A program made the translations under genes and the position numbers. From positions 41,881-105,880 of the forward strand of contig CAOTKV010000003.1 in the NCBI GenBank assembly GCA_948530865.1: 64,000 nucleotides of DNA, written 5' to 3'. The notes under the pieces are model-generated. The model did no database searches. It was not told the origin of the DNA and worked only from the letters and a program-made list of their open reading frames with translations. The number at the start of each line of letters is the position of its first letter. Positions within the stretch are counted from its first letter, which is position 1. This DNA comes from an uncultured Clostridia bacterium. GTDB taxonomy: Bacteria; Bacillota; Clostridia; TANB77; CAG-508. Below, one piece after another: positions 1 through 64,000 of the stretch.

Positions 1-972
1 TGGATTTCCTTTTATATCAAATTTTACTTTATAAATTCCTGGTACATCTTGTCCATATTCTACACTACCTTTTTTATTTGTTCTTTTTAGATGTTCTTCT
101 ATAACTTTTATTCCTGCTTCATAGGCATATGGTTTAGCATCTGCTACATTTGCTGTAGAATTTTTATTTACTCTCCAATGATATAAAATTTTAGAAATAT
201 GTACTACTTTACTCGCCTTTTCTGTAGCTCTTAAAACAAAATCAAAATCTTGTGCACCATTAAACTTTGAATTTAAAAGACCTACTTTTTTAATAAGTTC
301 TTTTTTGGCAACAACAAAATGAGTAATATAATTATTGCACTCCAATGTTTCTGGGGAAAAATCAGGTTTAAAATATGGTTCAAATCTTTCTCCATTTTCA
401 TCAATTTTATCCTCATCTGAATAAATAAAATCAACATTTTTGTTTTTATTTATACATCTTGCAACTTCAAATAAACAATCTGGAGATAATAAATCATCAT
501 GATCTAAAAATCCTATAAAATCTCCTGTTGCAAATTTTATTGCTTCATTTGTATTTTCTGAAATCCCTTTATTAGAATTTAAAAACTTATATTTTATTTT
601 TTCATTTGAGCTATAATACTGTTTTAAATTCTCATTTTTTTGAGTACTTCCATCTGTTAAAACAAGTTCCCAATTTGAATATGTTTGTTTTTCTAAAGAC
701 TCTACTAATTCTTTAAAAAATGTTTCATCTGTATTATACATAGGAACAACAACACTTATTTTTGGTTTATAATCAAATTTAAAATTTCTTTGATATTCAA
801 GTTCTCCATTTTTTGGTTCATTTTTTTCAATCCATATTTTATATTGTTCTAAATTTGATTTTCTGTTTTCCTTTATATGCAATACTCTTTTTAAGACTTT
901 TTTTAAAGTTTTTATAATTCCATATCTTCTAAAATAATATTTAACTTTATTAAAATTATTTTTTAAATTCAT
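1..972 (-). CDS. Glycosyltransferase family 2, N-terminal 324 aa only (3' end runs off the window)
   Basis: Minus-strand frame is open from the ATG at 972 to position 1. My translation is MNLKNNFNKV...ISVVVPMYNTDETFF...QTYSNWELVLTDGS...LDHDD...YHWRV...GIYKVKFDIKGNP. It is a close paralogue of the next two ORFs. It is absent from the ORF track because it is truncated. Confidence 0.8.
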   Translation of the reverse strand, partial: MNLKNNFNKVKYYFRRYGIIKTLKKVLKRVLHIKENRKSNLEQYKIWIEKNEPKNGELEYQRNFKFDYKPKISVVVPMYNTDETFFKELVESLEKQTYSNWELVLTDGSTQKNENLKQYYSSNEKIKYKFLNSNKGISENTNEAIKFATGDFIGFLDHDDLLSPDCLFEVARCINKNKNVDFIYSDEDKIDENGERFEPYFKPDFSPETLECNNYITHFVVAKKELIKKVGLLNSKFNGAQDFDFVLRATEKASKVVHISKILYHWRVNKNSTANVADAKPYAYEAGIKVIEEHLKRTNKKGSVEYGQDVPGIYKVKFDIKGNP

Positions 973-1014
973 TTCTTTTTTCCTCTTTTGAAATTTTTCG
1001 ACTGTCCCTAAATT

Positions 1015-2955
1015 TCATTTTCTCTTTTTTCTTTTTATCTCTTCTTCACCATAATAATTAACTTTTATATTTTTCATATGATAAACTTCAGTATCTAAAC
1101 TTAAATTAACATTATAATATGGATCTCCACTATCTAAAATTTCTGGCCATCTTTGTTCAAAAGTACTCATTTCTCCTTGGAATCTTTTTATCTTTTCAGG
1201 AGTATTTTCTTGTCCTCTTGATTTTGACTCATAATGCCAAAATTCAACAAATGGATTATAAACAACTAAATATCCTTTTTCTCTAATCTTTAGACAAAAA
1301 TCAACATCATTAAATGCAACAGCAAGTTTTTCGTCCATATATCCAACTTCTTCATAAACGCTTTTCTTAGAAAATAAGCAAGCACCAGTAACAGCACTTA
1401 AATTTTCTATCATACTTTCTTTTGCAAAATATCCATGTCCTGATTTTGGTATACTTTTAAATCTATTTCCTGCAATTCCACCTATACCAACAATAATTCC
1501 TGCATGTTGTATTGTTTCATCTGGATAATAAAGTTTTGCACCAACTGCACCAACATCTTCTCTTTGACAGAAACCTATCATAAGTTCAAGCCAATTTGAT
1601 GTTATTAACTCTGTATCATTATTTAACTGAACTATATATTCTCCTTCTGAATTTTGAGTTCCAAAATTAATAATTGCAGAGTAGTTGAAACCTTTTTTCA
1701 CTTCTCTTCTATTTTTATTTGTATATTCAAGTGATGATTCTTCAGGTTTTGTTATTTCTTTTCCTGTATTATAGTTTACAACTCTTATTTTATCATTTTT
1801 TATTAATTCTTTATAATATTCAAATACTTCTTCTGTTTCACTATTATTTTCTACAACAAGAATTTCATAATTTTCATATGTTGTAAGATTTAAAACTGAA
1901 TCTATACAAACTTTCAAAATATCTTTTCCATCTTTACTTGGAATAACAATTGAAACTTTTGGATTACCTTTTACTTTATAATCAACTCTATAAATTCCTT
2001 CTATACAGCCTTGACTAACATCTCCTTCCAAACCAATTCTTTTTAAATGATCTTCAATTGCTTTTTTTCCAGCTTCAAATGCATAATTTTTAGCATTACT
2101 ATTTAATTTTGCAGTTGATTGATTATGAACTCTCCAATGATATAAAATTTTTGGAATATGTGTTATATTTTCTGGTTTTGTTATTTCAGACATTCTTAAG
2201 AAAATATCATAATCTTGTGCACCATCATAATCAGCTCTAAATCCTTTTAATTTTTCCATTAATTCTTTTTTGAATATACTAAAATGACAAATATAATTTT
2301 GACATCTTAATGTATCTGGTGCAAACTCTGGTTTAAAATAAGCATCATATCTATTATCATTTTCATCAATTTTATCTTCATCTGAATATAAAAATTCTGA
2401 ATTTGGAAATTTATTTAAAGCGTATACAACTTCATACAATGCATAATCAGATAATATATCATCATGATCTAATAAAGCAATATATTCACCTGTTGCCATC
2501 TCAATTGCTGAATTTGTATTTCCAGCAATTCCTTTATTTTCGCCTAAAAATTTATAATTTATTCTACTATCTTTTTCATAATATTTTTTTAAGTTTTCAT
2601 TTTTCTTTGGACTTCCATCAGCAAGACAAAGTTCCCAATTTGAATATGTTTGATTTATCATACAATTTATTAAATCTTTGAAAAACTTTTCTTTTGTATT
2701 ATACATAGGAACTATAACACTAATTTTAGGTTCATAATCAAATTTCCTTTTCATTTGATTTTTCAAATCTGCATCATTAGGTTCGTTATATTTTATCCAG
2801 CCACCATAATCGCCATATTGTAAATCTTTTTCTCCTTTTATAATTCTTACAATTTTTCTTATTACTGTTTTAATACATTTTTTTATTGTTTTTATAAAAC
2901 CATATTTTCCAATATAAAATTTAATTTGATTAATTCTATGTTTTATAATGTTCAT
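1015..2955 (-). CDS. Two-module GT2 glycosyltransferase (646 aa)
   Basis: First GT-A module: ISVIVPMYNTKEKFF, QTYSNWELCLADGS, LDHDD. Second module: VSIVIPSKDG..., LNNDTE. Its start abuts the stop of the upstream ORF (2955/2956). Confidence 0.85.
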   Translation of the reverse strand: MNIIKHRINQIKFYIGKYGFIKTIKKCIKTVIRKIVRIIKGEKDLQYGDYGGWIKYNEPNDADLKNQMKRKFDYEPKISVIVPMYNTKEKFFKDLINCMINQTYSNWELCLADGSPKKNENLKKYYEKDSRINYKFLGENKGIAGNTNSAIEMATGEYIALLDHDDILSDYALYEVVYALNKFPNSEFLYSDEDKIDENDNRYDAYFKPEFAPDTLRCQNYICHFSIFKKELMEKLKGFRADYDGAQDYDIFLRMSEITKPENITHIPKILYHWRVHNQSTAKLNSNAKNYAFEAGKKAIEDHLKRIGLEGDVSQGCIEGIYRVDYKVKGNPKVSIVIPSKDGKDILKVCIDSVLNLTTYENYEILVVENNSETEEVFEYYKELIKNDKIRVVNYNTGKEITKPEESSLEYTNKNRREVKKGFNYSAIINFGTQNSEGEYIVQLNNDTELITSNWLELMIGFCQREDVGAVGAKLYYPDETIQHAGIIVGIGGIAGNRFKSIPKSGHGYFAKESMIENLSAVTGACLFSKKSVYEEVGYMDEKLAVAFNDVDFCLKIREKGYLVVYNPFVEFWHYESKSRGQENTPEKIKRFQGEMSTFEQRWPEILDSGDPYYNVNLSLDTEVYHMKNIKVNYYGEEEIKRKKRK

Positions 2956-4710
2956 CTATTTTGTTCCCTCCACTTTTATTTCACACCTAGCATCTTTTAA
3001 ACTAAAATTTGTATTATAATATTCATCTTTAAAATCTTTCCATTTTTGATTAAATTTATCTATTTCTTCTTTAGAAATATTTTCTTTTTCAACTACGTAT
3101 ACAACTTCTACTGTTGAATTATATACAATTAACTTATTTAATTTTCTTACCTTTAGACATAAATCCACATATTTTAAACTACTTGTAAATTCATCTGAAA
3201 GACTGCTATACAAATTAGCATCTATCATCATACAAATACTAGATACTGCATTCATATTTTGAATAAGTTTTTCTCTTCCAAAATATCCATTTTTATTTTT
3301 ATCTAATCCTTCAAATAAATAGCTTACTCCATTTTCTGTTCCAACTACCATTCCAGCATTATGTGTTTTATTATCTTCATAATATACTCTTACTCCAACT
3401 ATACCAACATCTTCTCTTTGGCAGAATCCAAGCATTCTCTCAATCCAGTTTGGAGTTTTAATTCTGCAGTTTTCATCTAAAATAATTATATATTCACTAT
3501 TATTTATATTAGATTCTAAAATTTCATAATTTTTATAAGTTGTAATTGTTTTTATATTTTCTAAAACTTCTTTTGATTTATTATTTATTAAAATACCAAC
3601 TTTAGGAGTACCTTTTACATCATAATCTACAAGATATGTTCCTGAGTTTTTTCCATTTGCAACATGTCCACTTAAACCTATTCTTTTTAAATGATCCTCA
3701 ACAGCTTTCTTTCCAGCTTCTATTGCATATGGCTTAGCCTCTGATTCCATAGATGTAGAACCTTTATGCACTCTCCAATTATATAAAATTTTTGATATAT
3801 GAACAATCTTTTTTGCATTTTCAGACATTCTTAATATTAAATCATAATCTTGTGCGCCATCATATTTATTATTAAATCCACCAATTTTATCTAGTAATTC
3901 TTTTTTGAAAACACTATAATGGCAAATATAATTATTTGATCTTAATGTATCTGGTGCAAAATCTGGTTTAAAATGTGGTGCATATCTTGGCTCATCTATG
4001 AAATGGAATTTATCTTCATCTGAATATATAAAATCTACATTTTTATTTTCATTAATTACTTTAACAACTTCATATAATGCATCTAAGCTTAGCATATCAT
4101 CATGATCTAAAAGTGATATATATTTTCCAGTTGCTAGTTCCAATGCTTCATTAGTATTTCCTGAAATTCCTTTATTTTCACCTAAGAACTTGTATTTAAT
4201 TCTTTTATCTTTTTCACACATTTCTTTTATTTTAGTAAGTTCTTTTGGACTTCCATCTGCTAAACACAACTCCCAATTACTATATGTTTGGCAATGAACA
4301 CTATATAAAAGTTCTCTAAAGAAATCTGTATCAGTATTATATAAAGGTACTACTATACTAATTTTAGGTCTTATTCTAAATCTCTTTTTTGTCTGCATTT
4401 CTAGTTCTTTATCTGTAGGTTCATTTTCTTGAAGCCATTTTTCATAATCAGATAATTCATCCTCTTCAGCTCTCTTTAAATCCTTTTCATATTTTAAATA
4501 TTTCCTATGATCTATTCCTTTCCAATATTCTGCCGTTTCTTCATCTGTTAATTTAAAATAATTTTCAACTTTTTTTGTATAGTTTTTCTCAGTTTGTTTT
4601 TTATCATATTCAATTCTTCTTCTTCCGCCTGGTGGCATTATTCTATCTATAAATGATGTTCCACTAAATGGATTTATCATCCACCAAATAAATTTTAATA
4701 TTTTTTTCAT
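2956..4710 (-). CDS. GT2 glycosyltransferase with shortened second module (584 aa)
   Basis: The first module is intact (ISIVVPLYNTDTDFF, QTYSNWELCLADGS, LDHDD). The second module is reduced (KVGILINNKS...IIILDENC) and lacks about 60 aa compared with the 1015-2955 paralogue. Confidence 0.8.
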   Translation of the reverse strand: MKKILKFIWWMINPFSGTSFIDRIMPPGGRRRIEYDKKQTEKNYTKKVENYFKLTDEETAEYWKGIDHRKYLKYEKDLKRAEEDELSDYEKWLQENEPTDKELEMQTKKRFRIRPKISIVVPLYNTDTDFFRELLYSVHCQTYSNWELCLADGSPKELTKIKEMCEKDKRIKYKFLGENKGISGNTNEALELATGKYISLLDHDDMLSLDALYEVVKVINENKNVDFIYSDEDKFHFIDEPRYAPHFKPDFAPDTLRSNNYICHYSVFKKELLDKIGGFNNKYDGAQDYDLILRMSENAKKIVHISKILYNWRVHKGSTSMESEAKPYAIEAGKKAVEDHLKRIGLSGHVANGKNSGTYLVDYDVKGTPKVGILINNKSKEVLENIKTITTYKNYEILESNINNSEYIIILDENCRIKTPNWIERMLGFCQREDVGIVGVRVYYEDNKTHNAGMVVGTENGVSYLFEGLDKNKNGYFGREKLIQNMNAVSSICMMIDANLYSSLSDEFTSSLKYVDLCLKVRKLNKLIVYNSTVEVVYVVEKENISKEEIDKFNQKWKDFKDEYYNTNFSLKDARCEIKVEGTK

Positions 4711-4726
4711 CTTTACTCCAACAATT

Positions 4727-5689
4727 CTATTTTTTAAATTTATATAGTATTTTTGTAATAAAAGGCATATTTAAAATCATAAAATTCTGCATTACATATA
4801 TGAAACTTTCATATTTATAAAGTTTAAAAAATAATCCCCATTTTCTAAAATTAAAATTTTTCTTTTTTTCTAACATTTCATAGTATTGTAAAGCTTGTCT
4901 ATTTAAAATTTTAACTTTATCATCTACAAATTTTTCTTCATTTTCAATAAATACAGAAAAATGTTCTTTTTTTACTTGTATAAATAATTTTCTTATTTCA
5001 TCTATACTTTTTAATTCATCTGTTTTCTTTTTAGAACCTACCTTATTATTTTTATGTTGTCTATATTTTATAAGTGGTTCTTCTATATACGTTATTTTGT
5101 GTTTTTGACTTAGTATTAGTGGAATCCAATAATCATGCAAAATAAATTTACTTGTATTTGGAAGCGGTAAAACTTCATCTATAAGCTCTTTTTTAGAAAG
5201 CATTGTACAACCTGTTATAAAATTATTTAGATATAAACTTTCAAAATTATTGTATTTTACTATTTTTTTATAAAATCCTTTTAATTTCCAATAAGAACTG
5301 TATGTTACATTTAAAAATGAATCTACAACTTCTAAATCTGAATAAACTAAATCACTTCCAGTTTCTTCAATAACTTTTATTGATTTTTTAATCTTATTTT
5401 CATTCCAAATATCATCTTGATCTGAAAACATAAAATATTTATTTTCGACCCTTTTTAGTAAAAATTCAAAATTTTTTACAACACCCAAATTTTTCTCTTG
5501 GCTAAAAACTATTATTCTTTTATCTTTTTCTACATATTCTTCTAAAATTTCTTTTGTTGAATCTGATGAACAATCATCAGAAATTATTAATCTAAAATTA
5601 GAATATGTTTGACACATTATGCTATCTAATTGTTCTCTTAAATATTGTTCCCCATTATATGTTGCAAGTAATATATCAACCTTTTCCAT
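4727..5689 (-). CDS. Single-module GT2 glycosyltransferase, rhamnosyltransferase-like
   Basis: 320 aa. The N-terminus VDILLATYNGEQYLREQLDSI..QTY..ISDDCSSD resembles RgpB/WbbL-type rhamnosyltransferases. This is recalled from memory, not searched. Confidence 0.7.
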   Translation of the reverse strand: MEKVDILLATYNGEQYLREQLDSIMCQTYSNFRLIISDDCSSDSTKEILEEYVEKDKRIIVFSQEKNLGVVKNFEFLLKRVENKYFMFSDQDDIWNENKIKKSIKVIEETGSDLVYSDLEVVDSFLNVTYSSYWKLKGFYKKIVKYNNFESLYLNNFITGCTMLSKKELIDEVLPLPNTSKFILHDYWIPLILSQKHKITYIEEPLIKYRQHKNNKVGSKKKTDELKSIDEIRKLFIQVKKEHFSVFIENEEKFVDDKVKILNRQALQYYEMLEKKKNFNFRKWGLFFKLYKYESFIYVMQNFMILNMPFITKILYKFKK

Positions 5690-5713
5690 AATATATTTTA
5701 AATCCTCTTTATC

Positions 5714-7966
5714 TTATTTTCTTATAATTCCTTTTATCTTTTTGGCTAATTTCCAAATTGCTGTATTTTGAGTTTTTTCAAATCTCTCTACCAAATATTG
5801 ATGACTATCAATATATTGTTTCTGATTTTTTATTTCTTCATCTTTAATTTTAAGTATTGTTCTTAAGTCTTCTAAATCATTTTTATCTTGCATTTTTTGA
5901 ATACTTGATGTATTTATAACCTTATTTTTTATATCAGAACAATTATTATATAAATCTAAGTATTCCTCTTGCATCTTTTCAACCTTTTTAAATTGATAAT
6001 TTTTAAAATTTTCTATAATTTTATTATATTCTTTATCATTAACAACTTCTTTTATTTTGCTAATGATAACATCTGTATCTTTTGTAACTGGGATTGTCCA
6101 TCCTAATTTATCTTTTTTTAGTCTATCTCCAACAGCTCCAATATCAAATGCTAAAATTGGAATACCTGCCATATAAACTTCTGATAAAGTGTATGAATAA
6201 GTTTCTGGCCAAACTGTAAGCATACATACTAAATTTATATTGTTTTCTACTAATAAATTAGATAATTCTCCTCTATTATATTGACCATGAAAAATATAGT
6301 TTGGTGCGTTTTCAGCTAATTTTTCATCAAATGTTTTTCCAAATAAATGAATTGTTATATTGTCATCATTTTTTTTAATTAATGATTTTAAAATTTCACT
6401 TCCTTTTTGTACTGCCATAGCTCCAACAAAAGCTATATTTATATTACTATTTTCTTTTTTATCTTCTTTTTTTACATCATAAATTTCAACACCATGTTCT
6501 ATAACTTTAATATTTAAATCTTTATAAAATTTATTTACAATTTTTTGTGTATTATCAGAAGGTACTATTATTGTACTAGATTTTGAAAGGTTCTTATTAC
6601 AATTTTCTCTCCAAGAATCTATAATATCTTCTGTTATATTATATTTATCTAAAATACAATCTTTGCAGTTTTTAGAATCTTCACAATATGTACCTTTATA
6701 AACCATATTTATTGCTGGACACATTGTATATAAATCATGTAAAGTAGTAATTATGTGAGCATTATATTTTTCAGCCATTTCATAAATATCAAATGTTTGA
6801 AATAATAAATGATGTATATGTACTATATCAAAATTAAATGCTGTAAATAAACTATTTAAAAATTCTCTATATGATTGATTTGAATATCTTAAATTACTAT
6901 AAAACTTTTTATCTGTTTTTATACTATAAATTAATCTTCCAATATCTTTTGTATATAAATACACTTCCATTCTTGAAATTTCATTATAGTTTGGACAAAT
7001 AACAAAACACGCATAATTATTTTCTACTAAATTTGTTAGTACATCTTTTATATGAAGTGATGTTCCACCAGTCATCTCCATATTTTCATTCCATTCATTT
7101 ACAAAAAAAGCTATTCTTTTTTTACTAAAAAGTTTAATATTAATTCTTATATTATCATGAATATCTCTCATCATATTAGATGCCATATATTCATTTAACT
7201 TTTCTATATAAAATGGATATCTTTCTGCTAATATTTTTGTATGACTTTCAATTAATTCTTTTTTACTATTTGTTAGATTTTCTTTTTTAAAAGATTGAGT
7301 TCCTTTATGATATATAAATGTATTATCACAAATTATATTTATATACCCATGATTTAAAGCTCTATAACAGAAATCATTTTCCTCGCCATATCCTTTTCCA
7401 AATGTTTCTTCATCAAACAATCCTATTTCATTTAAAGCTTTTCTTTTTATAAATAAGCAAAAACCGTTTCCTGTTGGTATTTCTGGAAATTTATTTAATG
7501 AACATTTTTCAATTAAATTTGCATACTCTTCTAAAGTAATATTTTCTGGAATTTCATTATCTTCTCCAAAGTTTGGGACAGATGCTATTGTGCCATTATT
7601 AGTAAGTGGAGTAACTGTTGCTATATATTCATTTGAATATGCTGAATCATATATTTTTTCAAGCCATCTGCTTGTTACTTCTGTATCACTATTTAGAAGT
7701 ATTACATCATTTTCTGGAAATTCTCTCATTCCAATATTTACAGATTTTACAAATCCATAATTTTTATTATTATTAATAACCATTATATTTTTATATTCAT
7801 TTTTATACTTATTAAGCATTGGCAGGATTTTTTCATCAGGACTACAATCATTAATTAATATTAAATTATTTTCTTCTAAATTTGTATATTTAATTACAGA
7901 TTTTATACAGCTTTCAGTATATTCATAAGCATTGTATATTGGAATAATGATATTTACTTTTTTCAT
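5714..7966 (-). CDS. Bifunctional GT2 (N-terminal) plus GT4 (C-terminal) glycosyltransferase with C-terminal coiled-coil tail
   Basis: 750 aa. GT2 motifs: VNIIIPIYNAYEY, LNSDTE. GT-B/GT4 motifs: IAFVGAMAVQKG, WPETYSYTLSEVYMAGIP. The last ~100 aa are heptad-rich (KNDLEDLRTILKIKDEEIKNQKQYID). It is a paralogue of 12656-14983. Confidence 0.8.
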   Translation of the reverse strand: MKKVNIIIPIYNAYEYTESCIKSVIKYTNLEENNLILINDCSPDEKILPMLNKYKNEYKNIMVINNNKNYGFVKSVNIGMREFPENDVILLNSDTEVTSRWLEKIYDSAYSNEYIATVTPLTNNGTIASVPNFGEDNEIPENITLEEYANLIEKCSLNKFPEIPTGNGFCLFIKRKALNEIGLFDEETFGKGYGEENDFCYRALNHGYINIICDNTFIYHKGTQSFKKENLTNSKKELIESHTKILAERYPFYIEKLNEYMASNMMRDIHDNIRINIKLFSKKRIAFFVNEWNENMEMTGGTSLHIKDVLTNLVENNYACFVICPNYNEISRMEVYLYTKDIGRLIYSIKTDKKFYSNLRYSNQSYREFLNSLFTAFNFDIVHIHHLLFQTFDIYEMAEKYNAHIITTLHDLYTMCPAINMVYKGTYCEDSKNCKDCILDKYNITEDIIDSWRENCNKNLSKSSTIIVPSDNTQKIVNKFYKDLNIKVIEHGVEIYDVKKEDKKENSNINIAFVGAMAVQKGSEILKSLIKKNDDNITIHLFGKTFDEKLAENAPNYIFHGQYNRGELSNLLVENNINLVCMLTVWPETYSYTLSEVYMAGIPILAFDIGAVGDRLKKDKLGWTIPVTKDTDVIISKIKEVVNDKEYNKIIENFKNYQFKKVEKMQEEYLDLYNNCSDIKNKVINTSSIQKMQDKNDLEDLRTILKIKDEEIKNQKQYIDSHQYLVERFEKTQNTAIWKLAKKIKGIIRK

Positions 7967-7975
7967 TAAATTCTC

Positions 7976-9718
7976 CTATAATAATTTTTTATTAAGTCCT
8001 TTTAATATTTTGAAAAATCTCTTATTTTCAAAATCATCTATTAAAGCATCTTTTTGTTTTATATCTTCTTCTAATTCTTTTTGTTTTTGAAGTAGCTGTT
8101 CTATTTCATTTGTTTTTTCTTGAAGATTGCTTTTTATCTCTTCAATATAATTTTCTTTTTTAGTATTTTCAGCTTTATATAAACCTAATTCTTCTCTACA
8201 TTTATCAAGTTCTAATATATGCTTTGATATTTCTTCTCTTGCTTCTAAAAGCTTATTATTATAATATTCAAATTTACCTTTTGGTTTATATAATTTCATT
8301 ATTTGATTATCTATTACATAATCTTGAAATTCTTGCTCTATTTGCTTAAAATATTCAATATATTGTGAAATTTTTAATTTTCTAAACATTTCATCTATAT
8401 TTATTTTATTTGAAATTTCTGAATTATATATATACATATTATTTATAGAACGATAAATAATAAACTCTAATGGTAAGTTTTCCAAACACCATTCTTGATC
8501 AAAAAATACAAATTTTCCATCTATATAAAATGTATTTTCAAAGACTAAATCTAGATAAAGTTTTTTCACATAAAATAATTCTTCGTTTTCTTTAACTCTT
8601 TGATTTTTTAATTTATCTTTTATTTCTTCATACCATTTATTTATAAGTTCTAATGCAGATTCAATATTTCCACTCATTATCTCATCTACCAATACTTGAT
8701 TAAATGGATTACTATTAATGTATTTTGAATAAATAGTTTCATTTTCTTTAAATTCATCTATAACTTCAAATCCTAAGTTTCTTAGTTCTTGCGCATTATT
8801 TTTTATATTATATATATGTTTTTTTGATTCTGGTAATATAGATTCTTTAATTACATAATCTTCATAAATTTTTGTACATAATCTAAAATCAACTTTTCTA
8901 GCATTATTAAATCCAATAAATTTTTCTGTTGATTTTGGATTTATTTCAACTATATATGAATTAGTAAAATACTTGAATAATCCCTCTTTTGTTGCATATT
9001 TTAATAATTTGAGTTCATCAATCCCAGATTCATCTTCATTATTTACAATTGAATTATTCATTATTTTTGTATTGTTATATTTAGGAATATATTTATCTGA
9101 AAATATAACATTTGCATTATAATAGTTTGGTAGTGGATAAAATATTCTATAATTTTTACCAACTAATTTATTTTCTATTTCTGCATGTGTAAATGTATTT
9201 TCTCTTTGTTTTTCTAAGTTTGAAACTCCAAATTTATTGTTTAAAAATAATAATATAGTTCCATTTTCATTTAAGAATTTTTGAACTTTTTCTAAATATT
9301 CTAAATTATCTTTTATTATAATATAATCAAACTTTTCTTCTAATTCTATTTCATCAAAATTATTTGCAGATATAACTATAATGTTTTCCTTATCTTTATA
9401 TCTTATTGAAATTGCTTCTGCCTTATATTTATTTGATTCTATACACACAAGCTTTTTCACCTTAGAAGAAATACTACCAGTAATCTCTCCAAAACCTGCA
9501 TTTAATTCTAATACTTTAGAATCTTTTTCAAAATTATACCAATTAATACAATTTGCTCTATTGCTTAATAAGCTTTGAATCTTTTCATATTCATCACTAT
9601 CTTTTAAATATTTTTCATATTCATTTGCATCATATTTTTTGATATAATTTTCAACTATATCTTCTTCTAGAATACTTCTAAAATTATTACTTTCATACTT
9701 ATCTAAAATTGTTTTCAA
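7976..9718 (-). CDS. Methyltransferase / kinase-like / coiled-coil protein (WbdD-like architecture), putative chain terminator
   Basis: 580 aa with no TM segment. SAM motif I is VLELNAGFGEITG. A kinase-like catalytic loop YLDLVFEN (D-x4-N) is followed by FFDQEW. The C-terminal ~85 aa is a heptad-rich K/E/Q segment. Confidence 0.6.
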   Translation of the reverse strand: MKTILDKYESNNFRSILEEDIVENYIKKYDANEYEKYLKDSDEYEKIQSLLSNRANCINWYNFEKDSKVLELNAGFGEITGSISSKVKKLVCIESNKYKAEAISIRYKDKENIIVISANNFDEIELEEKFDYIIIKDNLEYLEKVQKFLNENGTILLFLNNKFGVSNLEKQRENTFTHAEIENKLVGKNYRIFYPLPNYYNANVIFSDKYIPKYNNTKIMNNSIVNNEDESGIDELKLLKYATKEGLFKYFTNSYIVEINPKSTEKFIGFNNARKVDFRLCTKIYEDYVIKESILPESKKHIYNIKNNAQELRNLGFEVIDEFKENETIYSKYINSNPFNQVLVDEIMSGNIESALELINKWYEEIKDKLKNQRVKENEELFYVKKLYLDLVFENTFYIDGKFVFFDQEWCLENLPLEFIIYRSINNMYIYNSEISNKINIDEMFRKLKISQYIEYFKQIEQEFQDYVIDNQIMKLYKPKGKFEYYNNKLLEAREEISKHILELDKCREELGLYKAENTKKENYIEEIKSNLQEKTNEIEQLLQKQKELEEDIKQKDALIDDFENKRFFKILKGLNKKLL

Positions 9719-9738
9719 ATTTTATCTCCTTTACAAAG

Positions 9739-10527
9739 TTACCAAATCTCTAAGGCACTTTTACTATTTTCTTCTGTATCTTCATTTTCAGCTATTTTAG
9801 GTTTTACTTCTTTTTCTATTTTTTGCCTTATTTCGTTTTTAGTTTCTTTTCCACCATTAAACAAAATTGCTTCTACATCAAATTGATCTTTATCATTTTC
9901 TAAAAATATATTGGCATTTTTTTCATCAACACCATTAAACAAAATTACATTTTTAAATGTATTATCTATTTTTAAAATCGCTCTTTGATCTGATAATTCG
10001 TTACTATTTGTATCATTAATTTCAAGAGGTGTTATATAAAAATTATCAAAATAGTATTCTGCTCTTCTTCCCATTTCAGTAGTTTGCTCTCTATATTTTC
10101 CAAGTGTTATAGTTTCTATATTAGTTTTCATTTTTTCTTTTTCTTGCTCACTTAAATTTAATTTATTAAACCACTCATCTTTATAATTTAAATTATGCAA
10201 AATATTATTTATTTGAATTTCTGAATTTTCATTTTTAATTATTTCAGATAAAGCCCCTATTCTATCTGATTCTGGTGATGTTGTTATCCACGCTGTAACT
10301 AAATTATTATGTTCTTTTATTATTTCTTTTAAATTATCAACATTATTACTATCTCCGCCATCTACTATAATTAGATTATTTTGTATTGTTGTTATCACAT
10401 AACCATTTTTTCCTAATACAGTAACATTTATTTTATTATTATATCTTGTTTTCATTCCTAAGTATGTACATAAGCAAATTACTACTATTATAAGGAATGT
10501 AATAAATACTTTCTTTTTTCTACTCAT
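9739..10527 (-). CDS. Membrane-anchored protein with a degenerate metallo-beta-lactamase-like fold
   Basis: 262 aa with an N-terminal TM (VFITFLIIVVICLCTYL). LIIVDGGDS...AWITTSPESDRIGAL aligns by eye to the MBL/ComEC motif ILIDGG...THPHxDHIGG, but the His ligands are replaced. Confidence 0.4.
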   Translation of the reverse strand: MSRKKKVFITFLIIVVICLCTYLGMKTRYNNKINVTVLGKNGYVITTIQNNLIIVDGGDSNNVDNLKEIIKEHNNLVTAWITTSPESDRIGALSEIIKNENSEIQINNILHNLNYKDEWFNKLNLSEQEKEKMKTNIETITLGKYREQTTEMGRRAEYYFDNFYITPLEINDTNSNELSDQRAILKIDNTFKNVILFNGVDEKNANIFLENDKDQFDVEAILFNGGKETKNEIRQKIEKEVKPKIAENEDTEENSKSALEIW

Positions 10528-10539
10528 ACTTTATCCTTT

Positions 10540-11841
10540 CTAATTTTTAGAAAATTTCTTTATTGAAATATTTGAATTTAATCTTATAATTCCTACTGCA
10601 TTTTTAGTTGTAATAACATCTATTAATAAAGCATCATATTTTCTATTTAAAACTTCAAGTTCACCTTGCAAATTGTATTTTGTGCAACTAAAAGATAATG
10701 TATATTTTCCTGCTGTAAGTGGTATTTTTTGTCTAAATTCTACTACTACAATATCTCCTTTTTTATAATCTCCAGTTAACACTTTTTCAATATCTGTATT
10801 TGTTCCAGCAAGAGTTGTACCTTGAAAATCTTTTACTGTCATTGTAAATATAGGGTCACTAACATCTTGATTGAATTTTATTTTTGATTTCATTATTACT
10901 TCATCATTATTATCAAAAGCATTTATTGGTCTGTTTTTTACATCAAACATACCATAATCTATTACTTCTGCACGTTTGTCTCCATATTCTGTGATATTAG
11001 GATTTTGAACAAAGTTATGTTTCCAATCATCTAAATTCTCCTCACTTGAAGATACTACTGAAGTAATATTTTCTTCTTCTTTTTCTTCTTGTGTTTCATC
11101 ATCTGCAATTCCAACCATTATTTTTTTGTACTTTTCAACACCATCTTTTATATCACCATCATATATCTTTTTACCTTGTTCTAAAATAATTGCTCTTGTA
11201 CAATTTTTTAAAATGTCACCAACACTATGACTTACAAAAAGAATTGTTTTTCCTTCTTTTTTAAATTGTTCAAACTTTTTAAAACATTTTAATTGAAATG
11301 CCATATCTCCAACTGATAAAACTTCATCTACTATTAAAATATCTGGTTCAACATTTATTGCACAAGCAAATGCTAGTCTTGCAAACATACCTGAAGAATA
11401 AGTTTTTACAGGTTGGTATAAGTGATCACCTATATCTGCAAAATCAATTATTTCTTGTTTCTTTTCTTCAATTCTTTCATTTGACAATCCCATTACTTGT
11501 CCATGTTGATAGATGTTTTCAAGACCTGTTAAGTCTGGATTGAAAGCTGCTCCAAGTTCAAGTAGTGAACTTACTTTTCCATTTATACTAATTTCTCCAC
11601 TTGAAGGAATAACAACACCTGTAACAATTTTTAGCAAAGTAGATTTTCCTGCACCATTTTTACCTAAAATACCAACTACTTCACCTTTTTTTATTTCTAA
11701 ATTTAATCCGTCTAAAGCTTTAAACGTGCTATGTTTTTTTATTTTAGTAGGAAACATTGCTTCTACTAATCTATCTTTTTTATTAGCAAACATTTTATAT
11801 TCTTTAGATAAATTATTAATTTTTATCATTGTTTCGCTCAT
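10540..11841 (-). CDS. Polysaccharide ABC transporter ATP-binding protein (Wzt/TagH-type) with extra C-terminal domain
   Basis: 433 aa. Walker A GKNGAGKST, signature YSSGM, Walker B ILIVDE. An acidic linker leads to a ~160-aa C-terminal domain (EYGDKRAEVIDYGMFD...GKYTLSFS) resembling Wzt_C. Confidence 0.85.
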   Translation of the reverse strand: MSETMIKINNLSKEYKMFANKKDRLVEAMFPTKIKKHSTFKALDGLNLEIKKGEVVGILGKNGAGKSTLLKIVTGVVIPSSGEISINGKVSSLLELGAAFNPDLTGLENIYQHGQVMGLSNERIEEKKQEIIDFADIGDHLYQPVKTYSSGMFARLAFACAINVEPDILIVDEVLSVGDMAFQLKCFKKFEQFKKEGKTILFVSHSVGDILKNCTRAIILEQGKKIYDGDIKDGVEKYKKIMVGIADDETQEEKEEENITSVVSSSEENLDDWKHNFVQNPNITEYGDKRAEVIDYGMFDVKNRPINAFDNNDEVIMKSKIKFNQDVSDPIFTMTVKDFQGTTLAGTNTDIEKVLTGDYKKGDIVVVEFRQKIPLTAGKYTLSFSCTKYNLQGELEVLNRKYDALLIDVITTKNAVGIIRLNSNISIKKFSKN

Positions 11842-11855
11842 AATCTACTCCCTTT

Positions 11856-12644
11856 TTATAATACATCTGCAAAATCTTTTTTGTTCTTTTTAAATACAGA
11901 ATTTCCCCATACAAACATCAATATTGTAACTACCCAGAATATTATTGTGAACAAAAAGTTATGTTCTGTTATAATAGTTGAACTTGCAATAAATGCTTGT
12001 CTAAATCCTTCTACTAAATATGTGAATGGAAATGCTTTAAATATACTAGAAAGCCATCCATCAAGCATAGTTAAATTCCATATTATTGGTGTAAACCACA
12101 TACAAAGTTGTATAAGAATATTTAGTAAATTTGCAAAATCTGGAACAACTGTTGTAAGTGCTGAAGTAAATCTTGTTAAAGCAATAATAAAACATAATGC
12201 ACAAAAGATTATATAAATTATATTTAAAATGTTTGGGAAATATCCAAAAACAGTTGCTGCCATAGTAGCTATAAATACTAAAAATACGCCAATACAACTT
12301 GAAGATATTATTGATATTATTGGGATAATATCTACTGGAAATACAACTTTTTTTACTAAATAACTATAATTTCTTATTGAATTACTTGCCATTAAAATTG
12401 CATCACTTATAAACATCCACATACTCATTCCTGGTAAAAACCACACAACATATGGATATTTACCTGAACTTCCTGTTTTTAATATATATTGAAATACAAT
12501 TACATATGTAAGCATAAACACAAATGGTTGTGCAAATCCCCATAAGCTTCCTAAACTTGTACTTGCAAATTTATTTCTAAAATCATTTTTTCCAAGTTGA
12601 AATGCTAATTTTCTATTATTATATAATGTTTTAAAAAATTCCAT
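11856..12644 (-). CDS. ABC-2 type polysaccharide export permease (Wzm/TagG-type)
   Basis: 262 aa with about 6 hydrophobic helices. It lies directly upstream of the ATPase, in the typical wzm-wzt order. Confidence 0.85.
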   Translation of the reverse strand: MEFFKTLYNNRKLAFQLGKNDFRNKFASTSLGSLWGFAQPFVFMLTYVIVFQYILKTGSSGKYPYVVWFLPGMSMWMFISDAILMASNSIRNYSYLVKKVVFPVDIIPIISIISSSCIGVFLVFIATMAATVFGYFPNILNIIYIIFCALCFIIALTRFTSALTTVVPDFANLLNILIQLCMWFTPIIWNLTMLDGWLSSIFKAFPFTYLVEGFRQAFIASSTIITEHNFLFTIIFWVVTILMFVWGNSVFKKNKKDFADVL

Positions 12645-12655
12645 TTTTCCTCCAA

Positions 12656-14983
12656 TTAAAGTTTTATGAATTTTATTTTTTCTAGTAATTTTATTCTTTT
12701 TGATGATAATATTTTATTATATTTTTCTTCATCTTTCATCATATTACCAATTCTTTTGTTTAATCTATCAATTTCTTCTCTTAGCAATTTGACTGTTGTA
12801 TCATATTCAACAATTCTTTGGTTATGGCTTGCTCTTTCTATGTTTAATTGATTAATTAAATCAGAATTGTCTACTGTTACTTTTTTTTCTGGTACTACTT
12901 TTAATATTTCTTTTAATAAATCTTTATTTAAGCTTTCAAAATTTGATTTATTTGAAATTAATTTATTATAAATTTCTTTATATTCATTTGCATTTTCAGA
13001 AACTGATTTTAAGTTATTCAAATAATTATTTACGCTTTCAAAAACTTCATCATATTCTTTTTTATTTTCAAAAATTTCATTTATTTTATTAATTATTTCT
13101 TCTACTGATGAATCTTTTTTTATTATCCAACCTAAATTATCTTTTTGAACTCTTTCACTAACAGCTCCATAATCTAAAGCAATTACTGGTACTTTAGCAG
13201 TTATAGCTTCTGTAAGTGTATAAGAATATGTTTCATGCCAAATTGAAAGCATACATACTAAATCTATATTATTTTCTTCTAATAGTTTTGTAATATCTTC
13301 TCTATTATATAAACCATGATATATATAGTTTCTTGAAGATTTATTTAAAGTGCATTCTGATGTTGTTCCAAACATATGAACATTAAATTTTAATTCATCA
13401 AAATTTGCTTTTTTTACAAATTCACTTAAAATATCTACACCTTTTTGTTTATTTATTCCACCAATAAAAGCTATATTTTTCTTATCATGTTTTTCTTTAT
13501 CTCTTTTTGATTCTTTGTAATCTACACCATGTTCTACTACTTGTATTTCTATATCTTTATAATATTTGTTAAAAATCTCTTTTGTAGAATTAGATGGTGC
13601 AACTAAAAGTTTTGCTTTTCTTAGTGCATTATATACATTATTTCTCCATTTTTCAATAATATTACCATCTACATCAATCAATTCTTTTAAACATTCACTA
13701 CAATTACATTCTTTATTATCTACACAACATTTTTCATTTTTTTCAAGTAATACAATTGATGGACATACCATATAAAAATCATGTAATGTCATCATAAATG
13801 GAATTTTCTTTTCTTCTAAAACATCAAATAAATCAAAATAATGATTTTTTAAATGATGAACATGTACTAAATCAACATCAACAATTGAAAATATTTTTTC
13901 AATTAATTTTTTATAATCATTATTAAATAAATTAATATTTTCAAATGAATTTATTTTTCCTAAAAATACTTCTGAAATTGAATCTTCAAAAAATGATTTT
14001 AATTTATAACCACACTCACTATAATAACAAACATGAATATTTAATTCTTCTCTTAAATTATCTATTAAATCATATATGTGAAGTGCAGTTCCACCAACTA
14101 ACTTATTATCTCTTGAAACAAAATCATGTACAAATATTAAAATATTTTTTCTATGTTTATTATTTATATAATATTTAATATTATCTTGTATATATTTGAA
14201 TGGATTTGTATTTACTATTAAATTAGTTTGAGCAAAATTTGTAGGATATTTTTCTTCTAATATTTTTAAATGTGAATTAACAAGTTCAAGTTTTTTTTCT
14301 GTAAAAGACTGAGTACCTTTATGATAGATAAATGTATTATCACACATTAAATGAACAAAGCCTTTTTTTACACATCTATATGAAAAATCATTTTCTTCTC
14401 CATATCCTTTTTCAAAAGTATCATCATCAAAAAGTCCTACTTCATTTATAGCATTTCTTCTAATATACATACAAAAACCATGTGCTGTTGATATTTCTGG
14501 AAAATCATTAAAACTACATTTTTCAATTTCATCTGCATACTCTTCTAAAGATATAAAACTTGGTAAATTATTTTCCTCTAAAAAATTAGGAATTGATGCA
14601 AGAGTTGCATTATTAGAAAGTGGTGTTACACTTGCTACATTTTCTCTTGAATATGCAACTTCACTTAATTTTTCGATCCAATTTTTTGTTACTTCTGTAT
14701 CGCTATTTAATAAAATAACATCATTATCAGAATAGCTCATACCTCTATTTACTGTTTTTACAAATCCTGAGTTTTCTTCATTTTCTAACACTATAATATT
14801 TAGTTCTCTATTTTTCTCTTTAACATCATTTAATAATGGCATAATTTTTTTATCTGGACTCTTGTCATTTATTAATACTAAATTATGTTCCTTTAAATTT
14901 GTGTTTTCAATAATTGTTTCTATACATTTTTTAGTAAAATCATACGCATTATATATTGGTATTATTATATCTAATTTCTTCAT
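12656..14983 (-). CDS. Bifunctional GT2 plus GT4 glycosyltransferase with C-terminal coiled-coil tail
   Basis: The track ORF extends to 15007. The ATG at 14983 (MKKLDIIIPIYNAYDF) has the SD AAGGGG 7 nt upstream and avoids overlap with the upstream ORF. GT2 motif LNSDTE; GT4 motifs IAFIGGINKQKG and WHETYSYTLTEAITAKVP. The tail is NQRIVEYDTTVKLLREEIDRLNKRIGNMMKDEEKYNK. Confidence 0.8.
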   Translation of the reverse strand: MKKLDIIIPIYNAYDFTKKCIETIIENTNLKEHNLVLINDKSPDKKIMPLLNDVKEKNRELNIIVLENEENSGFVKTVNRGMSYSDNDVILLNSDTEVTKNWIEKLSEVAYSRENVASVTPLSNNATLASIPNFLEENNLPSFISLEEYADEIEKCSFNDFPEISTAHGFCMYIRRNAINEVGLFDDDTFEKGYGEENDFSYRCVKKGFVHLMCDNTFIYHKGTQSFTEKKLELVNSHLKILEEKYPTNFAQTNLIVNTNPFKYIQDNIKYYINNKHRKNILIFVHDFVSRDNKLVGGTALHIYDLIDNLREELNIHVCYYSECGYKLKSFFEDSISEVFLGKINSFENINLFNNDYKKLIEKIFSIVDVDLVHVHHLKNHYFDLFDVLEEKKIPFMMTLHDFYMVCPSIVLLEKNEKCCVDNKECNCSECLKELIDVDGNIIEKWRNNVYNALRKAKLLVAPSNSTKEIFNKYYKDIEIQVVEHGVDYKESKRDKEKHDKKNIAFIGGINKQKGVDILSEFVKKANFDELKFNVHMFGTTSECTLNKSSRNYIYHGLYNREDITKLLEENNIDLVCMLSIWHETYSYTLTEAITAKVPVIALDYGAVSERVQKDNLGWIIKKDSSVEEIINKINEIFENKKEYDEVFESVNNYLNNLKSVSENANEYKEIYNKLISNKSNFESLNKDLLKEILKVVPEKKVTVDNSDLINQLNIERASHNQRIVEYDTTVKLLREEIDRLNKRIGNMMKDEEKYNKILSSKRIKLLEKIKFIKL

Positions 14984-14984
14984 T

Positions 14985-16391
14985 TTAGTTCCCCTTATTT
15001 TCTTCAACTTTTTCTTTTAAAAATATTGGTTTTAATAAAACTGTTGATGTTACAACTTGTATCATTATTACTCTTGTATAATATCTGATAAATGATGCAG
15101 CAAATATTGCTTCACCTCCAAATACAAATATATAACATAATATTAAAAATGCAATATTAACAAGAATAGCTCCTAGTGCAATTACAACATACAATTTATC
15201 TTTTTTATCTAATTTATAATAAGTTATAAACATTGAGCCACTTATTATTCCCATTAATAAAACTACTGCATTATCTTTATAAAATTGAATTGTTATATTT
15301 TGCATTAAAGACAAAAAATATTCTAAATGCATTTCTACTTTTGAACCTGCACCAAATAATAATTCTGTTGGAAAATGTGCTAAGTTATTATAAATTTTCC
15401 AACTAATAGGTACTATTAGTATAGTAATAATATAAATTATTACTGATTTTGCTTTTAATTTTTCTATATTTAATTTTTTATAAAATATTGCAATAATAAT
15501 TAACACAAAAATATTATAAGCAACTAAAAATGTTCCATCTTGTTTGCACCAACATGCACCAATTGTATTTACCATAGAAATTATCATATTTTCAATTTTT
15601 CTATCATATATAATCCATTCAATAAAATATAATATTCCACAAGTATATAAAACCATAAATGGAACATCACCATATGTTGAACTTGCATAACATCCAAAAT
15701 TATAACAATATTCATATACTATAAGTATAAGCAAAAGTGCTACATTAATATTTGCTTTTCTTTTTTTGCATAAGCCCATAATATTTAATAGATTAATTAT
15801 TAAAAATATTCCCGAAAAAATTCTTATAAAATTTTCTTTTATACCATCTATTAATACATAAAAACCTGAATATAATAGTGGTAATCCATTCGGATAATTT
15901 TCTAATCCTGTATTTATAAAGAAATCCATTTTCTTTCCAATAAATATATTCTTTGCATTTAATGCCCATACTGAAAATTCATCTATAAATACTAATTTAT
16001 TTGAAACAGCAACTCCTATAAAATATACAATATACACTATATTTGCACATAATAAAATTGCTGTTACTGCTTTTCTTAATTTACTTGTTTCAATCTTTTC
16101 TTTTTCTTGTTTTTTAGGTTTATTTTTTATAAAATAATAAATTCCATATACTATATTAAATATTAATCCAGCTACAATTGGAATAAAAATATATCTTTCA
16201 TATTTAATTCCAATTAAGCCTATTAAATACATATACAATGTAAATATTATTATTCCACTTGTTAATACTATTGATACTACCTCTATTTTTAATAAATTTT
16301 TAATTTGAAATAAACTTAATTTATTAAGCAAAATTATAAAATTTATTCCAATAGATATTAATAATATCAGATATATTGCTAACATTATCAT
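14985..16391 (-). CDS. Polytopic membrane protein, possible GT-C fold glycosyltransferase or polymer-modifying enzyme
   Basis: 468 aa with at least 10 hydrophobic segments. The loop motif FIDEFSVWALNAK is reminiscent of the acidic first-loop motif of GT-C enzymes. No firm family assignment. Confidence 0.4.
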   Translation of the reverse strand: MIMLAIYLILLISIGINFIILLNKLSLFQIKNLLKIEVVSIVLTSGIIIFTLYMYLIGLIGIKYERYIFIPIVAGLIFNIVYGIYYFIKNKPKKQEKEKIETSKLRKAVTAILLCANIVYIVYFIGVAVSNKLVFIDEFSVWALNAKNIFIGKKMDFFINTGLENYPNGLPLLYSGFYVLIDGIKENFIRIFSGIFLIINLLNIMGLCKKRKANINVALLLILIVYEYCYNFGCYASSTYGDVPFMVLYTCGILYFIEWIIYDRKIENMIISMVNTIGACWCKQDGTFLVAYNIFVLIIIAIFYKKLNIEKLKAKSVIIYIITILIVPISWKIYNNLAHFPTELLFGAGSKVEMHLEYFLSLMQNITIQFYKDNAVVLLMGIISGSMFITYYKLDKKDKLYVVIALGAILVNIAFLILCYIFVFGGEAIFAASFIRYYTRVIMIQVVTSTVLLKPIFLKEKVEENKGN

Positions 16392-16394
16392 AAT

Positions 16395-17969
16395 TTATAC
16401 TTCCTTTTCAAATAAATCATCTATACTTGTTGCATTTTTATTTTTCTTAAGTACAGTTCCTTTTTCTTTATCATATTTACAATCAAAATATTCTTCTAAT
16501 TTTGGAGAATTTCTAATAACATAATAATCAACATCTAATTCATTTAAAGTTTTATAAATTTGATTTATATCTCCATCATTTATACCATCACAGTATATAT
16601 TGTAATGAATAGATTCTCTAGGAGATAAAAAATATCTTAATTCAAAAAAGTTCATATAACCTGTATCTTTAGTATCTATATATGCATAAACTTTATTTTC
16701 TTCAATTTTATCTTTTACGTTTTCTGCAATTTTTTCACATTTAGCATCAAATTGCGCCTCATCATTTATAGCAATTTTTAAATTATTATATGTATGAGGT
16801 AATGTTCTTATAGTTTTATAAATAATTAAACAAGAAAATAAAACTATACAAAATTTTGCTGTATTTATTATTGGTAATTTTAATTTTAAATACACTTCTT
16901 TAAAATTAATACTATCAATTATTTCTGTCATTAATACTCCTGATGCAATTGATATTCCAAGTAATATTACATAAGTAATTTTTCTTTGCCAAATTATATA
17001 TTGCATTATAATTTCTGAATTATTACATAATGCATTTATCATAAGCAAATGCCAAATATAAATTCCATACTCATATTTTGAAATAAATAACAAGGCTTTT
17101 AATACTGGATTTTCAAGTGGTAACTTTATATTAGCAAAAAAATACATCATTACTGCCAAAATAATTGCAAGTCCTGTATGCCAAACATATCCTATTACAG
17201 AATCTGAATATAAAATATTATTATGAGCCACATATATCCAAGCAATAAATATAGTAGTGCTTATACAAAGTCCCAAAATATTTAAAACAATTTTCTTATT
17301 ATCTTCTGGAACTTTAACATATCTTCCTAAAAACATTCCTATAACAAATGTATCTAAAGCTGTTATAATCGTTCTTCCAAGACCAAAATAATAAGCTGTT
17401 CCTAAATCTCCATTAATTGATTTTGCAATAATAAAATGATATATAAATGCTTTCATGCAAACTGAAAAAATAACACTAATAAATACTGTTAATTTTGGCT
17501 TTTTTTCTATACAATAAAAAATTAATGGTGAAATAAGATAAAATTGAAATATTACTCCTAATGTCCAACACACACCTGATATTGCACCTTGGAAAGTAGG
17601 ATACCAATCATGAAATAAAAATATATGAGAAAATATATTTCCAATATTACCAACATTCAAATACGCTGCCATATTTGTGAATAATAGTAATATTATTAAT
17701 GAAATATAATATTGTGGTAAAATTCTACTTAATCTTTTAGTAATAAATTTATGATATTTAAACTCTTTTCCTGAACGTTTCATTGAAGAATATATAGCAA
17801 AACCACTTAATATAAAGAAAATTGTTACACCAAATTCACCACCATAATTTAATACATCTTGAAGTGGTTTTATTGGTATATTTATATTAGTAATAACGCT
17901 TATGTGATATATAACAACTGCTAATACTGCAAGTGCTCTTACAATATCTAAATTTCTATTTCTTTTCAT
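16395..17969 (-). CDS. Acyltransferase family 3 (OafA/YrhL-type) membrane O-acyltransferase with a soluble C-terminal domain
   Basis: 524 aa. NLDIVRALAVLAVVIYH is a typical AT3 N-terminus, followed by about 10 TMs. The ~150-aa C-terminal domain has no GDS(L)/SGNH motif. Confidence 0.75.
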   Translation of the reverse strand: MKRNRNLDIVRALAVLAVVIYHISVITNINIPIKPLQDVLNYGGEFGVTIFFILSGFAIYSSMKRSGKEFKYHKFITKRLSRILPQYYISLIILLLFTNMAAYLNVGNIGNIFSHIFLFHDWYPTFQGAISGVCWTLGVIFQFYLISPLIFYCIEKKPKLTVFISVIFSVCMKAFIYHFIIAKSINGDLGTAYYFGLGRTIITALDTFVIGMFLGRYVKVPEDNKKIVLNILGLCISTTIFIAWIYVAHNNILYSDSVIGYVWHTGLAIILAVMMYFFANIKLPLENPVLKALLFISKYEYGIYIWHLLMINALCNNSEIIMQYIIWQRKITYVILLGISIASGVLMTEIIDSINFKEVYLKLKLPIINTAKFCIVLFSCLIIYKTIRTLPHTYNNLKIAINDEAQFDAKCEKIAENVKDKIEENKVYAYIDTKDTGYMNFFELRYFLSPRESIHYNIYCDGINDGDINQIYKTLNELDVDYYVIRNSPKLEEYFDCKYDKEKGTVLKKNKNATSIDDLFEKEV

Positions 17970-17996
17970 TTTGTACTCCTCTAATTTTATTCCTGT

Positions 17997-18025
17997 ATTA
18001 TATCATGTAAGTATATTCTTTTCAA
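17997..18025 (-). promoter_or_regulatory. Sigma-70-type promoter for the 1-17969 glycan operon
   Basis: The minus strand reads TTGAAA, a 17-nt spacer, then TATAAT. It ends about 28 nt upstream of the AT3 start codon. Confidence 0.55.
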
Positions 18026-18071
18026 TAATTTGTTGTCCGGTAATTGTGAAAATTGTGTGTAAATAATATTC

Positions 18072-18100
18072 TTGTTATTTAAAAAAATATATGTTATAAT
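18072..18100 (+). promoter_or_regulatory. Sigma-70-type promoter for the 94-aa ORF
   Basis: TTGTTA (18072-18077), a 17-nt spacer, then TATAAT (18095-18100). It is divergent from the promoter at 17997-18025. Confidence 0.55.
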
Positions 18101-18163
18101 ACTTTTATGTAAACTTTTGAAATTACAAAAACTGCAGGGTTATAACCCAGAAGGAGAGAATTT

Positions 18164-18448
18164 ATGTCAAAACGGAAAAATAATAAATTTAATGAGCTAA
18201 ACAACATCATCGACTTTGTTAGGCTCGTTATAATGCAACTCGAAAGCAATGTCAAAAACAGTAACATTAAACCAATTGTTCAAGACCTAAAAAAACAAAT
18301 GCCAAAGTTTGACTACTTTCCTCGCTTAGAACGGTCATATTCAGATATTTTGGATAGGGTCGCAAGCGGAAGCTATTCACCTCAAATTGCAATTGTGTAT
18401 TTCGAGCGAGAGCGCAGAAATTTAACTGACAAACTGAATTCTCTGTAA
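18164..18448 (+). CDS. Hypothetical 94-aa protein in a GC-richer mini-island
   Basis: SD AAGGAGAG lies 5-6 nt upstream of the ATG. Codons CGG, CTC, GCG, CGC are atypical for the neighbours. A terminator follows. I recognise no family. Confidence 0.6.
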   Translation: MSKRKNNKFNELNNIIDFVRLVIMQLESNVKNSNIKPIVQDLKKQMPKFDYFPRLERSYSDILDRVASGSYSPQIAIVYFERERRNLTDKLNSL

Positions 18449-18454
18449 CAAAAA

Positions 18455-18490
18455 GGAGACATGCTGTAATTTAAGGCATGTCTCTTTTCT
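18455..18490. terminator. Bidirectional rho-independent terminator
   Basis: GAGACATGC, an 11-nt loop, then GCATGTCTC, followed by TTTTCT. It sits between the convergent 94-aa ORF and galE. Confidence 0.7.
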
Positions 18491-18492
18491 AA

Positions 18493-19491
18493 TTAATTAT
18501 TCATTTTTCTTTCATAATTCCAAGAATCTCTGCAAATATCTTCTATTGTTTTTTCAGTTTTCCAGCCCAATTCTTCAAATGCTTTTGATGCATCTGCATA
18601 ATATTCTGGCAAATCTCCTGGTCTTCTATCTACAATTTTATAATTTACTTTTATATTATTTACTTTTTCAAAAGTTGTTACAAGTTCTAATACACTAACA
18701 CCTTTTCCTGATCCTAAATTATAAACATTTAAGCCATCTGGTGCATTTTCTAATGCTTTAACATGTCCTTTAGCTAAATCTACAACATGAATATAATCTC
18801 TTACTCCTGTTCCATCTACTGTGGGATAATCATTTCCCAAAATACTTAATTGTTCTAACTTTCCACTCGCAACTTTCATTACATATGGCATTAAATTATT
18901 TGGTATTCCATTTGGTTCTTCACCAATTAATCCAGATTCATGTGCTCCAACTGGATTGAAATATCTAAGCAATGTTATATTCCATGAATTATCTGAATAA
19001 TGTAAATCTTCCAATATTTTTTCTATCATTGATTTTGTAGTTCCATATGGACTTGTTGTTTCCCCTCTACCCATTGATTCAACATATTTTGTATATCCAT
19101 TATCTCCATAAACTGTAGCAGATGATGAAAAGACAAATTTCTTAACATTATGTGTTTTCATAACTTCTAAAAGATTTATGCTAGAAATTAAATTGTTTTG
19201 GTAATACATAAGAGGTTCTCTTACAGATTCACCAACAGCCTTGTATCCTGCAAAATGTATAACACCATCTATTTTTTCTTTTTCAAATATTTCTTCAACC
19301 TTTGTTTTATCTGTTAAATCATATTTATATAATTTAAACTTCTTTCCTGTAATTGATTCTATTTTTCCTAAAACTTCTTCTTTACTATTATAAAGATTAT
19401 CTGCAATTACAACTTCAAAATTAGAATTTGCAAGTTCAACAACTGTATGTGAACCAATAAAACCTAATCCACCTGTTACTAAAATTTTCAT
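18493..19491 (-). CDS. galE: UDP-glucose 4-epimerase
   Basis: 332 aa. MKILVTGGLGFIGSHTVVEL Rossmann motif, a YGTTK catalytic Y-x3-K, and a GalE-like overall layout. Confidence 0.85.
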   Translation of the reverse strand: MKILVTGGLGFIGSHTVVELANSNFEVVIADNLYNSKEEVLGKIESITGKKFKLYKYDLTDKTKVEEIFEKEKIDGVIHFAGYKAVGESVREPLMYYQNNLISSINLLEVMKTHNVKKFVFSSSATVYGDNGYTKYVESMGRGETTSPYGTTKSMIEKILEDLHYSDNSWNITLLRYFNPVGAHESGLIGEEPNGIPNNLMPYVMKVASGKLEQLSILGNDYPTVDGTGVRDYIHVVDLAKGHVKALENAPDGLNVYNLGSGKGVSVLELVTTFEKVNNIKVNYKIVDRRPGDLPEYYADASKAFEELGWKTEKTIEDICRDSWNYERKMNN

Positions 19492-19510
19492 AAATATTCC
19501 TCCATATTTT

Positions 19511-20263
19511 TTAACTTTCTAATTTATAAATAACATAATGTTCTGTTTCTGCCATAGGATTAAAATTAAAGTAAAAGAAATCCAAGCTAAGTACTGTTCC
19601 TTTATCCATAACAATATAATTACAATTGTTTTCTTTAGCAAGCTTTGTAATATTCTCAACATTTCCCGAATACATTGCTTGTACAAATTTATTTTTAGAA
19701 TAGTCCATTTTTGTATCTCTTTTATATGCAAGACCTATAGTTGCATCAACTTGCCTTATATAAGGCACAAGCTCTGGTAAAACCATTGCTTTTTTATTTG
19801 TTAAAGTATCTGCTCCTATAAGTTGAGCAACACGAACACTTTCATCTGGTACTTTATATAAATTTCCTATTGGCTGATAATTCAATTTATTATAAATAAA
19901 AGTTCCACTAACTATGATTGTAACTATTATTCCTATACATGCTACTATTTTTTCAAATTTTTCTTTTCCTTCATCAATAATTTTTACACTTGCATATGCT
20001 ATTGTACTTCCTAAAGGAAGCATCCAAAATACTCTCCAATATACTGAACCTGTAAAAATTTTCCCTACAATTTTATTAAATATTGGATTTAGTGTTATAA
20101 AAAATATTATTAATGGATAATAAACAAAAAATATTTTTTTCTTTTTATCCTCTTCTTTTAAAAAAATATAAATAATAGAAAAGAAAAATAATGCTAAATA
20201 CATTCCAGTTCCTTTAAATTGTTTGAAACTTTCTTTTACTATTGTAATGTTTTCTTGAAACAT
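19511..20263 (-). CDS. Membrane protein with about 4 TMs and a soluble C-terminal domain
   Basis: 250 aa. It lies 12 nt downstream of the 347-aa polytopic ORF. It may be the C-terminal half of a GT-C-like enzyme. Confidence 0.5.
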   Translation of the reverse strand: MFQENITIVKESFKQFKGTGMYLALFFFSIIYIFLKEEDKKKKIFFVYYPLIIFFITLNPIFNKIVGKIFTGSVYWRVFWMLPLGSTIAYASVKIIDEGKEKFEKIVACIGIIVTIIVSGTFIYNKLNYQPIGNLYKVPDESVRVAQLIGADTLTNKKAMVLPELVPYIRQVDATIGLAYKRDTKMDYSKNKFVQAMYSGNVENITKLAKENNCNYIVMDKGTVLSLDFFYFNFNPMAETEHYVIYKLES

Positions 20264-20275
20264 AACCTTTTCTCC

Positions 20276-21319
20276 TTATAAAATAAAATATAATATTCCA
20301 TAACAAATTGCAGGTATACAACATAAGAAATGTTTAAAAATGCTTTTTATACTTTTATTATAAGCACCATATAATAATCCAAGCACTCCTATTACAATTG
20401 ATGGAAAAGCAACTCCCATAGTTGTTGTAAATACACCTGCCCAAACTACAAGAAATAATGTAATTTTAGTTATTAATTCATCTTCCTTTTTTTCTTCACT
20501 TAAAAACATATAAAATATTAGTGGAATAATTATATTACATAAAACAGCTTTTCCTTGCCAAATTCTAAATAGTAAAAATGAAAATGTTGTTCTTATTGAA
20601 TAATTTCCAAACAAATTTAAAAAGCAAAACAATAACATAAATATAATAGTATTTTTTAAATCTTTATTAAATAACTCATATCCAAGTAATGCATATATTG
20701 AATAAACAATTATTATAAAAATAATCGGTAAGACGCAATGTGCTACAATTGCTGGATGTATATTTATCCAAGAAGACACTATTGCATAATATACTGGAAA
20801 TGGTCCTAATTTATATCTAAGATCATTATGCTCTCCACTTAGTTCACCTGTTGTTGGTGAATATTTAAATAATGTATTTGTTTGAACTGAGGTTGTAGCA
20901 GTTCCAACATAATACGCATCATCATCATCAATATGTGTATTGGTTCCAACATACATATACATTTGAAAAACAATTAATACTAAACAAATTATAGTTAATG
21001 TTTTAGGAATAGTTAACAATACATCAATTATATCCCAAAATATATCTTTAAATCTTTTAAAATTTAGTATTATAGATATTACAGCTAATATTAACAAAAC
21101 TGCAGTATATGTTATTAATAAACACTTATATGAAGTTTTTAAAAATATCATTGGAACTGTAAGAATCTGAGCAACAGTAAATTCAATAATATATCCAATT
21201 ACTAAACCTAATAAAATATTATTTTTCTGTTTATCCCAAAATTTTAATATTAATAAACCTAATAATTCTGGAAGTACTATTAAACATAAAATTGTAATTA
21301 AAAGTTTCATTATAATCAT
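20276..21319 (-). CDS. Polytopic membrane protein with acidic loop motif HIDDDDAYYVG, possible GT-C catalytic half
   Basis: 347 aa with 9-10 hydrophobic helices and an Asp-rich loop after TM4. Confidence 0.5.
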   Translation of the reverse strand: MIIMKLLITILCLIVLPELLGLLILKFWDKQKNNILLGLVIGYIIEFTVAQILTVPMIFLKTSYKCLLITYTAVLLILAVISIILNFKRFKDIFWDIIDVLLTIPKTLTIICLVLIVFQMYMYVGTNTHIDDDDAYYVGTATTSVQTNTLFKYSPTTGELSGEHNDLRYKLGPFPVYYAIVSSWINIHPAIVAHCVLPIIFIIIVYSIYALLGYELFNKDLKNTIIFMLLFCFLNLFGNYSIRTTFSFLLFRIWQGKAVLCNIIIPLIFYMFLSEEKKEDELITKITLFLVVWAGVFTTTMGVAFPSIVIGVLGLLYGAYNKSIKSIFKHFLCCIPAICYGILYFIL

Positions 21320-21323
21320 ACTT

Positions 21324-22676
21324 CTAATATTCTCCTTTATTATTTTCTTCTAGTTTTGGACATTCAGGAATAATATTTGCATGTAATAAAGGTATTGTTA
21401 CAAAGAAAATCATTCCTAAACAATCTGAACCACCTATTGAAAATCTACCTAAAGATTCAGAAAACATGTATATAAAATATGCTACATACATACAAACATA
21501 TATTATTTTATATTTCTTATCTAGTTTTTTTGATTTTATCATTTTTACTAATACAAAAATATATATTGATATAAAATACAAAACTTCTATAATTCCACCT
21601 GATACAAAAAATTCAATATAAGTATTATGAAATTGAGTAACCTTCATATTAGCATTTTGTATAGCCTCTACACCTTTAAATCTTCCAGCTCCAAACAATA
21701 CTGTTCCTGTATTTTCATTTGCAACATCTAATGCTACATTCCATATTTTAGTTCTTCCTGTTAATGTTTTTATTGAATCAACTCTTAATAATTTATTTAG
21801 TAACAATTCAGGGTTTATTCTATAAAGTGCAAATATTCCGATTGCGCCCAATACAGCTAATATAGCAATTATAACTATTTTTTGTGATATTTTCATTCTG
21901 TCATTAAATAGTAAATACAATCCTAAAAATAATATTGTAACAATTAATCCTGTTCTTGAAGCTGATAGTACCATATTAAATAAAAATATTAGTATACAAG
22001 CACAATATAATATTTTAAATATCATTTTTTTATTTCTAACTAACAAAATAATGCATGATATTATACATGGAAATAAAAAATAAGCAAATTGATTTTTTTG
22101 AGCAAAAAAGCTTTTTGGTGTATATATTTTTCCTTCAAGCTTAATAATTTTTAATGTTGCTAAAATATCTTGGTAATATAAAATAAAATTAAATACACAT
22201 GCAACTATTCCCATTAAAATTAAACATTTCATAAAATTGTAAATATATTTTTCATCTAAATCCATATTTATTAACAATATAAATAAAAATAGTATATTAG
22301 CAAACTTACAAGGAATATTAAATATATCAAAAAGATAATAATTTCCATTTTTTACATTTATAATTTGTACTATAGACCACATTAAAGTAACTCCAATTAA
22401 TAATGTAAATTCTATAATCATTGCTTTTGAAATTTTTATTTTTTTTATATAAAAGAAAAATAAAATTATAAAACCAGTACCAAATGCTGGTACTAAAATA
22501 TCAGTTCCTGCTGCTTTTGATGTTTTTGTATTATAATTTAATCTAATTAATGTAAAAAAATTTAAAAACACTATTATAAATAAAATTATTGGTAATGCAT
22601 TTTTATTAAAAATTTTACTAAATATATTTTTTCTTGGTTTATCTTGATAGCTATACTCCATTTTTTTCTCCCACAT
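21324..22676 (-). CDS. O-antigen polymerase/ligase family membrane protein (Wzy-like)
   Basis: 450 aa polytopic protein. SASRTGLIV and the loop FHNTYIEFFVSGGIIEVLYF match the Wzy_C-type motif as I recall it. Confidence 0.7.
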   Translation of the reverse strand: MWEKKMEYSYQDKPRKNIFSKIFNKNALPIILFIIVFLNFFTLIRLNYNTKTSKAAGTDILVPAFGTGFIILFFFYIKKIKISKAMIIEFTLLIGVTLMWSIVQIINVKNGNYYLFDIFNIPCKFANILFLFILLINMDLDEKYIYNFMKCLILMGIVACVFNFILYYQDILATLKIIKLEGKIYTPKSFFAQKNQFAYFLFPCIISCIILLVRNKKMIFKILYCACILIFLFNMVLSASRTGLIVTILFLGLYLLFNDRMKISQKIVIIAILAVLGAIGIFALYRINPELLLNKLLRVDSIKTLTGRTKIWNVALDVANENTGTVLFGAGRFKGVEAIQNANMKVTQFHNTYIEFFVSGGIIEVLYFISIYIFVLVKMIKSKKLDKKYKIIYVCMYVAYFIYMFSESLGRFSIGGSDCLGMIFFVTIPLLHANIIPECPKLEENNKGEY

Positions 22677-23881
22677 CCTCTTTTTTTGATACTAATAATA
22701 AAACAATAAACAATAACCATAAAATAATTTTGCAAATCAAATTTGCAATTGTAAATCCTATTAATCCATTTGTTTTGCTTAAACTATATCCTAAAACCGC
22801 AAAAATAGCAAAATAAATTATATATGTAATAACTAATTTATTTGTATTACTGTATTTTAATAATACAGATTTTATAAGAGTTGTTGCTGTTCCAAAAGCT
22901 GTTGTAATTGCAATAGGAAGTATTAAACAAAGCGCCTCACTCATATATTGACTATACAAAATTTTAAGTGCAATATATGTTAATGGAATTGTAATTATTG
23001 TTACAATAATTAATATTGGGATATTTGAAAGTAATGTAAGTTTTAAAATTTTCTTTTTACTATCTTTGCTTCTAGCATTTGATACCCATGATAATATAAC
23101 ACTTGACATTGGATTTGTTATTAAACTTGCAATCTTTGACATTGAGTTTACTGCATAATACACAGAAACAAGACTAGCACCAAACATTGGATAAATCAAA
23201 AACTTATCAAAATAATTCATTAAATTTGTTAAAAGCGAAACAAATCCTAACTGGAAAAATTTTTTTATAGTATTAAACATTTCTACAGTTTTAGAAAGTT
23301 TCATTTTTAAAATATCAGAATTTATTAATGCATAAACTATAGAAACAAACTCTGGTATAAACATTATTAAATATATATTAGAAATATATTTAAATAAAAC
23401 TAAGCTTACAATAACTCCGAACTAAATAAAATAAATTTTGAATAATAACCTTGTTATACTTTTTTTCTAATCTATAAAAACAAGTAGCATATAATCTTAC
23501 ATTCGCCATTAATATTGTTAGTACTAAAAATATGCTTCCTAAAATAGAATATTTTAAAAATATTAATATTGGAAATGTTATTATTGCCACAATTGGAGAA
23601 AGTGTAAGTAAAATTCTTGCAAAGTCTCCAATAATACTTTTTTCTTTATAATCACTATCTCGCACTAATCTTACATTTCCGAGTTCTCCACCAGTAACAT
23701 TGCAAATAACATTTAAAATAGAAATATATAAAACTAAACTTGAATATATTGTATCATCAACAGTTTTAGCAAGTATTGGTAGCAGTACAATTTGTTGTGC
23801 AATTATATAAATTCCAAATCCAATCATATTTAAAATCATATCTGAAAAGAAACTTTTATACTTTTTTAAAAAATTTATCAT
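22651..23881 (-). pseudogene. Wzx-type polysaccharide flippase split into 163-aa and 237-aa ORFs by a frameshift
   Basis: ORF 23390-23881 and ORF 22651-23364 are both all-helical membrane pieces and together total about 400 aa. The second frame stays open upstream to a TAG at 23422-23424. Both frames are therefore open over 23393-23421, as expected for a single indel. Confidence 0.55.
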
Positions 23882-23892
23882 TATCTATCCTT

Positions 23893-25083
23893 TTATTTTT
23901 CTAATATATTTTTAATAATTTTATATGTATTTTTTCTATCAAATTTTTCTTCAGCCAAACATCTATTATTTTTTCCAAGTCTTTCTCTTAAACTTTTATC
24001 TTTATATAACATTTCAATTTTTTCTGCAAGCTCTTCTGGATTGCTTACTTCAACATTATATCCAATTTGATAATCTTCAACTAATTTTCTATATTCTATA
24101 CATTCTTGATTATTTACAACTGGAAGTCCAGCTGCTGCATAATCACCAACTTTATTGATTATACTTTGAGCTGCACCTTTTGTAATTGAATTTACTGCAA
24201 TATCACAAGAACATAATTTACCTATCATTTCATCATAGCTAAGTCTTCCTGTAAATTTACAATTAACATCTTTTTCTTTTCCATAACTTTCAAAAACTTC
24301 TTGAAGTGGTCCATCTCCCATTACAACAAATAAAATATTTGTTAAACCTTTATCATATAAAATTTTTATACTATCTATTACACATTTTATATCATAACTG
24401 TGACCAAGAGTTCCAATATACGCCACTCTTACAACATCATCAAAAGGTACTATTTCAAATTCTTTTTTGGCTTTATCAAATTTTTCTAAATCAGTTCCTA
24501 AAAATACGCTATTTTTTTGTTTATATTTTTTATTCGCTTTTGCAGCTCTATCTGCATATGTATTTGAAACAGCAAATATATAATCTGCTTTTGAATAAAT
24601 ATAATCTGCTGTTTTTTTCATAGGAGCAAAAATTATATCACTAATTATTGGAACAGAAAATACCATTTTAAAAGCTTCTGGCCACAAATCTTGAACATCT
24701 ATTATAAATTCAATATTATTTTTTTCAGCAAACTTTGCCACAACTTTTGCAACATCTAATGAAGGAATTGCACAATAAATACAATTAGGCTTTTCAATTT
24801 GCTCTAAATATTTTTTTACATTTTTAGCAAATATATAATGTGAACGAAATCTTTTTAAAGATACATTTTTCTTATATCCAGGTTCATCTATTAAAGTTAT
24901 TTTATATTCTACATTATAATCTTCATTTTTTCTTTGCTTTTTTTCTCCATGTGAAAAACTTGACGTAATTAATTCTACATCACAGTTTTCTTTATCTAGT
25001 AAATCCAAAATATAAGTAAATCTACTATTTCCATTTTCATTAGGTAGTTTAGTAAAGTTAGCAATTACAAGTATTTTCTTCAT
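23893..25083 (-). CDS. GT4 (GT-B) glycosyltransferase
   Basis: 396 aa. VAYIGTLGHSYD and the C-terminal KVGDYAAAGLPVVN region are typical of GT4. Confidence 0.8.
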   Translation of the reverse strand: MKKILVIANFTKLPNENGNSRFTYILDLLDKENCDVELITSSFSHGEKKQRKNEDYNVEYKITLIDEPGYKKNVSLKRFRSHYIFAKNVKKYLEQIEKPNCIYCAIPSLDVAKVVAKFAEKNNIEFIIDVQDLWPEAFKMVFSVPIISDIIFAPMKKTADYIYSKADYIFAVSNTYADRAAKANKKYKQKNSVFLGTDLEKFDKAKKEFEIVPFDDVVRVAYIGTLGHSYDIKCVIDSIKILYDKGLTNILFVVMGDGPLQEVFESYGKEKDVNCKFTGRLSYDEMIGKLCSCDIAVNSITKGAAQSIINKVGDYAAAGLPVVNNQECIEYRKLVEDYQIGYNVEVSNPEELAEKIEMLYKDKSLRERLGKNNRCLAEEKFDRKNTYKIIKNILEK

Positions 25084-25106
25084 AATATTTTCTCCTCTCT
25101 TAAATC

Positions 25107-26084
25107 TTAAGAGTTTTTTCTATATGCTGGGAAAAATTCTTCATTTTTATCTATGTTCTTTAAAATACACAATTTATCATATATTTCTTGATTCCAAATT
25201 TTTCTTCCTATATAAAAATCTGTATCATAAACTTTAGCAAAATTTTTCTTGAATAAATATAAAGAATCTTCTTCACTATTTGACCTTCCACCACCATGAT
25301 GAATTAATTTATATCCATTTTCTTTTCCCCATAAAGTAACAGCATATCTTAATATATAAGCAGGTGATAAATATAAAAATTCTGTTAAAGTCCCAGATAG
25401 ATGTATGTGAATTATATCTTTATAAGTAAAATATAATCCAGCAGCTATAACTTTATTTTCAAAAATAGCTTCTATAAAAATAATATTACTTTTAAAATAT
25501 TTTAGTAAGTTATTAAAATATTCATCATCAAAATAATAATAATCAGTTGCACTATTTCTATCCATTGTAGAATAATAAATATCTTTAAAAGAATCAATAT
25601 TATCAGGTTTTTGAGTAATTTTATAAGTTACTCCTTTATTCAAAGCTTGTCTTATATTTTTTCTACAACTTTTTCCAAACTGATTTTGAACTGGATCATC
25701 TTCTTGTAATTTAGTAATTAAAGTTTTTCTCATATATTTAGCATTATACATTTTTCCAAAATCTTCATAGTTTTTTACTATTGGATGAAAACGAACAAAT
25801 TCACTTACTATGTTATTTTCTAAACAATACTTTGAAAATTCCTCTTGATATCTTTGGAGCAATTTTTCTTTATCACCAATTAAATTTTCTATAATAGAAC
25901 CACCATATCCATAGGGTGTAACTATATCAAAATATTCTTTTCCTTCTATTTTATCTGGAATTTTTCTTATCAAAAATTGATTTGTAATTTTACCATTTTC
26001 ATCTTTATATTCAAAAATTTCTGCTTTACCGTTTTCTATTTTTTCGTATAATTTTCCATAATTTTCATCAAAATATAAATCCAT
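25107..26084 (-). CDS. FemAB/GNAT-like aminoacyl transferase family protein
   Basis: 325 aa. The C-terminal HHGGGRSNSEEDSLYLFKKNFA resembles the FemAB-family conserved block. Confidence 0.55.
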   Translation of the reverse strand: MDLYFDENYGKLYEKIENGKAEIFEYKDENGKITNQFLIRKIPDKIEGKEYFDIVTPYGYGGSIIENLIGDKEKLLQRYQEEFSKYCLENNIVSEFVRFHPIVKNYEDFGKMYNAKYMRKTLITKLQEDDPVQNQFGKSCRKNIRQALNKGVTYKITQKPDNIDSFKDIYYSTMDRNSATDYYYFDDEYFNNLLKYFKSNIIFIEAIFENKVIAAGLYFTYKDIIHIHLSGTLTEFLYLSPAYILRYAVTLWGKENGYKLIHHGGGRSNSEEDSLYLFKKNFAKVYDTDFYIGRKIWNQEIYDKLCILKNIDKNEEFFPAYRKNS

Positions 26085-26091
26085 ATTTCTC

Positions 26092-27141
26092 CTAACTGAT
26101 TGTTAAAAATTCTATAATTGTCTCAATGTATTCTGAGATTTCTTTTTTTGTATATCTTTGATCACATATTAAAGATAATTCTTTTTCAAAAACATTATTT
26201 ATTCTTTCTTCTAAAGGCCAATGTATTGGTAAGTAAACTTGTTTTTCTATTAAATATTTCCTTAACTTATCTCTTAAATCATGTTCTAATATTATAGGCA
26301 CAAATAAAAGGCTATCATTTTGATTATAATCTTCTATTAAAAATCTGACGTTTACATTATTTCTTAATTTCTCATATATAATCTTAGCATTTTCTATTCT
26401 TGAATTTACAATTTTATTAATATTAATTCCCATAATTATTTTTAATGACTCTTCATCTATTGAGTAATTTTTATAGTCTTCATCAAGAACTTTTCCGCTC
26501 TGTGCATATTGATTTAAAAACATTTCTTTTGATATATTATTAGTGTTTTCTATATAATCTTTTTTATTTTGCATAGCAGACTTTTTTATATCAATCATCT
26601 TTGCATTAGATTTTAAATTAAGCTCTACTTCAAAATTTGAATTCATATTTACTGCAATTCCACCACTTGCAATTGGCATCCATTTTCTTAAACTTCCAAT
26701 TAAATAGTCGGAATTTTCACTGTATCTTTTACTTGAAAAAATACTATGTGTAATATCTTCAATTACAATTTTTCCTTGCTCTTTAAATTTTTTTATATAT
26801 AAATCCATATTAGTATTAGAATAACCAAAATAATTCATGGCTAAAAATATATCAATGTCAGTTCTAAAATCTATATCATACTTTAAACCTTCATTATAAT
26901 AAACATCATAATATTCAACTTCAATTCCTAAATCAAAAAATGGTTCAGCCATTGAAGAACAACTATATGATGGTAAATATGCTTTTTTTATTTGCTTATT
27001 TTTTAAAATGTTTTCAAGCACATAATATATTGAAGTTCTACCTGATAATGTAAATTTTGTATCCTTTCCAATATTCCAAAATTTTGAATTATCACAATTT
27101 AAACTTTCACTAAATTCCCAAAATTCACTACCAATTTCCAT
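26092..27141 (-). CDS. DegT/DnrJ/EryC1-like PLP-fold protein (second aminotransferase-like gene)
   Basis: 349 aa. It has a GRTSIYYVLE N-terminal region and a candidate PLP lysine in GSLRKWMPIASGG. Confidence 0.55.
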   Translation of the reverse strand: MEIGSEFWEFSESLNCDNSKFWNIGKDTKFTLSGRTSIYYVLENILKNKQIKKAYLPSYSCSSMAEPFFDLGIEVEYYDVYYNEGLKYDIDFRTDIDIFLAMNYFGYSNTNMDLYIKKFKEQGKIVIEDITHSIFSSKRYSENSDYLIGSLRKWMPIASGGIAVNMNSNFEVELNLKSNAKMIDIKKSAMQNKKDYIENTNNISKEMFLNQYAQSGKVLDEDYKNYSIDEESLKIIMGININKIVNSRIENAKIIYEKLRNNVNVRFLIEDYNQNDSLLFVPIILEHDLRDKLRKYLIEKQVYLPIHWPLEERINNVFEKELSLICDQRYTKKEISEYIETIIEFLTIS

Positions 27142-27297
27142 ACTACCTCTATAATTTTTAATTTTAATTATTTAATAATTTTCAAAGAATTGTTTTTTTG
27201 CAAGGCACTTGAAAAAGAAATACCAGAAATGTACTTTGTATATATTGAGGATTTTCTTTTGATAAGTAACGTAGCAAAAGAAAAATTATTTGGAAAT

Positions 27298-27672
27298 TTA
27301 TGCACGCCAGTCGATAAGAGACTCAATAATATTATTAGAAAAACAATAATAATTTTTTTTATCTTTTCTTATCTCATTTTTAAGCTTATCATCATTAGAT
27401 AATAAAATTGAATTTTCTTTTAAAATATCTTTTATATCTTTTCTTTCAATTTCTATTAAATCATTAAATAATAAAATGTCTATTTTATTACTTTTTAAAA
27501 ATTTAAAAACATTTTCTTTATTTTGAGTTAATAAATTAATTTTTATATTTTTATTAACACATTGATATAAATACATCATTACAAAAGTATTTATTTTTTC
27601 TAAATTTTCAAAACAAGTTTCAAAATCAATATAAACTTCTTTATAATCAATTCCGAAGTGAATATTTTCCAA
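27298..27672 (-). CDS. Hypothetical 124-aa protein
   Basis: It overlaps the ATP-grasp 3' end by 26 nt and is followed by a 156-bp non-coding gap. No motif recognised. Confidence 0.4.
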   Translation of the reverse strand: MENIHFGIDYKEVYIDFETCFENLEKINTFVMMYLYQCVNKNIKINLLTQNKENVFKFLKSNKIDILLFNDLIEIERKDIKDILKENSILLSNDDKLKNEIRKDKKNYYCFSNNIIESLIDWRA

Positions 27673-28573
27673 AGAACTGTTTATCTGCCTCTATTCTTAT
27701 ATCATTAAATGTTATTTCTACATCTTGACCTGCAAAATCTTTTAAAGCAATTAATGGCAAGTTAACATCTAAACATCTGCTTAAACTAAATGCCCCAGGA
27801 AGCCTTGTGCTTATTTCCAACAATTTAAATTTTCCATTTAAATCTTTTTTTATTTGAAAAAACCAAAATCCTCTAAATTCAATTTCTTTATTTAAAGATT
27901 CTGCTATATATTTTATTTCATCTGAAAGTTCAATTCTTCTTGCGTGAACATCAATTCCAGCAAGCATTCTATCAGCTTGTCTTGGATTACAAAATAGCAA
28001 TTTTCTATCTTTATTTGTGAAACAATCTACTGTAACTTCATCTCCTGGCAAATATTCACATATTATCATATCTTGCTCTTTAGCATAAAGTTCTAATTCT
28101 TGATTATTATTAACTTTATATGCATGTCTTCCTCCCTGATCGTCATCTTTTTTTACAAAAACAGGGAATTTATCAGCTTTATCTTTTTTATAAATTTCAG
28201 GAATAAAATTGTAAGCTTTCATTTTTTCATATGTCTTGCTTTTATATCTGCATAATAATGAAGTTTCATAATTAGAACATACTATTACAGCATTAATTCT
28301 ATCTTTATTTTTTTGCAAGAACAATGCTAAATCTTCATGTGTAGCAATAATAAATTTAAAATCATATTGCTTTATTTTTTCATTTAAAATTTCTATAAAT
28401 TTTTCATCTTTAATATTTGGAATATCATCAATATAATTTTTATAAACATATATCCCATGGTTTTTATTTATTGAAGCACCCCAAAGTTCAAACTCATCAT
28501 TATATCTTAAAGACATATTTATATCAGTTGAAGCTAAAGTTCCACAGTTTAATACTAACACTCTTTTTTTCAT
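27647..28573 (-). CDS. ATP-grasp ligase
   Basis: 308 aa. FVKKDDDQGGRHAY (glycine-rich loop), ICEYLPGDEVTVDCF and LLEISTRLPG are typical ATP-grasp blocks. Confidence 0.75.
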   Translation of the reverse strand: MKKRVLVLNCGTLASTDINMSLRYNDEFELWGASINKNHGIYVYKNYIDDIPNIKDEKFIEILNEKIKQYDFKFIIATHEDLALFLQKNKDRINAVIVCSNYETSLLCRYKSKTYEKMKAYNFIPEIYKKDKADKFPVFVKKDDDQGGRHAYKVNNNQELELYAKEQDMIICEYLPGDEVTVDCFTNKDRKLLFCNPRQADRMLAGIDVHARRIELSDEIKYIAESLNKEIEFRGFWFFQIKKDLNGKFKLLEISTRLPGAFSLSRCLDVNLPLIALKDFAGQDVEITFNDIRIEADKQFFGKYSLRN

Positions 28574-29208
28574 TATTGTTCCCCTTTATTTTTTAACTGA
28601 TTTTTTCTATATTCATCAAAATCTATAGTTTTTCCAGTTCCTCTTGTTACTACTCCATCTTTTTTTACTACCTTATAAAACGTTTTAAAAAGAATTTTTA
28701 AATCATTTATAAATGTTATATTATTTACATATTTAATATCATACGCAAAACGTTCTTCCCAGTTTAAAGTATTTCTACCATTTATTTGAGCAAGACCTGT
28801 TAAACCTGGTCTAACATCATGTCTATGTCTTTCTGTTTCATTATAATATGGCAAATAGCATACGGCAAGCGGTCTTGGACCTATTAAACTCATTTCACCT
28901 TTTAAAATATTTACAAGTTCTGGCAATTCATCTAAACTAGTTGCTCTTAAAATTTTTCCAAATTTAGTAAGTCTTTCAGAATCTGGAAGTAATTTACCAT
29001 TTTCATCTTTTTTATCAGACATACTTCTAAATTTATATAATCTAAATATCTTACCATCTTTTCCAGGTCTATCTTGTTTAAAAATTACAGGACTTCCTAG
29101 CTTTATTCTAACTAAAATTGTAACAATTAATATTATTGGTGATAAAAAAATTAATCCAAACAAACTTATTAAAATATCTAACAATCTTTTTACATATTTT
29201 TTATACAT
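28573..29208 (-). CDS. Small monotopic phosphoglycosyl transferase (PglC/WcfS-type 'bacterial sugar transferase')
   Basis: 211 aa. One N-terminal re-entrant helix, then KQDRPGKDGKIFRLYKFRSM, DELPEL, SLIGPRP. Confidence 0.85.
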   Translation of the reverse strand: MYKKYVKRLLDILISLFGLIFLSPIILIVTILVRIKLGSPVIFKQDRPGKDGKIFRLYKFRSMSDKKDENGKLLPDSERLTKFGKILRATSLDELPELVNILKGEMSLIGPRPLAVCYLPYYNETERHRHDVRPGLTGLAQINGRNTLNWEERFAYDIKYVNNITFINDLKILFKTFYKVVKKDGVVTRGTGKTIDFDEYRKNQLKNKGEQ

Positions 29209-30333
29209 TTAAAATAATTCCTTAACTATTTTTATAACTCTATTTATATCTTCATCAGTCATTTTGGTATCTGAAGGCAAGCAAACACCTCTATTAAATA
29301 AGTCTTCACCAATGCTTATTCCAGAATCATTATGATTTATAAAATCATATTTTTCAAAAATTGGTTGCATATGCATTGGTTTCCATACTGGTCTTGATTC
29401 TATATTTTCTTTTTCTAAGCTTTCTATTATATCTAATGGTTTAACTTTAGAGTTTGGTTTTAAAGTTAATGCTGATAACCATTGATTTGATCTTTCATCT
29501 TCATTTTCTGGCATCATTTCTATTTCTTCTATATCTTTAAAGCCATCTTTATATTTATTGAATATCTCATTTTTCTTAATTATTCTTTGTTCTAAAACTT
29601 TCATTTGACCTCTTCCAATTCCAGCCAAAACATTACTCATTCTATAATTGTAACCAATTTCTGAATGTTGATAATGACGTGCTGGATCTTTACTTTGAGT
29701 TGACCAAAAACGAGCTTTATCTATTTTTTCTTTATCATTAGAAATCAGCATTCCACCACCTGTTGTTGTTATTATTTTATTTCCATTAAATGAAAGTGCA
29801 CCAATCGTCCCATATGTTCCTAAATATTTTCCATTATATATTGTTCCAAGCCCTTCAGCAGCATCTTCTAATATTGGAACATTATGTTTGTTGCAAATTT
29901 CTAAAATTTTTTCCATTCTTGTAGCTCTTCCATATAAATGAACAACAATAACTGCTTTTGGTTTATATTTTTCAAATGCTTTTTCTAAAGCTTTTGGACT
30001 CATATTCCATGTTTGATATTCAGAATCTATAAATACTGGTGTTGCATTTTGATAAATAATTGGATTTACACTTGCTGAAAACGTTAAATCAGATACAAAA
30101 ACTATATCATCTTTTTCAACTCCTAATACTTTTAATCCTAAGTGAATTCCAGCTGTTCCACTAGCTACAGCTACACTTGCTTTTACTCCTAAATATTCTC
30201 TTACAGATTCTTCAAATTTATTCAAATTTTCACCAACTGTTGATAACCAATTTGTATCAAAAGCTTCTTTTATGTATTTTTCCTCATATTTTTCCTCTGA
30301 CATATGAGGTGATGCTAAATATATTTTTTTCAT
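29209..30333 (-). CDS. DegT/DnrJ/EryC1/StrS-family sugar aminotransferase (PglE-like)
   Basis: 374 aa. ASGTAGIHLGLKVLG and SFNGNKIITTTGGGM (PLP lysine) are present. Confidence 0.85.
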   Translation of the reverse strand: MKKIYLASPHMSEEKYEEKYIKEAFDTNWLSTVGENLNKFEESVREYLGVKASVAVASGTAGIHLGLKVLGVEKDDIVFVSDLTFSASVNPIIYQNATPVFIDSEYQTWNMSPKALEKAFEKYKPKAVIVVHLYGRATRMEKILEICNKHNVPILEDAAEGLGTIYNGKYLGTYGTIGALSFNGNKIITTTGGGMLISNDKEKIDKARFWSTQSKDPARHYQHSEIGYNYRMSNVLAGIGRGQMKVLEQRIIKKNEIFNKYKDGFKDIEEIEMMPENEDERSNQWLSALTLKPNSKVKPLDIIESLEKENIESRPVWKPMHMQPIFEKYDFINHNDSGISIGEDLFNRGVCLPSDTKMTDEDINRVIKIVKELF

Positions 30334-30346
30334 AATTCCTCCAAAA

Positions 30347-31426
30347 TTAATTTAAAATTTCTTTTAAACATATCTGTTGCTCTTCATTTTCAAAATCCCA
30401 TGTGTGAAATGCTCCACCTAAGCAATATTTCCAATCCTCACATTTATCACATTTTCCACATTTAAATTTTTCTAAATTTCTAAAAAATTCAAATTTATTT
30501 TCCCAAATTTCAACAAAATTATCTTTTCTAACATTTCCCTGTATCAATTCTGGTCTTCTTTCAACATTAGGACATACAAAAATATCGCCATTATAAAGAA
30601 TGCTTCCAACTGTAAGTCCTGTATAGCACATATACATATTAGTTCTTACTTCTTTTTCATATTTTATTCCTAAAAAATGTGCACAACCATATGTAACTTC
30701 AAACTTTGATTTTTTTCTTTTTTCTTTTATAAAATTGATTAAATATTTATAATCTTCTGAATCTAACTCTAAATTTTTATTATCTTTAGCTCGTCCAATT
30801 GGATCTATATTTAGAATTCTCCATGAATCTATATTTAATTCTTTTACAACTTCATAAATTTTCTCTAGTTCATTAATGTTAGACTTATTAGTAACTGTAG
30901 TTATTTGCAATATAACATTCAAATCCGATTTTTTTACTTTTTTTATATTTTCAATAATTTTTGAATAGCAATTTAATCCTCTAAATTTATTGTGAGTTGA
31001 TTCTAAACCATCAATACTTATTGACATTGTAGAAATTTCAGTTTCTTTAAAACTCTTTATTATTTCATCTGTTATTAAAATTCCATTTGTTGTAATACTC
31101 CAATAAAAACCAAGTTGTTTTGCATATTTCATAACTTCAAATAAATCTTTTCTAAGCAAAGGTTCTCCACCAGTAACATTAATTTGTATTTTTCTTGCAT
31201 CATATTTTTCAGATATTGATTTTAAAGTATTTTCTATTTCTTGAGTTGTCAATTCAGCATTTATATTAACATTCTCTCCTGCTCTACTTCCACAATGTTT
31301 GCAATTAGCATTACATCTTAATGTCGCTTCCCAAAATAAATTTGTTAATCTAGGTTTTCTTGAAAGAACCTCTTTTTCTTTGTAAACAGCTTCAGCCTCA
31401 CCATATTTAATTATTTCTTTGAACAT
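30347..31426 (-). CDS. Radical SAM enzyme with C-terminal SPASM/twitch-like Cys cluster
   Basis: 359 aa. CNANCKHC is the CxxxCxxC motif, and GGEPLL is present. The C-terminal region is CYTG...FVCPN...CGKCDKCEDWKYCLGG. Confidence 0.8.
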   Translation of the reverse strand: MFKEIIKYGEAEAVYKEKEVLSRKPRLTNLFWEATLRCNANCKHCGSRAGENVNINAELTTQEIENTLKSISEKYDARKIQINVTGGEPLLRKDLFEVMKYAKQLGFYWSITTNGILITDEIIKSFKETEISTMSISIDGLESTHNKFRGLNCYSKIIENIKKVKKSDLNVILQITTVTNKSNINELEKIYEVVKELNIDSWRILNIDPIGRAKDNKNLELDSEDYKYLINFIKEKRKKSKFEVTYGCAHFLGIKYEKEVRTNMYMCYTGLTVGSILYNGDIFVCPNVERRPELIQGNVRKDNFVEIWENKFEFFRNLEKFKCGKCDKCEDWKYCLGGAFHTWDFENEEQQICLKEILN

Positions 31427-31436
31427 ATCTACCTTC

Positions 31437-31625
31437 TTAAAATAATGTTATTAAAAGTATATCATATAATGTTTTTGAATTTTCCTTGTTTGAAGATACT
31501 TCATTTATTACACTTTTTTCCATAATTGCTCCATAATAAGTTGTACTAAAAACTGGTAAAACTTTAAATAATATTCCTGAAAAAAATACTACAATAGCTA
31601 CTGCTACTTTTTTCATATGTTTCAT
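31437..31625 (-). CDS. 62-aa small membrane protein
   Basis: SD AAGGAG lies 8 nt upstream of the ATG. It has an N-terminal TM (VAVAIVVFFSGILFKVLPVF). It is wedged 10-12 nt from both neighbours inside the operon. Confidence 0.5.
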   Translation of the reverse strand: MKHMKKVAVAIVVFFSGILFKVLPVFSTTYYGAIMEKSVINEVSSNKENSKTLYDILLITLF

Positions 31626-31637
31626 AATAAATTCTCC

Positions 31638-33524
31638 TTATTTTTTATTAACTTCTTCTGGTTCTTTAAAGGTTGGAACAATTTGCTTAAAGGTTTCTTT
31701 AATTTCTTTATTATCTGTATCATCTTTTTCTAATAATTTATTTAATGAATTTAATTTTTCTTGAACTTCTTGCATTGTTATATCTAAAGGTTCTGCAACA
31801 AAAATTTTATTATGTGCAGTTTTTTCTAGTCCTTCTTCTCCCATTAAAAGTTCTTCATAAAGCTTTTCACCAGGTCTTAATCCAGTAATTTTTATTTCAA
31901 TATCTTCATTTGGTATATATCCTGAAAGCTTTATTAAACTTACCGCTAAATCATAAATCTTAACAGGTTCCCCCATATCTAAAACAAATATTTCTCCACC
32001 ATTTGCATAGGTCATTGCTTGCAATACAAGTTCAACTGCTTCTGGTATTGTCATAAAAAATCTTGTTATATCTTTATGAGTTACTGTTACAGGTCCACCT
32101 TCTGTAATTTGTTTTTTAAATAAAGGAACAACAGACCCATTACTTCCTAAAACATTTCCAAAACGAACTGCTGCAAATTCTGTTTTACTAACTTTATTTT
32201 TTGCTTGTACTATCATTTCACACATTCTTTTTGTAGCTCCCATTATGTTTGTTGGATTTACTGCTTTATCTGTTGAAATTAAAATAAATCTTTTTACTCC
32301 AAATTCATCACAAGCATTTGTAACATTATAAGTACCAAATATATTATTTTTTATAGCTTCTAATGGACTATTTTCCATTAGTGGTACATGTTTATGTGCA
32401 GCCGCATGAAATACTAAATATGGTTTATATTTTTCAAAAATTTGTCTTAATCTTTTTTTATCACGAACACTGGCAATTATTGCATCAATTTCTATTTTAG
32501 GAAATTTATATTTTAACTCTTGTTCAATGTCATATAAATTATTTTCATAAATATCTAACATTACAAGTTTTTGTGGTTTATATTTTGTTATTTGACGACA
32601 TAATTCTGAACCAATAGAACCTCCTGCACCAGTAACTAAAATTACTTTATCTTTTATTAAATTTTCAATATTTTCATTATCTAATTTTACAGGATCTCTT
32701 CCTAAAATATCTTCAATTTCAACATCTCTTAAATTATCAAATATTTTCTTATTTCTAATTATTTCTTTCATTCCTGGAAGAATTCTTACTTTAGCATTTG
32801 TTGCTTGGCAAATATTTAATATTTCTTTTTTATTTTGACTATCTATATTAGCAATTGAAAAGAAAATTAAATCAATATTTTTTTCCTTGCAAATTTTTAT
32901 AATGTCATTTCTATTTCCAATTATTTTAACACCTGATACTGTATAATTTAGTCTTTTTTGATTATCATCAATAATTCCGATAATATTATAATTTTCAGTC
33001 ATTTTTGTGTGAATAGTTTTTATTATTTCATGAGCAGCATTTCCAGCACCTATTATAAGTAAATTTTTTTGATTTGTCTTATTTACATTTATTCCTCTAT
33101 TTACAATATCATTAACTAATATGTACCTTATTACTAACCTATATGCTATCATCATAAGAGAAATAAATATACCAGCTAGAATAATTAATTTAGTTCTCTC
33201 TAGCATGAATATATGAAAAATTTTTCTTACAATAGCTATTATTATAGATGATACCATACAAAGCATAAAGTATATAAAATAATCTTTTCCATCTTCATAT
33301 CTTATGATTGCCTTATATCTTCCAGCTAAATGAAAAACAATTTGGTACACTATTACTGAAACAATTATTGTTTGAGTAAGTCTTCTTACATAATACGCTT
33401 CTAATTTAAATACAGAATCAGTAATAAGCACAACTCCCAAATAATACGCAAAAGCAATACACAAAATATCTAATATAATTAATATAAAACTTCTATATTT
33501 ACTTAATTTTTTTATTTTCTCCAT
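31638..33524 (-). CDS. CapD/PglF/WbpM-type membrane-anchored UDP-sugar 4,6-dehydratase
   Basis: 628 aa. Four N-terminal TMs, then two Rossmann regions (LLIIGAGNAAHE, VLVTGAGGSIGSEL) and FHAAAHKHVPLME. Confidence 0.85.
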   Translation of the reverse strand: MEKIKKLSKYRSFILIILDILCIAFAYYLGVVLITDSVFKLEAYYVRRLTQTIIVSVIVYQIVFHLAGRYKAIIRYEDGKDYFIYFMLCMVSSIIIAIVRKIFHIFMLERTKLIILAGIFISLMMIAYRLVIRYILVNDIVNRGINVNKTNQKNLLIIGAGNAAHEIIKTIHTKMTENYNIIGIIDDNQKRLNYTVSGVKIIGNRNDIIKICKEKNIDLIFFSIANIDSQNKKEILNICQATNAKVRILPGMKEIIRNKKIFDNLRDVEIEDILGRDPVKLDNENIENLIKDKVILVTGAGGSIGSELCRQITKYKPQKLVMLDIYENNLYDIEQELKYKFPKIEIDAIIASVRDKKRLRQIFEKYKPYLVFHAAAHKHVPLMENSPLEAIKNNIFGTYNVTNACDEFGVKRFILISTDKAVNPTNIMGATKRMCEMIVQAKNKVSKTEFAAVRFGNVLGSNGSVVPLFKKQITEGGPVTVTHKDITRFFMTIPEAVELVLQAMTYANGGEIFVLDMGEPVKIYDLAVSLIKLSGYIPNEDIEIKITGLRPGEKLYEELLMGEEGLEKTAHNKIFVAEPLDITMQEVQEKLNSLNKLLEKDDTDNKEIKETFKQIVPTFKEPEEVNKK

Positions 33525-33555
33525 AAGTCACCATTTTCTCTCAAAATCTTTCTTG

Positions 33556-33584
33556 ATTCTATCATTAAAAGTAGTATTTTTCAA
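33556..33584 (-). promoter_or_regulatory. Sigma-70-type promoter for the capD-to-galE operon
   Basis: The minus strand reads TTGAAA, a 17-nt spacer, then TAGAAT. It lies immediately after the rfbB terminator. Confidence 0.5.
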
Positions 33585-33585
33585 T

Positions 33586-33617
33586 AAAAAACTCTCTTTT
33601 TTCAAAGAGAGTTTTTA
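33586..33617 (-). terminator. Rho-independent terminator after rfbB
   Basis: ACTCTCTTT, loop TTTC, then AAAGAGAGT, extended by A/T pairs. A T-run follows on the minus strand. Confidence 0.7.
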
Positions 33618-33619
33618 TA

Positions 33620-34591
33620 TTATTTCATTAAATATTCTGGATGTGCAATATACCAATCTATTGTTTTAACAATTCCATCTTTAAACATTGTTTTTGGTTC
33701 CCATCCAAATTCATTTTTTAATTTTGTAGGATCAATTGCATATCTGTAATCATGTCCTTTTCTATCTTCAACATGTGAAATTAAAGTTTCTGGTTTTCCA
33801 AGTCTTTCTAATATTAATTTTACAATTTCAATATTTCTCTTTTCATTGTGCCCACCAATATTATATCTTTCACCTTTTTTACCTTGATGTAAAATTATAT
33901 CAATTGCTTCACAGTGATCTTCAACAAATAGCCAATCTCTAATATTTAATCCTTCTCCATAAACTGGTAATGGTTTATCTTGAAGAGCTAAAGAAATCAT
34001 GTGTGGTATTAATTTTTCATGATGTTGATATGGTCCATAGTTATTTGAGCAGTTTGTTACACTTACATTCATTTTAAATGTTTCTGCATATGCAAACGCT
34101 ATTAAATCTGAAGATGCTTTTGATGCTGAGTATGGGCTATTTGGTTGAATTGGAGAAGTTTCTGTAAAATATCCTGTTTCTCCAAGTGTTCCATATACTT
34201 CATCTGTTGAAACATGTACAAATTTATTTGTACTACCTTCTCCCCAGAATTGTTTAGCAACTTCTAATAATGTATGTGTTCCAATTACATTTGTATGTGT
34301 AAATATAAATGGATTTTTAATACTATTATCAACATGAGATTCTGCTGCAAAGTGAACAACCGCGTCTATATCATATTTTTTGTATGTTTCCATTACAAAA
34401 TCGAAGTCACATATATCACCTTGTACAAATGTTATTTTATCTTTTATTGCATCTAAGTTATGAATATTTCCTGCATATGTTAATTTATCAAATACAATTA
34501 TATTGTATTTTCCTTCGTATTTTTTTACCATTAATTCTGCAAAGTTAGCTCCTATAAATCCTGCAGCGCCTGTTACTAAAATATTTTTCAT
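33620..34591 (-). CDS. rfbB: dTDP-glucose 4,6-dehydratase
   Basis: 323 aa. ILVTGAAGFIGANF, a YSASKASSD catalytic motif, and an RmlB-like overall layout. Confidence 0.9.
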   Translation of the reverse strand: MKNILVTGAAGFIGANFAELMVKKYEGKYNIIVFDKLTYAGNIHNLDAIKDKITFVQGDICDFDFVMETYKKYDIDAVVHFAAESHVDNSIKNPFIFTHTNVIGTHTLLEVAKQFWGEGSTNKFVHVSTDEVYGTLGETGYFTETSPIQPNSPYSASKASSDLIAFAYAETFKMNVSVTNCSNNYGPYQHHEKLIPHMISLALQDKPLPVYGEGLNIRDWLFVEDHCEAIDIILHQGKKGERYNIGGHNEKRNIEIVKLILERLGKPETLISHVEDRKGHDYRYAIDPTKLKNEFGWEPKTMFKDGIVKTIDWYIAHPEYLMK

Positions 34592-34602
34592 ATTTATTCT
34601 CC

Positions 34603-35187
34603 TTATTTTAAATTCTTAAATAAATCTGTTTTCTTTAATTCTTCTAAAGTTGGCCAAAGTCCATCTTTTTCAGAAGTTAAATAATCTTCAGGTTTCATTC
34701 CTGGAACTTCTGGCCATACAATTCCAATTTCTGGATCATTCCATTTTAATCCACCTTCTGCACTATGATTATATACATCATCACATTTATAACTAAATTC
34801 TGCTTCATCTGATAATACTAAAAATCCATGTGCAAATCCTCTTGGTATCATAAACATTTTTTTATTTTCTTCAGAAAGAATAACGCCTTCCCATTTACCA
34901 TATGTTTTACTTCCTGGTCTTAAATCAACTGCAACGTCAAATACTTCACCTTTTATACATCTAACAAGTTTGGCTTGAGTATTTTCTTTTTGGAAATGTA
35001 GCCCTCTTAAAACTCCTTTTTTTGATTTTGATTGGTTATCTTGTACAAATTCATTTGTAATTCCAATTTCAGCAAAATCTGGTTTACTATATGTTTCCAT
35101 AAAGTAACCTCTGTTATCTCCAAAAACTGTTGGTTCAATTACATAAACACCATCAATTGAAGTATCTATTCTTTTAAATTTTCCCAT
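34603..35187 (-). CDS. rfbC: dTDP-4-dehydrorhamnose 3,5-epimerase
   Basis: The track ORF starts at a TTG at 35205. The ATG at 35187 (MGKFKRIDT) has the SD AAGGAAG upstream. FGDNRGYFMETY and LRGLHFQ are RmlC motifs. Confidence 0.9.
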   Translation of the reverse strand: MGKFKRIDTSIDGVYVIEPTVFGDNRGYFMETYSKPDFAEIGITNEFVQDNQSKSKKGVLRGLHFQKENTQAKLVRCIKGEVFDVAVDLRPGSKTYGKWEGVILSEENKKMFMIPRGFAHGFLVLSDEAEFSYKCDDVYNHSAEGGLKWNDPEIGIVWPEVPGMKPEDYLTSEKDGLWPTLEELKKTDLFKNLK

Positions 35188-35270
35188 TTTTATTCTTCCT
35201 TTCAAAAATTATTTACTATATTTTTATATCAAAAAAAATTACTTTTTTCAATACTATACCTAAAATTTAA

Positions 35271-35290
35271 GCTGTAAAAAATTTTACAGC
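35271..35290 (-). terminator. Stem-loop terminator after rfbA
   Basis: GCTGTAAAA, loop AA, then TTTTACAGC. It lies 30 nt downstream of the rfbA stop on the minus strand. Confidence 0.5.
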
Positions 35291-35320
35291 TTGAATTTTA
35301 ATATTTCATTTGGACATACA

Positions 35321-36238
35321 TTAATTTGCATTAAATAAATCGCTTTCATATATTTCTCTATATTGTTTATAATCTTGCTCTGCAATTCTTTTTAAATATT
35401 TTCCATATTCTGTTTTCTTATATTTTTCTGCTTCAACTAATAAATCTTCTTTTGAAATCCATTCATTTCTATATGCAATTTCTTCTAAACAAGCAATTTG
35501 TGTACCTTGTCTTAATTCTATTGCTTTTACATAGTCTGAAGCATCTGATAATCTGTCTGCAGACCCTGTATCAAACCAAGCATATCCATTTCCAAGAGGA
35601 ATAACTTGTAATTTTCCATTTTCCATATATACTCTATTAACATCTGTAATTTCTAATTCTCCTCTTTCAGATGGTTTAATAGATTTTGCAATTTTAACAA
35701 CTTCATTATCATAAAAATAAATTCCAGGAACAGCAAAGTGTGATTTTGGATTTTCAGGTTTTTCTTCTATTGATAAAGCTTTTCCTGTTTTATCAATTTC
35801 AACAACACCGTAAGATGTTGGATCTGCAACTTGGTAACCAAAAATAATTCCACCTTCTTTTAAATTACTTGCAGCTTTTAAAACTCTCTCTACTCTTGAA
35901 CCATAAATCATGTTGTCTCCTAAAATTAAAGACACATTATCATTTCCAATAAAATCTTCTCCAAGTATAAAAGCATCAGCTAAACCTACTGGTTTTTCTT
36001 GTACTTTGTATTCTAACTTCATTCCAAATCTTGAACCATCGCCTAATAAATTTTTAAATGCTGGTAAGTGAACTGGAGTAGAAATTATTAAAACTTCTCT
36101 AATTCCAGCCATCATTAATGTAGATAATGGATAATAAATCATTGGTTTATCATATACTGGTAACATTTGTTTTGAAACTGCTAATGTTATCGGATATAGT
36201 CTTGTGGCACTACCACCTGCTAATATAATACCTTTCAT
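35321..36238 (-). CDS. rfbA: Glucose-1-phosphate thymidylyltransferase
   Basis: 305 aa. The N-terminus MKGIILAGGSATRLYPIT..SKQMLPVYDKPMIYYPLS is a classic RmlA N-terminus. Confidence 0.9.
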   Translation of the reverse strand: MKGIILAGGSATRLYPITLAVSKQMLPVYDKPMIYYPLSTLMMAGIREVLIISTPVHLPAFKNLLGDGSRFGMKLEYKVQEKPVGLADAFILGEDFIGNDNVSLILGDNMIYGSRVERVLKAASNLKEGGIIFGYQVADPTSYGVVEIDKTGKALSIEEKPENPKSHFAVPGIYFYDNEVVKIAKSIKPSERGELEITDVNRVYMENGKLQVIPLGNGYAWFDTGSADRLSDASDYVKAIELRQGTQIACLEEIAYRNEWISKEDLLVEAEKYKKTEYGKYLKRIAEQDYKQYREIYESDLFNAN

Positions 36239-36251
36239 TATTTTATTCCTC

Positions 36252-37112
36252 CTATTTTAATTCTTCTTTTAAATAATTTGCTAATGCATCTTCCCATTTA
36301 CTTGGTATGATGTTAACGCTTTTTAATTTTTCTTTTGATAACATACTATTTTTTGGTCTATCTGATGAAGCTGGATTCATTTCTTTATATTCTTCAGAAG
36401 TTACAGGATGTACTTTTGTTTTTCTTCCTGCTAATTCCATTATTTTTACAGTAAAATCATACCATGTTGTAAATCCTTCATTTGTTGAATGATATACTCC
36501 ATAAGCTGGTTCTTTTTCCATTATTTGTTCTATTATTTCACATAATGTTGTTGTAGAAGTTGGGCTCCCGTGTTGATCACATACAACTTTTAATTCGTCA
36601 TGTGTTTCTGAAAGTTTTAACATTGTTTTTACAAAGTTCTTTCCTCCTAAGCCATAAAGCCAAGCTGTTCTTAAAATATAATATTTCTCAGCTTTTGCTG
36701 CATTTTCTTCTCCAATTAATTTGGTTTTTCCATATGCACTTATAGGTCCAGGAATCATATCTTCTGTATATATTTTTTCTACATCTAATTTTCCATCAAA
36801 TACATAATCTGTACTAATATGAATAAATGTACTATCATTTTCCTTAGCAGCTTCTGCAATATTGGCAACTGCTAGTCCATTTACACTATTTGCTAAATCA
36901 TAATTTACTTCACAACCATCAACATTTGTATATGCTGCACAGTTTATAATATAATAAGGACTTACTTCTTTTGCTTTTGCAAGTACTGCATCTCTATCTG
37001 TAATATCTAATGTTTGTAAAGTTGTTCCTACTACTTCATATTTTTTTTCTAATCTTTCTCTTAATTCTCCTCCAAGCATTCCATCTGCTCCGATTAATAA
37101 AACTTTTTTCAT
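36252..37112 (-). CDS. rfbD: dTDP-4-dehydrorhamnose reductase
   Basis: 286 aa. LLIGADGMLGGEL, NCAAYTNVDGCE, YGKTKLIGE. Confidence 0.9.
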   Translation of the reverse strand: MKKVLLIGADGMLGGELRERLEKKYEVVGTTLQTLDITDRDAVLAKAKEVSPYYIINCAAYTNVDGCEVNYDLANSVNGLAVANIAEAAKENDSTFIHISTDYVFDGKLDVEKIYTEDMIPGPISAYGKTKLIGEENAAKAEKYYILRTAWLYGLGGKNFVKTMLKLSETHDELKVVCDQHGSPTSTTTLCEIIEQIMEKEPAYGVYHSTNEGFTTWYDFTVKIMELAGRKTKVHPVTSEEYKEMNPASSDRPKNSMLSKEKLKSVNIIPSKWEDALANYLKEELK

Positions 37113-37175
37113 TTTTTCCCTTCCTCTACAAAAAATTTATATAACTAATATTTACCTTATTTTTAAGACATGTTT

Positions 37176-37203
37176 ATTATAACACAGAAAACCTTGTTGT
37201 CAA
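37176..37203 (-). promoter_or_regulatory. Promoter for rfbD-rfbA with extended -10
   Basis: The minus strand reads TTGACA, a 16-nt spacer, then TGTTATAAT. The -35 box lies inside the hairpin at 37187-37222. Confidence 0.5.
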
Positions 37204-37279
37204 AGGTTTTTACAAGGTTTTCACACTTTACACAAAATGTTCACATTGCTATTTTTTATATTTAAACATTTCATTTTAC

Positions 37280-38707
37280 TTATATTAAAATTATTGGATT
37301 AACAGTAATTCCACCAATTAATGCAATTATACATAAGAAAAATAGTAATGTTTTTTTATAATTTTCATCATGAAATATCAAGAATAAAAATGATATTAAA
37401 CATGCTTCAATCATAAATAACATCATATAGTTTACTGTTCTAAAGGCTTGAGGATATCCTATAAATCCAATTACAAGCATTAATAAAACAACAATTCTCA
37501 TTGCTGATGTTACTGAAAATAACTTTTTATCAATATGTTTTATCATATAAAACATTATATATACACTTGCAAGTGATACTCCTGCAACGCCTCTTGAAAG
37601 TGATACATTTGAAAATAATGTAATTTTATTTATTGTATCAGGTAATCCTGACATACAAAATACTGTTTCTAAAACAGAAACAATTATAATAGGTAATAAA
37701 AATTCTATATGATCATCATTTTTATACATATAATATAATGCAATTAACATTGGTACTGGAAATGCTGATAAAAAACTTCCAAACAATGCTGTTTCTTCTC
37801 CCAAATTATTAAATGGTAAAAGTATATTATATAAATATGAATATAAAATAGATAATCCTCTTGTTTCATTTTCTATTACATCATTATAATTAAATGGAAT
37901 TTTCATTCTTAAAATAACTGCACAAACAATTGAAATTACTGTTGCTCCAACAAGTAATCCTCCATTATTTTTTAAAGCTTTTCTATTTTTTATTAATATC
38001 CAAATAATTAATGCAATAAATACATATCCAAATGATATAGCATATCCAGTAAATGTAAATGCATATGCCACAATACTTATCATCATTCCTATAACATACC
38101 AGATTTTATTTTTACTATTTTCTTGATTTAATAATTTATTTAAAAGAACAACAATTAATTCTCCCCATATTAATGAATCTATTTTATTAAAATTCCATTG
38201 AACTGCACCAGAAAATACTACTACAATGGTTCCTATTATTGACATTCCCTGACTTTCATCTGTAATTACCTTAAATAATTCATATGTCACAAGCAAAAGT
38301 CCATAAAATTTCAAATTCCACCATAAAGATAAGGTTGTACTGGTATTTAATAGCCATTCTTGAATTCCAATATTACTTCGTAAATATCCAATAAATGTAG
38401 ATAAAACTATCATGACAAATGATATCTTAAATCTATTTTCTACTATTATTGTATATAATTTTTTAAATCCTATTACAAAATGTAAACCTATAAATATATA
38501 TATTCCACAAAGTGTTATGCTTCTTGGAATTGAAAATGCATTTCCTGAACTTACAAAAATAAATTCTGTAATACCTGCTAAAAGTATCGAGATTAATACT
38601 AATATAAAAATTTTTCCTTTTTCTTTTTCTGTTAATGTCTCATGTTTTATTTGCATTTGTTCTATTTCTTTTTTGTTCTTTTTGTTTCCCATTTTATACT
38701 CCTTCAT
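37280..38707 (-). CDS. Polytopic membrane protein of unknown function
   Basis: 475 aa. It has a charged N-terminal tail followed by about 12 hydrophobic helices. It sits between glmU-like and the rml genes, so a glycan polymerase or GT-C role is possible but unsupported by motifs. Confidence 0.5.
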   Translation of the reverse strand: MKEYKMGNKKNKKEIEQMQIKHETLTEKEKGKIFILVLISILLAGITEFIFVSSGNAFSIPRSITLCGIYIFIGLHFVIGFKKLYTIIVENRFKISFVMIVLSTFIGYLRSNIGIQEWLLNTSTTLSLWWNLKFYGLLLVTYELFKVITDESQGMSIIGTIVVVFSGAVQWNFNKIDSLIWGELIVVLLNKLLNQENSKNKIWYVIGMMISIVAYAFTFTGYAISFGYVFIALIIWILIKNRKALKNNGGLLVGATVISIVCAVILRMKIPFNYNDVIENETRGLSILYSYLYNILLPFNNLGEETALFGSFLSAFPVPMLIALYYMYKNDDHIEFLLPIIIVSVLETVFCMSGLPDTINKITLFSNVSLSRGVAGVSLASVYIMFYMIKHIDKKLFSVTSAMRIVVLLMLVIGFIGYPQAFRTVNYMMLFMIEACLISFLFLIFHDENYKKTLLFFLCIIALIGGITVNPIILI

Positions 38708-38719
38708 TTGTATAAATAA

Positions 38720-40003
38720 TTATTTCTTTTTATATGGTTTATTAGTTTGTCTTTCTCTTGCAATTCCCATATTATTTGATGGTACATCTTCTGTAATTGT
38801 AGAACCAGCAGCAATTAATACATCATCTCCAAGTGTAACTGGTGCAACTAAATTTACATTTGAACCAATAAATGCTCTATCTCCAATTATTGTTTTATTT
38901 TTATTTACACCATCATAATTACATGTAATTGTACCACATCCAACATTACAATCTTCTCCGATTTCTGTATCACCTAAATATATGAAGTGAGGTACTTTTG
39001 TTCTATTTCCAATTTTTACTTTTTTAAGTTCAACACAATTCCCTATTTTAACATCATTTCCAATTAAACAGCCTTCTCTTATATAAGCATTTGGACCTAT
39101 TTCACAATTACTTCCTATTATAACTCCATTTTTAATTGTAGTATTGGGGTGAATTACAGTATCTACACCAATTATAACATTATCATGAATATATGTTGAA
39201 CTTGCATCTTCTATTGTAACACCTCTTCTCATATGTTCAGCATTTATTCTCATTCTTAAAACTCTAGTTAAAAGTTCTAATTGAGCTCTATCATTAACAC
39301 CTAAAATCTCTGTATTATCTTCAACAATAACAGCACCAGTTTTCAAACCTTTATCATTCATTATTTTTATAACATCTGTTAAATAATATTCTCCTTGTGC
39401 ATTATTAGGTTTTATATCTTTTAATGCTGATAATAGTTCTTCTATATCAAAACAATAAATACCAGAATTTATTTCTTTAATTTCTTTTTCATACATATTT
39501 GCATCTTTTTCTTCTACAATTGCTTTTATGTTTCCACCTTCATCACGAATAATTCTTCCATAACCTGTTGGATTATCATATATTGCTGTTAAAAGTGTTG
39601 CATATTCTTTATTTTTAAAACTTTTTATAATTAAATTTTCTAAAGTTTCTTTTCTTATAATAGGTACATCACCATAAAGAATAACTACTTTTCCTTTTTT
39701 TCCTTCTAAGTATTTAGTTGCTTGCATTACAGCATGACCAGTTCCTAATAATTCATCTTGATATGCATATTTTACTGAATCACCTAAAACTTCCTCAACC
39801 TCTTCTCTTAAATGTCCTACAACAGTAACAATTTCATCAGAGCCAACTTTACTTGCAAGCTCTGCTACTCTTTTTACTAATTCTTTATCATATATTTTAT
39901 GAACTAATTTAGATTTTTCAGACTTCATTCTAGTACCTTTTCCAGCAGCCATAATAACAGTCATTACATATTTTTCTTCACCATCAATAATCATAAAAAA
40001 CAC
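38720..40003 (-). CDS. glmU: Bifunctional N-acetylglucosamine-1-phosphate uridyltransferase/acetyltransferase-like protein
   Basis: MAAGKGTRMKS nucleotidyltransferase loop, LLGTGHAV, and C-terminal left-handed beta-helix hexapeptide repeats. The start is uncertain: GTG at 40003, ATG at 39994 or ATG at 39964. Confidence 0.7.
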   Translation of the reverse strand: MFFMIIDGEEKYVMTVIMAAGKGTRMKSEKSKLVHKIYDKELVKRVAELASKVGSDEIVTVVGHLREEVEEVLGDSVKYAYQDELLGTGHAVMQATKYLEGKKGKVVILYGDVPIIRKETLENLIIKSFKNKEYATLLTAIYDNPTGYGRIIRDEGGNIKAIVEEKDANMYEKEIKEINSGIYCFDIEELLSALKDIKPNNAQGEYYLTDVIKIMNDKGLKTGAVIVEDNTEILGVNDRAQLELLTRVLRMRINAEHMRRGVTIEDASSTYIHDNVIIGVDTVIHPNTTIKNGVIIGSNCEIGPNAYIREGCLIGNDVKIGNCVELKKVKIGNRTKVPHFIYLGDTEIGEDCNVGCGTITCNYDGVNKNKTIIGDRAFIGSNVNLVAPVTLGDDVLIAAGSTITEDVPSNNMGIARERQTNKPYKKK

Positions 40004-40074
40004 CTTTCTTAAACGATTTTAGTTTAATATATTATATTTAAAACATTTTATATTATTATTATTATTTAGTCAAT

Positions 40075-40665
40075 TTATTTACTAACCCTTGTAATTGAAA
40101 GTCCATCACCAATTTCTAATATTTCTGTTTTTAAATTTGGATTTTCTGTTATTTCTTTAATGTATTCTCTTAAATGCCTTACAGCAGTTCTTTGTTTATG
40201 CTTATTATAGTCACTCATAACATATCCTTTATATAAAACATTATCTGCTAAAATTAAACCACCATTTTTGATAAGTCTAATTCCTTCTTCTAAAAATATA
40301 GAATATTTACTTTTGGCTGCATCAATAAAAACAATATCATATTCATGATTTAAAGTTGGGAGTATTTCAACTGCATTTCCTATCATGATATTTATTCTAT
40401 CATTTACTCCTATTTTCTCTACATTTACAATCGCTTCTTTTGCTCTTTCTTCATCTAACTCAATTGTATCTATTACAGCATTTTCTGCATATTTTGCAAA
40501 ACAAGATGCAGAATATCCAACTGCTGTTCCTATTTCTAAAATTCTTTTTGGCTTTTCTTCTTTTAAAATCTCTTTTATTTTTTCTAATGTATCATCCATT
40601 ATTATTGGAATATGATTTTTTAAAGCTCTTTCCTTTACTATTTCAAATTGATCTTGATTAAACAT
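40075..40665 (-). CDS. Class I SAM-dependent O-methyltransferase (family 3, YrrM/TrmR-like)
   Basis: The track ORF extends to 40728. The ATG at 40665 (MFNQDQFE) has the SD AGAGGGA. ILEIGTAVGYSA and FIDAAKSKY are the family motifs. Confidence 0.75.
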   Translation of the reverse strand: MFNQDQFEIVKERALKNHIPIIMDDTLEKIKEILKEEKPKRILEIGTAVGYSASCFAKYAENAVIDTIELDEERAKEAIVNVEKIGVNDRINIMIGNAVEILPTLNHEYDIVFIDAAKSKYSIFLEEGIRLIKNGGLILADNVLYKGYVMSDYNKHKQRTAVRHLREYIKEITENPNLKTEILEIGDGLSITRVSK

Positions 40666-40743
40666 TTTATTCCCTCTTTTATATTTTATTTCAAGCAAAT
40701 TTATATCATAAAAGAAAAATTTTTTCAATTATTTACAATAAAT

Positions 40744-40772
40744 TTGCCTTTTATGTAAATTCGTGTTATACT
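40744..40772 (+). promoter_or_regulatory. Sigma-70-type promoter for the ~107-aa ORF
   Basis: TTGCCT, a 17-nt spacer, then TATACT. Confidence 0.5.
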
Positions 40773-40816
40773 CTTATAAGTTTCAATCAAAATAATATTT
40801 TATGGAGGAGACTTGT

Positions 40817-41140
40817 ATGCAGAATAACACCTTAGTATTTTCAGTAATCCAAAATGCATTGGGTCAATGCATCGATCCAATTGACCAGGCACTCATCTCA
40901 AGAGAAGCAAATTATGAATTCTTTTGCCTGGCAACGCCCACAGACTTAAATGTTTTAAGAGATATCGATTTCTTTCGGAATCATCAGAATGAATATCATT
41001 TCGTCCAGCTTGGCGAATATCTATCTTTTAAAAATCTGGTACTGGATAAACCATTTGTTGCATATACCAAAAGATCTTTGGGAAAGTGTAAAATGAGTGG
41101 ATTGTCTATTCGTGAAATTGTTGCATACAAACCAGAATGA
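40817..41140 (+). CDS. Hypothetical ~107-aa protein in a GC-richer mini-island
   Basis: SD GGAGGAG lies 5 nt upstream of the ATG at 40817 (the track starts at 40802). Codon usage is GC-richer than the flanks. It has its own terminator. No family recognised. Confidence 0.6.
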   Translation: MQNNTLVFSVIQNALGQCIDPIDQALISREANYEFFCLATPTDLNVLRDIDFFRNHQNEYHFVQLGEYLSFKNLVLDKPFVAYTKRSLGKCKMSGLSIREIVAYKPE

Positions 41141-41168
41141 TTCTCTAAAGTCATTCAAACGTCAAAAA

Positions 41169-41192
41169 ACCGCATCCTAAAAAGGATGCGGT
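41169..41192. terminator. Bidirectional rho-independent terminator
   Basis: ACCGCATCC, loop TAAAAA, then GGATGCGGT, with an A-run upstream and a T-rich tail downstream. It lies between the convergent hypothetical ORF and typA. Confidence 0.75.
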
Positions 41193-41206
41193 TCTCTCAT
41201 TTTATC

Positions 41207-43030
41207 TTATTGATTAGCATTTTGTCTTGCTGCTCTTTCTCTATCTTTATTGTTTAAAATTTTCTTTCTTAATCTAATGCTTTTTGGTGTTATTTCTACT
41301 AATTCATCATCTTGAATAAATTCAATAGCTTTTTCTAAACTCATTTGAATTGGTGGAACTAAACGAAGTGCTTCATCAGAACCTGAAGCTCTAGTATTTG
41401 TTAAATGTTTTTCTTTACATACATTAATTGCTAAATCTTCACTTCTTGAGTTTAATCCAACAATCATACCTTCATAAACTTCAACACCAGGTCCTATAAA
41501 TAAATCACCTTTATCTTGAGCATTATATAAACCATAAGTAATTGATTTTCCATTTTCAAAAGCAACTATTGTTCCTCTAACTCTTGCTTGAACATCCCCT
41601 TTATATGGCTCATAACAATCAAATATGTGATTCATTGTTCCTTCACCTTTTGTATCTGTTAAGAATTCTGTTCTATATCCAATAATTCCTCTTGCTGGTA
41701 TTTTAAATTCTATTTTTGTATGTCCATCTTCTGCTGGTTCCATATTAAGCATTTCAGCTTTTCTTCTACCTAATTTTTCTATAACATTTCCAACACAATC
41801 ATCAGGAACATTAACAACAAGTCTTTCCATTGGTTCACATTTTACACCATCTATTTCTTTAAAGATAACTTTTGGTCTTGAAACTAAAAGCTCAAATCCT
41901 TCTCTTCTCATTGTTTCAATAAGAACTGATAGATGAAGTTCTCCTCTACCTGAAACTTCAAATGAATCTGGTGTATCTGCTTCTTTAACTCTTAAACTAA
42001 CATTTCTATCTAATTCTTTAAATAATCTATCTCTAATATGTCTTGATGTAACAAACTGACCTTCTTTTCCTGCAAATGGTCCATTATTAACACTAAATGT
42101 CATAGAAACTGTTGGTTCATCTATATCTACAAATGGTATTTTCTCAGGATGTTCATAATCACAAATTGTATCTCCAATGTTTATGTCTGCAACACCAGAT
42201 AATGCAACTATATCTCCTGCATCTGCATGTTCAACTTCAATTCTTTTTAATCCATCATATACATAAAGTTTTGCAACTCTTGCATTTAAAACTTTATCTT
42301 CTGATTTACAGATTGCAACTGGCATGTTTAAATCTATTGCTCCTCTTTCTACTCTACCAATAGAAATTCTACCAATATAATCATCATAATCTATATTAGA
42401 AACTAGCATTTGCATAGTGCCATCCATATCACATGCAGGTGCTTCAATTTCATTTATTATTGTTTCAAATAAACATTCTAAGTTTTCACCTGGTTTATCT
42501 AAATCTAAAGTAGCTGTACCTTGTTTTCCTGAAGCATATACAACTGGAAATTCTAATTGATCATCATCAGCTCCAAGTTCAATAAATAAATCTAAAACAC
42601 TATCAACAACTTTTAGTGGTTGTGCTCCTGGTCTATCAATCTTATTTATAACAACTATTGGTTTTAATTTTAATGCTAAGGATTTTTTCAAAACCTCTCT
42701 TGTTTGAGGCATTGCACCTTCAAAAGCATCTACTAATAAAACAACACCATCAACCATTTTTAAAACACGTTCTACTTCTCCACCAAAATCTGCGTGTCCT
42801 GGTGTATCTACTATATTAATTTTAATATCTTTATAATGAACTGCTGTATTTTTTGAAAGAATTGTAATTCCTCTTTCTTTTTCTAAATCATTAGAGTCCA
42901 TAACTCTTTCTGCAACTTGTTCATTTGCTCTAAAAATACCGCTTTGTCTAAGCATAGCATCTACTAAAGTTGTTTTTCCATGATCAACGTGTGCAATTAT
43001 TGCTACATTTCTAATTTTTTGGTTATTCAT
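41207..43030 (-). CDS. typA: Translational GTPase TypA/BipA
   Basis: 607 aa. [36 protein letters not shown], and a BipA-like C-terminal domain. Confidence 0.95.
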
Positions 43031-43087
43031 TTTTATTTACCCCTCTTATTCAAAGATTTACATAACATTTTCTTTTATAACCATAAT

Positions 43088-43116
43088 ATTATATATCTAT
43101 AGTTGTATTTTGTCAA
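43088..43116 (-). promoter_or_regulatory. Consensus sigma-70 promoter for typA
   Basis: The minus strand reads TTGACA, a 17-nt spacer, then TATAAT. Confidence 0.6.
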
Positions 43117-43144
43117 TGATTGTACGAATTTATTTTTATTAACT

Positions 43145-43173
43145 AAAAACGCCCCACCATCATTCGATGGCGG
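43145..43173 (-). terminator. Rho-independent terminator of the BI-1 family gene
   Basis: The minus-strand RNA reads CCGCCAUC, loop GAAU, then GAUGGUGG (one G-U pair), followed by GGCGUUUUU. Confidence 0.65.
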
Positions 43174-43189
43174 AGCGCAGAGACTACGA

Positions 43190-43879
43190 TTATTTGGATG
43201 ATTTACTACTTCCTCCTCTTCCAAGCAATCTTACGAATATGTTAATCATATCCAAGTACAATCCAGCACAGCTATCCACAGCATTCTCAAAAGTTTTCCT
43301 TTTCTTCTGAGCAAGTGCCCAATCATAGCCAACATACCCACAAAACAGAATCACAATGGCAAAATCCCAAAGTGTCGGAATGTGAATACCAAACAGCAAC
43401 ATGATACATTCAATGATAATTGCAGCTGTCAAACAAATAAACAGCGTTTTGCCCATAGACAAAAACACATCAGGTTTGACGGTAGAAAAACCAATCATAA
43501 GCAAAGTCACAATTACCGTGATTACACATGCATTCAGAATTGACACGTTACTAAACTGTGGTACGCTGATGGCAAGCAAAGTTCCTACTGCAAATACAAT
43601 GAGGTGATACCCCAAAAGTGTGAGCCCGATTCCATTTTTCATATGACAGATGACAATTCCAGCAATTGCCACCACGAAATATGCAATAATGAAAATAATC
43701 GGGCTCGATTCATACAAGCCAGTAAAAAATTCGCTAGTACAGGCACACATCACCGCATTGATGATGAATCCCCACAGCAAAACAAATCCAATACTCAGAT
43801 TGTATGCCCGTGCCGACATTTGTTCACGTTCTGAATAAGCCTTGTGTGAACTGTAGTTACTTGTGTAGTTCTCTCTCAT
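43190..43879 (-). CDS. Bax inhibitor-1/YccA family membrane protein
   Basis: The ATG at 43879 (MRENYTS) has the SD AGGAGG. There are 7 hydrophobic helices. The C-terminal YDWALAQ...AGLYLDMINIFVRLL block is typical of the BI-1/YccA family. It lies in a GC-richer block. Confidence 0.75.
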   Translation of the reverse strand: MRENYTSNYSSHKAYSEREQMSARAYNLSIGFVLLWGFIINAVMCACTSEFFTGLYESSPIIFIIAYFVVAIAGIVICHMKNGIGLTLLGYHLIVFAVGTLLAISVPQFSNVSILNACVITVIVTLLMIGFSTVKPDVFLSMGKTLFICLTAAIIIECIMLLFGIHIPTLWDFAIVILFCGYVGYDWALAQKKRKTFENAVDSCAGLYLDMINIFVRLLGRGGSSKSSK

Positions 43880-43942
43880 AAAAGTTCCTCCTGTCATACT
43901 ATAAATGTTGTTTTAGTGAGAATATCTCACAGTTACTTTGCT

Positions 43943-43971
43943 ATTATAGCATATATTTATATACTATACAA
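43943..43971 (-). promoter_or_regulatory. Sigma-70-type promoter for the BI-1 family gene
   Basis: The minus strand reads TTGTAT, a 17-nt spacer, then TATAAT. Confidence 0.5.
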
Positions 43972-44061
43972 TATTATTGACATAATTTCCCTATACTATA
44001 CTAGCTGTGTAACTCGTTAATGTTCTTTACTTGTCAAAGAATGAATATGAGAGGATAAACT

Positions 44062-44640
44062 ATGAAAACAATGCAGAACAAAGTAACTAACAACAAAGCA
44101 ATCGAAAAAGATATCACAAAACCATCTTTTCCGATTGTCACAGAAACAGTTTTCTTTTATGGAAAATGTACACAATTTTGTAACTATGAATTAGGAGTCA
44201 CTGGCAAATTTCAGGCAGATTCTGGCAAGCTTGAAGTAAAATTTCCTTTCAAAAAAGGTGAATATCTTTCTTTTGTAGAGCTTTTCAGAAGAAGACAAAT
44301 CGCATTTGTGAAACAACCTAATAAAAATTGCCCTTTACCAATTAACGATCCAAACTGGCATAAAAAACAGATCAATTCAAATAAAGACATTCCATCTGTT
44401 TGTCAGGATCTTTGTCATTATGATGAAGAAAATGAATACTTAACAATCTCAATGTCTATTGGCAATGACTATGCTCTGGATTATGGAACATACATTAAAA
44501 CCAGAGCCTTTCTTGTTATATTTCTTTACTTGATAAAAGTAATATTTGTTCTTTTAATAAATTACTTACTTTATCTTCATCTTCTTTTTCAACTTTTTTA
44601 TTTGCAAATTCTGATAAATCTAATGGTTTTCCATATATAA
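44062..44640 (+). CDS. Cys-rich hypothetical protein, probably 3'-truncated or read-through ORF
   Basis: SD GAGAGGA lies upstream of the ATG. GC-richer coding runs to about 44510. The frame then continues with no stop for 125 nt antisense into plsC, giving an F/L/I/Y-rich tail. Confidence 0.4.
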   Translation: MKTMQNKVTNNKAIEKDITKPSFPIVTETVFFYGKCTQFCNYELGVTGKFQADSGKLEVKFPFKKGEYLSFVELFRRRQIAFVKQPNKNCPLPINDPNWHKKQINSNKDIPSVCQDLCHYDEENEYLTISMSIGNDYALDYGTYIKTRAFLVIFLYLIKVIFVLLINYLLYLHLLFQLFYLQILINLMVFHI

Positions 44641-45127
44641 TTGCATTTTTTGTAAATGGCTTTGCAGGTCCTACAATTCCTATTGGAACTATTTGAGCTC
44701 CTGTTTTTAATGCCATATATGAAGCACCATTTTTTATAGCTCCTTCATTTTTTTCAAATCCATTTCTTGTTCCTTCAGGGAAAAGACCAATGCATCCTCC
44801 ATTTTTTAAAGTTTTTAATGCTGTTTTTAAAGATGATATATCTTTTGAATCTCTTTTTACATAAATCCCTTCAAAAAGAACTCCTAATAATGCAAATAAT
44901 GGATTTTTCTTCAATTCTTCCTTTGCCATAAATCTCATATGTCTTCCTGCAGTTGCAACAATTAATGGTGGATCTAAATAAGTTCTATGATTTCCACAAA
45001 ATATTACTGAACCTTCTAATGGTACATTTTCTTTTCCCATTATTTTTACTCTATATACGATTTTGCAATATGTATATATGCAACCTCTTACAAATACTCT
45101 TCCTATCTTTTTTAAAAACTCTTTCAT
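44516..45127 (-). CDS. plsC: 1-acyl-sn-glycerol-3-phosphate acyltransferase
   Basis: 203 aa. It carries the NHRTYLDP (NHxxxxD) and FPEGTR motifs. Its start overlaps the cmk stop by 1 nt. Confidence 0.85.
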   Translation of the reverse strand: MKEFLKKIGRVFVRGCIYTYCKIVYRVKIMGKENVPLEGSVIFCGNHRTYLDPPLIVATAGRHMRFMAKEELKKNPLFALLGVLFEGIYVKRDSKDISSLKTALKTLKNGGCIGLFPEGTRNGFEKNEGAIKNGASYMALKTGAQIVPIGIVGPAKPFTKNAIIYGKPLDLSEFANKKVEKEDEDKVSNLLKEQILLLSSKEI

Positions 45128-45801
45128 TATTCTCCTTTTCCTTTTGATTTTACTATTTCCACAATTTTATCTACTACTTCTTCAATAGTCATATTAGTAG
45201 AATCTACATATACAGCATCGTCTGCTTGTTTTAATGGAGCTACTGGGCTTGTTTTATCATTATTATCTCTAAATTTTATATTTTCTAAAATTTCTTCATA
45301 ACTGATTTTAATGCCTTTTTCTTCATTTTGTTTCATTCTACGATTTGCTCTTTCTTCTGCACTAGCATCTAAATATATTTTTACATCTGCATTTGGAAAT
45401 ACATTTGTACCAATATCTCTTCCTTCCATTATTATATTAGAATTTTTTCCCATCTCTCTTTGAAGTTCTACCATACGCTCTCTTACTATAACTATATGTG
45501 AAACTTGAGAAACAATTTCATTTACTTCTTTTTCTCTTATTAACCCTGAAACATCTTCTCCATTAAGAAAAAATTTATCTACATCATCAATTTTATTTTG
45601 CTCAATTTTTATGTTTTTTAGCATTTCTGCAATTTTTTCGGTTTCATCTAATTTAATATTATTTCTTATCATGTAAAGACTTGCACATCTATACATTGCA
45701 CCTGTATCTATATTTATTAAATCTAGTTTTTTTCCTGCTAATTTTGTTATTGTGCCTTTCCCACTTCCAGCTGGTCCATCTATTGCTACTATAAATGACA
45801 T
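45127..45801 (-). CDS. cmk: Cytidylate kinase
   Basis: 224 aa. IAIDGPAGSGKGT P-loop, DTGAMYR, and EGRDIGTNVFP. Confidence 0.9.
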   Translation of the reverse strand: MSFIVAIDGPAGSGKGTITKLAGKKLDLINIDTGAMYRCASLYMIRNNIKLDETEKIAEMLKNIKIEQNKIDDVDKFFLNGEDVSGLIREKEVNEIVSQVSHIVIVRERMVELQREMGKNSNIIMEGRDIGTNVFPNADVKIYLDASAEERANRRMKQNEEKGIKISYEEILENIKFRDNNDKTSPVAPLKQADDAVYVDSTNMTIEEVVDKIVEIVKSKGKGE

Positions 45802-45825
45802 TTTTATTTCTCCTTTTATTTAAAA

Positions 45826-46692
45826 CTATTTAGAGTTTTTATTATCTTTATTATAATTTACACCTTTTACAATAATTTCCATACTAAGCACATTCATAGC
45901 TGTTAAATTTTCAATCTCTCTTATTATTTTCTTCTTTAATAAAAGCATTGTTTCATTAATATTATATCCAAATTCTATTATAACTTCTATATAAATATAA
46001 ATTCCATCATTAAAACCTTCGTGTTTTTTTACTATAGTTCTATATATTTTATTTACGCCTTTAGTTTTGTCTGCAACACAATCTATAATTTGTTTAAATA
46101 CTGTATCTGAAATTTTAAAATTTCCCATATAACTAAATGTAGGTCTTATAATTGATTTTTCAGAAACATATGGCACATTCCCTTTTCCAGTTGATTTAAA
46201 TATTTGAAGTGGATCTAATAAATAACCTGAAAAATCTTTTTTTATTGCAAATGTTGGAACTGGTATAACATGTTTTCCTTGAGTAACTCTCACATTTCTA
46301 GCAGTTGCCATTTCTTCTTCAGTTGCAACATCTGTTATATATATAGTTTCAGAAACTGGTGGAAATCCAAGATTACTTGCTATTCTACTTACCATTTCAT
46401 CTGAAGTTCCAAGTATTAAGATACTTTCAGGCTTCTTCTTTTTTATTACTGTTTGTATTTCCTTTTTTCTATCTTCATTTTGAAATAATGCATTTCTTAC
46501 AGTTTCAATTTTAGTTGGAGCCTTTTTGGCAGAAATTCCAGCTAATACTTCATTTCCACTAATTAAAAGTCCATCATCTATTATATAATTGATTCCTCTT
46601 TCATTGGCAACCATTTGAGCTCTATAACTTTTTCCTGTTCCAGAAGGTCCAACAAAAGCATATACTTTCATTTTATGTGTATCAAATAGCAT
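45826..46692 (-). CDS. P-loop NTPase fused to an Asp23/Gls24-like C-terminal domain
   Basis: 288 aa. GPSGTGKS is the Walker A motif. The C-terminal ~110 aa (ISDTVFKQIIDCVADKTKGVNKIY...VIIEFGYNINETMLLLKKKIIREIENLTAMNV) resembles the Asp23 family. SD AGGAG lies upstream of the ATG at 46692. Confidence 0.55.
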   Translation of the reverse strand: MLFDTHKMKVYAFVGPSGTGKSYRAQMVANERGINYIIDDGLLISGNEVLAGISAKKAPTKIETVRNALFQNEDRKKEIQTVIKKKKPESILILGTSDEMVSRIASNLGFPPVSETIYITDVATEEEMATARNVRVTQGKHVIPVPTFAIKKDFSGYLLDPLQIFKSTGKGNVPYVSEKSIIRPTFSYMGNFKISDTVFKQIIDCVADKTKGVNKIYRTIVKKHEGFNDGIYIYIEVIIEFGYNINETMLLLKKKIIREIENLTAMNVLSMEIIVKGVNYNKDNKNSK

Positions 46693-46777
46693 AATTATCT
46701 CCTACAAAATTTCTTTGTTTGTTATTATATCAAATAAAGAAAAAAAAGTCTAGTAAACAATTATAAACGTAAAGAAA

Positions 46778-46807
46778 TCCCCAGAAACCATACATGGCTT
46801 CTGGGGA
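46778..46807 (-). terminator. Rho-independent terminator of the PLC-like gene
   Basis: TCCCCAGAA, a 12-nt loop, then TTCTGGGGA. On the minus strand it is followed by a T-rich tail (ATTTCTTT). Confidence 0.65.
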
Positions 46808-46841
46808 AAAGTTCAATATATTTATTTATGCTCTAATACTA

Positions 46842-47528
46842 TTACTCTTTCCGAAGCAGTGGAGCAATAACACCAGCAACATTCCTGAAGTCTGTGGTAA
46901 GCGGATTAAACTTTCGAAGTGCAGTAATCGCTTTAAAAACCTTCTGCGGTTCCACATATACAAATTTTCCACCTTCAATAAACTTTACAACTCCGAGTTC
47001 AACAACTTCAGGCGAAAGAACAACATTAGGATAAGCATCACGCACACGTGCATTCAATCTATCCCAGTCATCGTGCAGTTTCTGAGTTTCAGTCTTTCTC
47101 AGCTCATCAATATCCACAGTTCCATTATTTTGCTCGATAACAGCTTTGAATTTTTCATCAATATCGAGCAAACTGTATACCAGCAAATCTGTAAGTAAAT
47201 GCCAAAAGTATCCTTTGTAAAAAGCATTTGTCCTATCTTCTTTAGACAAATCTTTCCAAAATTCCCATACTCCTGGCTGACTGCTTGCACCATAATGCAA
47301 GCCTTCAAGACTACCAATTTTCTCTTTCTGTCCAATCCGAGTTACAAGAACATCGTACTCTGGCATTTCAGGTGTTTTCATAGAATTATACTTTTCAAGT
47401 GCACCATCTTCTCCATACATTTTGTAATGTTTTTTCAAAATATCTGGTGCTTCTACACCACGTAGAAAAGTTAAATTCTCCCGAGCTTCAGGTCGACATG
47501 CTGCATAATGAATGTAGTATCCAGGCAT
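46842..47528 (-). CDS. Putative zinc-dependent phospholipase C-like / metal-dependent hydrolase family protein
   Basis: The ATG at 47528 (MPGYYIHY) has the SD AGGAG 8 nt upstream (the track starts at a GTG at 47552). The His/Asp blocks YYIHYAA, GLHYGASS, GYFWHLLTDLL and HDDWDRLN resemble the Zn_dep_PLPC-type fold. The assignment is tentative. GC is about 40% by eye. Confidence 0.45.
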   Translation of the reverse strand: MPGYYIHYAACRPEARENLTFLRGVEAPDILKKHYKMYGEDGALEKYNSMKTPEMPEYDVLVTRIGQKEKIGSLEGLHYGASSQPGVWEFWKDLSKEDRTNAFYKGYFWHLLTDLLVYSLLDIDEKFKAVIEQNNGTVDIDELRKTETQKLHDDWDRLNARVRDAYPNVVLSPEVVELGVVKFIEGGKFVYVEPQKVFKAITALRKFNPLTTDFRNVAGVIAPLLRKE

Positions 47529-47595
47529 ATATATTCTCCTTTCTTTACACACGCACTAACTAAAAAGTAGTGCTAACAACATTTACAACGCAAGT

Positions 47596-47624
47596 AGTAT
47601 AACAGCATTTTTTTTCATTGTCAA
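47596..47624 (-). promoter_or_regulatory. Consensus-like promoter for the PLC-like gene
   Basis: The minus strand reads TTGACA, a 17-nt spacer, then TATACT. Confidence 0.55.
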
Positions 47625-47631
47625 CATACTT

Positions 47632-47823
47632 TTAATATTTTATTCTTGCTTCAAATCTCCACTTAGCAAGTCCACTTTTTATTTTGGTTTGTGACTCTCC
47701 AAAATATGTATTTTTTAGAATATAAAATTTTTCTCCACTTCTAAAACTTGTTGTAAAAATAAGTAAAACTAAAAATACTAATATTAAAAGTTTTACAATT
47801 AACTCTTTTTTATAATTTTTCAT
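47632..47823 (-). CDS. 63-aa secreted or membrane mini-protein coupled to sipW
   Basis: Its start overlaps the sipW stop by 4 nt (ATGA). It has an N-terminal hydrophobic segment, and its KSGLAKWRF echoes KSIARWNF of the 193-aa protein. Confidence 0.5.
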   Translation of the reverse strand: MKNYKKELIVKLLILVFLVLLIFTTSFRSGEKFYILKNTYFGESQTKIKSGLAKWRFEARIKY

Positions 47824-48302
47824 TCTTTCACATCCTTACTTATAAAATAAAAATATATATTTATCACAATAAATAACACTATATAAATTACAACTAACGG
47901 TTTTAAAATAAATATTATGAAAAAGCCAATTAATTTTGAATGATAAATAACTTTACCTTTTATACTAGATTTTAAAACTTCTTCATCATTTATATTATTT
48001 GCATCACCTTTTAAAATAAACCCCTTTTCTGTCTCGCCTACAATTCTATGTGTTACAAACGAATTGTCTAAATCTTTATATGTAACTATATCATTCTTTT
48101 TATAATTCTTATCTTCAGTAATTACTATTAGTTCACCACTCCTTATTTCTGGTTCCATGCTTCCTGATGTAACTATAAAAAATGATTTTCCAAATATTTT
48201 TATCAAATCTTCTTTTAAAATTATTTTTGAGTAAAATATATTAAAACCTATAGTTACTATAAAAATAATTAATATTATACTTATTAAAATTTTTATTTTC
48301 AT
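47820..48302 (-). CDS. sipW: Signal peptidase I, SipW (ER/archaeal) type
   Basis: 160 aa. An N-terminal TM, the SGSMEP catalytic Ser box, the VTHRIV His box, and a C-terminal TM. SD AAAGGAGG precedes the start. Confidence 0.8.
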   Translation of the reverse strand: MKIKILISIILIIFIVTIGFNIFYSKIILKEDLIKIFGKSFFIVTSGSMEPEIRSGELIVITEDKNYKKNDIVTYKDLDNSFVTHRIVGETEKGFILKGDANNINDEEVLKSSIKGKVIYHSKLIGFFIIFILKPLVVIYIVLFIVINIYFYFISKDVKE

Positions 48303-48321
48303 TTTCCTCCTTTAGAGGGTA

Positions 48322-48369
48322 AAACCTTCTGCTAAAAACATATCTCAATTTATTCTTAGCAGAGGGTTT
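48322..48369 (-). promoter_or_regulatory. Intra-operon stem-loop (partial terminator or attenuator) between the TasA-like gene and sipW
   Basis: A 13-bp inverted repeat, AAACCTTCTGCTA / TAGCAGAGGGTTT. It has one mismatch (A-C in the minus-strand RNA) and a 22-nt loop. UUUU follows the 3' arm on the minus strand. Confidence 0.5.
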
Positions 48370-48459
48370 CATAAATCCCCCTGCTTTTAATATATAAAGT
48401 TTTATAAGATTTTATTGGCAATAACCATCTTTTGTACTTGTATAGAAAGGTAATTTTGC

Positions 48460-49041
48460 TTATACATTGGCTTGTTTTCCAATTATTTGGATATTAAAGC
48501 CACATTCTAAAGATGAACTTTTATTGTTCAGATTTAAAGTTCCATCTTCGCTATCTATCAATGTCTCATCTGTTTCATTAAAAGGCCAATTCCAATGAAC
48601 TACTACTATTCTTTTTTGATTATTAGCTTCAACAGGAATTATTCCATTTAAATTTTCAACTGCTATTTGAGAAAATGAATTTTTTTCTTCTGTTTTTATA
48701 CTATTTCCTTTTTCATCTTTTGTTTCTGCATAAAATTTCATATTTCTTGGAATATTCATTTCATTTTCTACAATAATTTGATATTCAACTGGAACCTCAG
48801 AATCAGTAGCATCTACTTCAATTTCAAATTGACCACTAGAGCCAGGAGCAATCTTTTCTGTTGATAAATTTACATTTGCACCTGCATTTTTAGAATTGAA
48901 ATTCCATCTAGCAATACTCTTTTGAACAGAACCTATGTTTATAGATTTATAATACCTAGCAAATGTATAGCCAGCTAAAAACATAGTTAGAATTAATGAT
49001 ATACAAATTAATACTCCTATTACTCTTTTATTAATTTTCAT
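48460..49041 (-). CDS. SipW-dependent exported protein (TasA/camelysin-like class)
   Basis: 193 aa. The signal peptide ends in LAGYTFARY, which resembles the SipW-cognate signal class. The mature part is predicted beta-rich. It sits directly upstream of sipW. Confidence 0.6.
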   Translation of the reverse strand: MKINKRVIGVLICISLILTMFLAGYTFARYYKSINIGSVQKSIARWNFNSKNAGANVNLSTEKIAPGSSGQFEIEVDATDSEVPVEYQIIVENEMNIPRNMKFYAETKDEKGNSIKTEEKNSFSQIAVENLNGIIPVEANNQKRIVVVHWNWPFNETDETLIDSEDGTLNLNNKSSSLECGFNIQIIGKQANV

Positions 49042-49354
49042 TAAACCTCCTTTTTTATAAAATTTAAGTTAAATATTAAAACTGCATAAAAAAAGAGAAT
49101 ATATCTTTATGTTTTTATTTAGGGGCATAAAAAACAAACTATCACTTGAATTTTTTTATTTTTCCGTGCTTGGGGGCGCAACAAAAAAAGTTTAATTTTA
49201 ATATTTAATTTTATTTTTTGGAAATCTCTAAATACCAGAACGGTATTTATTTTTTTAGATTATTAAATACAGTTAAAATATTTAACTTGTTTGGAATTAT
49301 AACATCATATTTTTACTTTGTAAATACTTTTTTAAAATTTTTTTCAAAAAATTT

Positions 49355-49382
49355 AAGAGAATGCATTTTTATGCATTCTCTT
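49355..49382 (-). terminator. Rho-independent terminator after glgP
   Basis: AAGAGAATGCAT, loop TTTT, then ATGCATTCTCTT (12 bp). A T-run follows on the minus strand. Confidence 0.7.
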
Positions 49383-49388
49383 TGCTTT

Positions 49389-51950
49389 TTATTTTGTTAT
49401 CCATTTAACTAAATTTAAGTTTTCTGAATCCATTAACATTTCATGTTTTGGCATAACTCTAAATGTATATCCAAAGTTACCACCAGTTTTTAAATCTATT
49501 ACAGCTTCATAACTATATCTATGTTCTTCCAGATTTTCAGAAATTTTATTCATTGTACATGTATAAACATTTCTAACGCTTCCATTATCTAAAAATTGTC
49601 CAAAATATACTTGAATATCTGTATTAGCTTCATCTATATTTGGAAGATAAACTTCACAATTAACAGTTATTTGTGTTCCTGCTACTAATTTAGCATTATC
49701 AACATTTCTATCTTGTTTTATTTCTATTTTATCCCAATTTTCTTTTACATTTTGTTTCCATTTTGTAAATCTACCAACTCTTTCTAAATCATCAAAGTAA
49801 GCTTTTTTCAAATTACAAAGTGGCATATAAAGATCATTTACATAGTCTGTAACCATTCTTGCTGTACTATATTTTCCACCTGTTGTTCTTATTGAGTTCT
49901 TCATGTACGTTAACCATTCTTTAGAAACTCCATTTTCATCTTGATTATAGTATGCTGGAATAATTTTATTTTCTAATGTGTGATACAAACTGTTACTATC
50001 AGCTTTATCTTGTTCTTCATATGAATCATACTGTGCATTAGTTCCAATTGTCCATCCATTTGTTCCATCATATCCTTCACACCACCATCCATCTAATACA
50101 CTAAAGTTTACAACACCATTTACTGATGCTTTTTCTCCTGATGTACCAGAAGCTTCCATTGGTCTTCTAGGATTATTTAACCACACATCAACACCACTTA
50201 TTAAATATCTTGATACTCCAATATTATAGTTTTCAACTAAGAATATTTTTCCTTTAAATTGTGGCATTAAAGAAATTTCATGTATATATTTAATTAAATC
50301 TTGACCTTCTTTATCAGCAGGATGCGCTTTTCCAGCAAATACTAATTGAACTGGTCTTTTTTCATCATTTAATATTTGTGTAAGTCTTGCTATATCTTTA
50401 AATATTAATGTTGCTCTTTTATATGTTGCAAATCTTCTTGCAAATCCTATAGTTAAAGCTCTTGGATTTAATTTATTAACAACCTCTGCTATTTGATCAT
50501 ATCCAATTCCACTATTAACATATCTATCTGTAATGTTTTGTTTTAAAACACCCATCAATTTTTCTTTTCTTGCAATATGCTCAGCCCATAATTTATCATC
50601 TGGTATAGTATCAATTTTCTCCCATGTTGAATCAAGTTCAATTTTATCTTGCCAATATGGTGGTAAATATTCATTAAATAATTCTTTTATATTTGGTGCA
50701 AGCCAAGAACAAGTATGAATACCATTTGTTACATAAGTAATTGGTGACTCATCTTCTGCAATATTTGGCCATACATCACTAAATAATTCTCTTGAAACTT
50801 CACCATGTAATTTACTTACACCATTTTTCTTACCTGCAACTTTTAATGCAAGAATTCCCATGTTAAATCCAGGTTCTAAATCTTCTCCTGGCATACCCAT
50901 TTTCAAGAATTCTTCTTTAGAAATTCCAAGTGTATCCCAAAATCCATTAAAGTATTTTTCAACAAGCCATAAATCAAATATATCATTTCCTGCAGGAACT
51001 GGTGTATGTGTAGTAAACACGGTTTTTACTGTAGCTATTTCTCTAGCCATTTCAAAAGAAATTTGTTTTTCTTTCATTATATTTTTTATTAATTCTAATA
51101 TTAAGAATGATGAATGTCCTTCATTCATATGATATACAGAAGGTTCATAACCTAAAGTTTTTAATAATTTAACTCCAGCCATACCTAAAACAATCTCTTG
51201 ACGAATTCTCATTTCTTTATCTCCACCATATAAGCGAAGTGTAATTCCTCTAAAGTCTTCATCATTTTTTTCTATATCAGAATCCATTAAATAAAGTTTT
51301 ATTCTACCAACATTTATTTGCCATAATTTTAAATATAATGTTCTTCCATCCATTGGAATATCAATTATTAAATCATCTCCCATATTATCTTTTACAGTAC
51401 TTATAGGTAAATTATATAAATCAATATTATGATATTCTGAACATTGTTCTCCACGAGAATTAATTCTTTGATGAAAATATCCATTTTTATATAATAATCC
51501 AACAGCAACAAAAGGTAAACCTAAATCACTTGCTGATTTTAAATGATCACCTGATAGAATTCCAAGTCCTCCTGAATATATTGGTAATATTTCATCTAAA
51601 CCATATTCAGCAGAAAAATATGCAATTAAATCATTTTTATTATTTGGATAATTTTTATTGAACCAAGTATCTGAGCTATTTAAATAGCTGTCATAATTGT
51701 TAACAACTTTATCATATTCTTTTAAGAATTTTTGATCATTAACAATTTCTTCAATTCTTTCTTGACTAATCATTTTTAGAAATTTAACTGGATTCTTTTC
51801 GCTACATTCCCATAAATCGTTGTCTATTAGTTTAAATAATCTTAAAAATTCTGAATTCCAAGACCACCATAAATTATTAGCAATTTCTGAAAGTTTTGCT
51901 ATTCTCGCTGGAAGTTGTGGAACAACTGTTACTCTATTGAATATATACAT
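49389..51950 (-). CDS. glgP: Alpha-glucan (glycogen/maltodextrin) phosphorylase, GT35
   Basis: 853 aa. HMNEGHSSF, a PMEASGTSGEKASVNG PLP-lysine region, and a C-terminal extra domain typical of the alpha-glucan phosphorylase subfamily. Confidence 0.85.
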   Translation of the reverse strand: MYIFNRVTVVPQLPARIAKLSEIANNLWWSWNSEFLRLFKLIDNDLWECSEKNPVKFLKMISQERIEEIVNDQKFLKEYDKVVNNYDSYLNSSDTWFNKNYPNNKNDLIAYFSAEYGLDEILPIYSGGLGILSGDHLKSASDLGLPFVAVGLLYKNGYFHQRINSRGEQCSEYHNIDLYNLPISTVKDNMGDDLIIDIPMDGRTLYLKLWQINVGRIKLYLMDSDIEKNDEDFRGITLRLYGGDKEMRIRQEIVLGMAGVKLLKTLGYEPSVYHMNEGHSSFLILELIKNIMKEKQISFEMAREIATVKTVFTTHTPVPAGNDIFDLWLVEKYFNGFWDTLGISKEEFLKMGMPGEDLEPGFNMGILALKVAGKKNGVSKLHGEVSRELFSDVWPNIAEDESPITYVTNGIHTCSWLAPNIKELFNEYLPPYWQDKIELDSTWEKIDTIPDDKLWAEHIARKEKLMGVLKQNITDRYVNSGIGYDQIAEVVNKLNPRALTIGFARRFATYKRATLIFKDIARLTQILNDEKRPVQLVFAGKAHPADKEGQDLIKYIHEISLMPQFKGKIFLVENYNIGVSRYLISGVDVWLNNPRRPMEASGTSGEKASVNGVVNFSVLDGWWCEGYDGTNGWTIGTNAQYDSYEEQDKADSNSLYHTLENKIIPAYYNQDENGVSKEWLTYMKNSIRTTGGKYSTARMVTDYVNDLYMPLCNLKKAYFDDLERVGRFTKWKQNVKENWDKIEIKQDRNVDNAKLVAGTQITVNCEVYLPNIDEANTDIQVYFGQFLDNGSVRNVYTCTMNKISENLEEHRYSYEAVIDLKTGGNFGYTFRVMPKHEMLMDSENLNLVKWITK

Positions 51951-52177
51951 TATATATTCCTCCTTCGTATTTTTTAAAATTTAATTCTTCTGTTATCATA
52001 ATAATTATTATCTATTAAAATCATTTTTTTGTCAATTATTTTCTAAGATTTATTCCTACTTTTATAACTAATCTTTTCGTTTTACATGAACTTTATTTTT
52101 TTATTACTTTTCTGTAACATTATAGTTTATTTTATAATTCTATTATATAATGAACTATATTATGGGAGGTTTTTTAT

Positions 52178-53665
52178 ATGAAATTAAATACAAATAAAAG
52201 GATAATGCTTTGCTCAAAAGCTTTATATTCAGAGCAATTAAACTGTTATGCAACATTATGTGAATGTTATCAAGCTTTAGCTAAGAAATTAGGATCTAGA
52301 GCAACTTCTTTAGATGTTCAAAAAAGATATTCAAAATATTTAACTTTAGCGTCAAGTGGTGATTTAAGTTTTTTAGAAAAAGAAAATAATTACATATTTT
52401 CAGAAACTTATCAAGGTGCTAGATTTCAACATACTGAATCACAAATATTTAAAGAATATGCTGAACAATGTAAAAAGCTTCGCCAATTTAAAGATGGTGC
52501 TGCTATACTTGCAGATGCTTTTTGTGAAGATGGACCACCTTACCAAGATGCTTTAGATAATTATTCTAAATATATGAGAAAAACATCAAAAGAAACAAGA
52601 AATTTTGATAAAGAAATTTCAGCACACTCACCATCATATATTGGTCATAATTATTATATAAAAAGCCATAATGCAATAAAAACAATAAAAGGTATAGATG
52701 CTTCTCATTTAGATGGGCTACCTATTTCATTAGAGCTTGCTCCTGAGCAATTTGGTGCCAATATTTCAGGTTTTACTACTATGGAAAAATTAATGGAAAC
52801 AACAAAACAAGATGCTCATCAAATAGATACAAAAGAAGAACTTTTAGAATATTCAAAACGTCCTAATATAATTCAAGAAACAGGTTATAGATTTTTTGCT
52901 AAAAATCAAAGAGGACTAGCACTATCTCTTGCAGCTATGGTAGCAATTGGAGCAGCTGCTGGTATTACTTCTCAGATAAAAACAGCTCATGATTATAATA
53001 GTCTAAATATAGATACTTTAAGTGAAAATGGATATAAATCAGATTTATCTAATAAAACTATTGCTTCAATTCAAAATGTTGAAAAAACATTAAAAGAATT
53101 GCAAGAACAAAGTACAATCCCAACTGAAGATCAATTACGTGATGTTGGCACTACATTAGACGATTTATTTGATGATATTATTCAAGAAAAATTAACACCT
53201 TCATTTTTAGAAGCGCATCCAGAAGCAAAAGATATTAATGTTGAACATTATTATAATTATCAAGATCCAGAAGCCCAATATAAAGCTGTTATAATAACAT
53301 ATACAGATAGCGAAGGTAATAAAAAAGAAGAAAGAGTTACTAATTTTTCTACTGCAAGTTTGTTTTCTTCACATGATATGGAAAAGGTATTTGAACATGA
53401 GTATGATATTGATGGGTCATATGGCGATATAGGAAGCATTTTCTCTACACCTGGTAATTATATTGAAAATGGAAAAGATGTTAAAGATGTATTAAAAGGA
53501 TATAGTAAAAACCTTGAGTTTATGAAACATCTTTCAGCAGTAGAATTAAATTATAAAGATGGTAATTTATTTGGAATTATGCCTTCTTCAATAAAATCAG
53601 ATATTCCTGAAAAAACAGATAAATCTTCTCAAGATAATAGAAATGTTGATGATGAAGAAAGATAA
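52178..53665 (+). CDS. Single-pass membrane protein of unknown function
   Basis: 495 aa. SD GGGAGG precedes the start. The single TM is LALSLAAMVAIGAAAGITSQI (about residues 247-268), and the C-terminal tail is acidic. It is one of the few native-composition plus-strand genes. Confidence 0.6.
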   Translation: MKLNTNKRIMLCSKALYSEQLNCYATLCECYQALAKKLGSRATSLDVQKRYSKYLTLASSGDLSFLEKENNYIFSETYQGARFQHTESQIFKEYAEQCKKLRQFKDGAAILADAFCEDGPPYQDALDNYSKYMRKTSKETRNFDKEISAHSPSYIGHNYYIKSHNAIKTIKGIDASHLDGLPISLELAPEQFGANISGFTTMEKLMETTKQDAHQIDTKEELLEYSKRPNIIQETGYRFFAKNQRGLALSLAAMVAIGAAAGITSQIKTAHDYNSLNIDTLSENGYKSDLSNKTIASIQNVEKTLKELQEQSTIPTEDQLRDVGTTLDDLFDDIIQEKLTPSFLEAHPEAKDINVEHYYNYQDPEAQYKAVIITYTDSEGNKKEERVTNFSTASLFSSHDMEKVFEHEYDIDGSYGDIGSIFSTPGNYIENGKDVKDVLKGYSKNLEFMKHLSAVELNYKDGNLFGIMPSSIKSDIPEKTDKSSQDNRNVDDEER

Positions 53666-53668
53666 AAA

Positions 53669-53696
53669 GCCGAGAATAAAATTCTCGACTTTTTTA
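53669..53696. terminator. Bidirectional rho-independent terminator
   Basis: CGAGAAT, loop AAA, then ATTCTCG, followed by ACTTTTTT. It lies between the convergent 495-aa ORF and cdd. Confidence 0.65.
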
Positions 53697-53702
53697 TTAT
53701 GT

Positions 53703-54095
53703 TCATATTTTGAATCCATATGGTAATAATTCTTTCATTGTATATTCTTCAACTTTTTTATCATATACTGTATATATTTTAAAGTTTTCATCTACAAATT
53801 CACTCATAAATTGTCTACAATATCCACAAGGTAAGCATTGTTCTGGTGCTTTATCTTTTGGTCCTCCAATTACTACTATACAATCAAATTCTCTTTCACC
53901 TTCTGATATTGCTTTTACAAAAGCTGTTCTTTCTGCACAAATACTTTGAATTCCAGAATTTTCAATATTACATCCATAATATCTTTTTCCATTTTTACAT
54001 CTTAAAGTTGCACCTACAGTATATCCTGAATGTGGCGCATATGCCCTTGTTCTAGCATCAGTTGCAAGCATAATTTCATCTTTTATATTAATCAT
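53703..54095 (-). CDS. cdd: Cytidine deaminase
   Basis: 130 aa. It carries the CAERTA and PCGYCRQ zinc-binding motifs. Confidence 0.9.
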   Translation of the reverse strand: MINIKDEIMLATDARTRAYAPHSGYTVGATLRCKNGKRYYGCNIENSGIQSICAERTAFVKAISEGEREFDCIVVIGGPKDKAPEQCLPCGYCRQFMSEFVDENFKIYTVYDKKVEEYTMKELLPYGFKI

Positions 54096-54104
54096 GTTTA
54101 CCTC

Positions 54105-54899
54105 CTATTTATATTTCTTAATGTTTACTAGCAATTTTCCACTTTTAGTTTCTTTTTCTATTCCTTCAAAAATAAATTTTCCTTTTCCTCTAATTGTTAT
54201 TATATCATTTAATTCTATTTTTTTGGAAAATTTAAATTCATTAATTGAATTCACAAAAACTCTTCCCATTTCAATTATCTCATTTGCCTTAGTCCTAGAA
54301 CATTTTGTAAGTTCAGATACAAAATTATCAAGCCTCATTGAAGAAATAATTATATTAAAATCTTCATATTCATTTTCTATAATTTCAATATTATTTATAT
54401 TTTCTATACTAATAAGTGATTTTCTAAATCTAGTTAAATCTTGAAGCCCTTCTTTTAAATATTTAGATACTTCACATAAAGATATAATATCAGCACCAGT
54501 ATCTGTTACTAATATATCTCCAAACTTTTCTCTTTTAATTCCCAATTTCATTATGCCACTTAAGAATTCTCTATGTTCATAACTAATATTATTTGGTAAC
54601 TTTATTCTTATAACTTCTAAAATCTTACTATAATTTTTTTCTACCATTTCTTTTGAAAGTTTTTCAGGATAGAAAATTATAAGATTTCTATCAGCCTCTT
54701 CTCTTCCACCATAAATTATATAATTATTAACTTTTTCTTCACTAAGCATTTTCTTTATAATTGCCAAACTAGAAATATCTAAAAAATCTGTATAAGTAAT
54801 TTTATTTTTATTTATACAAAATCCATATTTATCAATAACTTTAGCAACTAGTAATTTGTTTTCATTATCTTTATATTTTTCTCTTGATTTTTCAAACAT
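54105..54899 (-). CDS. YlmH-like RNA-binding S4 domain protein
   Basis: 264 aa. The C-terminal S4 block is MRLDNFVSELTKCSRTKANEIIEMGRVFVNS...IITIRGKGKF. The annotated start overlaps the dxs 3' end by 52 nt. Confidence 0.65.
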   Translation of the reverse strand: MFEKSREKYKDNENKLLVAKVIDKYGFCINKNKITYTDFLDISSLAIIKKMLSEEKVNNYIIYGGREEADRNLIIFYPEKLSKEMVEKNYSKILEVIRIKLPNNISYEHREFLSGIMKLGIKREKFGDILVTDTGADIISLCEVSKYLKEGLQDLTRFRKSLISIENINNIEIIENEYEDFNIIISSMRLDNFVSELTKCSRTKANEIIEMGRVFVNSINEFKFSKKIELNDIITIRGKGKFIFEGIEKETKSGKLLVNIKKYK

Positions 54900-56728
54900 C
54901 TTACAATACTTCCTACATCTAATCCATACTTTTCTTCAATTTCATCAACACTTCCATGTTTAACAAATTCATCTGGATAAGCAAATTTTTCAAACTCAAC
55001 ATCTATTTTATTTTCAAAAAGCAAATGTTCAACTAAATCACCAAGTCCTCCAATAACAGTTCCATCTTCTATTGTTATAACTTTTTTTGCACCAACTACA
55101 TTTTTTAAAATTGTATCATTATCAAATGGTTTTAAAAATCTTGCATTTATAACTGTTGGAATGATTCCACTTTTTTTTAATTCATCTGAAACTTGTATTG
55201 CTTTTGAAACCATTTTTCCAATAGCAATTATTACAATATCTTTTCCTTCTTCTAAAACTTCTGCTTTTCCATATTTTATTTCATCACATTTTTCAAAAGA
55301 AATTTGCTCTGTGCCACGTGGATATCTTATTAATACTGGTTTATTTAAATTAATTGCAAAATCTAGCATATTTTCCAATTCACAAAAATCTTTAGGAGCC
55401 ATAATATTGAAATTTGGAATTGTATTTGTAAATGCCATATCAAGTAATCCTTGATGAGTTTCTCCATCATTTCCAACTATACCTGCTCTATCTGCACATA
55501 TTACAACTGGTAAATTTTGAATTGCAACATCATGAACTAATTGGTCATATGCTCTTTGAATAAATGAAGAATATAGTGGTACTACTGGTATTAATCCAGA
55601 TTTAGCCATTCCTGCTGCAAGCCCTACTGCATGTTGTTCTGCAATTCCAACATCAAAAAATCTATTTGGGAATTTTTTGGCAAATTCTGTAAGTCCTGTT
55701 CCATCTGTCATTGCAGCTGTTATTGCAACAATCTTTTTATTATTTTTTGCAATTTCTATTAATTTATCACCAAATACTTTAGAATAATCTTTTTTCCCTT
55801 TACCTAACTTTTCTCCAGTTTCTATATTAAATTTCGATGTACTATGAAATCTATCTGGATTCACTTCAGCTGGTTTATAACCTTTTCCTTTTTTAGTTAA
55901 TACATGTACTAAAATTGGTCCTTCTTGTTCTTTACAAATTTTAAATATATCTTCAAGTTTTTCAATATTATGACCATCAACAGGTCCTAAATATCTAAAA
56001 CCAATATCTTCAAAATACATTTTAGGAATTACTAATTGTTTTATTCCTCTTTTAGTTCTTTGAACTAATTTTACAACTTTTTTCCCTACAAGTGGAATTC
56101 TTCCAATAATTTTTTTACCTTTCAAACTACTATTTACATATACACTTTTTGTTCTTAGTTTTGAAAGCATCATTGAAATTCCACCAACATTTTTAGATAT
56201 GCTCATTTCATTATCATTTAAAATAACAATCATATTAGTATTACTACTACCAACATCATTTAAAGCTTCTAATGCCATGCCACCAGTTAATGCTCCATCA
56301 CCAATAACTGCAATAATTTTATTATTTTCTCTTTTTATATCTCTAGATCTTGCCATTCCTAGTGCAACAGATATTGATGTGCTACTATGACCTGTATTAA
56401 AATTATCATAAACACTTTCTGTTGTCTTTGGAAATCCTGCTATTCCATTCATTTTTCTTAAAGAATCTAATTTATTTTTTCTACCAGTTAAAATTTTATG
56501 TACATAAGTTTGATGTCCAACATCCCAAATAATTTTATCTAGTGGTGTATTAAATACTGAATGAAGTGCTATTGTAAGTTCTGTAACACCTAAATTTGAA
56601 GCAAGATGACCTCCTGTTTCTGATACTGTATTTATTACTTTTTCTCTTATTTCTTTTGCTAGAATCTTTTTATCTTCAATACTTAATGGTTTTAAGTCCT
56701 CTGGATAATTTACTTTTTCTAAAATCAT
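54848..56728 (-). CDS. dxs: 1-deoxy-D-xylulose-5-phosphate synthase
   Basis: 626 aa. GGHLASNLGVTELTIALH, WDVGHQTYVHKILTGR, and the GDGALTGGMALEALN ThDP motif. Confidence 0.95.
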   Translation of the reverse strand: MILEKVNYPEDLKPLSIEDKKILAKEIREKVINTVSETGGHLASNLGVTELTIALHSVFNTPLDKIIWDVGHQTYVHKILTGRKNKLDSLRKMNGIAGFPKTTESVYDNFNTGHSSTSISVALGMARSRDIKRENNKIIAVIGDGALTGGMALEALNDVGSSNTNMIVILNDNEMSISKNVGGISMMLSKLRTKSVYVNSSLKGKKIIGRIPLVGKKVVKLVQRTKRGIKQLVIPKMYFEDIGFRYLGPVDGHNIEKLEDIFKICKEQEGPILVHVLTKKGKGYKPAEVNPDRFHSTSKFNIETGEKLGKGKKDYSKVFGDKLIEIAKNNKKIVAITAAMTDGTGLTEFAKKFPNRFFDVGIAEQHAVGLAAGMAKSGLIPVVPLYSSFIQRAYDQLVHDVAIQNLPVVICADRAGIVGNDGETHQGLLDMAFTNTIPNFNIMAPKDFCELENMLDFAINLNKPVLIRYPRGTEQISFEKCDEIKYGKAEVLEEGKDIVIIAIGKMVSKAIQVSDELKKSGIIPTVINARFLKPFDNDTILKNVVGAKKVITIEDGTVIGGLGDLVEHLLFENKIDVEFEKFAYPDEFVKHGSVDEIEEKYGLDVGSIVRCLKNQEKNIKIMKTNY

Positions 56729-56754
56729 AATTCAACTTCCCCACAATTTAATTT

Positions 56755-57411
56755 CTATAACATCAAAAATGCCATTAATGATGTTAATAGTGGCACTGTT
56801 ATATTATCTGTACCTTTTATTGAAATTGCTTCTATAACTGTCATTAATGAAGCAATTAATATTGATTTTATTGCAATATATTCAGATGCACTATATTGCA
56901 AAAATCCAGCTATTATTAATAAAGTTACAAAAAACATTGTCATAGAACCTGCAACTGTTTTTTTATTTCCAAAAACTTTATATTCTGGACTTTTTACTGA
57001 TTGACCAATTACAGCAGCTAATCCATCTCCATATCCCATAACAGCAATTCCACATAAACCAATTAATGGGTTTTTTAGAGGTCCAAAAGTAATTAGTGAC
57101 AATACCAATAAAGAAATGGCATAGTATACTGTCCCCATACTTTCTTTATTTTCATCTCCTACTTCTCTTTCCATAACTTTGATTAAATTCATTTTATATG
57201 AAGCATAATTTATAACAACAAATATTGCTGGCATCAAAGCAGCAATCCATGCACTTTCAAAGAAAACCATTGCTATAATCCACCAATTTGAAAGCATTAT
57301 ATGTATAAATTTCCTACTTGCCTCTTTTCCTGCTTTTTCAAATAATCTTCCTGATAACATTATTACTGCAATAAAAGCAATAGAAACAACTAAACCAAAT
57401 ATGTTATTCAT
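56755..57411 (-). CDS. CTP_transf_1-like polyprenol/diacylglycerol kinase family membrane protein
   Basis: 218 aa with 6-7 TMs. RKFIHIM, GYGDGLAAVIGQ and KTVAGSMTMF blocks resemble the phytol/dolichol kinase and CdsA superfamily. Confidence 0.55.
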   Translation of the reverse strand: MNNIFGLVVSIAFIAVIMLSGRLFEKAGKEASRKFIHIMLSNWWIIAMVFFESAWIAALMPAIFVVINYASYKMNLIKVMEREVGDENKESMGTVYYAISLLVLSLITFGPLKNPLIGLCGIAVMGYGDGLAAVIGQSVKSPEYKVFGNKKTVAGSMTMFFVTLLIIAGFLQYSASEYIAIKSILIASLMTVIEAISIKGTDNITVPLLTSLMAFLML

Positions 57412-57468
57412 TTCTTTTCTCTCTTTCTGACAAATTTGTCATAAAATAATCTATTCAATTATACAAGA

Positions 57469-57494
57469 AAAAGTGCCTTTAATAAAGCACTTTT
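57469..57494 (-). terminator. Rho-independent terminator after the acyl-CoA ligase gene
   Basis: AAAAGTGC, a 10-nt loop, then GCACTTTT. A T-run follows on the minus strand. Confidence 0.55.
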
Positions 57495-57513
57495 TACATT
57501 TTTCACATATATT

Positions 57514-59241
57514 TCACAATATCTTTTTTATTTCCTCATGTCTTTTTACTTTGCCTGTTGTTGTTTTTATCATTTCTTCATCTGTTACTATTATATCTCT
57601 AATATGTTTATATGGTGGCATATTTTTATTTATTTCTGATACATATTTTTTCATATGATCATATATTTCTTTTTCTTGAACATATCCAATAATATCTTTC
57701 ATTGCATCTTTATCATAAACAATTTTCACACAAACATCTAAATCACCATCTTGAGTTGGTTTTCCATAAATCATACTTTCTTTTACTCCTGGTATATGAC
57801 TTATTAAAATTTCTAATTCTTCTGGATAAATATTTTTACCATTTTTTTGAACTATAACGTTCTTTTTTCTTCCAGTTATATAAAGAAAGCCATCTTCAAC
57901 ATATCCTAAATCACCAGTATGGAACCATTCTCCTTCAAAAACTTCTTCTGTTGCACTATTATTTTTATAATAGCCTAACATTACACTTGGTCCTTTAACT
58001 ACAATTTCTCCAATTCCCATTTCATTTTTATTTTCAATTTTTAATTCAAGTGATGGTAATACTTTTCCAACAGTTCCGCTTTTTATTGCATGATCATTTT
58101 CAACAGCAATTACTGGTGATGTTTCTGTTAAACCATAACCTTGATATACTTGAAGTCCAAGTCCTGATAAAGATTTTGCGAGAGACTCATCCATTGCTGC
58201 TGCACCACTTACTATTAATCTAATATTTCCTCCAAGGGCTTCATGTACTTCTTTAAATACTTTTCTTTTTAAATTTATATGGATTTTGTCTAAAACATTA
58301 GTAACTTTTATCATATTATTAACAAGTTTTATTTTTCCTTGCTTTTCTATATTTTTCATTATTCTTTTATATATACTCTCTAATATTAAAGGAACACATA
58401 CAAGTACTGTTGGCTTATATTCACAAAGATTTTGCTGAATATATTTTAATCCATCACAAAAGCACATATATCCACCAATAAATACTACAACATGGTTTAT
58501 TGTTGATTGGAATGTATGATGAAAAGGAAGAAGAGCAAGCATACCATCATTTTCATCAAATTTTATAACTTTAAGTAAATCCATAACATTAGAGCAAATA
58601 TTTTTTTGAGAAAGCATTACAGCTTTAGAAATTGAAGTTGTTCCTGAAGTAAATAACATTATTGTCATTTTTTCTGAATCAACTTCAGTATCTAAATAAC
58701 TTCTATCACCTTTTTCTAATAGTTCATTTCCTTTTTCTATTATTTTTTTATAAGAAATAAATCCATCTTTATCTTCTTCTAAATCAAAACATATAAAAAT
58801 CTCAATTGAAGATAATTTTTCATCTCTTATTTTTTTCATAATATCCAAATATTTTTCTTCGAAAAATATTGCTTTTGCTTCACTACGCTCTGCTAGTGAA
58901 ATTATTTCATTATCTGGTAAAGACTTATCTAAAGGAACTATTATTTTATCTCCTGTTGTAACTGCATAATAGCTAACAGTCCATTCATATCTATCTTTTG
59001 CTATTAGTGCAACTTTTTCATCATTATTAATCCCTAAATAATTCAATACTGTTCCTATGCAATCAATTTCATGTTTATATTCTTTATATGACATTGAATA
59101 AAATTCAGGAGTTTCCCCTTTTTTATACATTCTTTTTTTAAATTTGAATGCTGGTCTATCACCATAAAGTTCTACTGTTTGATTTAATAAATCTTTAAAA
59201 TCTGTGATTTTTCTTACATTTTCATAATATGTTTCCTTCAT
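57514..59241 (-). CDS. Long-chain fatty acid-CoA ligase (AMP-binding family)
   Basis: The ATG at 59241 (MKETYYENV) has the SD GGAGGA (the track starts at 59262). It carries the AMP motif LFTSGTTSISKAV, YGLTETS, and GDLGYVEDGFLYITGRKK. Confidence 0.85.
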   Translation of the reverse strand: MKETYYENVRKITDFKDLLNQTVELYGDRPAFKFKKRMYKKGETPEFYSMSYKEYKHEIDCIGTVLNYLGINNDEKVALIAKDRYEWTVSYYAVTTGDKIIVPLDKSLPDNEIISLAERSEAKAIFFEEKYLDIMKKIRDEKLSSIEIFICFDLEEDKDGFISYKKIIEKGNELLEKGDRSYLDTEVDSEKMTIMLFTSGTTSISKAVMLSQKNICSNVMDLLKVIKFDENDGMLALLPFHHTFQSTINHVVVFIGGYMCFCDGLKYIQQNLCEYKPTVLVCVPLILESIYKRIMKNIEKQGKIKLVNNMIKVTNVLDKIHINLKRKVFKEVHEALGGNIRLIVSGAAAMDESLAKSLSGLGLQVYQGYGLTETSPVIAVENDHAIKSGTVGKVLPSLELKIENKNEMGIGEIVVKGPSVMLGYYKNNSATEEVFEGEWFHTGDLGYVEDGFLYITGRKKNVIVQKNGKNIYPEELEILISHIPGVKESMIYGKPTQDGDLDVCVKIVYDKDAMKDIIGYVQEKEIYDHMKKYVSEINKNMPPYKHIRDIIVTDEEMIKTTTGKVKRHEEIKKIL

Positions 59242-59304
59242 ATAAATCCTCCAACTTATCATATATCTATAAGATATTATACATCTAATAAAAGTTTTTT
59301 TCCA

Positions 59305-59796
59305 TTAGAATAATTGGTCAGTTTTTAAATTATTTTTACAATCTAAGTAAACATTATTTCCTATCCAACTCTTTTTTTCTTCCAAATTCTTTCTCACTTC
59401 TGTTGCACTTATTGGATTTGTTTTTCTTTCGCTATCTACACGTCTATCTATAATATTCATATATTCAGAAACACTTTTTCCATAATTTTCACTACTATAA
59501 AAATGTGTTGCTTGTATATCTCCAACAATTTTAGTTAAATATTCCATTTGGATTTTTACACTTTCTTTGTCTAATCCATATTGCATTGGTGGATTATGTG
59601 CAAATCTTATTTCAACATTTGGATATTTATTCTTAATCCACTCTGCTCTTTTTTCTGTTGGAATATTTATGACATCTGTATCATATACAACAACTACTAC
59701 TTTGTCCATCTCTTTTAAAGCTGTCTCAATTAAATATTCATGTCCTTTATGAAAAGGAGCAAACTTCCCAATTGTAAATCCAATTTTTTCGTTCAT
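59305..59796 (-). CDS. Cytidylyltransferase-like nucleotidyltransferase (NadR-type NMN adenylyltransferase-like)
   Basis: 163 aa. The GKFAPFHKGHEYLI (H/T)xGH motif is present. Confidence 0.6.
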   Translation of the reverse strand: MNEKIGFTIGKFAPFHKGHEYLIETALKEMDKVVVVVYDTDVINIPTEKRAEWIKNKYPNVEIRFAHNPPMQYGLDKESVKIQMEYLTKIVGDIQATHFYSSENYGKSVSEYMNIIDRRVDSERKTNPISATEVRKNLEEKKSWIGNNVYLDCKNNLKTDQLF

Positions 59797-59818
59797 TTTT
59801 TATTCCTTTTATAATTCA

Positions 59819-61120
59819 TTATTCATATCTTAAAGCATCTATAGGATTCATTTTAGCTGCTTTATTTGCTGGGTAATATCCAAAAAATACACCAATTGAC
59901 ATTGAAAATACTAATGATGTTATGATTCCTGAAATTGAAGGTTTTGCTGGATAACCTAATAATTTTGAAGCAAGTATTCCTCCACCTACTCCTAGCATTA
60001 CACCAATTGCTCCTCCAATTAAACAAATTATCATAGCTTCTACTATAAACTGAGTTCTAATTGACGAATTTTTAGCTCCTAAAGCTTTTCTAGTTCCAAT
60101 TTCTCTTGTTCTTTCTGTTATAGAAACAAGCATTATATTCATAACTCCAATTCCACCAACAATTAATGCAATTCCTGCAACTATTGATATTGCAAGTGTA
60201 ATTGTTGAAAGCATATCTGTAAGCATTGATACCATTGATCCCATTGTAACTGCTTGTATTTCATAAGTTCTATTATTAGCATAATATGGTTCAAAAAATG
60301 TCTCAACTTTTTTTGCTAATAATTCAGCATCTGTACCAACCTTTGTTATAATTTGAAAATTAGTATATCCACTTGTTTCATGAGTAAAGTTCATTGCTGT
60401 TTTTAAAGGAACATATAAATCTGTAGTTGCATTATCTCCACCAGACATATCCATTCCCATCATTGCCATACCTTGATTTTCATATACACCTATAATAGTA
60501 AAACTTTGCATCTTACCATCAATACTAATTTCAACATCTTTTCCTAGTGCATTATTTACATTCCCATCAAATAATTTATTTACCAATTTATCTGATACTA
60601 TTGCAACATTTTTTTGCTCACTATAATCTGTTTCTGAAAACATTTTTCCACCAAGCATTTCTAATTTATTTGTAACAAAGTAACCAACACTGTTTCCATA
60701 TAAAGTAATACTTGCAGAATTATTTCCCAAATTTGCAGTTCCTCTTCCTGCCCAATATTGTGCATTTATTGCATAAATATCATCTGGAAATTTTTCTATC
60801 ATTTCTTTAATCATATCTTCTGTTATGTAATCACTATCATTTATGTACATACTATCACTTGGAAGTTTTCCAAATTTAGCACCATCTATTCTTGAACTTT
60901 CTTCTTCAGCATCTTTTCTAGAATTTAACATTACATATACATTATTTGCTCCCATTGATTGCATGTTTTCTGAAACAGAAAGCGTTAATGAATCCCCAAC
61001 TGTAATAATTGCAATAACAGAACCAATACCAATTATAATTCCAAGCATTGTAAGTAATGCTCTCATTTTATTTGAAAGAAGGCTATTTATAGCAAGTATA
61101 ATATTTTCTAATAGTAGCAT
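59819..61120 (-). CDS. MacB/FtsX-type ABC transporter permease
   Basis: 433 aa. An N-terminal TM, a large extracytoplasmic domain, then three C-terminal TMs with the ITERTREIGTRKALGA motif. Confidence 0.85.
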   Translation of the reverse strand: MLLLENIILAINSLLSNKMRALLTMLGIIIGIGSVIAIITVGDSLTLSVSENMQSMGANNVYVMLNSRKDAEEESSRIDGAKFGKLPSDSMYINDSDYITEDMIKEMIEKFPDDIYAINAQYWAGRGTANLGNNSASITLYGNSVGYFVTNKLEMLGGKMFSETDYSEQKNVAIVSDKLVNKLFDGNVNNALGKDVEISIDGKMQSFTIIGVYENQGMAMMGMDMSGGDNATTDLYVPLKTAMNFTHETSGYTNFQIITKVGTDAELLAKKVETFFEPYYANNRTYEIQAVTMGSMVSMLTDMLSTITLAISIVAGIALIVGGIGVMNIMLVSITERTREIGTRKALGAKNSSIRTQFIVEAMIICLIGGAIGVMLGVGGGILASKLLGYPAKPSISGIITSLVFSMSIGVFFGYYPANKAAKMNPIDALRYE

Positions 61121-62010
61121 TAGTTCTTTCCTCCTTCATTCTTTTTTGATTTATTTTTCCTTTTTTCATTAGTATTTTTTTCTTGTTTACTATCAGACCT
61201 TTTTTCTTCACTAGATTTTTCTTGTTTTTGAGTATTATTTTCAATTTTTTCATTTTCATCTAATTCAACTTCACCAGTATTTATAGTTCTATTTTTTGCA
61301 ATATTTTTTTCTTTATTTTTACTATTATCTTTAACACTAATAATTTTTCCATCTCTTATTGATATTATTCTATCTGTTTCTCCTGCCAATTCATTTGAGT
61401 GTGTTATTAAGACAATTGTTTTATTTTTTTCTTTATTCAACTTATGAAATAAATCCATAACTAATCTACCAGTTTTAGAATCTAATGCACCAGTTGGCTC
61501 ATCAGCTAAAATAATTGCAGGATCATTTGCCATTGCTCTTGCTATGGCAACTCTTTGCTTTTGTCCTCCAGATAGTTCTTCTGGTAAATGTTTTGCTCTA
61601 TCACCCATTTCTACTAAATCCAAAAGTTCTTTTGCTCTTTTTAATCTTTCTGATCTTTCCATTCCAGCATAAAGCATTGGTAATTCAATATTTTTTAAAG
61701 CATTAGTTTTTGAAATTAAATTATAAGTTTGAAAAACAAAACCAATTTTTTGATTTCTAATTTCTGATAATTCAGATTCCTCTGCTTCACCAACATTTAT
61801 TCCATCTAACATATATGTTCCTGAAGTTGGTCTATCTAAAACTCCTATTGTATTCATTAATGTTGATTTTCCTGAACCAGAAGGACCAACAATAGCAACA
61901 AATTCACCTTCTTCAACCTCTAAAGAAATTCCATGAAGAATCTCTAATTCGTTTGGTTCACCAACATAAAATTTTTTAATTATATTTTCTAATTTTATAA
62001 TTGAACTCAT
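61120..62010 (-). CDS. MacB-type ABC ATP-binding protein with Lys/Glu-rich C-terminal tail
   Basis: The ATG at 62010 (MSSIIKLENI) has the SD AAAGGA (the track starts at 62043). GPSGSGKST, LSGGQKQRVAIARAM and ILADEPTGALD are present. The last ~75 aa are low-complexity K/E/N/S. Confidence 0.85.
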   Translation of the reverse strand: MSSIIKLENIIKKFYVGEPNELEILHGISLEVEEGEFVAIVGPSGSGKSTLMNTIGVLDRPTSGTYMLDGINVGEAEESELSEIRNQKIGFVFQTYNLISKTNALKNIELPMLYAGMERSERLKRAKELLDLVEMGDRAKHLPEELSGGQKQRVAIARAMANDPAIILADEPTGALDSKTGRLVMDLFHKLNKEKNKTIVLITHSNELAGETDRIISIRDGKIISVKDNSKNKEKNIAKNRTINTGEVELDENEKIENNTQKQEKSSEEKRSDSKQEKNTNEKRKNKSKKNEGGKN

Positions 62011-62023
62011 TTTTTGTTCCTTT

Positions 62024-63709
62024 CTACATTCCTGCGTCTGCACCCATCATTTCAAGTAAATCATTCATTGAATCTCCTGCTTCAATTTTTGGTAAAACAA
62101 CTTTCATATCTGGTTTTAATTTATCTGATTTTATTTGAATATAATAACTTCCTTGTATACCTAAAGTCACATCTAATTCTTCTTTATTTTCTCCTGTATC
62201 ATCTTTGGCAATTTCTATATAATGTGTGCCATTATCTCTATTATAAACTGCATTGTATGGTACAGCCCAAACATCTTCTTCCATTTCAGTAATAATACTT
62301 AATTTTGCATTCATTCCTAAACGTAATCTATCATTTACAGAATCTAATGCTATTTCAACCTTATATGTTGCATTTGATACCGCAGTTCCTGTTGTTGCCA
62401 TTCCAGCATTTACTGCATTATTTGTTGCACTTGAAGCAACATATGTAATTCTTCCTTCCATTTCTTCATCTCTAGTAGCATCAGTTTTTATTAATACTTT
62501 CATTCCAATTTCTATATCTGGAATATCATATTCATCAATTTCTGCTTCTACAATAAATTCTTCTGTTCCTTCTATTGTTGCAATTGCAGTTCCTGTATAT
62601 AAATCACCTTTTTTTACATTTACATTTGTAACTGTACCACTTACAGTTGATTTAACTACTCCATCTGCAATTTGATCTTTAAGTGTATTTATTTGTGAAG
62701 CGCTTGCAAGTGAACTTGAACTTGCTGCAAGTTCCGAATTTTTCACATTATCTTTCATTGATTCAATTGTACTATCAGCTGTAGATACAACACTATTATA
62801 AGCTGTTATCATTTTATCATATGTAGCTTTCAATTGGCTTATTGTAGGTTCTATTTGAGCTTTTTGTGCTTGAAGACTGGCAATTTCTGAAGCTAGAGCA
62901 TTTATTGGTGCCATACCTGCTTGTTTTGTATTGTATTCTGCTTGTGCTGTTAAAAAAGCACTTTCAGCTGTTTTTGCATTTGCTTGTAAAGTTGTTAAAC
63001 TTTGTTTTTTGTTACTATCCTCTGGTGTGTTTTCCACAATTGTACCATTTAATATACCTGCATCATAATTTGCTTTTTCAGCATTGTATGCACTAGTTGC
63101 ATTTTCAAATTCAATTTTTTTATTATTATAATTTTGTTCAATGCTAGCTAAGTCTGCTTGTTGCCCAGCAAATGAATTCAATTGAGCTTGTTTTTCAACT
63201 ATACTGTTATTTATATTATTTAATTGATTAACTGCATTATCATAAGCAGTTTTTGCAGAATTTATGTCTTGTTGACTGCTATTTACCTGTGTATTTTTAT
63301 TTACAATAGCATCATTTAAATTTCTATGTGCTGACTCAACACCAAGATTAGCTTGAGCCTGGCTTGTGCTTTGACTTGCCTGAGCAATATTTAAGTTTTG
63401 TTGTAGTGTTGATGTATCAAATGTACAAATAACATCTCCTACATTTACTTTATCACCCTTTTTTACATTTACTGAAAGTATTTCAGACCCAGTAAGTGTT
63501 GATACAACATTTTTAGTATTAGTAGAGTTTATTGTACCAGTTGCACTTATACTTTTTGCAATAGTTCTCTTTTCTATTGTTTCAATCTCTGGTTTTGATA
63601 CTTCTTCACTATTATTTTTATTTGCATTTGTAAAAATAAAAATTGCTATAACAACTATTATTATTGCTATAATAACTTTCTTTTTTGTAATCTTTTTTTT
63701 CTTTTTCAT
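62024..63709 (-). CDS. HlyD/MacA-family periplasmic adaptor with long coiled-coil hairpin
   Basis: 561 aa. An N-terminal TM, lipoyl-like halves (VNVKKGDKVNVGDVICTFD / VNVKKGDLYTG), and about 250 aa of Q/N/A/S-rich helical repeat between them. Confidence 0.8.
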   Translation of the reverse strand: MKKKKKITKKKVIIAIIIVVIAIFIFTNANKNNSEEVSKPEIETIEKRTIAKSISATGTINSTNTKNVVSTLTGSEILSVNVKKGDKVNVGDVICTFDTSTLQQNLNIAQASQSTSQAQANLGVESAHRNLNDAIVNKNTQVNSSQQDINSAKTAYDNAVNQLNNINNSIVEKQAQLNSFAGQQADLASIEQNYNNKKIEFENATSAYNAEKANYDAGILNGTIVENTPEDSNKKQSLTTLQANAKTAESAFLTAQAEYNTKQAGMAPINALASEIASLQAQKAQIEPTISQLKATYDKMITAYNSVVSTADSTIESMKDNVKNSELAASSSSLASASQINTLKDQIADGVVKSTVSGTVTNVNVKKGDLYTGTAIATIEGTEEFIVEAEIDEYDIPDIEIGMKVLIKTDATRDEEMEGRITYVASSATNNAVNAGMATTGTAVSNATYKVEIALDSVNDRLRLGMNAKLSIITEMEEDVWAVPYNAVYNRDNGTHYIEIAKDDTGENKEELDVTLGIQGSYYIQIKSDKLKPDMKVVLPKIEAGDSMNDLLEMMGADAGM

Positions 63710-63982
63710 TTTGTTTATAACTCTCCTTTTATTTATAAAGTATTAAAAAACCTTGTATATTATATCACACAAAAATTTTTTTTTCTATATTTTTACTTTA
63801 TATTAATAAAATATTAATATGAACTATTTATTAACATTCTAGCATTATTTTTGTAATAAAGTTTTAATATTATTGTTATATTTCTTTTTATACTTATATG
63901 ATATAATATTTTTATTATAAAGGATAAATTTATCATTTTGTCATTTATATACAGTATTTTAGGAAGTTAAGGAGAATTTAGA

Positions 63983-64000
63983 ATGCTAAATATGCCTGTA
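63983..64000 (+). CDS. Start of an unidentified plus-strand gene (first 6 codons only)
   Basis: AAGGAG SD lies 8 nt upstream of ATGCTAAATATGCCTGTA. A TGATATAAT extended -10 lies at 63899-63907. Confidence 0.3.

Follow-up and report, generated by a model that had tools for sequence, protein, structure and literature searches.

Export and chain-termination genes of a putative rhamnose-containing surface glycan in an uncultured gut Clostridia bacterium

The window (the whole 64,000-nucleotide stretch of DNA analysed here, from an uncultured gut Clostridia bacterium of low GC content, ~25%) probably carries the export and termination core of a large cluster of co-directional genes. The cluster would begin near position 1, reach at least 37 kb and specify a rhamnose-containing cell-surface glycan made by the ABC-transporter-dependent route. 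In the reading preferred here, to which a rough probability of 0.7 is assigned, a rhamnose-rich chain is built, capped at its end, and exported only when capped. The central component is a 580-aa protein with methyltransferase, kinase-like and coiled-coil regions, related to the O7 terminator of Klebsiella pneumoniae and encoded close to a Wzm/Wzt exporter with a carbohydrate-binding module.

Gene order of the cluster

The core reads, on the minus strand, GT2-GT4 A, Wzm, Wzt, MBL-like protein, 580-aa protein and GT2-GT4 B (Table 1), with spacings of 9-24 nt, and the minus strand of 1-19999 showed no terminator-like site. The ORF listing extends GT2-GT4 A to a TTG at 15007, and the ATG at 14983 matches the start of its paralog. 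This order and these coordinates are as described in an earlier note on the same DNA, and the three logic elements recognised there (Wzt_C on Wzt, methyltransferase and kinase-like folds, and a heptad-rich long helix) are all present. The computable observations named there as speaking against the reading (an ATPase tail lacking a Wzt_C-like fold, a 580-aa protein lacking a kinase or methyltransferase fold, and tails disordered rather than coiled coil) were all looked for and none was found. The rml operon, placed by the note next to these genes, does belong to the same co-directional cluster but is not adjacent, lying ~19 kb upstream.

Table 1. Features of the glycan cluster, with positions in the window
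Feature	Position	Strand	Domains or basis
Third tandem-GT2 gene, 5' part, start ~972, runs off window start	1..972	-	N-terminal basic helix; PKISVVVPMYNT and YSDEDK motifs common with the others
Tandem-GT2 'a', 646 aa	1015..2955	-	Two GT2 domains
Tandem-GT2 'b', 584 aa, divergent second half	2956..4710	-	PF00535 at 118-276
Single-domain GT2, 320 aa	4727..5689	-	PF00535, 104.6 bits
GT2-GT4 'B', helical tail ~95 aa, C-terminal tag AIWKLAKKIKGIIRK	5714..7966	-	Pfam GT2 6-181, GT4/GT1 300-653
Chain-terminator candidate	7976..9718	-	Methyltransferase, kinase-like domain, coiled coil, basic amphipathic C-terminus
C-terminal long helix / coiled coil, residues 482-578	7985..8275	-	Ends in amphipathic basic NKRFFKILKGLNKKLL
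Protein-kinase-like domain, ~residues 235-477	8288..9016	-	K291, D390-x4-N395, D407-Q-E-W
SAM-methyltransferase Rossmann domain, ~residues 60-207	9098..9541	-	
MBL-fold protein, 262 aa	9739..10527	-	N-terminal MSRKKK and hydrophobic helix, read from sequence
Wzt ATPase	10540..11841	-	ABC_tran, 81 bits; PF14524
Wzt_C carbohydrate-binding module, Wzt residues 284-421	10579..10992	-	PF14524, E=3.8e-34, 118.2 bits, profile positions 3-143 of 143
Wzm, ABC-2 permease of glycan exporter	11856..12644	-	PF01061 ABC2_membrane, 59.5 bits
GT2-GT4 'A', tail ~120 aa	12656..14983	-	Pfam GT2 14-190, GT4/GT1 304-653
Wzy_C-type ligase, within cluster	21324-22676		
rmlD-rmlA-rmlC-rmlB, dTDP-L-rhamnose supply	33620..37112	-	Pfam RmlD_sub_bind 297, NTP_transferase 239, dTDP_sugar_isom 248, GDP_Man_Dehyd/Epimerase 300 bits

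The chain-terminator candidate and the exporter

In the full-length AF2 model of the 580-aa protein (pLDDT 89.7, pTM 0.80), a methyltransferase fold with pLDDT above 90 is followed by an alpha/beta domain and then by a single helix of 97 residues (482-578). This helix has a heptad score of z=3.8 against shuffles and a C-terminal end with muH 0.58 and a net charge of +6. The family profile matches solved methyltransferases (E=1e-7), and the best Foldseek matches are methyltransferases and WbdD. When the kinase-like domain was modelled alone (pLDDT 86.8), Foldseek returned Rio/Bud32 kinases and APH(2'')/capreomycin/macrolide phosphotransferases at E<=1e-3, with further same-fold kinases among the 50 matches listed, at modest TM-scores of 0.3-0.55. 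Model, fold matches, profile searches and heptad score support the composition proposed earlier, i.e., methyltransferase, kinase-like domain and coiled coil.

The designation of this module as "WbdD-like" stands for the domain order but not for sequence, as no match to WbdD was obtained even at E<=10. WbdD entries are the sole solved bacterial glycan enzymes that span both catalytic domains in the Foldseek comparison (450-570 columns), and the two-domain superposition gives low TM-scores (~0.2). A sequence relationship to WbdD is thus not detectable; the protein is homologous instead to K. pneumoniae O7 ORF6-N (BLASTP, E=2e-13). Profile searches against the O7 ORF6-N family gave E=1e-12 to 1e-24 at Z=1e6, hhalign aligned residues 44-477 over 412 columns (probability 99.8%, E=1.1e-29), and D390 falls on the catalytic-loop Asp of the O7-family DAxPxN motif (ORF6 D441). 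Judged by these alignments, the 580-aa protein belongs to the O7 ORF6-N family of methyltransferase-kinase terminators, homologous over the whole catalytic region. O7 ORF6-N is a biochemically characterised terminator that places methyl-phosphate onto the terminal Rha, for which the mutants D441A and G91A/G93A have been made, and stand-alone orthologs stopping after the coiled coil have already been described (PMC11231755).

By analogy with the chemistry of O7 ORF6-N, the 580-aa protein would halt chain growth at the non-reducing end, the kinase-like domain phosphorylating the terminal sugar and the methyltransferase methylating the phosphate. The two catalytic sites are unequally conserved. 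K291, D390, N395 and D407 are invariant in 51/51 homologs, and motif I of the methyltransferase reads LELNAGFGE in the window, its first Gly (the G91 equivalent) being present in 35/51 sequences and replaced by Asn here. Since the kinase residues are invariant and this glycine is loosely conserved, the cap could be phosphate alone; the fused methyltransferase would then be weakened or inactive in the window (N-A-G-F-G), with methylation elsewhere by separate methyltransferase-only coiled-coil paralogs. Many related loci do possess such an extra paralog (320-430 aa), most of them long-tailed and many with the C-terminal tag described below. Nevertheless, a plain-phosphate cap appears unlikely. 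Of the three loop glycines the window copy has kept two, and it also has the acidic residue that follows strand 2 (E94, 39/51) and the entire methyltransferase fold; the paralog is absent from the window operon; and methyl-phosphate is the product of the homologous enzyme in O7 (PMC11231755).

In the preferred reading, with a methyl-phosphate cap, the catalytic head would sit at the far end of the ~97-residue helix, which would measure ~14 nm if the presumed oligomer is a coiled coil, and the basic amphipathic C-terminus would tether the protein. From WbdD and WbbB, we infer that helix and tether together may act as a molecular ruler, only chains of at least a minimum length reaching the head.

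The extra C-terminal domain of the ATPase is Wzt_C, as the earlier note had surmised: the PF14524 search of Wzt gave 118 bits against a cutoff of 30.4 bits. The closest solved structure is Aquifex Wzt (8dku, E=9e-71), which covers the NBD part only. Over its full length, including the CBM, Wzt is 35-36% identical to the Wzt proteins of Citrobacter braakii and Pseudomonas asturiensis that are encoded beside O7-type terminators. The module would bind the capped end, after which Wzm/Wzt would export finished chains only.

The linkage of exporter and terminator was followed in 80 related Clostridia loci from genome assemblies, all of them metagenome-assembled genomes. Most contain the 580-aa homolog on the same strand as Wzm and full-length Wzt and downstream of both; it often directly adjoins Wzt, or an MBL-like gene, single GT2 or methyltransferase-only paralog lies between. 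Wzm homologs (58-100% identical) adjoin Wzt. As this order recurs in most of the loci, the Wzm-Wzt(CBM)-terminator linkage is more than chance. Internal phosphate or methyl groups are known from several polysaccharides, and the function of Wzt_C is assigned by family alone; both points would suit a protein that decorates internal residues or the primer and caps nothing, with Wzt_C binding the backbone and the helix serving only for tethering or oligomerisation. The close and recurrent association with Wzt-CBM across the 80 loci, the homology to a biochemically proven terminator and a domain order matching that of known rulers (catalytic head, then long helix, then basic end) render this the least probable of the alternatives, and a very improbable one.

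MBL-like homologs (39 ORFs in 37/80 loci) usually lie between Wzt and the terminator, and the window protein is membrane-anchored, as read from its N-terminus, with a probable extracytoplasmic location. Canonical orthologs possess THPHxDH and a Lactamase_B match of 46 bits; the window copy has TTSPESDR in its place and a 22-bit NCBIfam match only. Because the HxHxDH metal ligands are gone, the window copy is degenerate.

Glycosyltransferases and their tails

Chain assembly would be cytoplasmic, on a polyprenol carrier. The earlier note had named the twin GT2-GT4 proteins as polymerases, an assignment which the related loci do not support: tandem GT2s (90 ORFs) are the commonest glycosyltransferases beside the terminator, against ~40 ORFs of GT2-GT4 types, half of them only 24-31% identical, and Gram-negative relatives such as P. 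asturiensis fuse tandem GT2 to the terminator. Tandem-GT2 'a' shares 41% identity (581 aa, E=3e-148) with the GT2-GT2 region that P. asturiensis carries fused to its terminator, and 33% identity (E=7e-26) with the beginning of the O7 ORF6 rhamnosyltransferase module (766-1140); in most of the 80 loci a homolog of it comes after the terminator. Tandem-GT2 'b' is 30% identical over 557 aa to residues 891-1443 of the P. asturiensis fusion. Because of the 41% identity to polymerase modules fused to the terminator in Pseudomonas, the tandem GT2s, tandem-GT2 'a' foremost, are the best polymerase (rhamnosyltransferase) candidates on sequence grounds, and the three of them are the most likely chain builders. 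The single-domain GT2 is kept in nearly all related loci (98 homologous ORFs in the 80), often beside Wzm/Wzt; together with the two GT2-GT4 enzymes it may have adaptor, co-polymerase or side-chain roles.

The GT2-GT4 proteins are 44% identical to each other over their full length, and the heptad-rich tails claimed for both are borne out for A, with B giving only a weak signal. In tail A, a Pro break near residue 706 precedes a heptad-rich part (~729-776; z=4-5 against shuffles), and the basic C-terminus, SSKRIKLLEKIKFIKL, is not alpha-amphipathic (muH 0.05); tail and C-terminal motif are conserved in 117 homologs. Tail B reaches a heptad z of 1.1 (28-residue window), its 3.5-residue periodicity exceeds that of 200/200 shuffles, and its C-terminal tag has muH 0.62. 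This basic tag occurs in 10/19 B-type and 35/90 terminator-family ORFs, compared with 5/1025 unassigned ORFs and 0/444 in other assigned families.

These tails bear on a further possibility, suggested in the earlier note, that the twins polymerise and their tails associate with that of the terminator in a three-partner hetero-coiled coil which sets chain length. Conserved helical tails of 82-138 aa on both proteins, the strong heptad pattern of tail A and the presence of the terminator-family tag on tail B would favour such an assembly. So would the persistence of the twin arrangement around Wzm-Wzt-terminator in the related loci L001 and L002, which also have a further tandem GT2 at the position matching 1..972, and, with the B copy truncated or split, in L012 and L016. 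Nevertheless, the weak heptad of tail B, the non-amphipathic end of A and the case against the twins as polymerases make it improbable, and the tag common to tail B and the terminator family would fit a shared membrane or docking site equally well. In the preferred reading, tandem GT2s would build the chain and the helix of the terminator would provide the ruler.

Comparison with characterised systems

The closest likeness is to the O7-type systems. K. pneumoniae O7 ORF6 consists of a methyltransferase, a cryptic AmiN/APH-like kinase, an Ig-like module, a coiled coil and two GT2 modules (PMC11231755). The window protein shares homologous methyltransferase and kinase followed by a coiled coil, with the same catalytic-loop Asp (D441 / D390), but lacks the Ig-like module between kinase and coil in the AF2 model. 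Homology to the O7-type counterparts extends to Wzt with its CBM and to the tandem-GT2 modules, and the polymer substrate, rhamnose-based there, would be so here. Terminator and tandem GT2, fused in O7, are separate proteins here, as in C. braakii pF217-3, the source of a stand-alone ORF6 ortholog (WP_326979343.1; PMC11231755). The latter locus has the same order of rml-Wzm-Wzt-terminator-GTs and differs in the metal-binding Asp motif (YFEREW there, FFDQEW here). Unlike the O7-type systems, the window adds tailed GT2-GT4 proteins and an MBL-fold gene between Wzt and the terminator, and LPS is absent because the host is Gram-positive.

WbdD of E. coli O9a / K. pneumoniae O3 has the same order of methyltransferase, kinase, coiled coil and membrane-binding C-terminus, a similar spacing (N395-D407, 12 residues here; N356-D369, 13 residues in WbdD; PMC3482155) and export gated by the Wzt CBM. 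It differs in capping polymannose, the window system being rhamnose-linked, and its partner WbdA is a GT4-GT4 polymerase without a tail of its own. K. pneumoniae O12 WbbB likewise combines CBM-gated export with a coiled-coil ruler that separates terminator and polymerase modules (PMC11231755), but it terminates chains with a Kdo transferase and unites all modules in one polypeptide.

The S-layer glycan line of Geobacillus stearothermophilus NRS 2004/3a resembles the window by description as a Gram-positive, ABC-transporter-dependent poly-rhamnan system with rml genes and a Wzy_C-type transferase in the cluster, and a methyl-type cap has been proposed to gate export there (PMC2943079). By description it is also set apart, as WsaE is a methyltransferase fused to two rhamnosyltransferase domains without a kinase (PMC2943079) and the cap is 2-O-methyl, not methyl-phosphate. 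By analogy with Geobacillus WsaB, the Wzy_C-type ligase of the window may hand the exported chain to a protein or wall acceptor outside the membrane.

Machinery of this kind is already characterised in Klebsiella O7, and the window harbours an ordinary, well-preserved example of it with minor variant features.

Fold and family of the 580-aa protein

The best-supported reading places the locus, as a Clostridial member, in the O7-type pathway for a rhamnose-rich glycan, which is ABC-transporter-dependent and cap-gated; the observations comprise domain folds, catalytic residues, conserved synteny and homology to a characterised terminator, its Wzt-CBM and its polymerase modules. The candidate chain terminator is the 580-aa protein, for which an AlphaFold2 model built with a 50-homolog alignment (pLDDT 89.7, pTM 0.80) displays a Rossmann methyltransferase, a second alpha/beta domain (residues ~235-477) and a single unbroken helix (482-578) that begins 5 residues past the kinase domain and runs almost to the end of the protein at residue 580. 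This tail reached z=3.8 on a home-made heptad score against 200 shuffles. The methyltransferase, kinase and coiled-coil elements proposed in an earlier note are present in the model, in the WbdD-like order. In Foldseek searches with the whole model, methyltransferases were retrieved along with entries of WbdD, the cap enzyme of E. coli O9a (4azs, 4azt, 4ax8, 4uw0 and 4azw; E ~3e-8 to 1e-7, 450-570 columns), which were the sole matches spanning both domains; since the TM-scores are low (~0.2), the domain arrangement differs from that of WbdD. With the middle domain modelled alone (pLDDT 86.8), every match at E<=1e-3 was a protein-kinase-like fold (Rio1, Bud32/PRPK, APH(2''), capreomycin and macrolide phosphotransferases), the remainder among the 50 matches listed being other kinases of the same fold.

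Residues K291 (strand 3, 288-293), D390-x4-N395 (after strand 6, 383-388) and D407 (FFDQEW, after strands 396-405) are invariant in all 51 aligned homologs, and K291/D390/N395/D407 make up the canonical kinase catalytic set; the Asn-Asp spacing N395-D407 is close to that of N356/D369 in WbdD. The SAM loop reads LELNAGFGE, in which the G93 equivalent is kept and the G91 equivalent is Asn, a position occupied by Gly in 35 of the 51 family members. As this loop is relaxed in the family while the kinase is invariant, a phosphate-only cap is possible.

At the level of sequence, no kinase family was detected in the protein by Pfam and NCBIfam, and searches of solved structures with the protein and with profiles of its family and of the kinase domain returned only generic methyltransferases, without WbdD or any kinase. 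WbdD chains are in the PDB set, yet neither the protein nor the profiles matched them at E<=10; the WbdD likeness suggested earlier does not extend to family membership, and the closest family is the N-terminal methyltransferase-kinase part of Klebsiella pneumoniae O7 ORF6 (O7 ORF6-N). In ORF6, a methyltransferase and an unannotated AmiN/APH-like kinase are joined to an Ig-like module and a coiled coil, with two rhamnosyltransferase modules of the GT2 type; the protein ends a rhamnose-containing chain with methyl-phosphate (PMC11231755, a 2024 study of K. pneumoniae O4 and O7); its orthologs in several phyla run on into GT modules or stop after the coil (PMC11231755).

The Clostridia family profile matched five ortholog sequences, rebuilt from the supplementary alignment of PMC11231755, with E-values of 1e-12 to 1e-24 when a database of a million sequences is assumed, and BLASTP of the 580-aa protein against the O7 sequence gave E=2e-13. 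Intact orthologs were taken from annotated plasmids, namely Citrobacter braakii pF217-3 (649 aa, stand-alone) and Pseudomonas asturiensis pCC1524 (1457-aa fusion). By hhalign, residues 44-477, a span that takes in the methyltransferase and the whole kinase-like domain, aligned with residues 61-547 of the C. braakii protein over 412 columns (probability 99.8%, E=1.1e-29). The plain kinase-domain HMM gave no match to the Gram-negative orthologs and hhalign was weak with OCR-derived, truncated ortholog sequences (probability 23%, E=9e-4); only the profile-profile comparison with full-length sequences succeeded. Motifs common to the window protein and O7-type orthologs include NxxG-KYFAG, P-L-P-D/N-Y-K, A/T-N-S-F/Y-L, YLD-x4-N and F-D/E-x-E-W. 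Furthermore, D390 (YLDLVFEN) aligns with F/Y-I/L-D-A-x-P-x-N of the O7 family, where its counterpart is D441, the catalytic-loop Asp of ORF6 mutated by the authors of that study (PMC11231755).

Unlike O7 ORF6, the window protein has no Ig-like module after the kinase and no C-terminally fused GT2 modules; neither is universal in the O7 ORF6-N family, because orthologs ending after the coil have been noted (PMC11231755). The coiled coil following the catalytic head is a shared feature. By extension from the O7 homolog, the 580-aa protein would cap the chain with methyl-phosphate and control its length, with helix 482-578 serving as a putative ruler (~14 nm if it forms a coiled coil).

Exporter, glycosyltransferases and surrounding cluster

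The ORFs and domains described earlier for 5714-15007 were matched by ORF listing and domain searches (see table).

Features of the cluster, with positions in the window
Feature	Position	Strand	Basis or remark
Third tandem-GT2	starts ~972, 1-972 in window	minus	cut by window start
Tandem GT2	1015-2955
GT2+GT4 protein B	5714-7966	minus	ORF and domain search
580-aa protein	7976-9718	minus	weak methyltransferase matches in family searches
262-aa protein, N-terminal anchor	9739-10527	minus	MBL-like
Wzt	10540-11841	minus	ABC_tran and full-length PF14524 Wzt_C (residues 284-421)
Wzm	11856-12644	minus	ORF and domain search
GT2+GT4 protein A	12656-14983	minus	ORF and domain search
468-aa polytopic membrane protein	14985-16391
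Promoter-like match	17997-18025	minus	TTGAAA-17-TATAAT with upstream TG
DUF6077 protein and unannotated 250-aa protein	19511-21319
Precursor/primer block	25107-33524

The ATPase carries the Wzt_C module anticipated for its extra C-terminal domain (118 bits against a cutoff of 30.4, whole profile covered; ABC_tran, 81 bits) and is 35-36% identical over its full length, including the CBM, to the C. braakii and P. asturiensis Wzt proteins encoded beside O7-type terminators. By analogy, the module would bind the capped non-reducing end. The general logic of the earlier note, a Wzt_C exporter paired with a methyltransferase/kinase/coil cap module, is borne out. Identification as a teichoic-acid exporter was rejected, as the scores of TagH models stayed well short of their cutoffs and neither CDP-glycerol nor CDP-ribitol genes were seen.

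The twin GT2-GT4 proteins, 44% identical to each other over their full length, had been proposed as the polymerases, a role for which the tandem GT2s are likelier candidates. The one at 1015-2955 shares 41% identity over 581 aa (E=3e-148) with residues 891-1443, the GT2-GT2 part of the P. asturiensis fusion, and 33% identity with the 766-1140 module of O7 ORF6; moreover, a tandem GT2 is the usual follower of the terminator gene in the related loci. On such sequence grounds, the tandem GT2s, rather than the twins, are likely to be the polymerases.

The window (G+C ~25%) carries nearly all of its genes on the minus strand, and 5714-15007, with intergenic gaps of 9-24 nt, belongs to a far larger co-directional cluster; no terminator-like site was found on the coding strand in 1-19999. 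Downstream lie a single GT2 and three tandem-GT2 genes, and since the last of these is cut, the cluster reaches beyond the window. Upstream are encoded the polytopic membrane protein, acyltransferase_3, GalE, DUF6077, a Wzy_C ligase-type protein and GT4, followed by an amino-dideoxy sugar block (small phosphoglycosyl transferase, LegC-type aminotransferase, PglF/PseB-type dehydratase, radical-SAM and ATP-grasp proteins) and, farther upstream, by rmlDACB. The order rml, Wzm, Wzt, terminator, glycosyltransferases is the same in C. braakii pF217-3. There, the complete O7-type cluster (85189-104526) is carried by a conjugative plasmid of the MOBF type, with an IS630 transposase beside it; hence, the module moves horizontally. 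Transfer of the glycan to a final acceptor would be a further step, and the Wzy_C protein recalls the Geobacillus S-layer system (PMC2943079).

Several further features accompany the cluster. The precursor/primer block also holds a FemAB-like acyltransferase, its radical-SAM enzyme being of the radical-SAM/SPASM type, and this gene combination points to an unusual reducing-end residue, an acylated amino-dideoxy sugar. The DUF6077 protein and its 250-aa neighbour travel together in several related Clostridia loci (L002, L015, L018, L031, L032, L038 and L051), adjoining Wzm or an A-type GT2-GT4 gene. The 468-aa polytopic protein, whose gene overlaps at its stop with the start of that for GT2-GT4 A, found no match in the family search; it may act as an extracytoplasmic modifying enzyme, of the GT-C type or another. 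A promoter scan was uninformative in this AT-rich window (172 sites versus 179 in shuffles); the top coding-strand match sits in a 523-nt gap before the acyltransferase gene and may mark the start of the operon holding 5714-15007, such matches being at chance level overall.

C-terminal tails, shared tag and the MBL-like protein

Heptad-rich tails had been described on both GT2-GT4 proteins. By the home-made score this holds for tail A (z=4-5, segment ~729-776), while tail B is weak (z=1.1, heptad window >=28 residues), although its 3.5-residue hydrophobic periodicity beats all 200 shuffles. A tail of 82-138 aa is kept in 117 GT2-GT4 homologs. Co-variation of terminator and GT2-GT4 tail lengths across loci gave no information, as the B-type proteins are nearly constant in length (740-756 aa). 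A three-partner hetero-coiled coil of the tails is speculation.

The ends of the terminator and of tail B are strongly amphipathic basic helices (muH ~0.6, charge +6); the end of tail A is basic, but not alpha-amphipathic. Following the helical tails, a terminal tag of the pattern [W/F/Y]-[K/R]-[I/L/V]-[T/A]-x-[P/K]-[L/I/F]-[R/K] (for example, SKSWKITKPLR and AIWKLAKKIK) is carried within the final 35 residues by 35 of 90 terminator-family ORFs and by 10 of 19 B-type GT2-GT4 ORFs, against a background of 3e-4 per 35 residues. It is absent from the other assigned families and present in 5 of 1025 unassigned ORFs, each of ~410 aa and encoded between Wzt and the terminator (L030:7679-8926, L034:8718-9938, L041:7688-8920, L058:2146-3378 and L074:5119-6351 among the related loci). 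These ~410-aa proteins have a coiled-coil-like tail, belong to no Pfam family and may be another kind of chain-end enzyme. The shared tag speaks for a common function in anchoring or docking.

Iterative searches with the 262-aa MBL-like protein recovered 39 homologous ORFs, spread over 37 of the 80 fetched loci and usually between Wzt and the terminator. Most of these orthologs carry THPHxDH and pass Pfam Lactamase_B (intact-type examples are L062:9079-9978 and L046:8926-9837). The window copy and its closest relatives read TTSPESDR in place of the HxHxDH metal-binding motif and the metal ligands have, therefore, been lost from the window copy. The positive-inside N-terminus suggests that the MBL-fold domain faces outward. 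The Gram-negative models are not known to include an extracytoplasmic hydrolase partner. In a joint reading, the tag would be a common docking code and the MBL-fold protein an extracytoplasmic cap-trimming esterase, a combination that we consider improbable. For its docking part, the tag could bring selected enzymes, on stalks of differing length, to one exporter site; for its esterase part, the MBL-fold protein could trim the phosphodiester cap after export. We know of no uncapping step after export in a cap-gated ABC-transporter pathway. If the esterase part is true, the window protein would be an inactive remnant.

Distribution and significance

The 580-aa family has at least 285 confirmed matches in species-representative genomes, of which 80 loci were fetched, all from uncultured Bacillota and, with few exceptions, labelled Clostridia or Clostridium; the closest relative among these comes from a mouse-gut MAG (87% identity). 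In most of the 80 loci, Wzm and a full-length Wzt are found upstream of the homolog, and a tandem GT2 usually comes after it. GT2-GT4 proteins occur in about half, with relatives of >45% identity in about a quarter, and the GT2-GT4-plus-tail architecture is very common (>4,800 matches, ~730-800 aa). The kinase-like domain profile matched 2,679 clusters at 50% identity, the best 150 of which include fusions of 1,150-1,490 aa. In the sources searched, most of these proteins are nameless and the few with names appear as methyltransferase, glycosyltransferase or hypothetical protein; cluster look-ups gave almost no names for the long fusions. Many related loci encode an extra methyltransferase-only paralog (320-430 aa) just before the methyltransferase-kinase gene (L003:8995-9951, L021:5943-6776, L048:10001-10891, L061:7424-8371 and others), which is absent from the window; most such paralogs have a long tail past the methyltransferase and many end in the C-terminal tag.

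Since PMC11231755 and PMC11127046 describe the cap-gated strategy as widespread across bacteria, the locus is a known kind of system, with the tailed GT2-GT4 enzymes, the shared terminal tag and the MBL-fold neighbour as modest variant features. The analysis adds a large group of uncultured gut Clostridia to the range of the Klebsiella O7-type methyl-phosphate terminator with its CBM-gated exporter, and provides a concrete functional label for mostly nameless genes. Both the tag and the conserved MBL-fold neighbour offer small leads, open to testing, on the organisation of such assembly lines in Gram-positive cells. These bacteria are predicted to bear a capped, length-controlled rhamnan, with possible consequences for host recognition.

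Follow-up and report, generated by a model that had tools for sequence, protein, structure and literature searches.

Export-coupled chain termination is well worked out for the O antigens of Gram-negative bacteria, but barely for Gram-positive wall polysaccharides. Terminators and the carbohydrate-binding modules (CBMs) of Wzt have reportedly been surveyed bioinformatically by Mann et al. (Glycobiology 2019), the key study of this kind. We know of no report of a methyl-phosphate-capped glycan from a Gram-positive organism, and our literature search for Gram-positive methyl-phosphate terminators found none. The terminator ORF6-O7 of Klebsiella pneumoniae O7 caps the terminal Rha with 3-O-methyl-phosphate, with the D441A variant shown to lose kinase activity in vitro, and orthologues have been described in cyanobacteria as well as in alpha- and gamma-proteobacteria (Kelly et al., J Biol Chem 2024, PMC11231755). 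The Ig-like CBM of ORF6-O7 is not considered a defining feature by these authors (PMC11231755). In WbdD (E. coli O9a / K. pneumoniae O3; PDB 4AZS, 4AZW, 4UW0), the methyltransferase spans residues 1-210, the kinase 211-459, and the coiled coil 460-708 (PMC3482155).

The window analysed here, a stretch of 64,000 nucleotides in its entirety, contains a gene that we believe, with a probability of roughly 0.7, to encode a methyl-phosphate chain terminator of a Wzm/Wzt-dependent surface glycan pathway in an uncultured low-GC gut bacterium of the Clostridia. The gene and the segments of its product are as follows:

7976..9718, minus strand: terminator candidate gene, 580 aa, methyltransferase / kinase-like / coiled-coil
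9089..9718, minus strand: class I SAM-dependent methyltransferase domain, residues ~1-210
8279..9016, minus strand: atypical protein-kinase-like domain, residues ~235-480
8024..8275, minus strand: heptad-repeat helix of 84 residues (482-565), a single helix in the AlphaFold2 model; coiled-coil spacer and candidate molecular ruler
7979..8020, minus strand: cationic amphipathic C-terminal helix RFFKILKGLNKKLL, residues 567-580; candidate membrane anchor

The start codon given in the open reading frame listing is TTG, with an AAAGGAG Shine-Dalgarno sequence ~8 nt upstream of it and the stop codon of the preceding gene 20 nt away. As a homologue at 88% identity covers 100% of the length of the protein, the N-terminus is real. 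The full-length AlphaFold2 model (pLDDT 91.6, pTM 0.81) lays the protein out as a class I methyltransferase, a protein-kinase-like domain, the 84-residue heptad helix, and a cationic amphipathic tip at the C-terminus. The first three of these are the domains named by the original prediction, and profile searches, Foldseek, AlphaFold2, and heptad statistics all bear them out; the motifs it had read from the translation are present (YLDLVFEN at 388-395, FFDQEW at 405-410, and a K/E/Q/L-rich stretch at 491-566), its numbering of D390, N395, and D407 is exact, and the transmembrane segment it had found lacking is indeed absent, the highest 19-residue Kyte-Doolittle mean being 0.78. A plasmid search with the locus gave no match. 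In total, 212 homologues of the 580-aa protein were found, with conservation assessed over a set of 91 of these (30–88% identity, mean column identity 26%).

Judged by sequence, the closest characterised relative of this protein is the methyltransferase-kinase terminator ORF6-N of K. pneumoniae O7, and not WbdD. An hhalign comparison with ORF6-N gives a probability of 99.85% (E 8e-31) over 350 columns at ~19% identity, the ORF6-O7 sequences used being an OCR transcription that contains errors and ends just past the catalytic loop, such that the DFG-equivalent lies outside the comparison. The alignment covers residues 43-210 of the methyltransferase and continues through residues 210-396 of the kinase-like domain, pairing YLDLVFEN with FIDAVPQN of ORF6-O7, with D390 in the column of D441. 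In the methyltransferase, E94 pairs with the SAM-binding E112 of ORF6-O7, and the column of ORF6-O7 G91 holds N73, which is unconserved. When the family HMM was compared with O7-type terminators, nine members were matched at 49–93 bits. WbdD chains were found among the PDB sequences neither by the 91-sequence family profile at E <= 10 nor by a single-sequence search, and membership of the WbdD family by sequence was rejected, as these searches gave only generic methyltransferases; the architecture is analogous. WbdD nevertheless provides the only PDB entries that Foldseek aligns over both catalytic domains (~485–576 columns, E ~1e-7), with global TM-scores from the full-length search of only 0.20–0.28, which are low because the orientation of the domains differs.

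In the methyltransferase domain, motif I, VLELNAGFGEITG, occupies residues 69-81 and E94 lies at the end of beta2, with N56, W60, Y61, D131, Y132, and N161 nearly invariant among the 91 homologues. The family profile matches methyltransferases in the PDB with E down to 3e-7, and Foldseek with the full-length model returns methyltransferases at a probability of 1.0, both agreeing with the initial assignment of this domain; Pfam Methyltransf_11/25 gives weak, sub-threshold matches only. Motif I is degenerate, with N73 replacing the usual first Gly in the 580-aa protein and the second Gly position occupied by N or D in 63 of the 91 family members, so SAM binding is not assured.

The middle domain was modelled separately (pLDDT 87.8), since a Foldseek search with the full-length model was swamped by methyltransferases and the TM-scores to WbdD were low. 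The fold obtained is kinase-like, as had been proposed from the motifs, with the best 50 PDB matches of the isolated domain all being kinase-like and including Rio1/2, Bud32, MPH, LicA, APH(2''), Cph, and MTR kinase (probability 0.96–1.00, E from 1.5e-5); the TM-scores to known kinases among these 50 are modest, at 0.3–0.44, and neither WbdD nor Src is present. Pfam APH and Pkinase give no match to the 580-aa protein even at E <= 1. K291 corresponds to the beta3 Lys, D390-x4-N395 to the catalytic loop, and D407 of FFDQEW to the DFG-equivalent, with the spacing of K291, D390, N395, and D407 (99, 5, and 12 residues) being kinase-like and putting D407 where the PKL superfamily has its Mg-binding Asp, 12–13 residues downstream of the catalytic-loop D-x4-N. 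The invariant columns among the 91 homologues are R274, K291, D390, N395, F397, D407, Q408, E409, and W410. An obvious alphaC Glu is missing, with the near-invariant H301 in its place.

The near invariance of pocket residues in both domains across the 91 sequences argues that both are catalytic, and thus against a terminator that makes some other cap, whether an O-methyl group only, with the kinase-like domain serving as an acceptor-binding or scaffold element, a phosphate only, with a degenerate methyltransferase, or the two groups on separate hydroxyls. Such a cap would be consistent with the poor conservation of methyltransferase motif I in the family, with the termination by methyl alone achieved by E. 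coli O8 WbdD (PMC3482155), with the mostly phosphorylated and only partially methylated in vitro product of ORF6-O7 (PMC11231755), and with locus L003, where a stand-alone methyltransferase lies beside wzt in addition to a family member. The sole two characterised terminators that combine a methyltransferase with a kinase, WbdD-O9a and ORF6-O7, however, both yield methyl-phosphate (PMC3482155, PMC11231755), and we consider a different cap unlikely.

C-terminal to the kinase-like domain, residues 482-565 contain no proline and a single glycine, with hydrophobic residues at 67% of the a/d positions in one register, compared with 40% in shuffled sequences (0 of 2000 reach this value; p<0.0005). 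This significant periodicity, together with the single long AlphaFold2 helix, agrees with the coiled coil first proposed for this segment. Pfam/NCBIfam matches to Intein_splicing, DUF948, PspA, and FlbB are spurious and are attributed to low-complexity and coiled-coil composition. AlphaFold2 places a further helix at residues 567-579, with the C-terminal tip having a hydrophobic moment of 0.62 and a net charge of +5; the charge of the C-terminal 14-mer is +3 or more in 76 of the 91 homologues, and tails across the family measure 0–209 aa (median 91).

The surrounding genes of the window that bear on the function of the protein are:

5714..7966, minus strand: 750-aa GT2 + GT4 dual-module glycosyltransferase, candidate polymerase (Pfam Glycos_transf_2, Glyco_transf_4, Glycos_transf_1)
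9739..10527, minus strand: 262-aa conserved accessory open reading frame between wzt and the terminator gene, with an N-terminal hydrophobic segment
10540..11841, minus strand: Wzt, nucleotide-binding subunit of the ABC transporter, bearing a carbohydrate-binding module at its C-terminus (Pfam ABC_tran 1.1e-22, Wzt_C 3.8e-34)
11856..12644, minus strand: Wzm, permease subunit of the glycan exporter, ABC-2 type (Pfam ABC2_membrane 4.3e-16)
12656..15007, minus strand: 783-aa GT2 + GT4 dual-module glycosyltransferase by its Pfam domains, second candidate polymerase component
33620..37112, minus strand: rmlB, rmlC, rmlA, and rmlD, dTDP-L-rhamnose synthesis (Pfam GDP_Man_Dehyd/Epimerase, dTDP_sugar_isom, NTP_transferase, RmlD_sub_bind)

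Wzm, Wzt with its Wzt_C module, and the GT2-GT4 enzymes lie on one strand with short gaps between them, within the cluster at 1015-17969. The best PDB match of Wzt is Aquifex Wzt (8dku/7k2t, 9e-71); the carbohydrate-binding module of the window Wzt, at residues ~284-421, is presumed to be the reader of the cap. The 750-aa glycosyltransferase has a C-terminal heptad segment of its own and a cationic amphipathic tail, IWKLAKKIKGIIRK (moment 0.75, charge +6), and the C-terminus of the 783-aa enzyme is likewise heptad-rich and cationic. The 262-aa open reading frame has no Pfam match at E <= 0.1, with a similarity to metallo-beta-lactamases in the PDB discarded as non-significant (E about 2.5); it has homologues in 40 of the 83 related loci, for the most part at the same position. 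The rmlBCAD genes are a possible source of donor for the capped polymer. Other modifying enzymes of the locus are represented by Acyl_transf_3 at 16395-17969 and Methyltransf_3 at 40075-40728.

Across the 83 related loci, a homologue of the CBM-bearing Wzt lies within 10 kb of the family gene in 74, on the same strand in all 74 and upstream in 70, whilst no such Wzt is detectable in five despite the presence of upstream sequence; a Wzm homologue occurs in 73, and three further family loci that we inspected agree with the linkage. Homologues of the protein are thus not found mainly outside glycan loci, a distribution that would have spoken against the original prediction. The same linkage, tight and conserved, to a Wzt with a cap-reading Wzt_C module weighs against a decorating enzyme, that is, one that places phosphate or methyl-phosphate along the chain or on a different envelope molecule and neither stops elongation nor licenses export, as do the homology to ORF6-O7, a proven terminator, the joining of relatives to polymerase glycosyltransferase modules across the coiled coil, and the possession of a coiled coil and membrane tip, which have been described as typical of terminators (PMC11231755). 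The longer relatives in question carry the methyltransferase-kinase unit fused to RgpF (rhamnan synthesis), WbsX, or GT2 modules. Whilst the locus does encode the further modifying enzymes Acyl_transf_3 and Methyltransf_3, and the terminal position of the modification is itself something we infer, a purely decorative role seems very improbable.

A resistance or RNA-modifying protein, composed of an Erm/KsgA-like rRNA methyltransferase and an APH/MPH-like drug phosphotransferase, would account for the weak NCBIfam ksgA and Erm matches, the Pfam RrnaAD matches of some homologues, the database name 'rRNA adenine N-6-methyltransferase family protein', and the macrolide, aminoglycoside, and capreomycin phosphotransferases among the structural neighbours of the middle domain, but is rejected on scores and context. 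The ksgA and Erm models score 21.5 and 19.9 bits, where their cut-offs are 171 and 212, and the O7 terminator family is matched far better (up to 93 bits by HMM; hhalign E 8e-31) than any rRNA methyltransferase. The context is a glycan export operon in ~90% of loci, and such enzymes would have no use for a coiled coil or a membrane tip.

What is established here for the preferred reading, that of a methyl-phosphate chain terminator, comprises the folds of the domains, the invariance of the catalytic residues, the homology to O7 ORF6-N, and the conserved linkage to CBM-bearing Wzt. We infer the terminator's chemistry, acceptor sugar, reaction order, membrane binding, oligomeric state, and ruler function as follows. 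The terminator would sit at the cytoplasmic face of the membrane, anchored by its cationic amphipathic C-terminal helix, and would oligomerise through the 84-residue coiled coil. With ATP as donor of the gamma-phosphate, the kinase-like domain would phosphorylate a hydroxyl on the sugar at the non-reducing end of the growing lipid-linked polymer, probably L-rhamnose, with D390 acting as the putative catalytic base, N395 and D407 expected to bind Mg2+, and K291 the phosphates. The N-terminal SAM-dependent methyltransferase would then methylate the phosphate to give the methyl-phosphate cap, which would stop elongation by the adjacent GT2-GT4 polymerases and be read by the carbohydrate-binding module of Wzt, allowing the export of capped chains only. 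By holding the capping sites away from the membrane-proximal polymerase, the coiled coil may set a minimum chain length. The original prediction had drawn its methyl-phosphate cap from a WbdD-like domain order; that order, methyltransferase, kinase, and coiled coil, does match the published boundaries in the AlphaFold2 model. The prediction of the cap stands because the relative ORF6-N makes a methyl-phosphate cap, and by analogy the chemistry is better grounded on ORF6-N than on WbdD.

A broader scheme, which we offer as a doubtful possibility, is that gut Clostridia cap an ABC-exported and probably rhamnose-rich wall glycan with methyl-phosphate, and that its length is set by a hetero-oligomeric coiled-coil ruler of three proteins, the terminator and both GT2-GT4 enzymes, each ending in a coiled coil and a cationic membrane tip, with the conserved 262-aa membrane protein as an extra, previously undescribed checkpoint component. 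In this scheme methyl-phosphate capping, known to date from O antigens of Gram-negative bacteria only, would extend to gut Clostridia.

The mechanism itself is already known, with the novelty lying in a distant Gram-positive relative of a type proven in Klebsiella in 2024. The gene ties this K. pneumoniae O7 terminator type to a large Clostridia/Bacillota family that lacks a Pfam model, a relative being encoded by 208 or more GTDB species genomes. On its own, the kinase-like domain matches ~1,500 protein clusters, defined at 50% identity, with E <= 1e-10. Examples of a cultured relative are Clostridium sp. CAG:575 or CAG:921-like isolates and Clostridiales bacterium VE202-15. The prediction for these gut bacteria is a surface glycan capped with methyl-phosphate, of possible relevance to recognition by host lectins and antibodies, and a chain length controlled by the logic of a coiled-coil ruler. 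The assignment would also correct the names 'rRNA adenine methyltransferase family protein' and 'hypothetical protein' in the databases.

Compared with known systems, the kinase-like domain resembles Rio1/Rio2, Bud32, APH(2''), macrolide phosphotransferases, and LicA in its bilobal fold, beta3 Lys, D-x4-N loop, and Mg-binding Asp, but differs from these atypical and small-molecule kinases in sequence (8–15% identity, TM 0.3–0.44) and in being joined to methyltransferase and coiled-coil segments in a setting of glycan export. WbdD has domains of similar size, a membrane-associating C-terminus, a CBM-bearing Wzt as partner, and in D351/N356/D369 the same pattern of D-x4-N and downstream Asp as D390/N395/D407. 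The WbdD kinase is, however, of the eukaryotic type, with Src closest (PMC3482155), whereas the domain described here is nearest to the Rio, Bud32, APH, and choline-kinase types, and the coiled coil is shorter, at 84 residues compared with a WbdD C-terminal region of 460-708. Work with WbdD and ORF6-O7 in vitro required constructs that retained the coiled coil.

ORF6-O7 differs from the 580-aa protein in having an Ig-like CBM that follows the kinase and precedes the coiled coil. This module is absent here, where the kinase C-lobe helices (to ~477) run into the long helix starting at 482 with no beta-sandwich in the AlphaFold2 model, as are the C-terminal GT2 polymerase modules of ORF6-O7. The motif I glycines are partly substituted in the 580-aa protein and its family. 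The 580-aa protein comes from a gut bacterium of the Clostridia (Bacillota) rather than from one of the proteobacteria or cyanobacteria of the reported orthologues, and the product of its pathway would be no LPS O antigen if that host lacks an outer membrane. The two proteins nevertheless share the same order of methyltransferase, kinase-like domain without a Pfam model, and coiled coil, and the motifs LEIG..G.IT, N..G..YFAG, PLP(D/N)Y, NS(F/Y)L, RK..Y, and (F/Y)(I/L)D.V..N. Some orthologues of ORF6-O7 stop after the coiled coil, like the 580-aa protein (PMC11231755), and both are set in an ABC-transporter glycan locus, with a CBM-bearing Wzt in the window.

The ORF at 7976..9718 on the minus strand is real, encoding 580 aa from a TTG start with AAAGGAG ~8 nt upstream and the preceding gene's stop codon 20 nt away, and aligning over its full length with an 88%-identical homologue. 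The GC content of this candidate terminator gene is 20.4%, compared with 25.8% for the window. All motifs quoted in the original prediction are found where it placed them, with VLELNAGFGEITG at residues 69–81, YLDLVFEN at 388–395, FFDQEW at 405–410, and a K/E/Q/L-rich stretch at 491–566, and its numbering of D390, N395, and D407 is correct. Hydropathy averaged over 19 residues peaks at 0.78, and the protein therefore has no transmembrane segment, as had been claimed.

Pfam, NCBIfam, and PDB sequence searches with the query return only weak, sub-threshold methyltransferase matches over residues ~57–190 and none for the remainder, and Pfam holds no model for the kinase-like domain. A search of 5.8 billion proteins yields 212 relatives, most of them unnamed metagenomic proteins of 480–630 aa, and 91 relatives with 30–88% identity to the query were aligned (mean column identity 26%), the sole invariant columns being R274, K291, D390, N395, F397, D407, Q408, E409, and W410. 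When one genome per GTDB species is scanned, 208 genomes encode a relative; the best 80 of these are nearly all from uncultured Clostridia of animal or human guts and include some from Lachnospiraceae, Oscillospiraceae, and Paenibacillaceae, and the closest relative in the scan is encoded by a mouse-gut Clostridia MAG (87% identity). A profile of the kinase-like domain only, searched against 1.84 billion cluster representatives, matches 2336 proteins at E ≤ 1e-3, 1501 of them also at E ≤ 1e-10; with few exceptions the domain begins at residue ~170–290 and is therefore preceded by a methyltransferase-sized N-terminus. Several of these matches are 1150–1490 aa long, and in the long relatives scanned the methyltransferase and kinase-like unit is fused to RgpF (rhamnan synthesis), WbsX, and GT2 modules, a format that points to rhamnose polymers. 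By domain fusion, relatives P0187, P0211, P0221, P0227, and P0202 (1300–1490 aa) are single-polypeptide terminator-polymerases.

The AlphaFold2 model of the query, with the 91-sequence alignment as input (pLDDT 91.6, pTM 0.81), consists of the following parts:

To residue ~210: alpha/beta Rossmann-type domain
Residues ~235–480: second domain, made up of an N-lobe (sheet and helix) and a C-lobe of helices
Residues 482–565: single unbroken helix
Residues 567–579: short terminal helix

The methyltransferase domain is borne out by the family profile, which matches PDB methyltransferases with E values down to 3e-7, and by Foldseek with the full model, which returns class I methyltransferases at a probability of 1.0. 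Its SAM-binding motif I (residues 71–77, window ~9488–9508) is unusually degenerate in the Clostridia family, with the consensus LEIG-x-(N/D)-x-GE in contrast to the canonical LEIGAGCGA of the proteobacterial O7 family; the query reads LELNAGFGE, with N73 in the first Gly position, and the second Gly position is N or D in 63 of the 91 family members. Other residues of the predicted SAM pocket, N56, W60, Y61, D131, Y132, and N161, are nearly invariant across the family.

A middle domain with some fold other than a kinase-like one had been named beforehand as counting against the prediction. With residues 215–480 modelled separately (pLDDT 87.8), the top 50 PDB matches are all protein-kinase-like folds, among them Rio1/Rio2, Bud32, macrolide, aminoglycoside, and capreomycin phosphotransferases, LicA choline kinase, methylthioribose kinase, and homoserine kinase. 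These matches have E values of 1.5e-5 to 2e-3 and probabilities of 0.96–1.0 but TM-scores of just 0.3–0.44, and the domain is therefore kinase-like but divergent and atypical, which is not the outcome that would count against the prediction. The spacing of K291, D390, N395, and D407 (99, 5, and 12 residues in turn) is that of the beta3 Lys, catalytic-loop D-x4-N, and DFG Asp of protein-kinase-like enzymes, with the alphaC helix carrying a near-invariant His, H301, and lacking the conserved Glu.

The coiled coil expected in the C-terminal part is seen as the unbroken helix 482–565, which contains no proline and one glycine, and in one register 67% of its heptad a/d positions are hydrophobic, compared with 40% when shuffled (67% being reached by 0 of 2000 shuffles). 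The last 14 residues, RFFKILKGLNKKLL, form a cationic amphipathic helix (hydrophobic moment 0.62, charge +5). Across the 91-sequence alignment the tail past the kinase domain spans 0–209 residues (median 91), and the net charge of the last 14 residues is at least +3 in 76 sequences, a pattern that fits a spacer of variable length ending in a conserved membrane-binding tip.

The original prediction matched this domain order to WbdD, the E. coli O9a terminator; its interpretation of the protein is supported, save that the homologous prototype is the N-terminal part of Klebsiella pneumoniae O7 ORF6 (ORF6-O7) and not WbdD. ORF6-O7 comprises an N-terminal methyltransferase, an 'unannotated' 223-residue domain resembling the amicoumacin kinase AmiN, and a coiled coil, and it converts a repeat-unit mimic to the 3-O-phosphate and then the 3-O-methyl-phosphate on the terminal Rha, with D441A abolishing phosphorylation; the authors of this 2024 study describe the pair as unlike WbdD in sequence and predicted structure, and the published orthologues are proteobacterial and cyanobacterial (PMC11231755). 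Against the nine sequences of SI Figure 9 of that paper, machine-read with OCR errors and ending just past the catalytic loop, an HMM of our 91-sequence alignment scores 49–93 bits (E 1e-12 to 1e-25 for a Z equal to the PDB search size); the best PDB methyltransferase scores 32 bits, and WbdD is absent from the PDB matches of the family profile. Comparison of the two alignments by hhalign gives a probability of 99.85% (E 8e-31, 350 columns), pairing query 43–396 with ORF6 60–439, with the common signatures LEIG..G.IT, N..G..YFAG, PLP(N/D)Y, NS(Y/F)L, and RK..Y. YLDLVFEN is placed over FIDAVPQN of ORF6-O7, and D390 is therefore the counterpart of the validated D441. On these comparisons the query is a distant member, at about 19% identity, of the ORF6-O7 N-terminal terminator type. 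Among PDB structures, Foldseek aligns only WbdD entries with the full model over both catalytic domains (about 485–576 columns, E about 1e-7, TM-scores 0.20–0.28), and the WbdD equivalents of D390, N395, and D407 are D351, N356, and D369 (PMC3482155).

The terminator gene belongs to a series of closely packed genes on one strand:

1015–5689, same strand as the terminator gene: three GT2 enzymes
5714–7966 (-): GT2+GT4 dual-module enzyme
9739–10527 (-): 262-aa ORF with no assigned domain, between wzt and the terminator gene
10540–11841, same strand: Wzt, ABC_tran plus Wzt_C, the cap-binding carbohydrate-binding module (CBM)
11856–12644, same strand: Wzm
12656–15007 (-): second GT2+GT4 enzyme
16395–17969, same strand: acyltransferase

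The nearest solved structure to Wzt is that of Aquifex Wzt (9e-71). The genes rmlBCAD are found at 33620–37112. In both GT2+GT4 enzymes the C-terminus is a heptad-rich segment and then a cationic tail (AIWKLAKKIKGIIRK at 5714–7966, hydrophobic moment 0.75 and charge +6; KRIKLLEKIKFIKL at 12656–15007, charge +5), resembling the C-terminus of the terminator itself, which suggests co-assembly through coiled coils plus common membrane anchoring. Of 83 related loci, 40 carry a homologue of the 262-aa ORF, usually in the same place, with a wzt-to-terminator gap of ~900–1000 nt, and this ORF may encode an accessory part of the export and termination module that has yet to be described; it has a hydrophobic N-terminal segment, no Pfam match at E ≤ 0.1, and only a non-significant likeness to metallo-beta-lactamases in the PDB (E ~2.5).

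Several further genes were observed. A 468-aa ORF without a Pfam domain (14985–16391, minus strand), whose 3' end runs 23 nt into the beginning of the 783-aa GT gene, has a homologue in just one locus, L004, which is the closest. A second glycan gene set adjoins the ABC-dependent one (18493–33524, minus strand), encoding an epimerase, DUF6077, Wzy_C (O-antigen ligase/polymerase-like, 21324–22676), GT4, a FemAB/GNAT-like protein, ATP-grasp (27647–28573), PglC-like Bac_transf (28573–29208), a DegT aminotransferase, a radical SAM/SPASM enzyme (30347–31426), and a PglF-like dehydratase (31638–33524); it may supply a primer or adaptor, or form a separate glycoconjugate pathway. An O-methyltransferase of the Methyltransf_3 type (1.9e-28; 40075–40728, minus strand), standing alone at the border of the glycan super-locus, adjoins a GlmU-like hexapeptide/nucleotidyltransferase (38720–40003) and could be the source of another methyl decoration. 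The remaining window is housekeeping chromosome.

Three homologue loci inspected singly all have Wzm, Wzt (Wzt_C), a terminator homologue, and GT2-GT4 enzymes. A homologue of the Wzt CBM lies within 10 kb in 74 of the 83 related loci, on the strand of the terminator in every case and upstream in 70, and the homologues are thus not mainly outside glycan loci, the second outcome named in advance as counting against the prediction. Wzm is present in 73 of the 83, and four of the nine loci without a CBM homologue end at a contig end immediately upstream. In locus L003 wzt is directly followed by a separate methyltransferase of 393 aa (6759–7940) that matches Pfam methyltransferase models strongly, and the family member P0080 (486 aa, 10001–11461), with no precomputed Pfam methyltransferase match, lies three genes further; the terminator may be split or duplicated there.

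What is observed comprises the folds, the invariance of the catalytic residues, the homology to a proven methyl-phosphate terminator, and the conserved linkage to a CBM-bearing exporter. Following the WbdD and ORF6-O7 paradigms, the kinase-like domain would phosphorylate the terminal sugar and the methyltransferase would then methylate the phosphate, with the resulting cap stopping the GT2-GT4 polymerases and being recognised by the Wzt CBM, and the coiled coil would oligomerise the protein and space its catalytic heads from the membrane-proximal polymerase. L-rhamnose is our guess for the acceptor, because the window carries rml genes, some relatives have RgpF fused to them, and Rha is the sugar on which the O7 enzyme acts. 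There is a small chance that the cap is of another kind, with methyl only, phosphate only, or the two at separate sites. An enzyme decorating the glycan at non-terminal positions is less probable again, with both the Wzt_C linkage and the coiled-coil architecture arguing against it, and a resistance protein joining an rRNA methyltransferase to a drug kinase is highly improbable, being contradicted by the gene context and by scores of 21.5 bits for ksgA (cut-off 171) and 19.9 bits for Erm (cut-off 212).

The mechanism of methyl-phosphate termination is known already; the phylogenetic reach of ORF6-O7-type terminators is new, with our literature search finding no description of them in Gram-positives. 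Compared with the query, WbdD is an architectural analogue only, and ORF6-O7 has an Ig-like CBM that the query lacks. In having terminator and polymerase on one chain, the fused relatives follow the format of K. pneumoniae ORF6-O7 and WbbB.

Follow-up and report, generated by a model that had tools for sequence, protein, structure and literature searches.

The window, by which we mean the whole stretch of 64,000 nucleotides that was analysed, contains a minus-strand operon that runs from 33524 to 23893. We interpret it, with moderate confidence in the explanation as a whole, as a cell-wall sugar operon of gut Clostridia in which two co-transcribed but separate systems are found. One includes an ATP-grasp ligase, a 349-aa protein and a Fem-like transferase, which together form a widespread, conserved and uncharacterised module right behind PglC; this module probably decorates an amino sugar with acyl or amino-acid groups. 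The other consists of a radical SAM/SPASM enzyme, which is probably a protein or peptide maturase, and the adjoining protein with a Tyr-Gly (YG) motif on which it would act.

All of the open reading frames (ORFs) listed in an earlier, sequence-only reading of this DNA are present on the minus strand at the positions given there. The intergenic spacing ranges from -26 to +25 bp, with a sole exception of 156 bp ahead of the 349-aa ORF. When the ORFs were compared with profile families, the assignments as PglF, aminotransferase, PglC, ATP-grasp, Fem-like and GT4 proteins held, while those of the 124-aa, 349-aa and 62-aa ORFs had to be revised. For all genes, including both halves of a split ATP-grasp gene, dN/dS is 0.06-0.33 relative to a 91% identical sister locus.

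The core pathway

The operon starts with a PglF/CapD-type membrane-anchored UDP-GlcNAc 4,6-dehydratase (31638-33524, 628 aa; PF02719, E 1e-128), in which TDK at residue 418 and NIMGATK form the TDK...MxxxK motif, a signature of PglF/WbpM (PMC8987622). It is accompanied by a LegC/PglE-like sugar C4 aminotransferase of the DegT family (29209-30333, 374 aa; PF01041, E 9e-99). The top NCBIfam model of this protein is LegC TIGR04181, at 381 bits and thus under the cutoff of 420, and its PLP lysine, as read from the motif SFNGNK, is K186. Next comes a small monotopic phosphoglycosyl transferase of the PglC type (Bac_transf; 28573-29208, 211 aa; PF02397, E 5e-64). The last gene encodes a GT4 glycosyltransferase (23893-25083, 396 aa; PF00534, E 3e-16); its family had been correctly recognised, but the gene lies beyond the interval of 25107-33524 to which it had been assigned.

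These family assignments and motifs agree with the proposal of a bacillosamine-type branch. Because the PglF, aminotransferase and PglC families are well characterised, the first two enzymes can be expected to make a UDP-4-amino-4,6-dideoxy-HexNAc, which the third then loads on undecaprenyl phosphate.

The operon was also said to have no PglD-like acetyltransferase, and this is borne out: neither a PglD/NeuD-type nor a PseH-type N-acetyltransferase was found among the scanned ORFs, a set made up of almost every ORF of 120 aa or longer in roughly the first 57 kb of the 64-kb window (not, for example, 53703-54899). The sole left-handed beta-helix domain in this set belongs to GlmU (38720-40003; 552 bits, over its cutoff). 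A membrane acyltransferase (Acyl_transf_3) is encoded at 16395-17969.

The claim that the acetyltransferase has been replaced is only partly sustained. In 33 related loci, a PseH-like GNAT lies between the PglC gene and that of the 349-aa protein, and in the window this slot is indeed taken by the ATP-grasp. Nevertheless, the complete module coexists with a genuine acetyltransferase of the NeuD/PglD family in locus L091 (178 bits, cutoff 160.8) and with a GNAT in L171. Since acetyltransferases stand beside the module in some related loci, “addition” fits better than “replacement”.

A conserved module behind PglC

The two types of amide-forming enzyme that had been noticed after the core, ATP-grasp and Fem-like, are both supported by Pfam and NCBIfam matches. 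The ATP-grasp ligase is encoded by a split gene, of which the N-terminal 308 aa (27647-28573; PF15632 and PF02655) align at 76-78% identity with residues 1-306 of proteins that are intact, at 424-433 aa, in L090 and L093. The 124-aa ORF (27298-27672), previously taken as a separate component, is the C-terminal alpha/beta domain of the same protein, as revealed by a change of tblastn frame at the junction; a 1-nt insertion near 27650-27660 makes it read as a gene of its own. This insertion is common to L001, L002, L083 and L084 and is not present in L090 and L093. The 124-aa ORF has a dN/dS of 0.33, and its frame is open in both lineages. Members of this ATP-grasp family are nearly always 420-424 aa long and, among those listed, more than 95% are intact at about 420 aa. 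When P0241, the intact homologue from L090, was modelled, the Foldseek matches of the structure were 2pn1, PylC, L-amino-acid ligases and biotin carboxylase. For the C-terminal domain, alternating beta/alpha elements are predicted, with the motifs VYIDFETCF and ISNDD, as well as DxDT in divergent members.

The 349-aa protein (26092-27141) has no match in Pfam or NCBIfam profile scans, and thus the description of it as a second DegT-like PLP protein stands by predicted fold and not by sequence. Its AlphaFold2 model (pLDDT 90.5) has a type-I aminotransferase fold, and the top Foldseek matches are sugar aminotransferases (E of about 5e-13, TM 0.6-0.67); the profile-to-profile similarity between its family and DegT is negligible. 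A homologue search returned 1,176 sequences, so that its family, for which there is no Pfam model, exceeds 1,000 members. Two residues, D129 and K153, are invariant in this family, which suggests that the protein may bind PLP. The Fem-like protein (25107-26084, 325 aa; Acetyltransf_6/FemAB-like) is a FemX-like transferase of the GNAT fold that matches the FemX model NF047883 (E 2e-13). The profile of its family, in which an F-K motif is invariant, finds Weissella FemX 4ii9 (E 2.3e-19) as well as 6snr, 1lrz and 9wqw.

The surroundings of these genes were compared in 80 metagenome loci with relatives of the 349-aa protein, 45 of them long. PglC is present in all 45 long loci, and DegT and GT4 in 40 each, the usual order being PglF-DegT-PglC-[GNAT]-349-[ATP-grasp or Fem]-GT4. 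In 56 of 68 loci, the gene directly after that of the 349-aa protein encodes a ligase of the ATP-grasp or Fem-like type, and GT4 follows the ligase in 51. The order seen in the window, ATP-grasp-349-Fem, recurs in L083, L090, L091, L093, L169-170 and L173-174, and L171-172 have the same genes with a GNAT inserted after the ATP-grasp. The module is also found after the phosphoglycosyl transferase of a UDP-GalNAcA locus with TviB- and TviC-like enzymes; thus, the acylated group may not always be a 4-amine.

We infer the substrates of all three enzymes. Activation of a free carboxylate would be the task of the ATP-grasp, and the Fem-like enzyme would add an aminoacyl group, for which aminoacyl-tRNA is the probable donor. 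The amine that is acylated would most likely come from the 349-aa protein, which could convert either a second 4-keto sugar molecule or a 2-oxoacyl group, attached beforehand by the ATP-grasp, into its amino form. Such a role of the 349-aa protein in creating the acceptor amine is suggested by the retention of its gene both in loci where the only ligase is Fem-like and alongside a PseH-like GNAT or a PglD-like enzyme, which could cap the first amine. Together, the three enzymes would decorate an amino sugar with amide-linked groups ahead of chain extension by GT4, this sugar being the lipid-linked primer or a residue next to it. The expected product is a Gram-positive cell-wall glycan with an amino sugar that bears an acyl, aminoacyl or dipeptidyl group.

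The radical SAM enzyme and its partner

The radical SAM/SPASM enzyme (30347-31426, 359 aa) has Radical_SAM and SPASM domains without an N-terminal recognition domain, and its cysteines are at 38, 42 and 45, with eight more in the C-terminal part. Its gene is under purifying selection (dN/dS = 0.14). The best NCBIfam model is TIGR04133 (297 bits, cutoff 425), which NCBIfam pairs with TIGR04134, a “radical SAM-associated putative lipoprotein”. On TIGR04103, which we take to be linked to PlpX, it scores 124 bits against a cutoff of 725, and no DesII or BtrN model is among the best 25 of its 75 NCBIfam matches. In a sample of 79 loci with homologues that are 52-65% identical, sugar genes are nearby in none. 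Instead, an adjoining same-strand ORF for a secreted or membrane protein with the motif YG[PVIMA] is present in 68 of the 79, while this motif occurs in 10% of background ORFs. Such a context marks the enzyme as a probable protein or peptide maturase and speaks against a DesII-like function, which had been suggested on the logic of DesI/DesII.

In the window, the corresponding partner is the 62-aa ORF (31437-31625), with a signal-like N-terminus and the motif TTYYGAIMEK. A profile built from 54 partner proteins matches it over the leader and YG motif (E 4.6e-4). The ORF had been described as a membrane peptide and is indeed present; however, the DNA alignment with the sister locus, where the partner has its full length of 108 aa, indicates that it derives from such a protein by an in-frame deletion of 138 bp in which both transmembrane helices were lost. 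Moreover, the residue after YG is Ala, which is not seen in any of 82 motif copies in 56 small partner proteins.

The radical SAM gene is separated by gaps of 10-13 bp from its neighbours, between the dehydratase and aminotransferase genes. In the related operons L169-170, the pair is missing, and PglF and DegT are 60 bp apart. L091, a more distant glycan locus, likewise has a radical SAM homologue between PglF and DegT, although the two proteins are not sisters in the tree and the order of the pair is opposite. The radical SAM gene and the 62-aa ORF would therefore be a mobile two-gene pair inserted at this point. The most likely target of the enzyme is the YG motif of the partner, which would be modified ahead of export, and the enzyme takes no part in sugar chemistry. 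As the same intergenic position is occupied in two lineages, the pair could still be functionally tied to the glycan locus.

Alternative explanations

The module could have another function. In C. jejuni HS:2, PLP enzymes act together with an ATP-grasp amidoligase and a phosphatase (PMC11800397; PMC11800379), Cj1437 and Cj1436 making serinol phosphate and ethanolamine phosphate. By analogy, the 349-aa protein would make a small phosphorylated amine, the ATP-grasp would couple it to a carboxylate of the glycan, and the C-terminal domain, whose motifs resemble those of haloacid-dehalogenase phosphatases, would dephosphorylate it. The occurrence of the module in a locus that makes UDP-GalNAcA is consistent with this. 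We consider it rather unlikely, as the scanned ORFs include neither a sugar dehydrogenase nor anything else that could provide a sugar carboxylate, the phosphatase reading has no Pfam or PDB sequence match, and the 349-aa gene is kept in loci with only a Fem-like ligase, where a donor of small amines would be useless. It is also unlikely that the 4-amino group of the primer stays free, as in zwitterionic glycans of the AATGal type, and that the module acts on a different residue of the repeat or on some other polymer of the envelope. Free UDP-FucNAc4N is used in the WcfR route (PMC11257628) and, given its coexistence with PglD-type and GNAT enzymes, the module is not tied to an unacetylated primer. 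By contrast, it is always contiguous with PglC and then GT4, and one example of a read-through PglC-ATP-grasp fusion is found (P0244).

Decay of the branch, with loss of its decorations, appears decidedly unlikely. Two 1-nt frameshifts and the 138-bp deletion fall within 10 kb, so that the ATP-grasp, a membrane protein of about 410 aa encoded near the operon and the radical SAM partner might all be pseudogenes, and more than 95% of the listed members of the ATP-grasp family are intact. Nevertheless, the lesions are common to a lineage whose operon proteins are 85-95% identical, and the frame of every fragment is open despite a genomic GC content of 25%, with dN/dS of 0.11-0.33. On our main reading, too, the function of the pathway may be compromised in this organism, given that both the ATP-grasp and the 410-aa membrane-protein genes are frameshifted. 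Finally, it is very improbable that the radical SAM enzyme modifies the sugar, be it by DesII-like deamination or by some other radical tailoring step, together with both aminotransferase-like proteins. Its tight position between the dehydratase and aminotransferase genes, the selection on its gene and the similar arrangement in L091 would be explained in this way. Nonetheless, sugar genes are missing around all 79 of the homologues compared, the YG-motif protein is its conserved neighbour and was carried along into both glycan loci, and nearly identical operons do without the gene. In addition, it is a full SPASM protein whose best family is paired with a putative lipoprotein, neither DesII nor BtrN is among its 25 best NCBIfam models, and the DegT protein reaches only 157 bits on the DesI model (cutoff 650). 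A maturase of the YG-motif protein thus remains our preferred reading of the enzyme.

Comparison with known systems

The core resembles PglF/PglE/PglD/PglC of C. jejuni, which have EpsC/EpsN/EpsM/EpsL as counterparts in B. subtilis. It shares with the C. jejuni system the TDK...MxxxK dehydratase, the DegT C4 aminotransferase and the small monotopic phosphoglycosyl transferase, all three encoded in a single operon, and differs from it by the lack of the PglD hexapeptide acetyltransferase and by the ATP-grasp, PLP-fold and Fem-like proteins after PglC. As for the radical SAM gene, it adjoins an aminotransferase gene as in DesI/DesII, which catalyse the C4 deoxygenation of desosamine; however, the enzyme has a SPASM domain and comes from a family that accompanies YG-motif proteins and not sugar genes, and the aminotransferase is LegC/PglE-like rather than DesI. 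A SPASM enzyme beside a small secreted, lipoprotein or membrane partner is also the arrangement of TIGR04133/TIGR04134, although the window enzyme scores below the TIGR04133 cutoff. Spliceases such as PlpX act at XYG motifs (PMC11414181), and Tyr-Gly motifs are present in the partners described here; these are, in contrast, membrane-anchored and not Nif11 or NHLP precursors, and their modification is predicted.

FemX of Weissella viridescens and FemX/FemA of S. aureus are aminoacyl-tRNA-dependent peptidoglycan branching enzymes. The C-terminal GNAT domain of the Fem-like protein is homologous to FemX (E 2e-19), with the F-K motif conserved, and the FemX acceptor, an amine of a nucleotide- or lipid-linked cell-wall precursor, parallels the putative acceptor in the window. 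Unlike FemX, the gene is in a polysaccharide operon and not in a peptidoglycan context, and only its C-terminal half aligns. In the glucuronamide genes of C. jejuni HS:2, which encode the PLP enzymes Cj1436/Cj1437, the ATP-grasp amidoligase Cj1438C and the phosphatase Cj1435, a PLP enzyme and an ATP-grasp decorate a glycan after sugar incorporation, as they would in the window, possibly there with a phosphatase-like domain. By contrast, no source of uronic acid is seen among the scanned window ORFs, the Campylobacter system has no Fem-like enzyme, and Cj1438C has been described as TupA-like, whereas the ATP-grasp of the window matches ATPgrasp_Ter and PylC-like structures.

A precedent for the acylation of UDP-4-amino sugars by an ATP-grasp already exists in Bacillus cereus ATCC 14579, in its UDP-yelosamine pathway (Pdeg, Pat and Pyl; Hwang et al. 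2014, cited in PMC11257628). Going by the published description, Pyl is alike in being an ATP-grasp that N-acylates a UDP-4-amino-6-deoxy-HexNAc, and in being encoded beside an aminotransferase and a small phosphoglycosyl transferase. Relative to Pyl as described there, the ATP-grasp of the window has an extra C-terminal domain of about 120 aa and is always accompanied by the 349-aa and Fem-like proteins.

A candidate module for amide formation in polysaccharide operons

The new element in this operon, as in other polysaccharide operons of gut Clostridia, is a constant partnership between an ATP-grasp protein, an unrecognised family with an aminotransferase fold and a Fem-type protein. The radical SAM enzyme of the same operon and a small secreted or membrane partner with a YG motif, encoded beside it, form a separate, uncharacterised and widespread system. 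The sequence-only reading, which had proposed an amino-acid- or dipeptide-acylated 4-amino sugar as the lipid-linked primer, was largely right in what it observed, and an amide-decorated 4-amino sugar is a reasonable idea.

All of the ORFs that had been listed are present as tightly packed genes (33524 to 23893, minus strand). Profile-HMM assignment with Pfam and NCBIfam confirmed the PglF/CapD, radical SAM/SPASM, DegT, PglC-type, ATP-grasp, Fem-like GNAT-fold and GT4 proteins, the GT4 gene falling just outside the interval 25107-33524 in which it had been placed, and returned no family match for the 62-, 124- and 349-aa ORFs. The first enzyme is a PglF-type UDP-GlcNAc 4,6-dehydratase (PF02719, E 1e-128). 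It carries TDK at residue 418 and MGATK, and TDK...MxxxK is the signature of the PglF/WbpM type tabulated in PMC8987622. The DegT protein is a C4 aminotransferase (PF01041, E 9e-99) closest to LegC/PglE, with a score of 381 bits against the LegC model, just under the cutoff of 420. The 211-aa PglC-type protein is a small monotopic phosphoglycosyl transferase (PF02397, E 5e-64).

The absence of a PglD-like hexapeptide acetyltransferase from the operon is borne out, as no N-acetyltransferase of the PglD/NeuD or PseH type was found in it or in the other window ORFs scanned. Three candidates for a hidden enzyme were set aside. The PglD_N match in PglF is merely the N-terminal Rossmann-like region; the hexapeptide protein encoded at 38720-40003 proved to be GlmU, the sole left-handed beta-helix domain among the ORFs scanned; and the Acyl_transf_3 protein at 16395-17969 is a membrane acyltransferase, taken to be of the O-acyltransferase type. 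The flanking ORFs scanned between 43 and 57 kb are housekeeping genes or lack a Pfam match.

The three genes of the module (ATP-grasp, 349-aa protein and Fem-like protein, placed right after PglC) were surveyed across 80 metagenome loci that encode a relative of the 349-aa protein (35-75% identity). The usual order is PglF, DegT, PglC, often a GNAT, the 349-aa gene, an ATP-grasp or Fem-like gene, and GT4; the best NCBIfam match of this GNAT is PseH, at 69 bits (cutoff 93). In 56 of 68 loci, the gene directly 3′ of that for the 349-aa protein encodes an amide ligase, and some loci contain tandem double 349/ATP-grasp pairs. The arrangement seen in the window, with an ATP-grasp gene of ~420 codons, the 349-aa gene and the Fem-like gene, recurs in the sister locus L083 and in the related loci L090, L091, L093, L169-170 and L173-174. 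The same module genes are found in L171-172, where the ATP-grasp is followed by a GNAT and the 349-aa gene is split. L091 encodes a true NeuD/PglD-family acetyltransferase between PglC and the ATP-grasp. The module of L173-174 lies behind a phosphoglycosyl transferase gene, and the TviB- and TviC-like genes of that locus would produce UDP-GalNAcA. Because of these two settings, the module is portable, tied to the priming transferase and able to coexist with an acetyltransferase. To say that the acetyltransferase has been replaced is too strong, since L091 has the module plus a NeuD/PglD-type enzyme.

Proteins of the module

The 349-aa protein had been called a second DegT-like PLP protein; it is DegT-like by predicted fold but not by sequence. 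There is no PF01041 match, nor any Pfam or NCBIfam match at E 0.01; hhalign of the family against the DegT protein of the window gives a probability of 0.6%, and the profile reaches WecE at E 0.042 only. Searches for a sequence proof with phmmer, hmmsearch and hhalign gave marginal matches only; the fold search alone was decisive. The AlphaFold2 model (pLDDT 90.5) finds the sugar aminotransferases 7b0m, TlmJ, WecE, PseC and PglE as best Foldseek matches (E about 5e-13; TM 0.6-0.67; 12-15% identity), other type-I PLP enzymes being slightly worse. The 1,176 homologues returned show no Pfam domain among those listed. Invariant in the family are D129 (in IEDITHS) and K153 (in SLRKW...SGG), which, by motif comparison rather than superposition, would be the PLP-binding Asp and Lys of DegT enzymes.

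For the Fem-like protein, homology to the catalytic GNAT domain of FemX is clear from the profile match to 4ii9 (E 2.3e-19). Its family has an invariant F278-K279 that aligns to the F-K of FemX, where the lysine is catalytic.

The 124-aa ORF, previously counted as a separate component, represents the end of the ATP-grasp gene, put out of frame by a frameshift. As an independent small protein it is rejected, as it matches the C-terminal ~119 residues of intact ATP-grasp homologues. These are 424-433 aa long in L090, L093 and L091; identity to the 308-aa ORF of the window is 76-78% over their first ~306 residues, and identity to the 124-aa ORF is 62-66% over their last ~119. The family as a whole (698 matches) is almost always 420-424 aa. 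A single additional base at about 27650-27660 in the window gene recurs in independent assemblies from this organism and in the sister lineage, and both halves keep open frames, with dN/dS of 0.11 and 0.33. The predicted model of the intact protein (pLDDT 90.8) resembles 2pn1, PylC, L-amino-acid ligases and biotin carboxylase. The C-terminal domain (27298-27672, minus strand; homologues in alignment A6) is predicted to be alternating beta/alpha and carries the motifs VYIDFETCF (DxDT in divergent members) and ISNDD, which are like those of haloacid-dehalogenase phosphatases. Identity as such a phosphatase, an idea at the level of motifs, found no support in a PDB profile search or in a Pfam search with 13 members. 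One protein cluster from the homologue search, P0244 (640 aa), is a read-through fusion of a PglC-type transferase and the ~420-aa ATP-grasp, which lends weak support, of the Rosetta-stone kind, to a functional link between the two.

The surrounding glycan locus

The operon is held in a glycan locus of ~40 kb, whose closest named relatives are uncultured Clostridia such as Candidatus Scatovivens faecipullorum. The window has a GC content of ~25%, and the minus strand bears nearly all genes. Upstream of the operon, in the direction of transcription, are GlmU, a DUF7657 protein and rmlDACB; downstream of GT4 are a Wzy-type polymerase, DUF6077 and GalE, and beyond GalE an ABC-transporter (Wzm/Wzt) glycan system and large GT2/GT4 fusion proteins. 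Related loci with LytR-CpsA-Psr genes point to a Gram-positive cell-wall glycopolymer.

The ABC-transporter-dependent system (1-17969, minus strand) directly adjoins the Wzy-dependent genes. It includes Wzm (11856-12644, minus strand), Wzt with a Wzt_C domain (10540-11841, minus strand), two GT2+GT4 fusions of ~750-780 aa, several GT2 genes and the Acyl_transf_3 gene. As the Wzm/Wzt system lies beside the Wzy genes, a single 40-kb locus joins two assembly routes and the rml genes. Four genes of the locus are conserved and without known function (7976-9718, 14985-16391, 19511-20263 and 37280-38707, minus strand). Among their products are 580-aa and 468-aa proteins without a convincing Pfam match, a 250-aa ORF and the DUF7657 protein. 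The DUF6077 gene (20276-21319) is found with the module in several related loci. The operon also has a second split gene, represented by ORFs of 163 aa (23390-23881) and 237 aa (22651-23364) on the minus strand. Together these make one multi-pass membrane protein, ~410 aa long in L090, L093 and L169 and possibly a flippase. Its frame shifts near residue 153-156. The sister lineage shares the split, and dN/dS is 0.15-0.17 in the two halves.

The radical SAM enzyme and its partner

The radical SAM protein, of which identical copies occur on metagenome contigs, belongs to a large and well-conserved family (>2,200 proteins at E <= 1e-20, many 57-67% identical; 408 relatives in species-representative genomes). 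In 79 loci of this family, with flanks of up to 10 kb per side where the contig allowed, no homologue (0/79) has DegT, PglF, PglC, ATP-grasp, Fem-like, GT4 or Rml genes beside it. Just one neighbour is conserved, a small ORF on the same strand that directly adjoins the gene of the enzyme. Its products have a signal peptide or lipoprotein signal, one to several [L/K]-Y-G-[V/P/I]-P motifs and, usually, a C-terminus of two transmembrane helices flanking a Lys-rich loop. A neighbour with the YG motif is present in 68 of the 79 loci, against a motif frequency of 10% in background ORFs.

The 62-aa ORF of the operon (31437-31625) is a shortened copy of this partner. A profile of 54 partners matches it at E 4.6e-4, over the leader and YYG, as rank 2 of 317 window ORFs; rank 1 goes to the multi-pass Wzy, where composition bias is high. 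At this position the sister locus, with 91% identity in the radical SAM protein, encodes a complete partner of 108 aa that has two helices; in the 62-aa ORF both helices are gone owing to a 138-bp in-frame deletion. The two frameshifts and the deletion in this organism's copy appear to be tolerated. It was also observed that the DNA around the YG motif is near-identical between the window and L083 (2413-2739), at a synonymous divergence of ~0.3 for the operon, which may reflect strong constraint or recent exchange.

In closely related operons without the pair, PglF and DegT are 60 bp apart. The pair likewise separates PglF from DegT in L091, a more distant glycan locus. There its gene order is reversed and, in a rough neighbour-joining tree, its enzyme clusters with non-glycan homologues, which suggests that the pair was inserted independently twice; a single origin of both insertions is supported by neither tree nor gene order.

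The cysteines of the enzyme are those of a radical SAM/SPASM maturase, namely CX3CX2C at 38/42/45 and eight in the C-terminal part at 248, 267, 285, 323, 326, 329, 335 and 353 (Pfam SPASM, E 3e-7), and the adjacent partner with its conserved motif is substrate-like, as expected of such an enzyme. An N-terminal RiPP recognition element is absent. Because only ~37 residues precede the cluster, the architecture is nearer to that of AhbD or the anaerobic sulfatase maturase. The best NCBIfam model is TIGR04133 (297.5 bits, below the cutoff of 425), and its sister model TIGR04134 is described in NCBIfam as a radical SAM-associated putative lipoprotein. Partners of lipoprotein type match TIGR04134 at E 0.21 only. 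Neither Pfam nor NCBIfam has a model for the YG-motif partners, and no literature was found on TIGR04133, its lipoprotein partner or a YGPP motif.

In loci of the Bacilli type (L035-L062), the pair adjoins a P-loop ATPase of 430-460 aa, which by sequence looks like a conjugative coupling protein, and large YG-repeat proteins. These neighbours suggest that the Bacilli-type pairs are on mobile elements.

Proposed route and alternatives

By family membership, PglF converts UDP-GlcNAc to the 4-keto-6-deoxy sugar, the aminotransferase makes the 4-amino sugar and PglC loads it onto undecaprenyl phosphate. We infer that the module makes two amide bonds on an amino sugar at or beside the primer before GT4 acts, one of them ATP-dependent and the other of the Fem type. 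In the favoured reading, the 349-aa protein would supply the amine that is to be acylated, because it persists where a Fem-like protein is the only ligase, which makes a special carboxylate donor needless, and where the first amine could in any case receive its cap from a PseH- or PglD-like enzyme. This may take place in parallel branches from the PglF product, one with DegT, a capping enzyme and PglC and the other with the 349-aa protein, a ligase and GT4. It may also follow the gene order in a linear manner. In that case, the ATP-grasp would join a 2-oxoacid to the 4-amine of the sugar, as in Pyl, the 349-aa protein would transaminate the 2-oxoacyl to an aminoacyl group while on the sugar, and the Fem-like enzyme would, by analogy, extend the new amine using aminoacyl-tRNA. 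It is rather unlikely that this linear route and a role of the radical SAM enzyme and partner as a widespread, undescribed system for post-translational modification of envelope proteins in gut Firmicutes are jointly true. A serious rival to this reading is the Campylobacter logic, in which a PLP enzyme acts with an ATP-grasp amidoligase and a phosphatase, a precedent described in PMC11800397 and PMC11800379; against it, no source of a sugar carboxylate is visible among the window ORFs scanned.

If an amine is indeed acylated in this way, many uncultured gut Clostridia put acyl or aminoacyl groups on the primer of a cell-wall glycan. The evidence spans hundreds of loci, the 349-aa protein having 1,176 homologues and the ATP-grasp 698, and the use of aminoacyl-tRNA would be widened from peptidoglycan and lipids to polysaccharides. 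The linear route in particular would imply a tRNA-dependent peptide stem whose base is a cell-wall polysaccharide instead of peptidoglycan. Amino-acid-acylated amino sugars occur in bacterial surface glycans, and the module may provide candidate enzymes for them. Setting the radical SAM pair apart averts a wrong annotation of the DesII type and brings to light a system of enzyme and partner that is very common, has a clear candidate target motif and deserves its own study.

Comparison with known systems

The radical SAM enzyme had been likened to DesI/DesII sugar chemistry, which is ruled out by its family and genomic context. It is a SPASM protein with eight C-terminal cysteines and TIGR04133 as best model, and its 25 best NCBIfam matches include no DesII model. 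Nor is the aminotransferase of the DesI type for dTDP-sugars, as it scores 157 bits with the DesI model TIGR04427 (cutoff 650). In the 79 loci, the radical SAM family shows no conserved association with deoxysugar genes. The outcome that the sequence-only reading had named as fatal to this part of its proposal, a maturase unrelated to sugars, is the one that we judge to hold.

The XYG motif of substrates of PlpX-type spliceases is also present in the partners, with the consensus [LK]-Y-G-[VPI]-P, and reads YYGA in the window copy. With TIGR04103, a model that we take to be linked to PlpX, the enzyme scores 124 bits (cutoff 725). Spliceases, which excise tyramine, provide the only radical SAM chemistry known at X-Tyr-Gly (PMC11414181) and, by analogy, the system might be splicease-like, with tyramine excised at Tyr-Gly.

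For the module, an ATP-grasp enzyme that N-acylates UDP-4-amino sugars has already been described, namely Pyl of B. cereus (as cited in PMC11257628). Here too, as in the Pyl setting, an ATP-grasp fold is encoded beside a C4 aminotransferase and a small phosphoglycosyl transferase.
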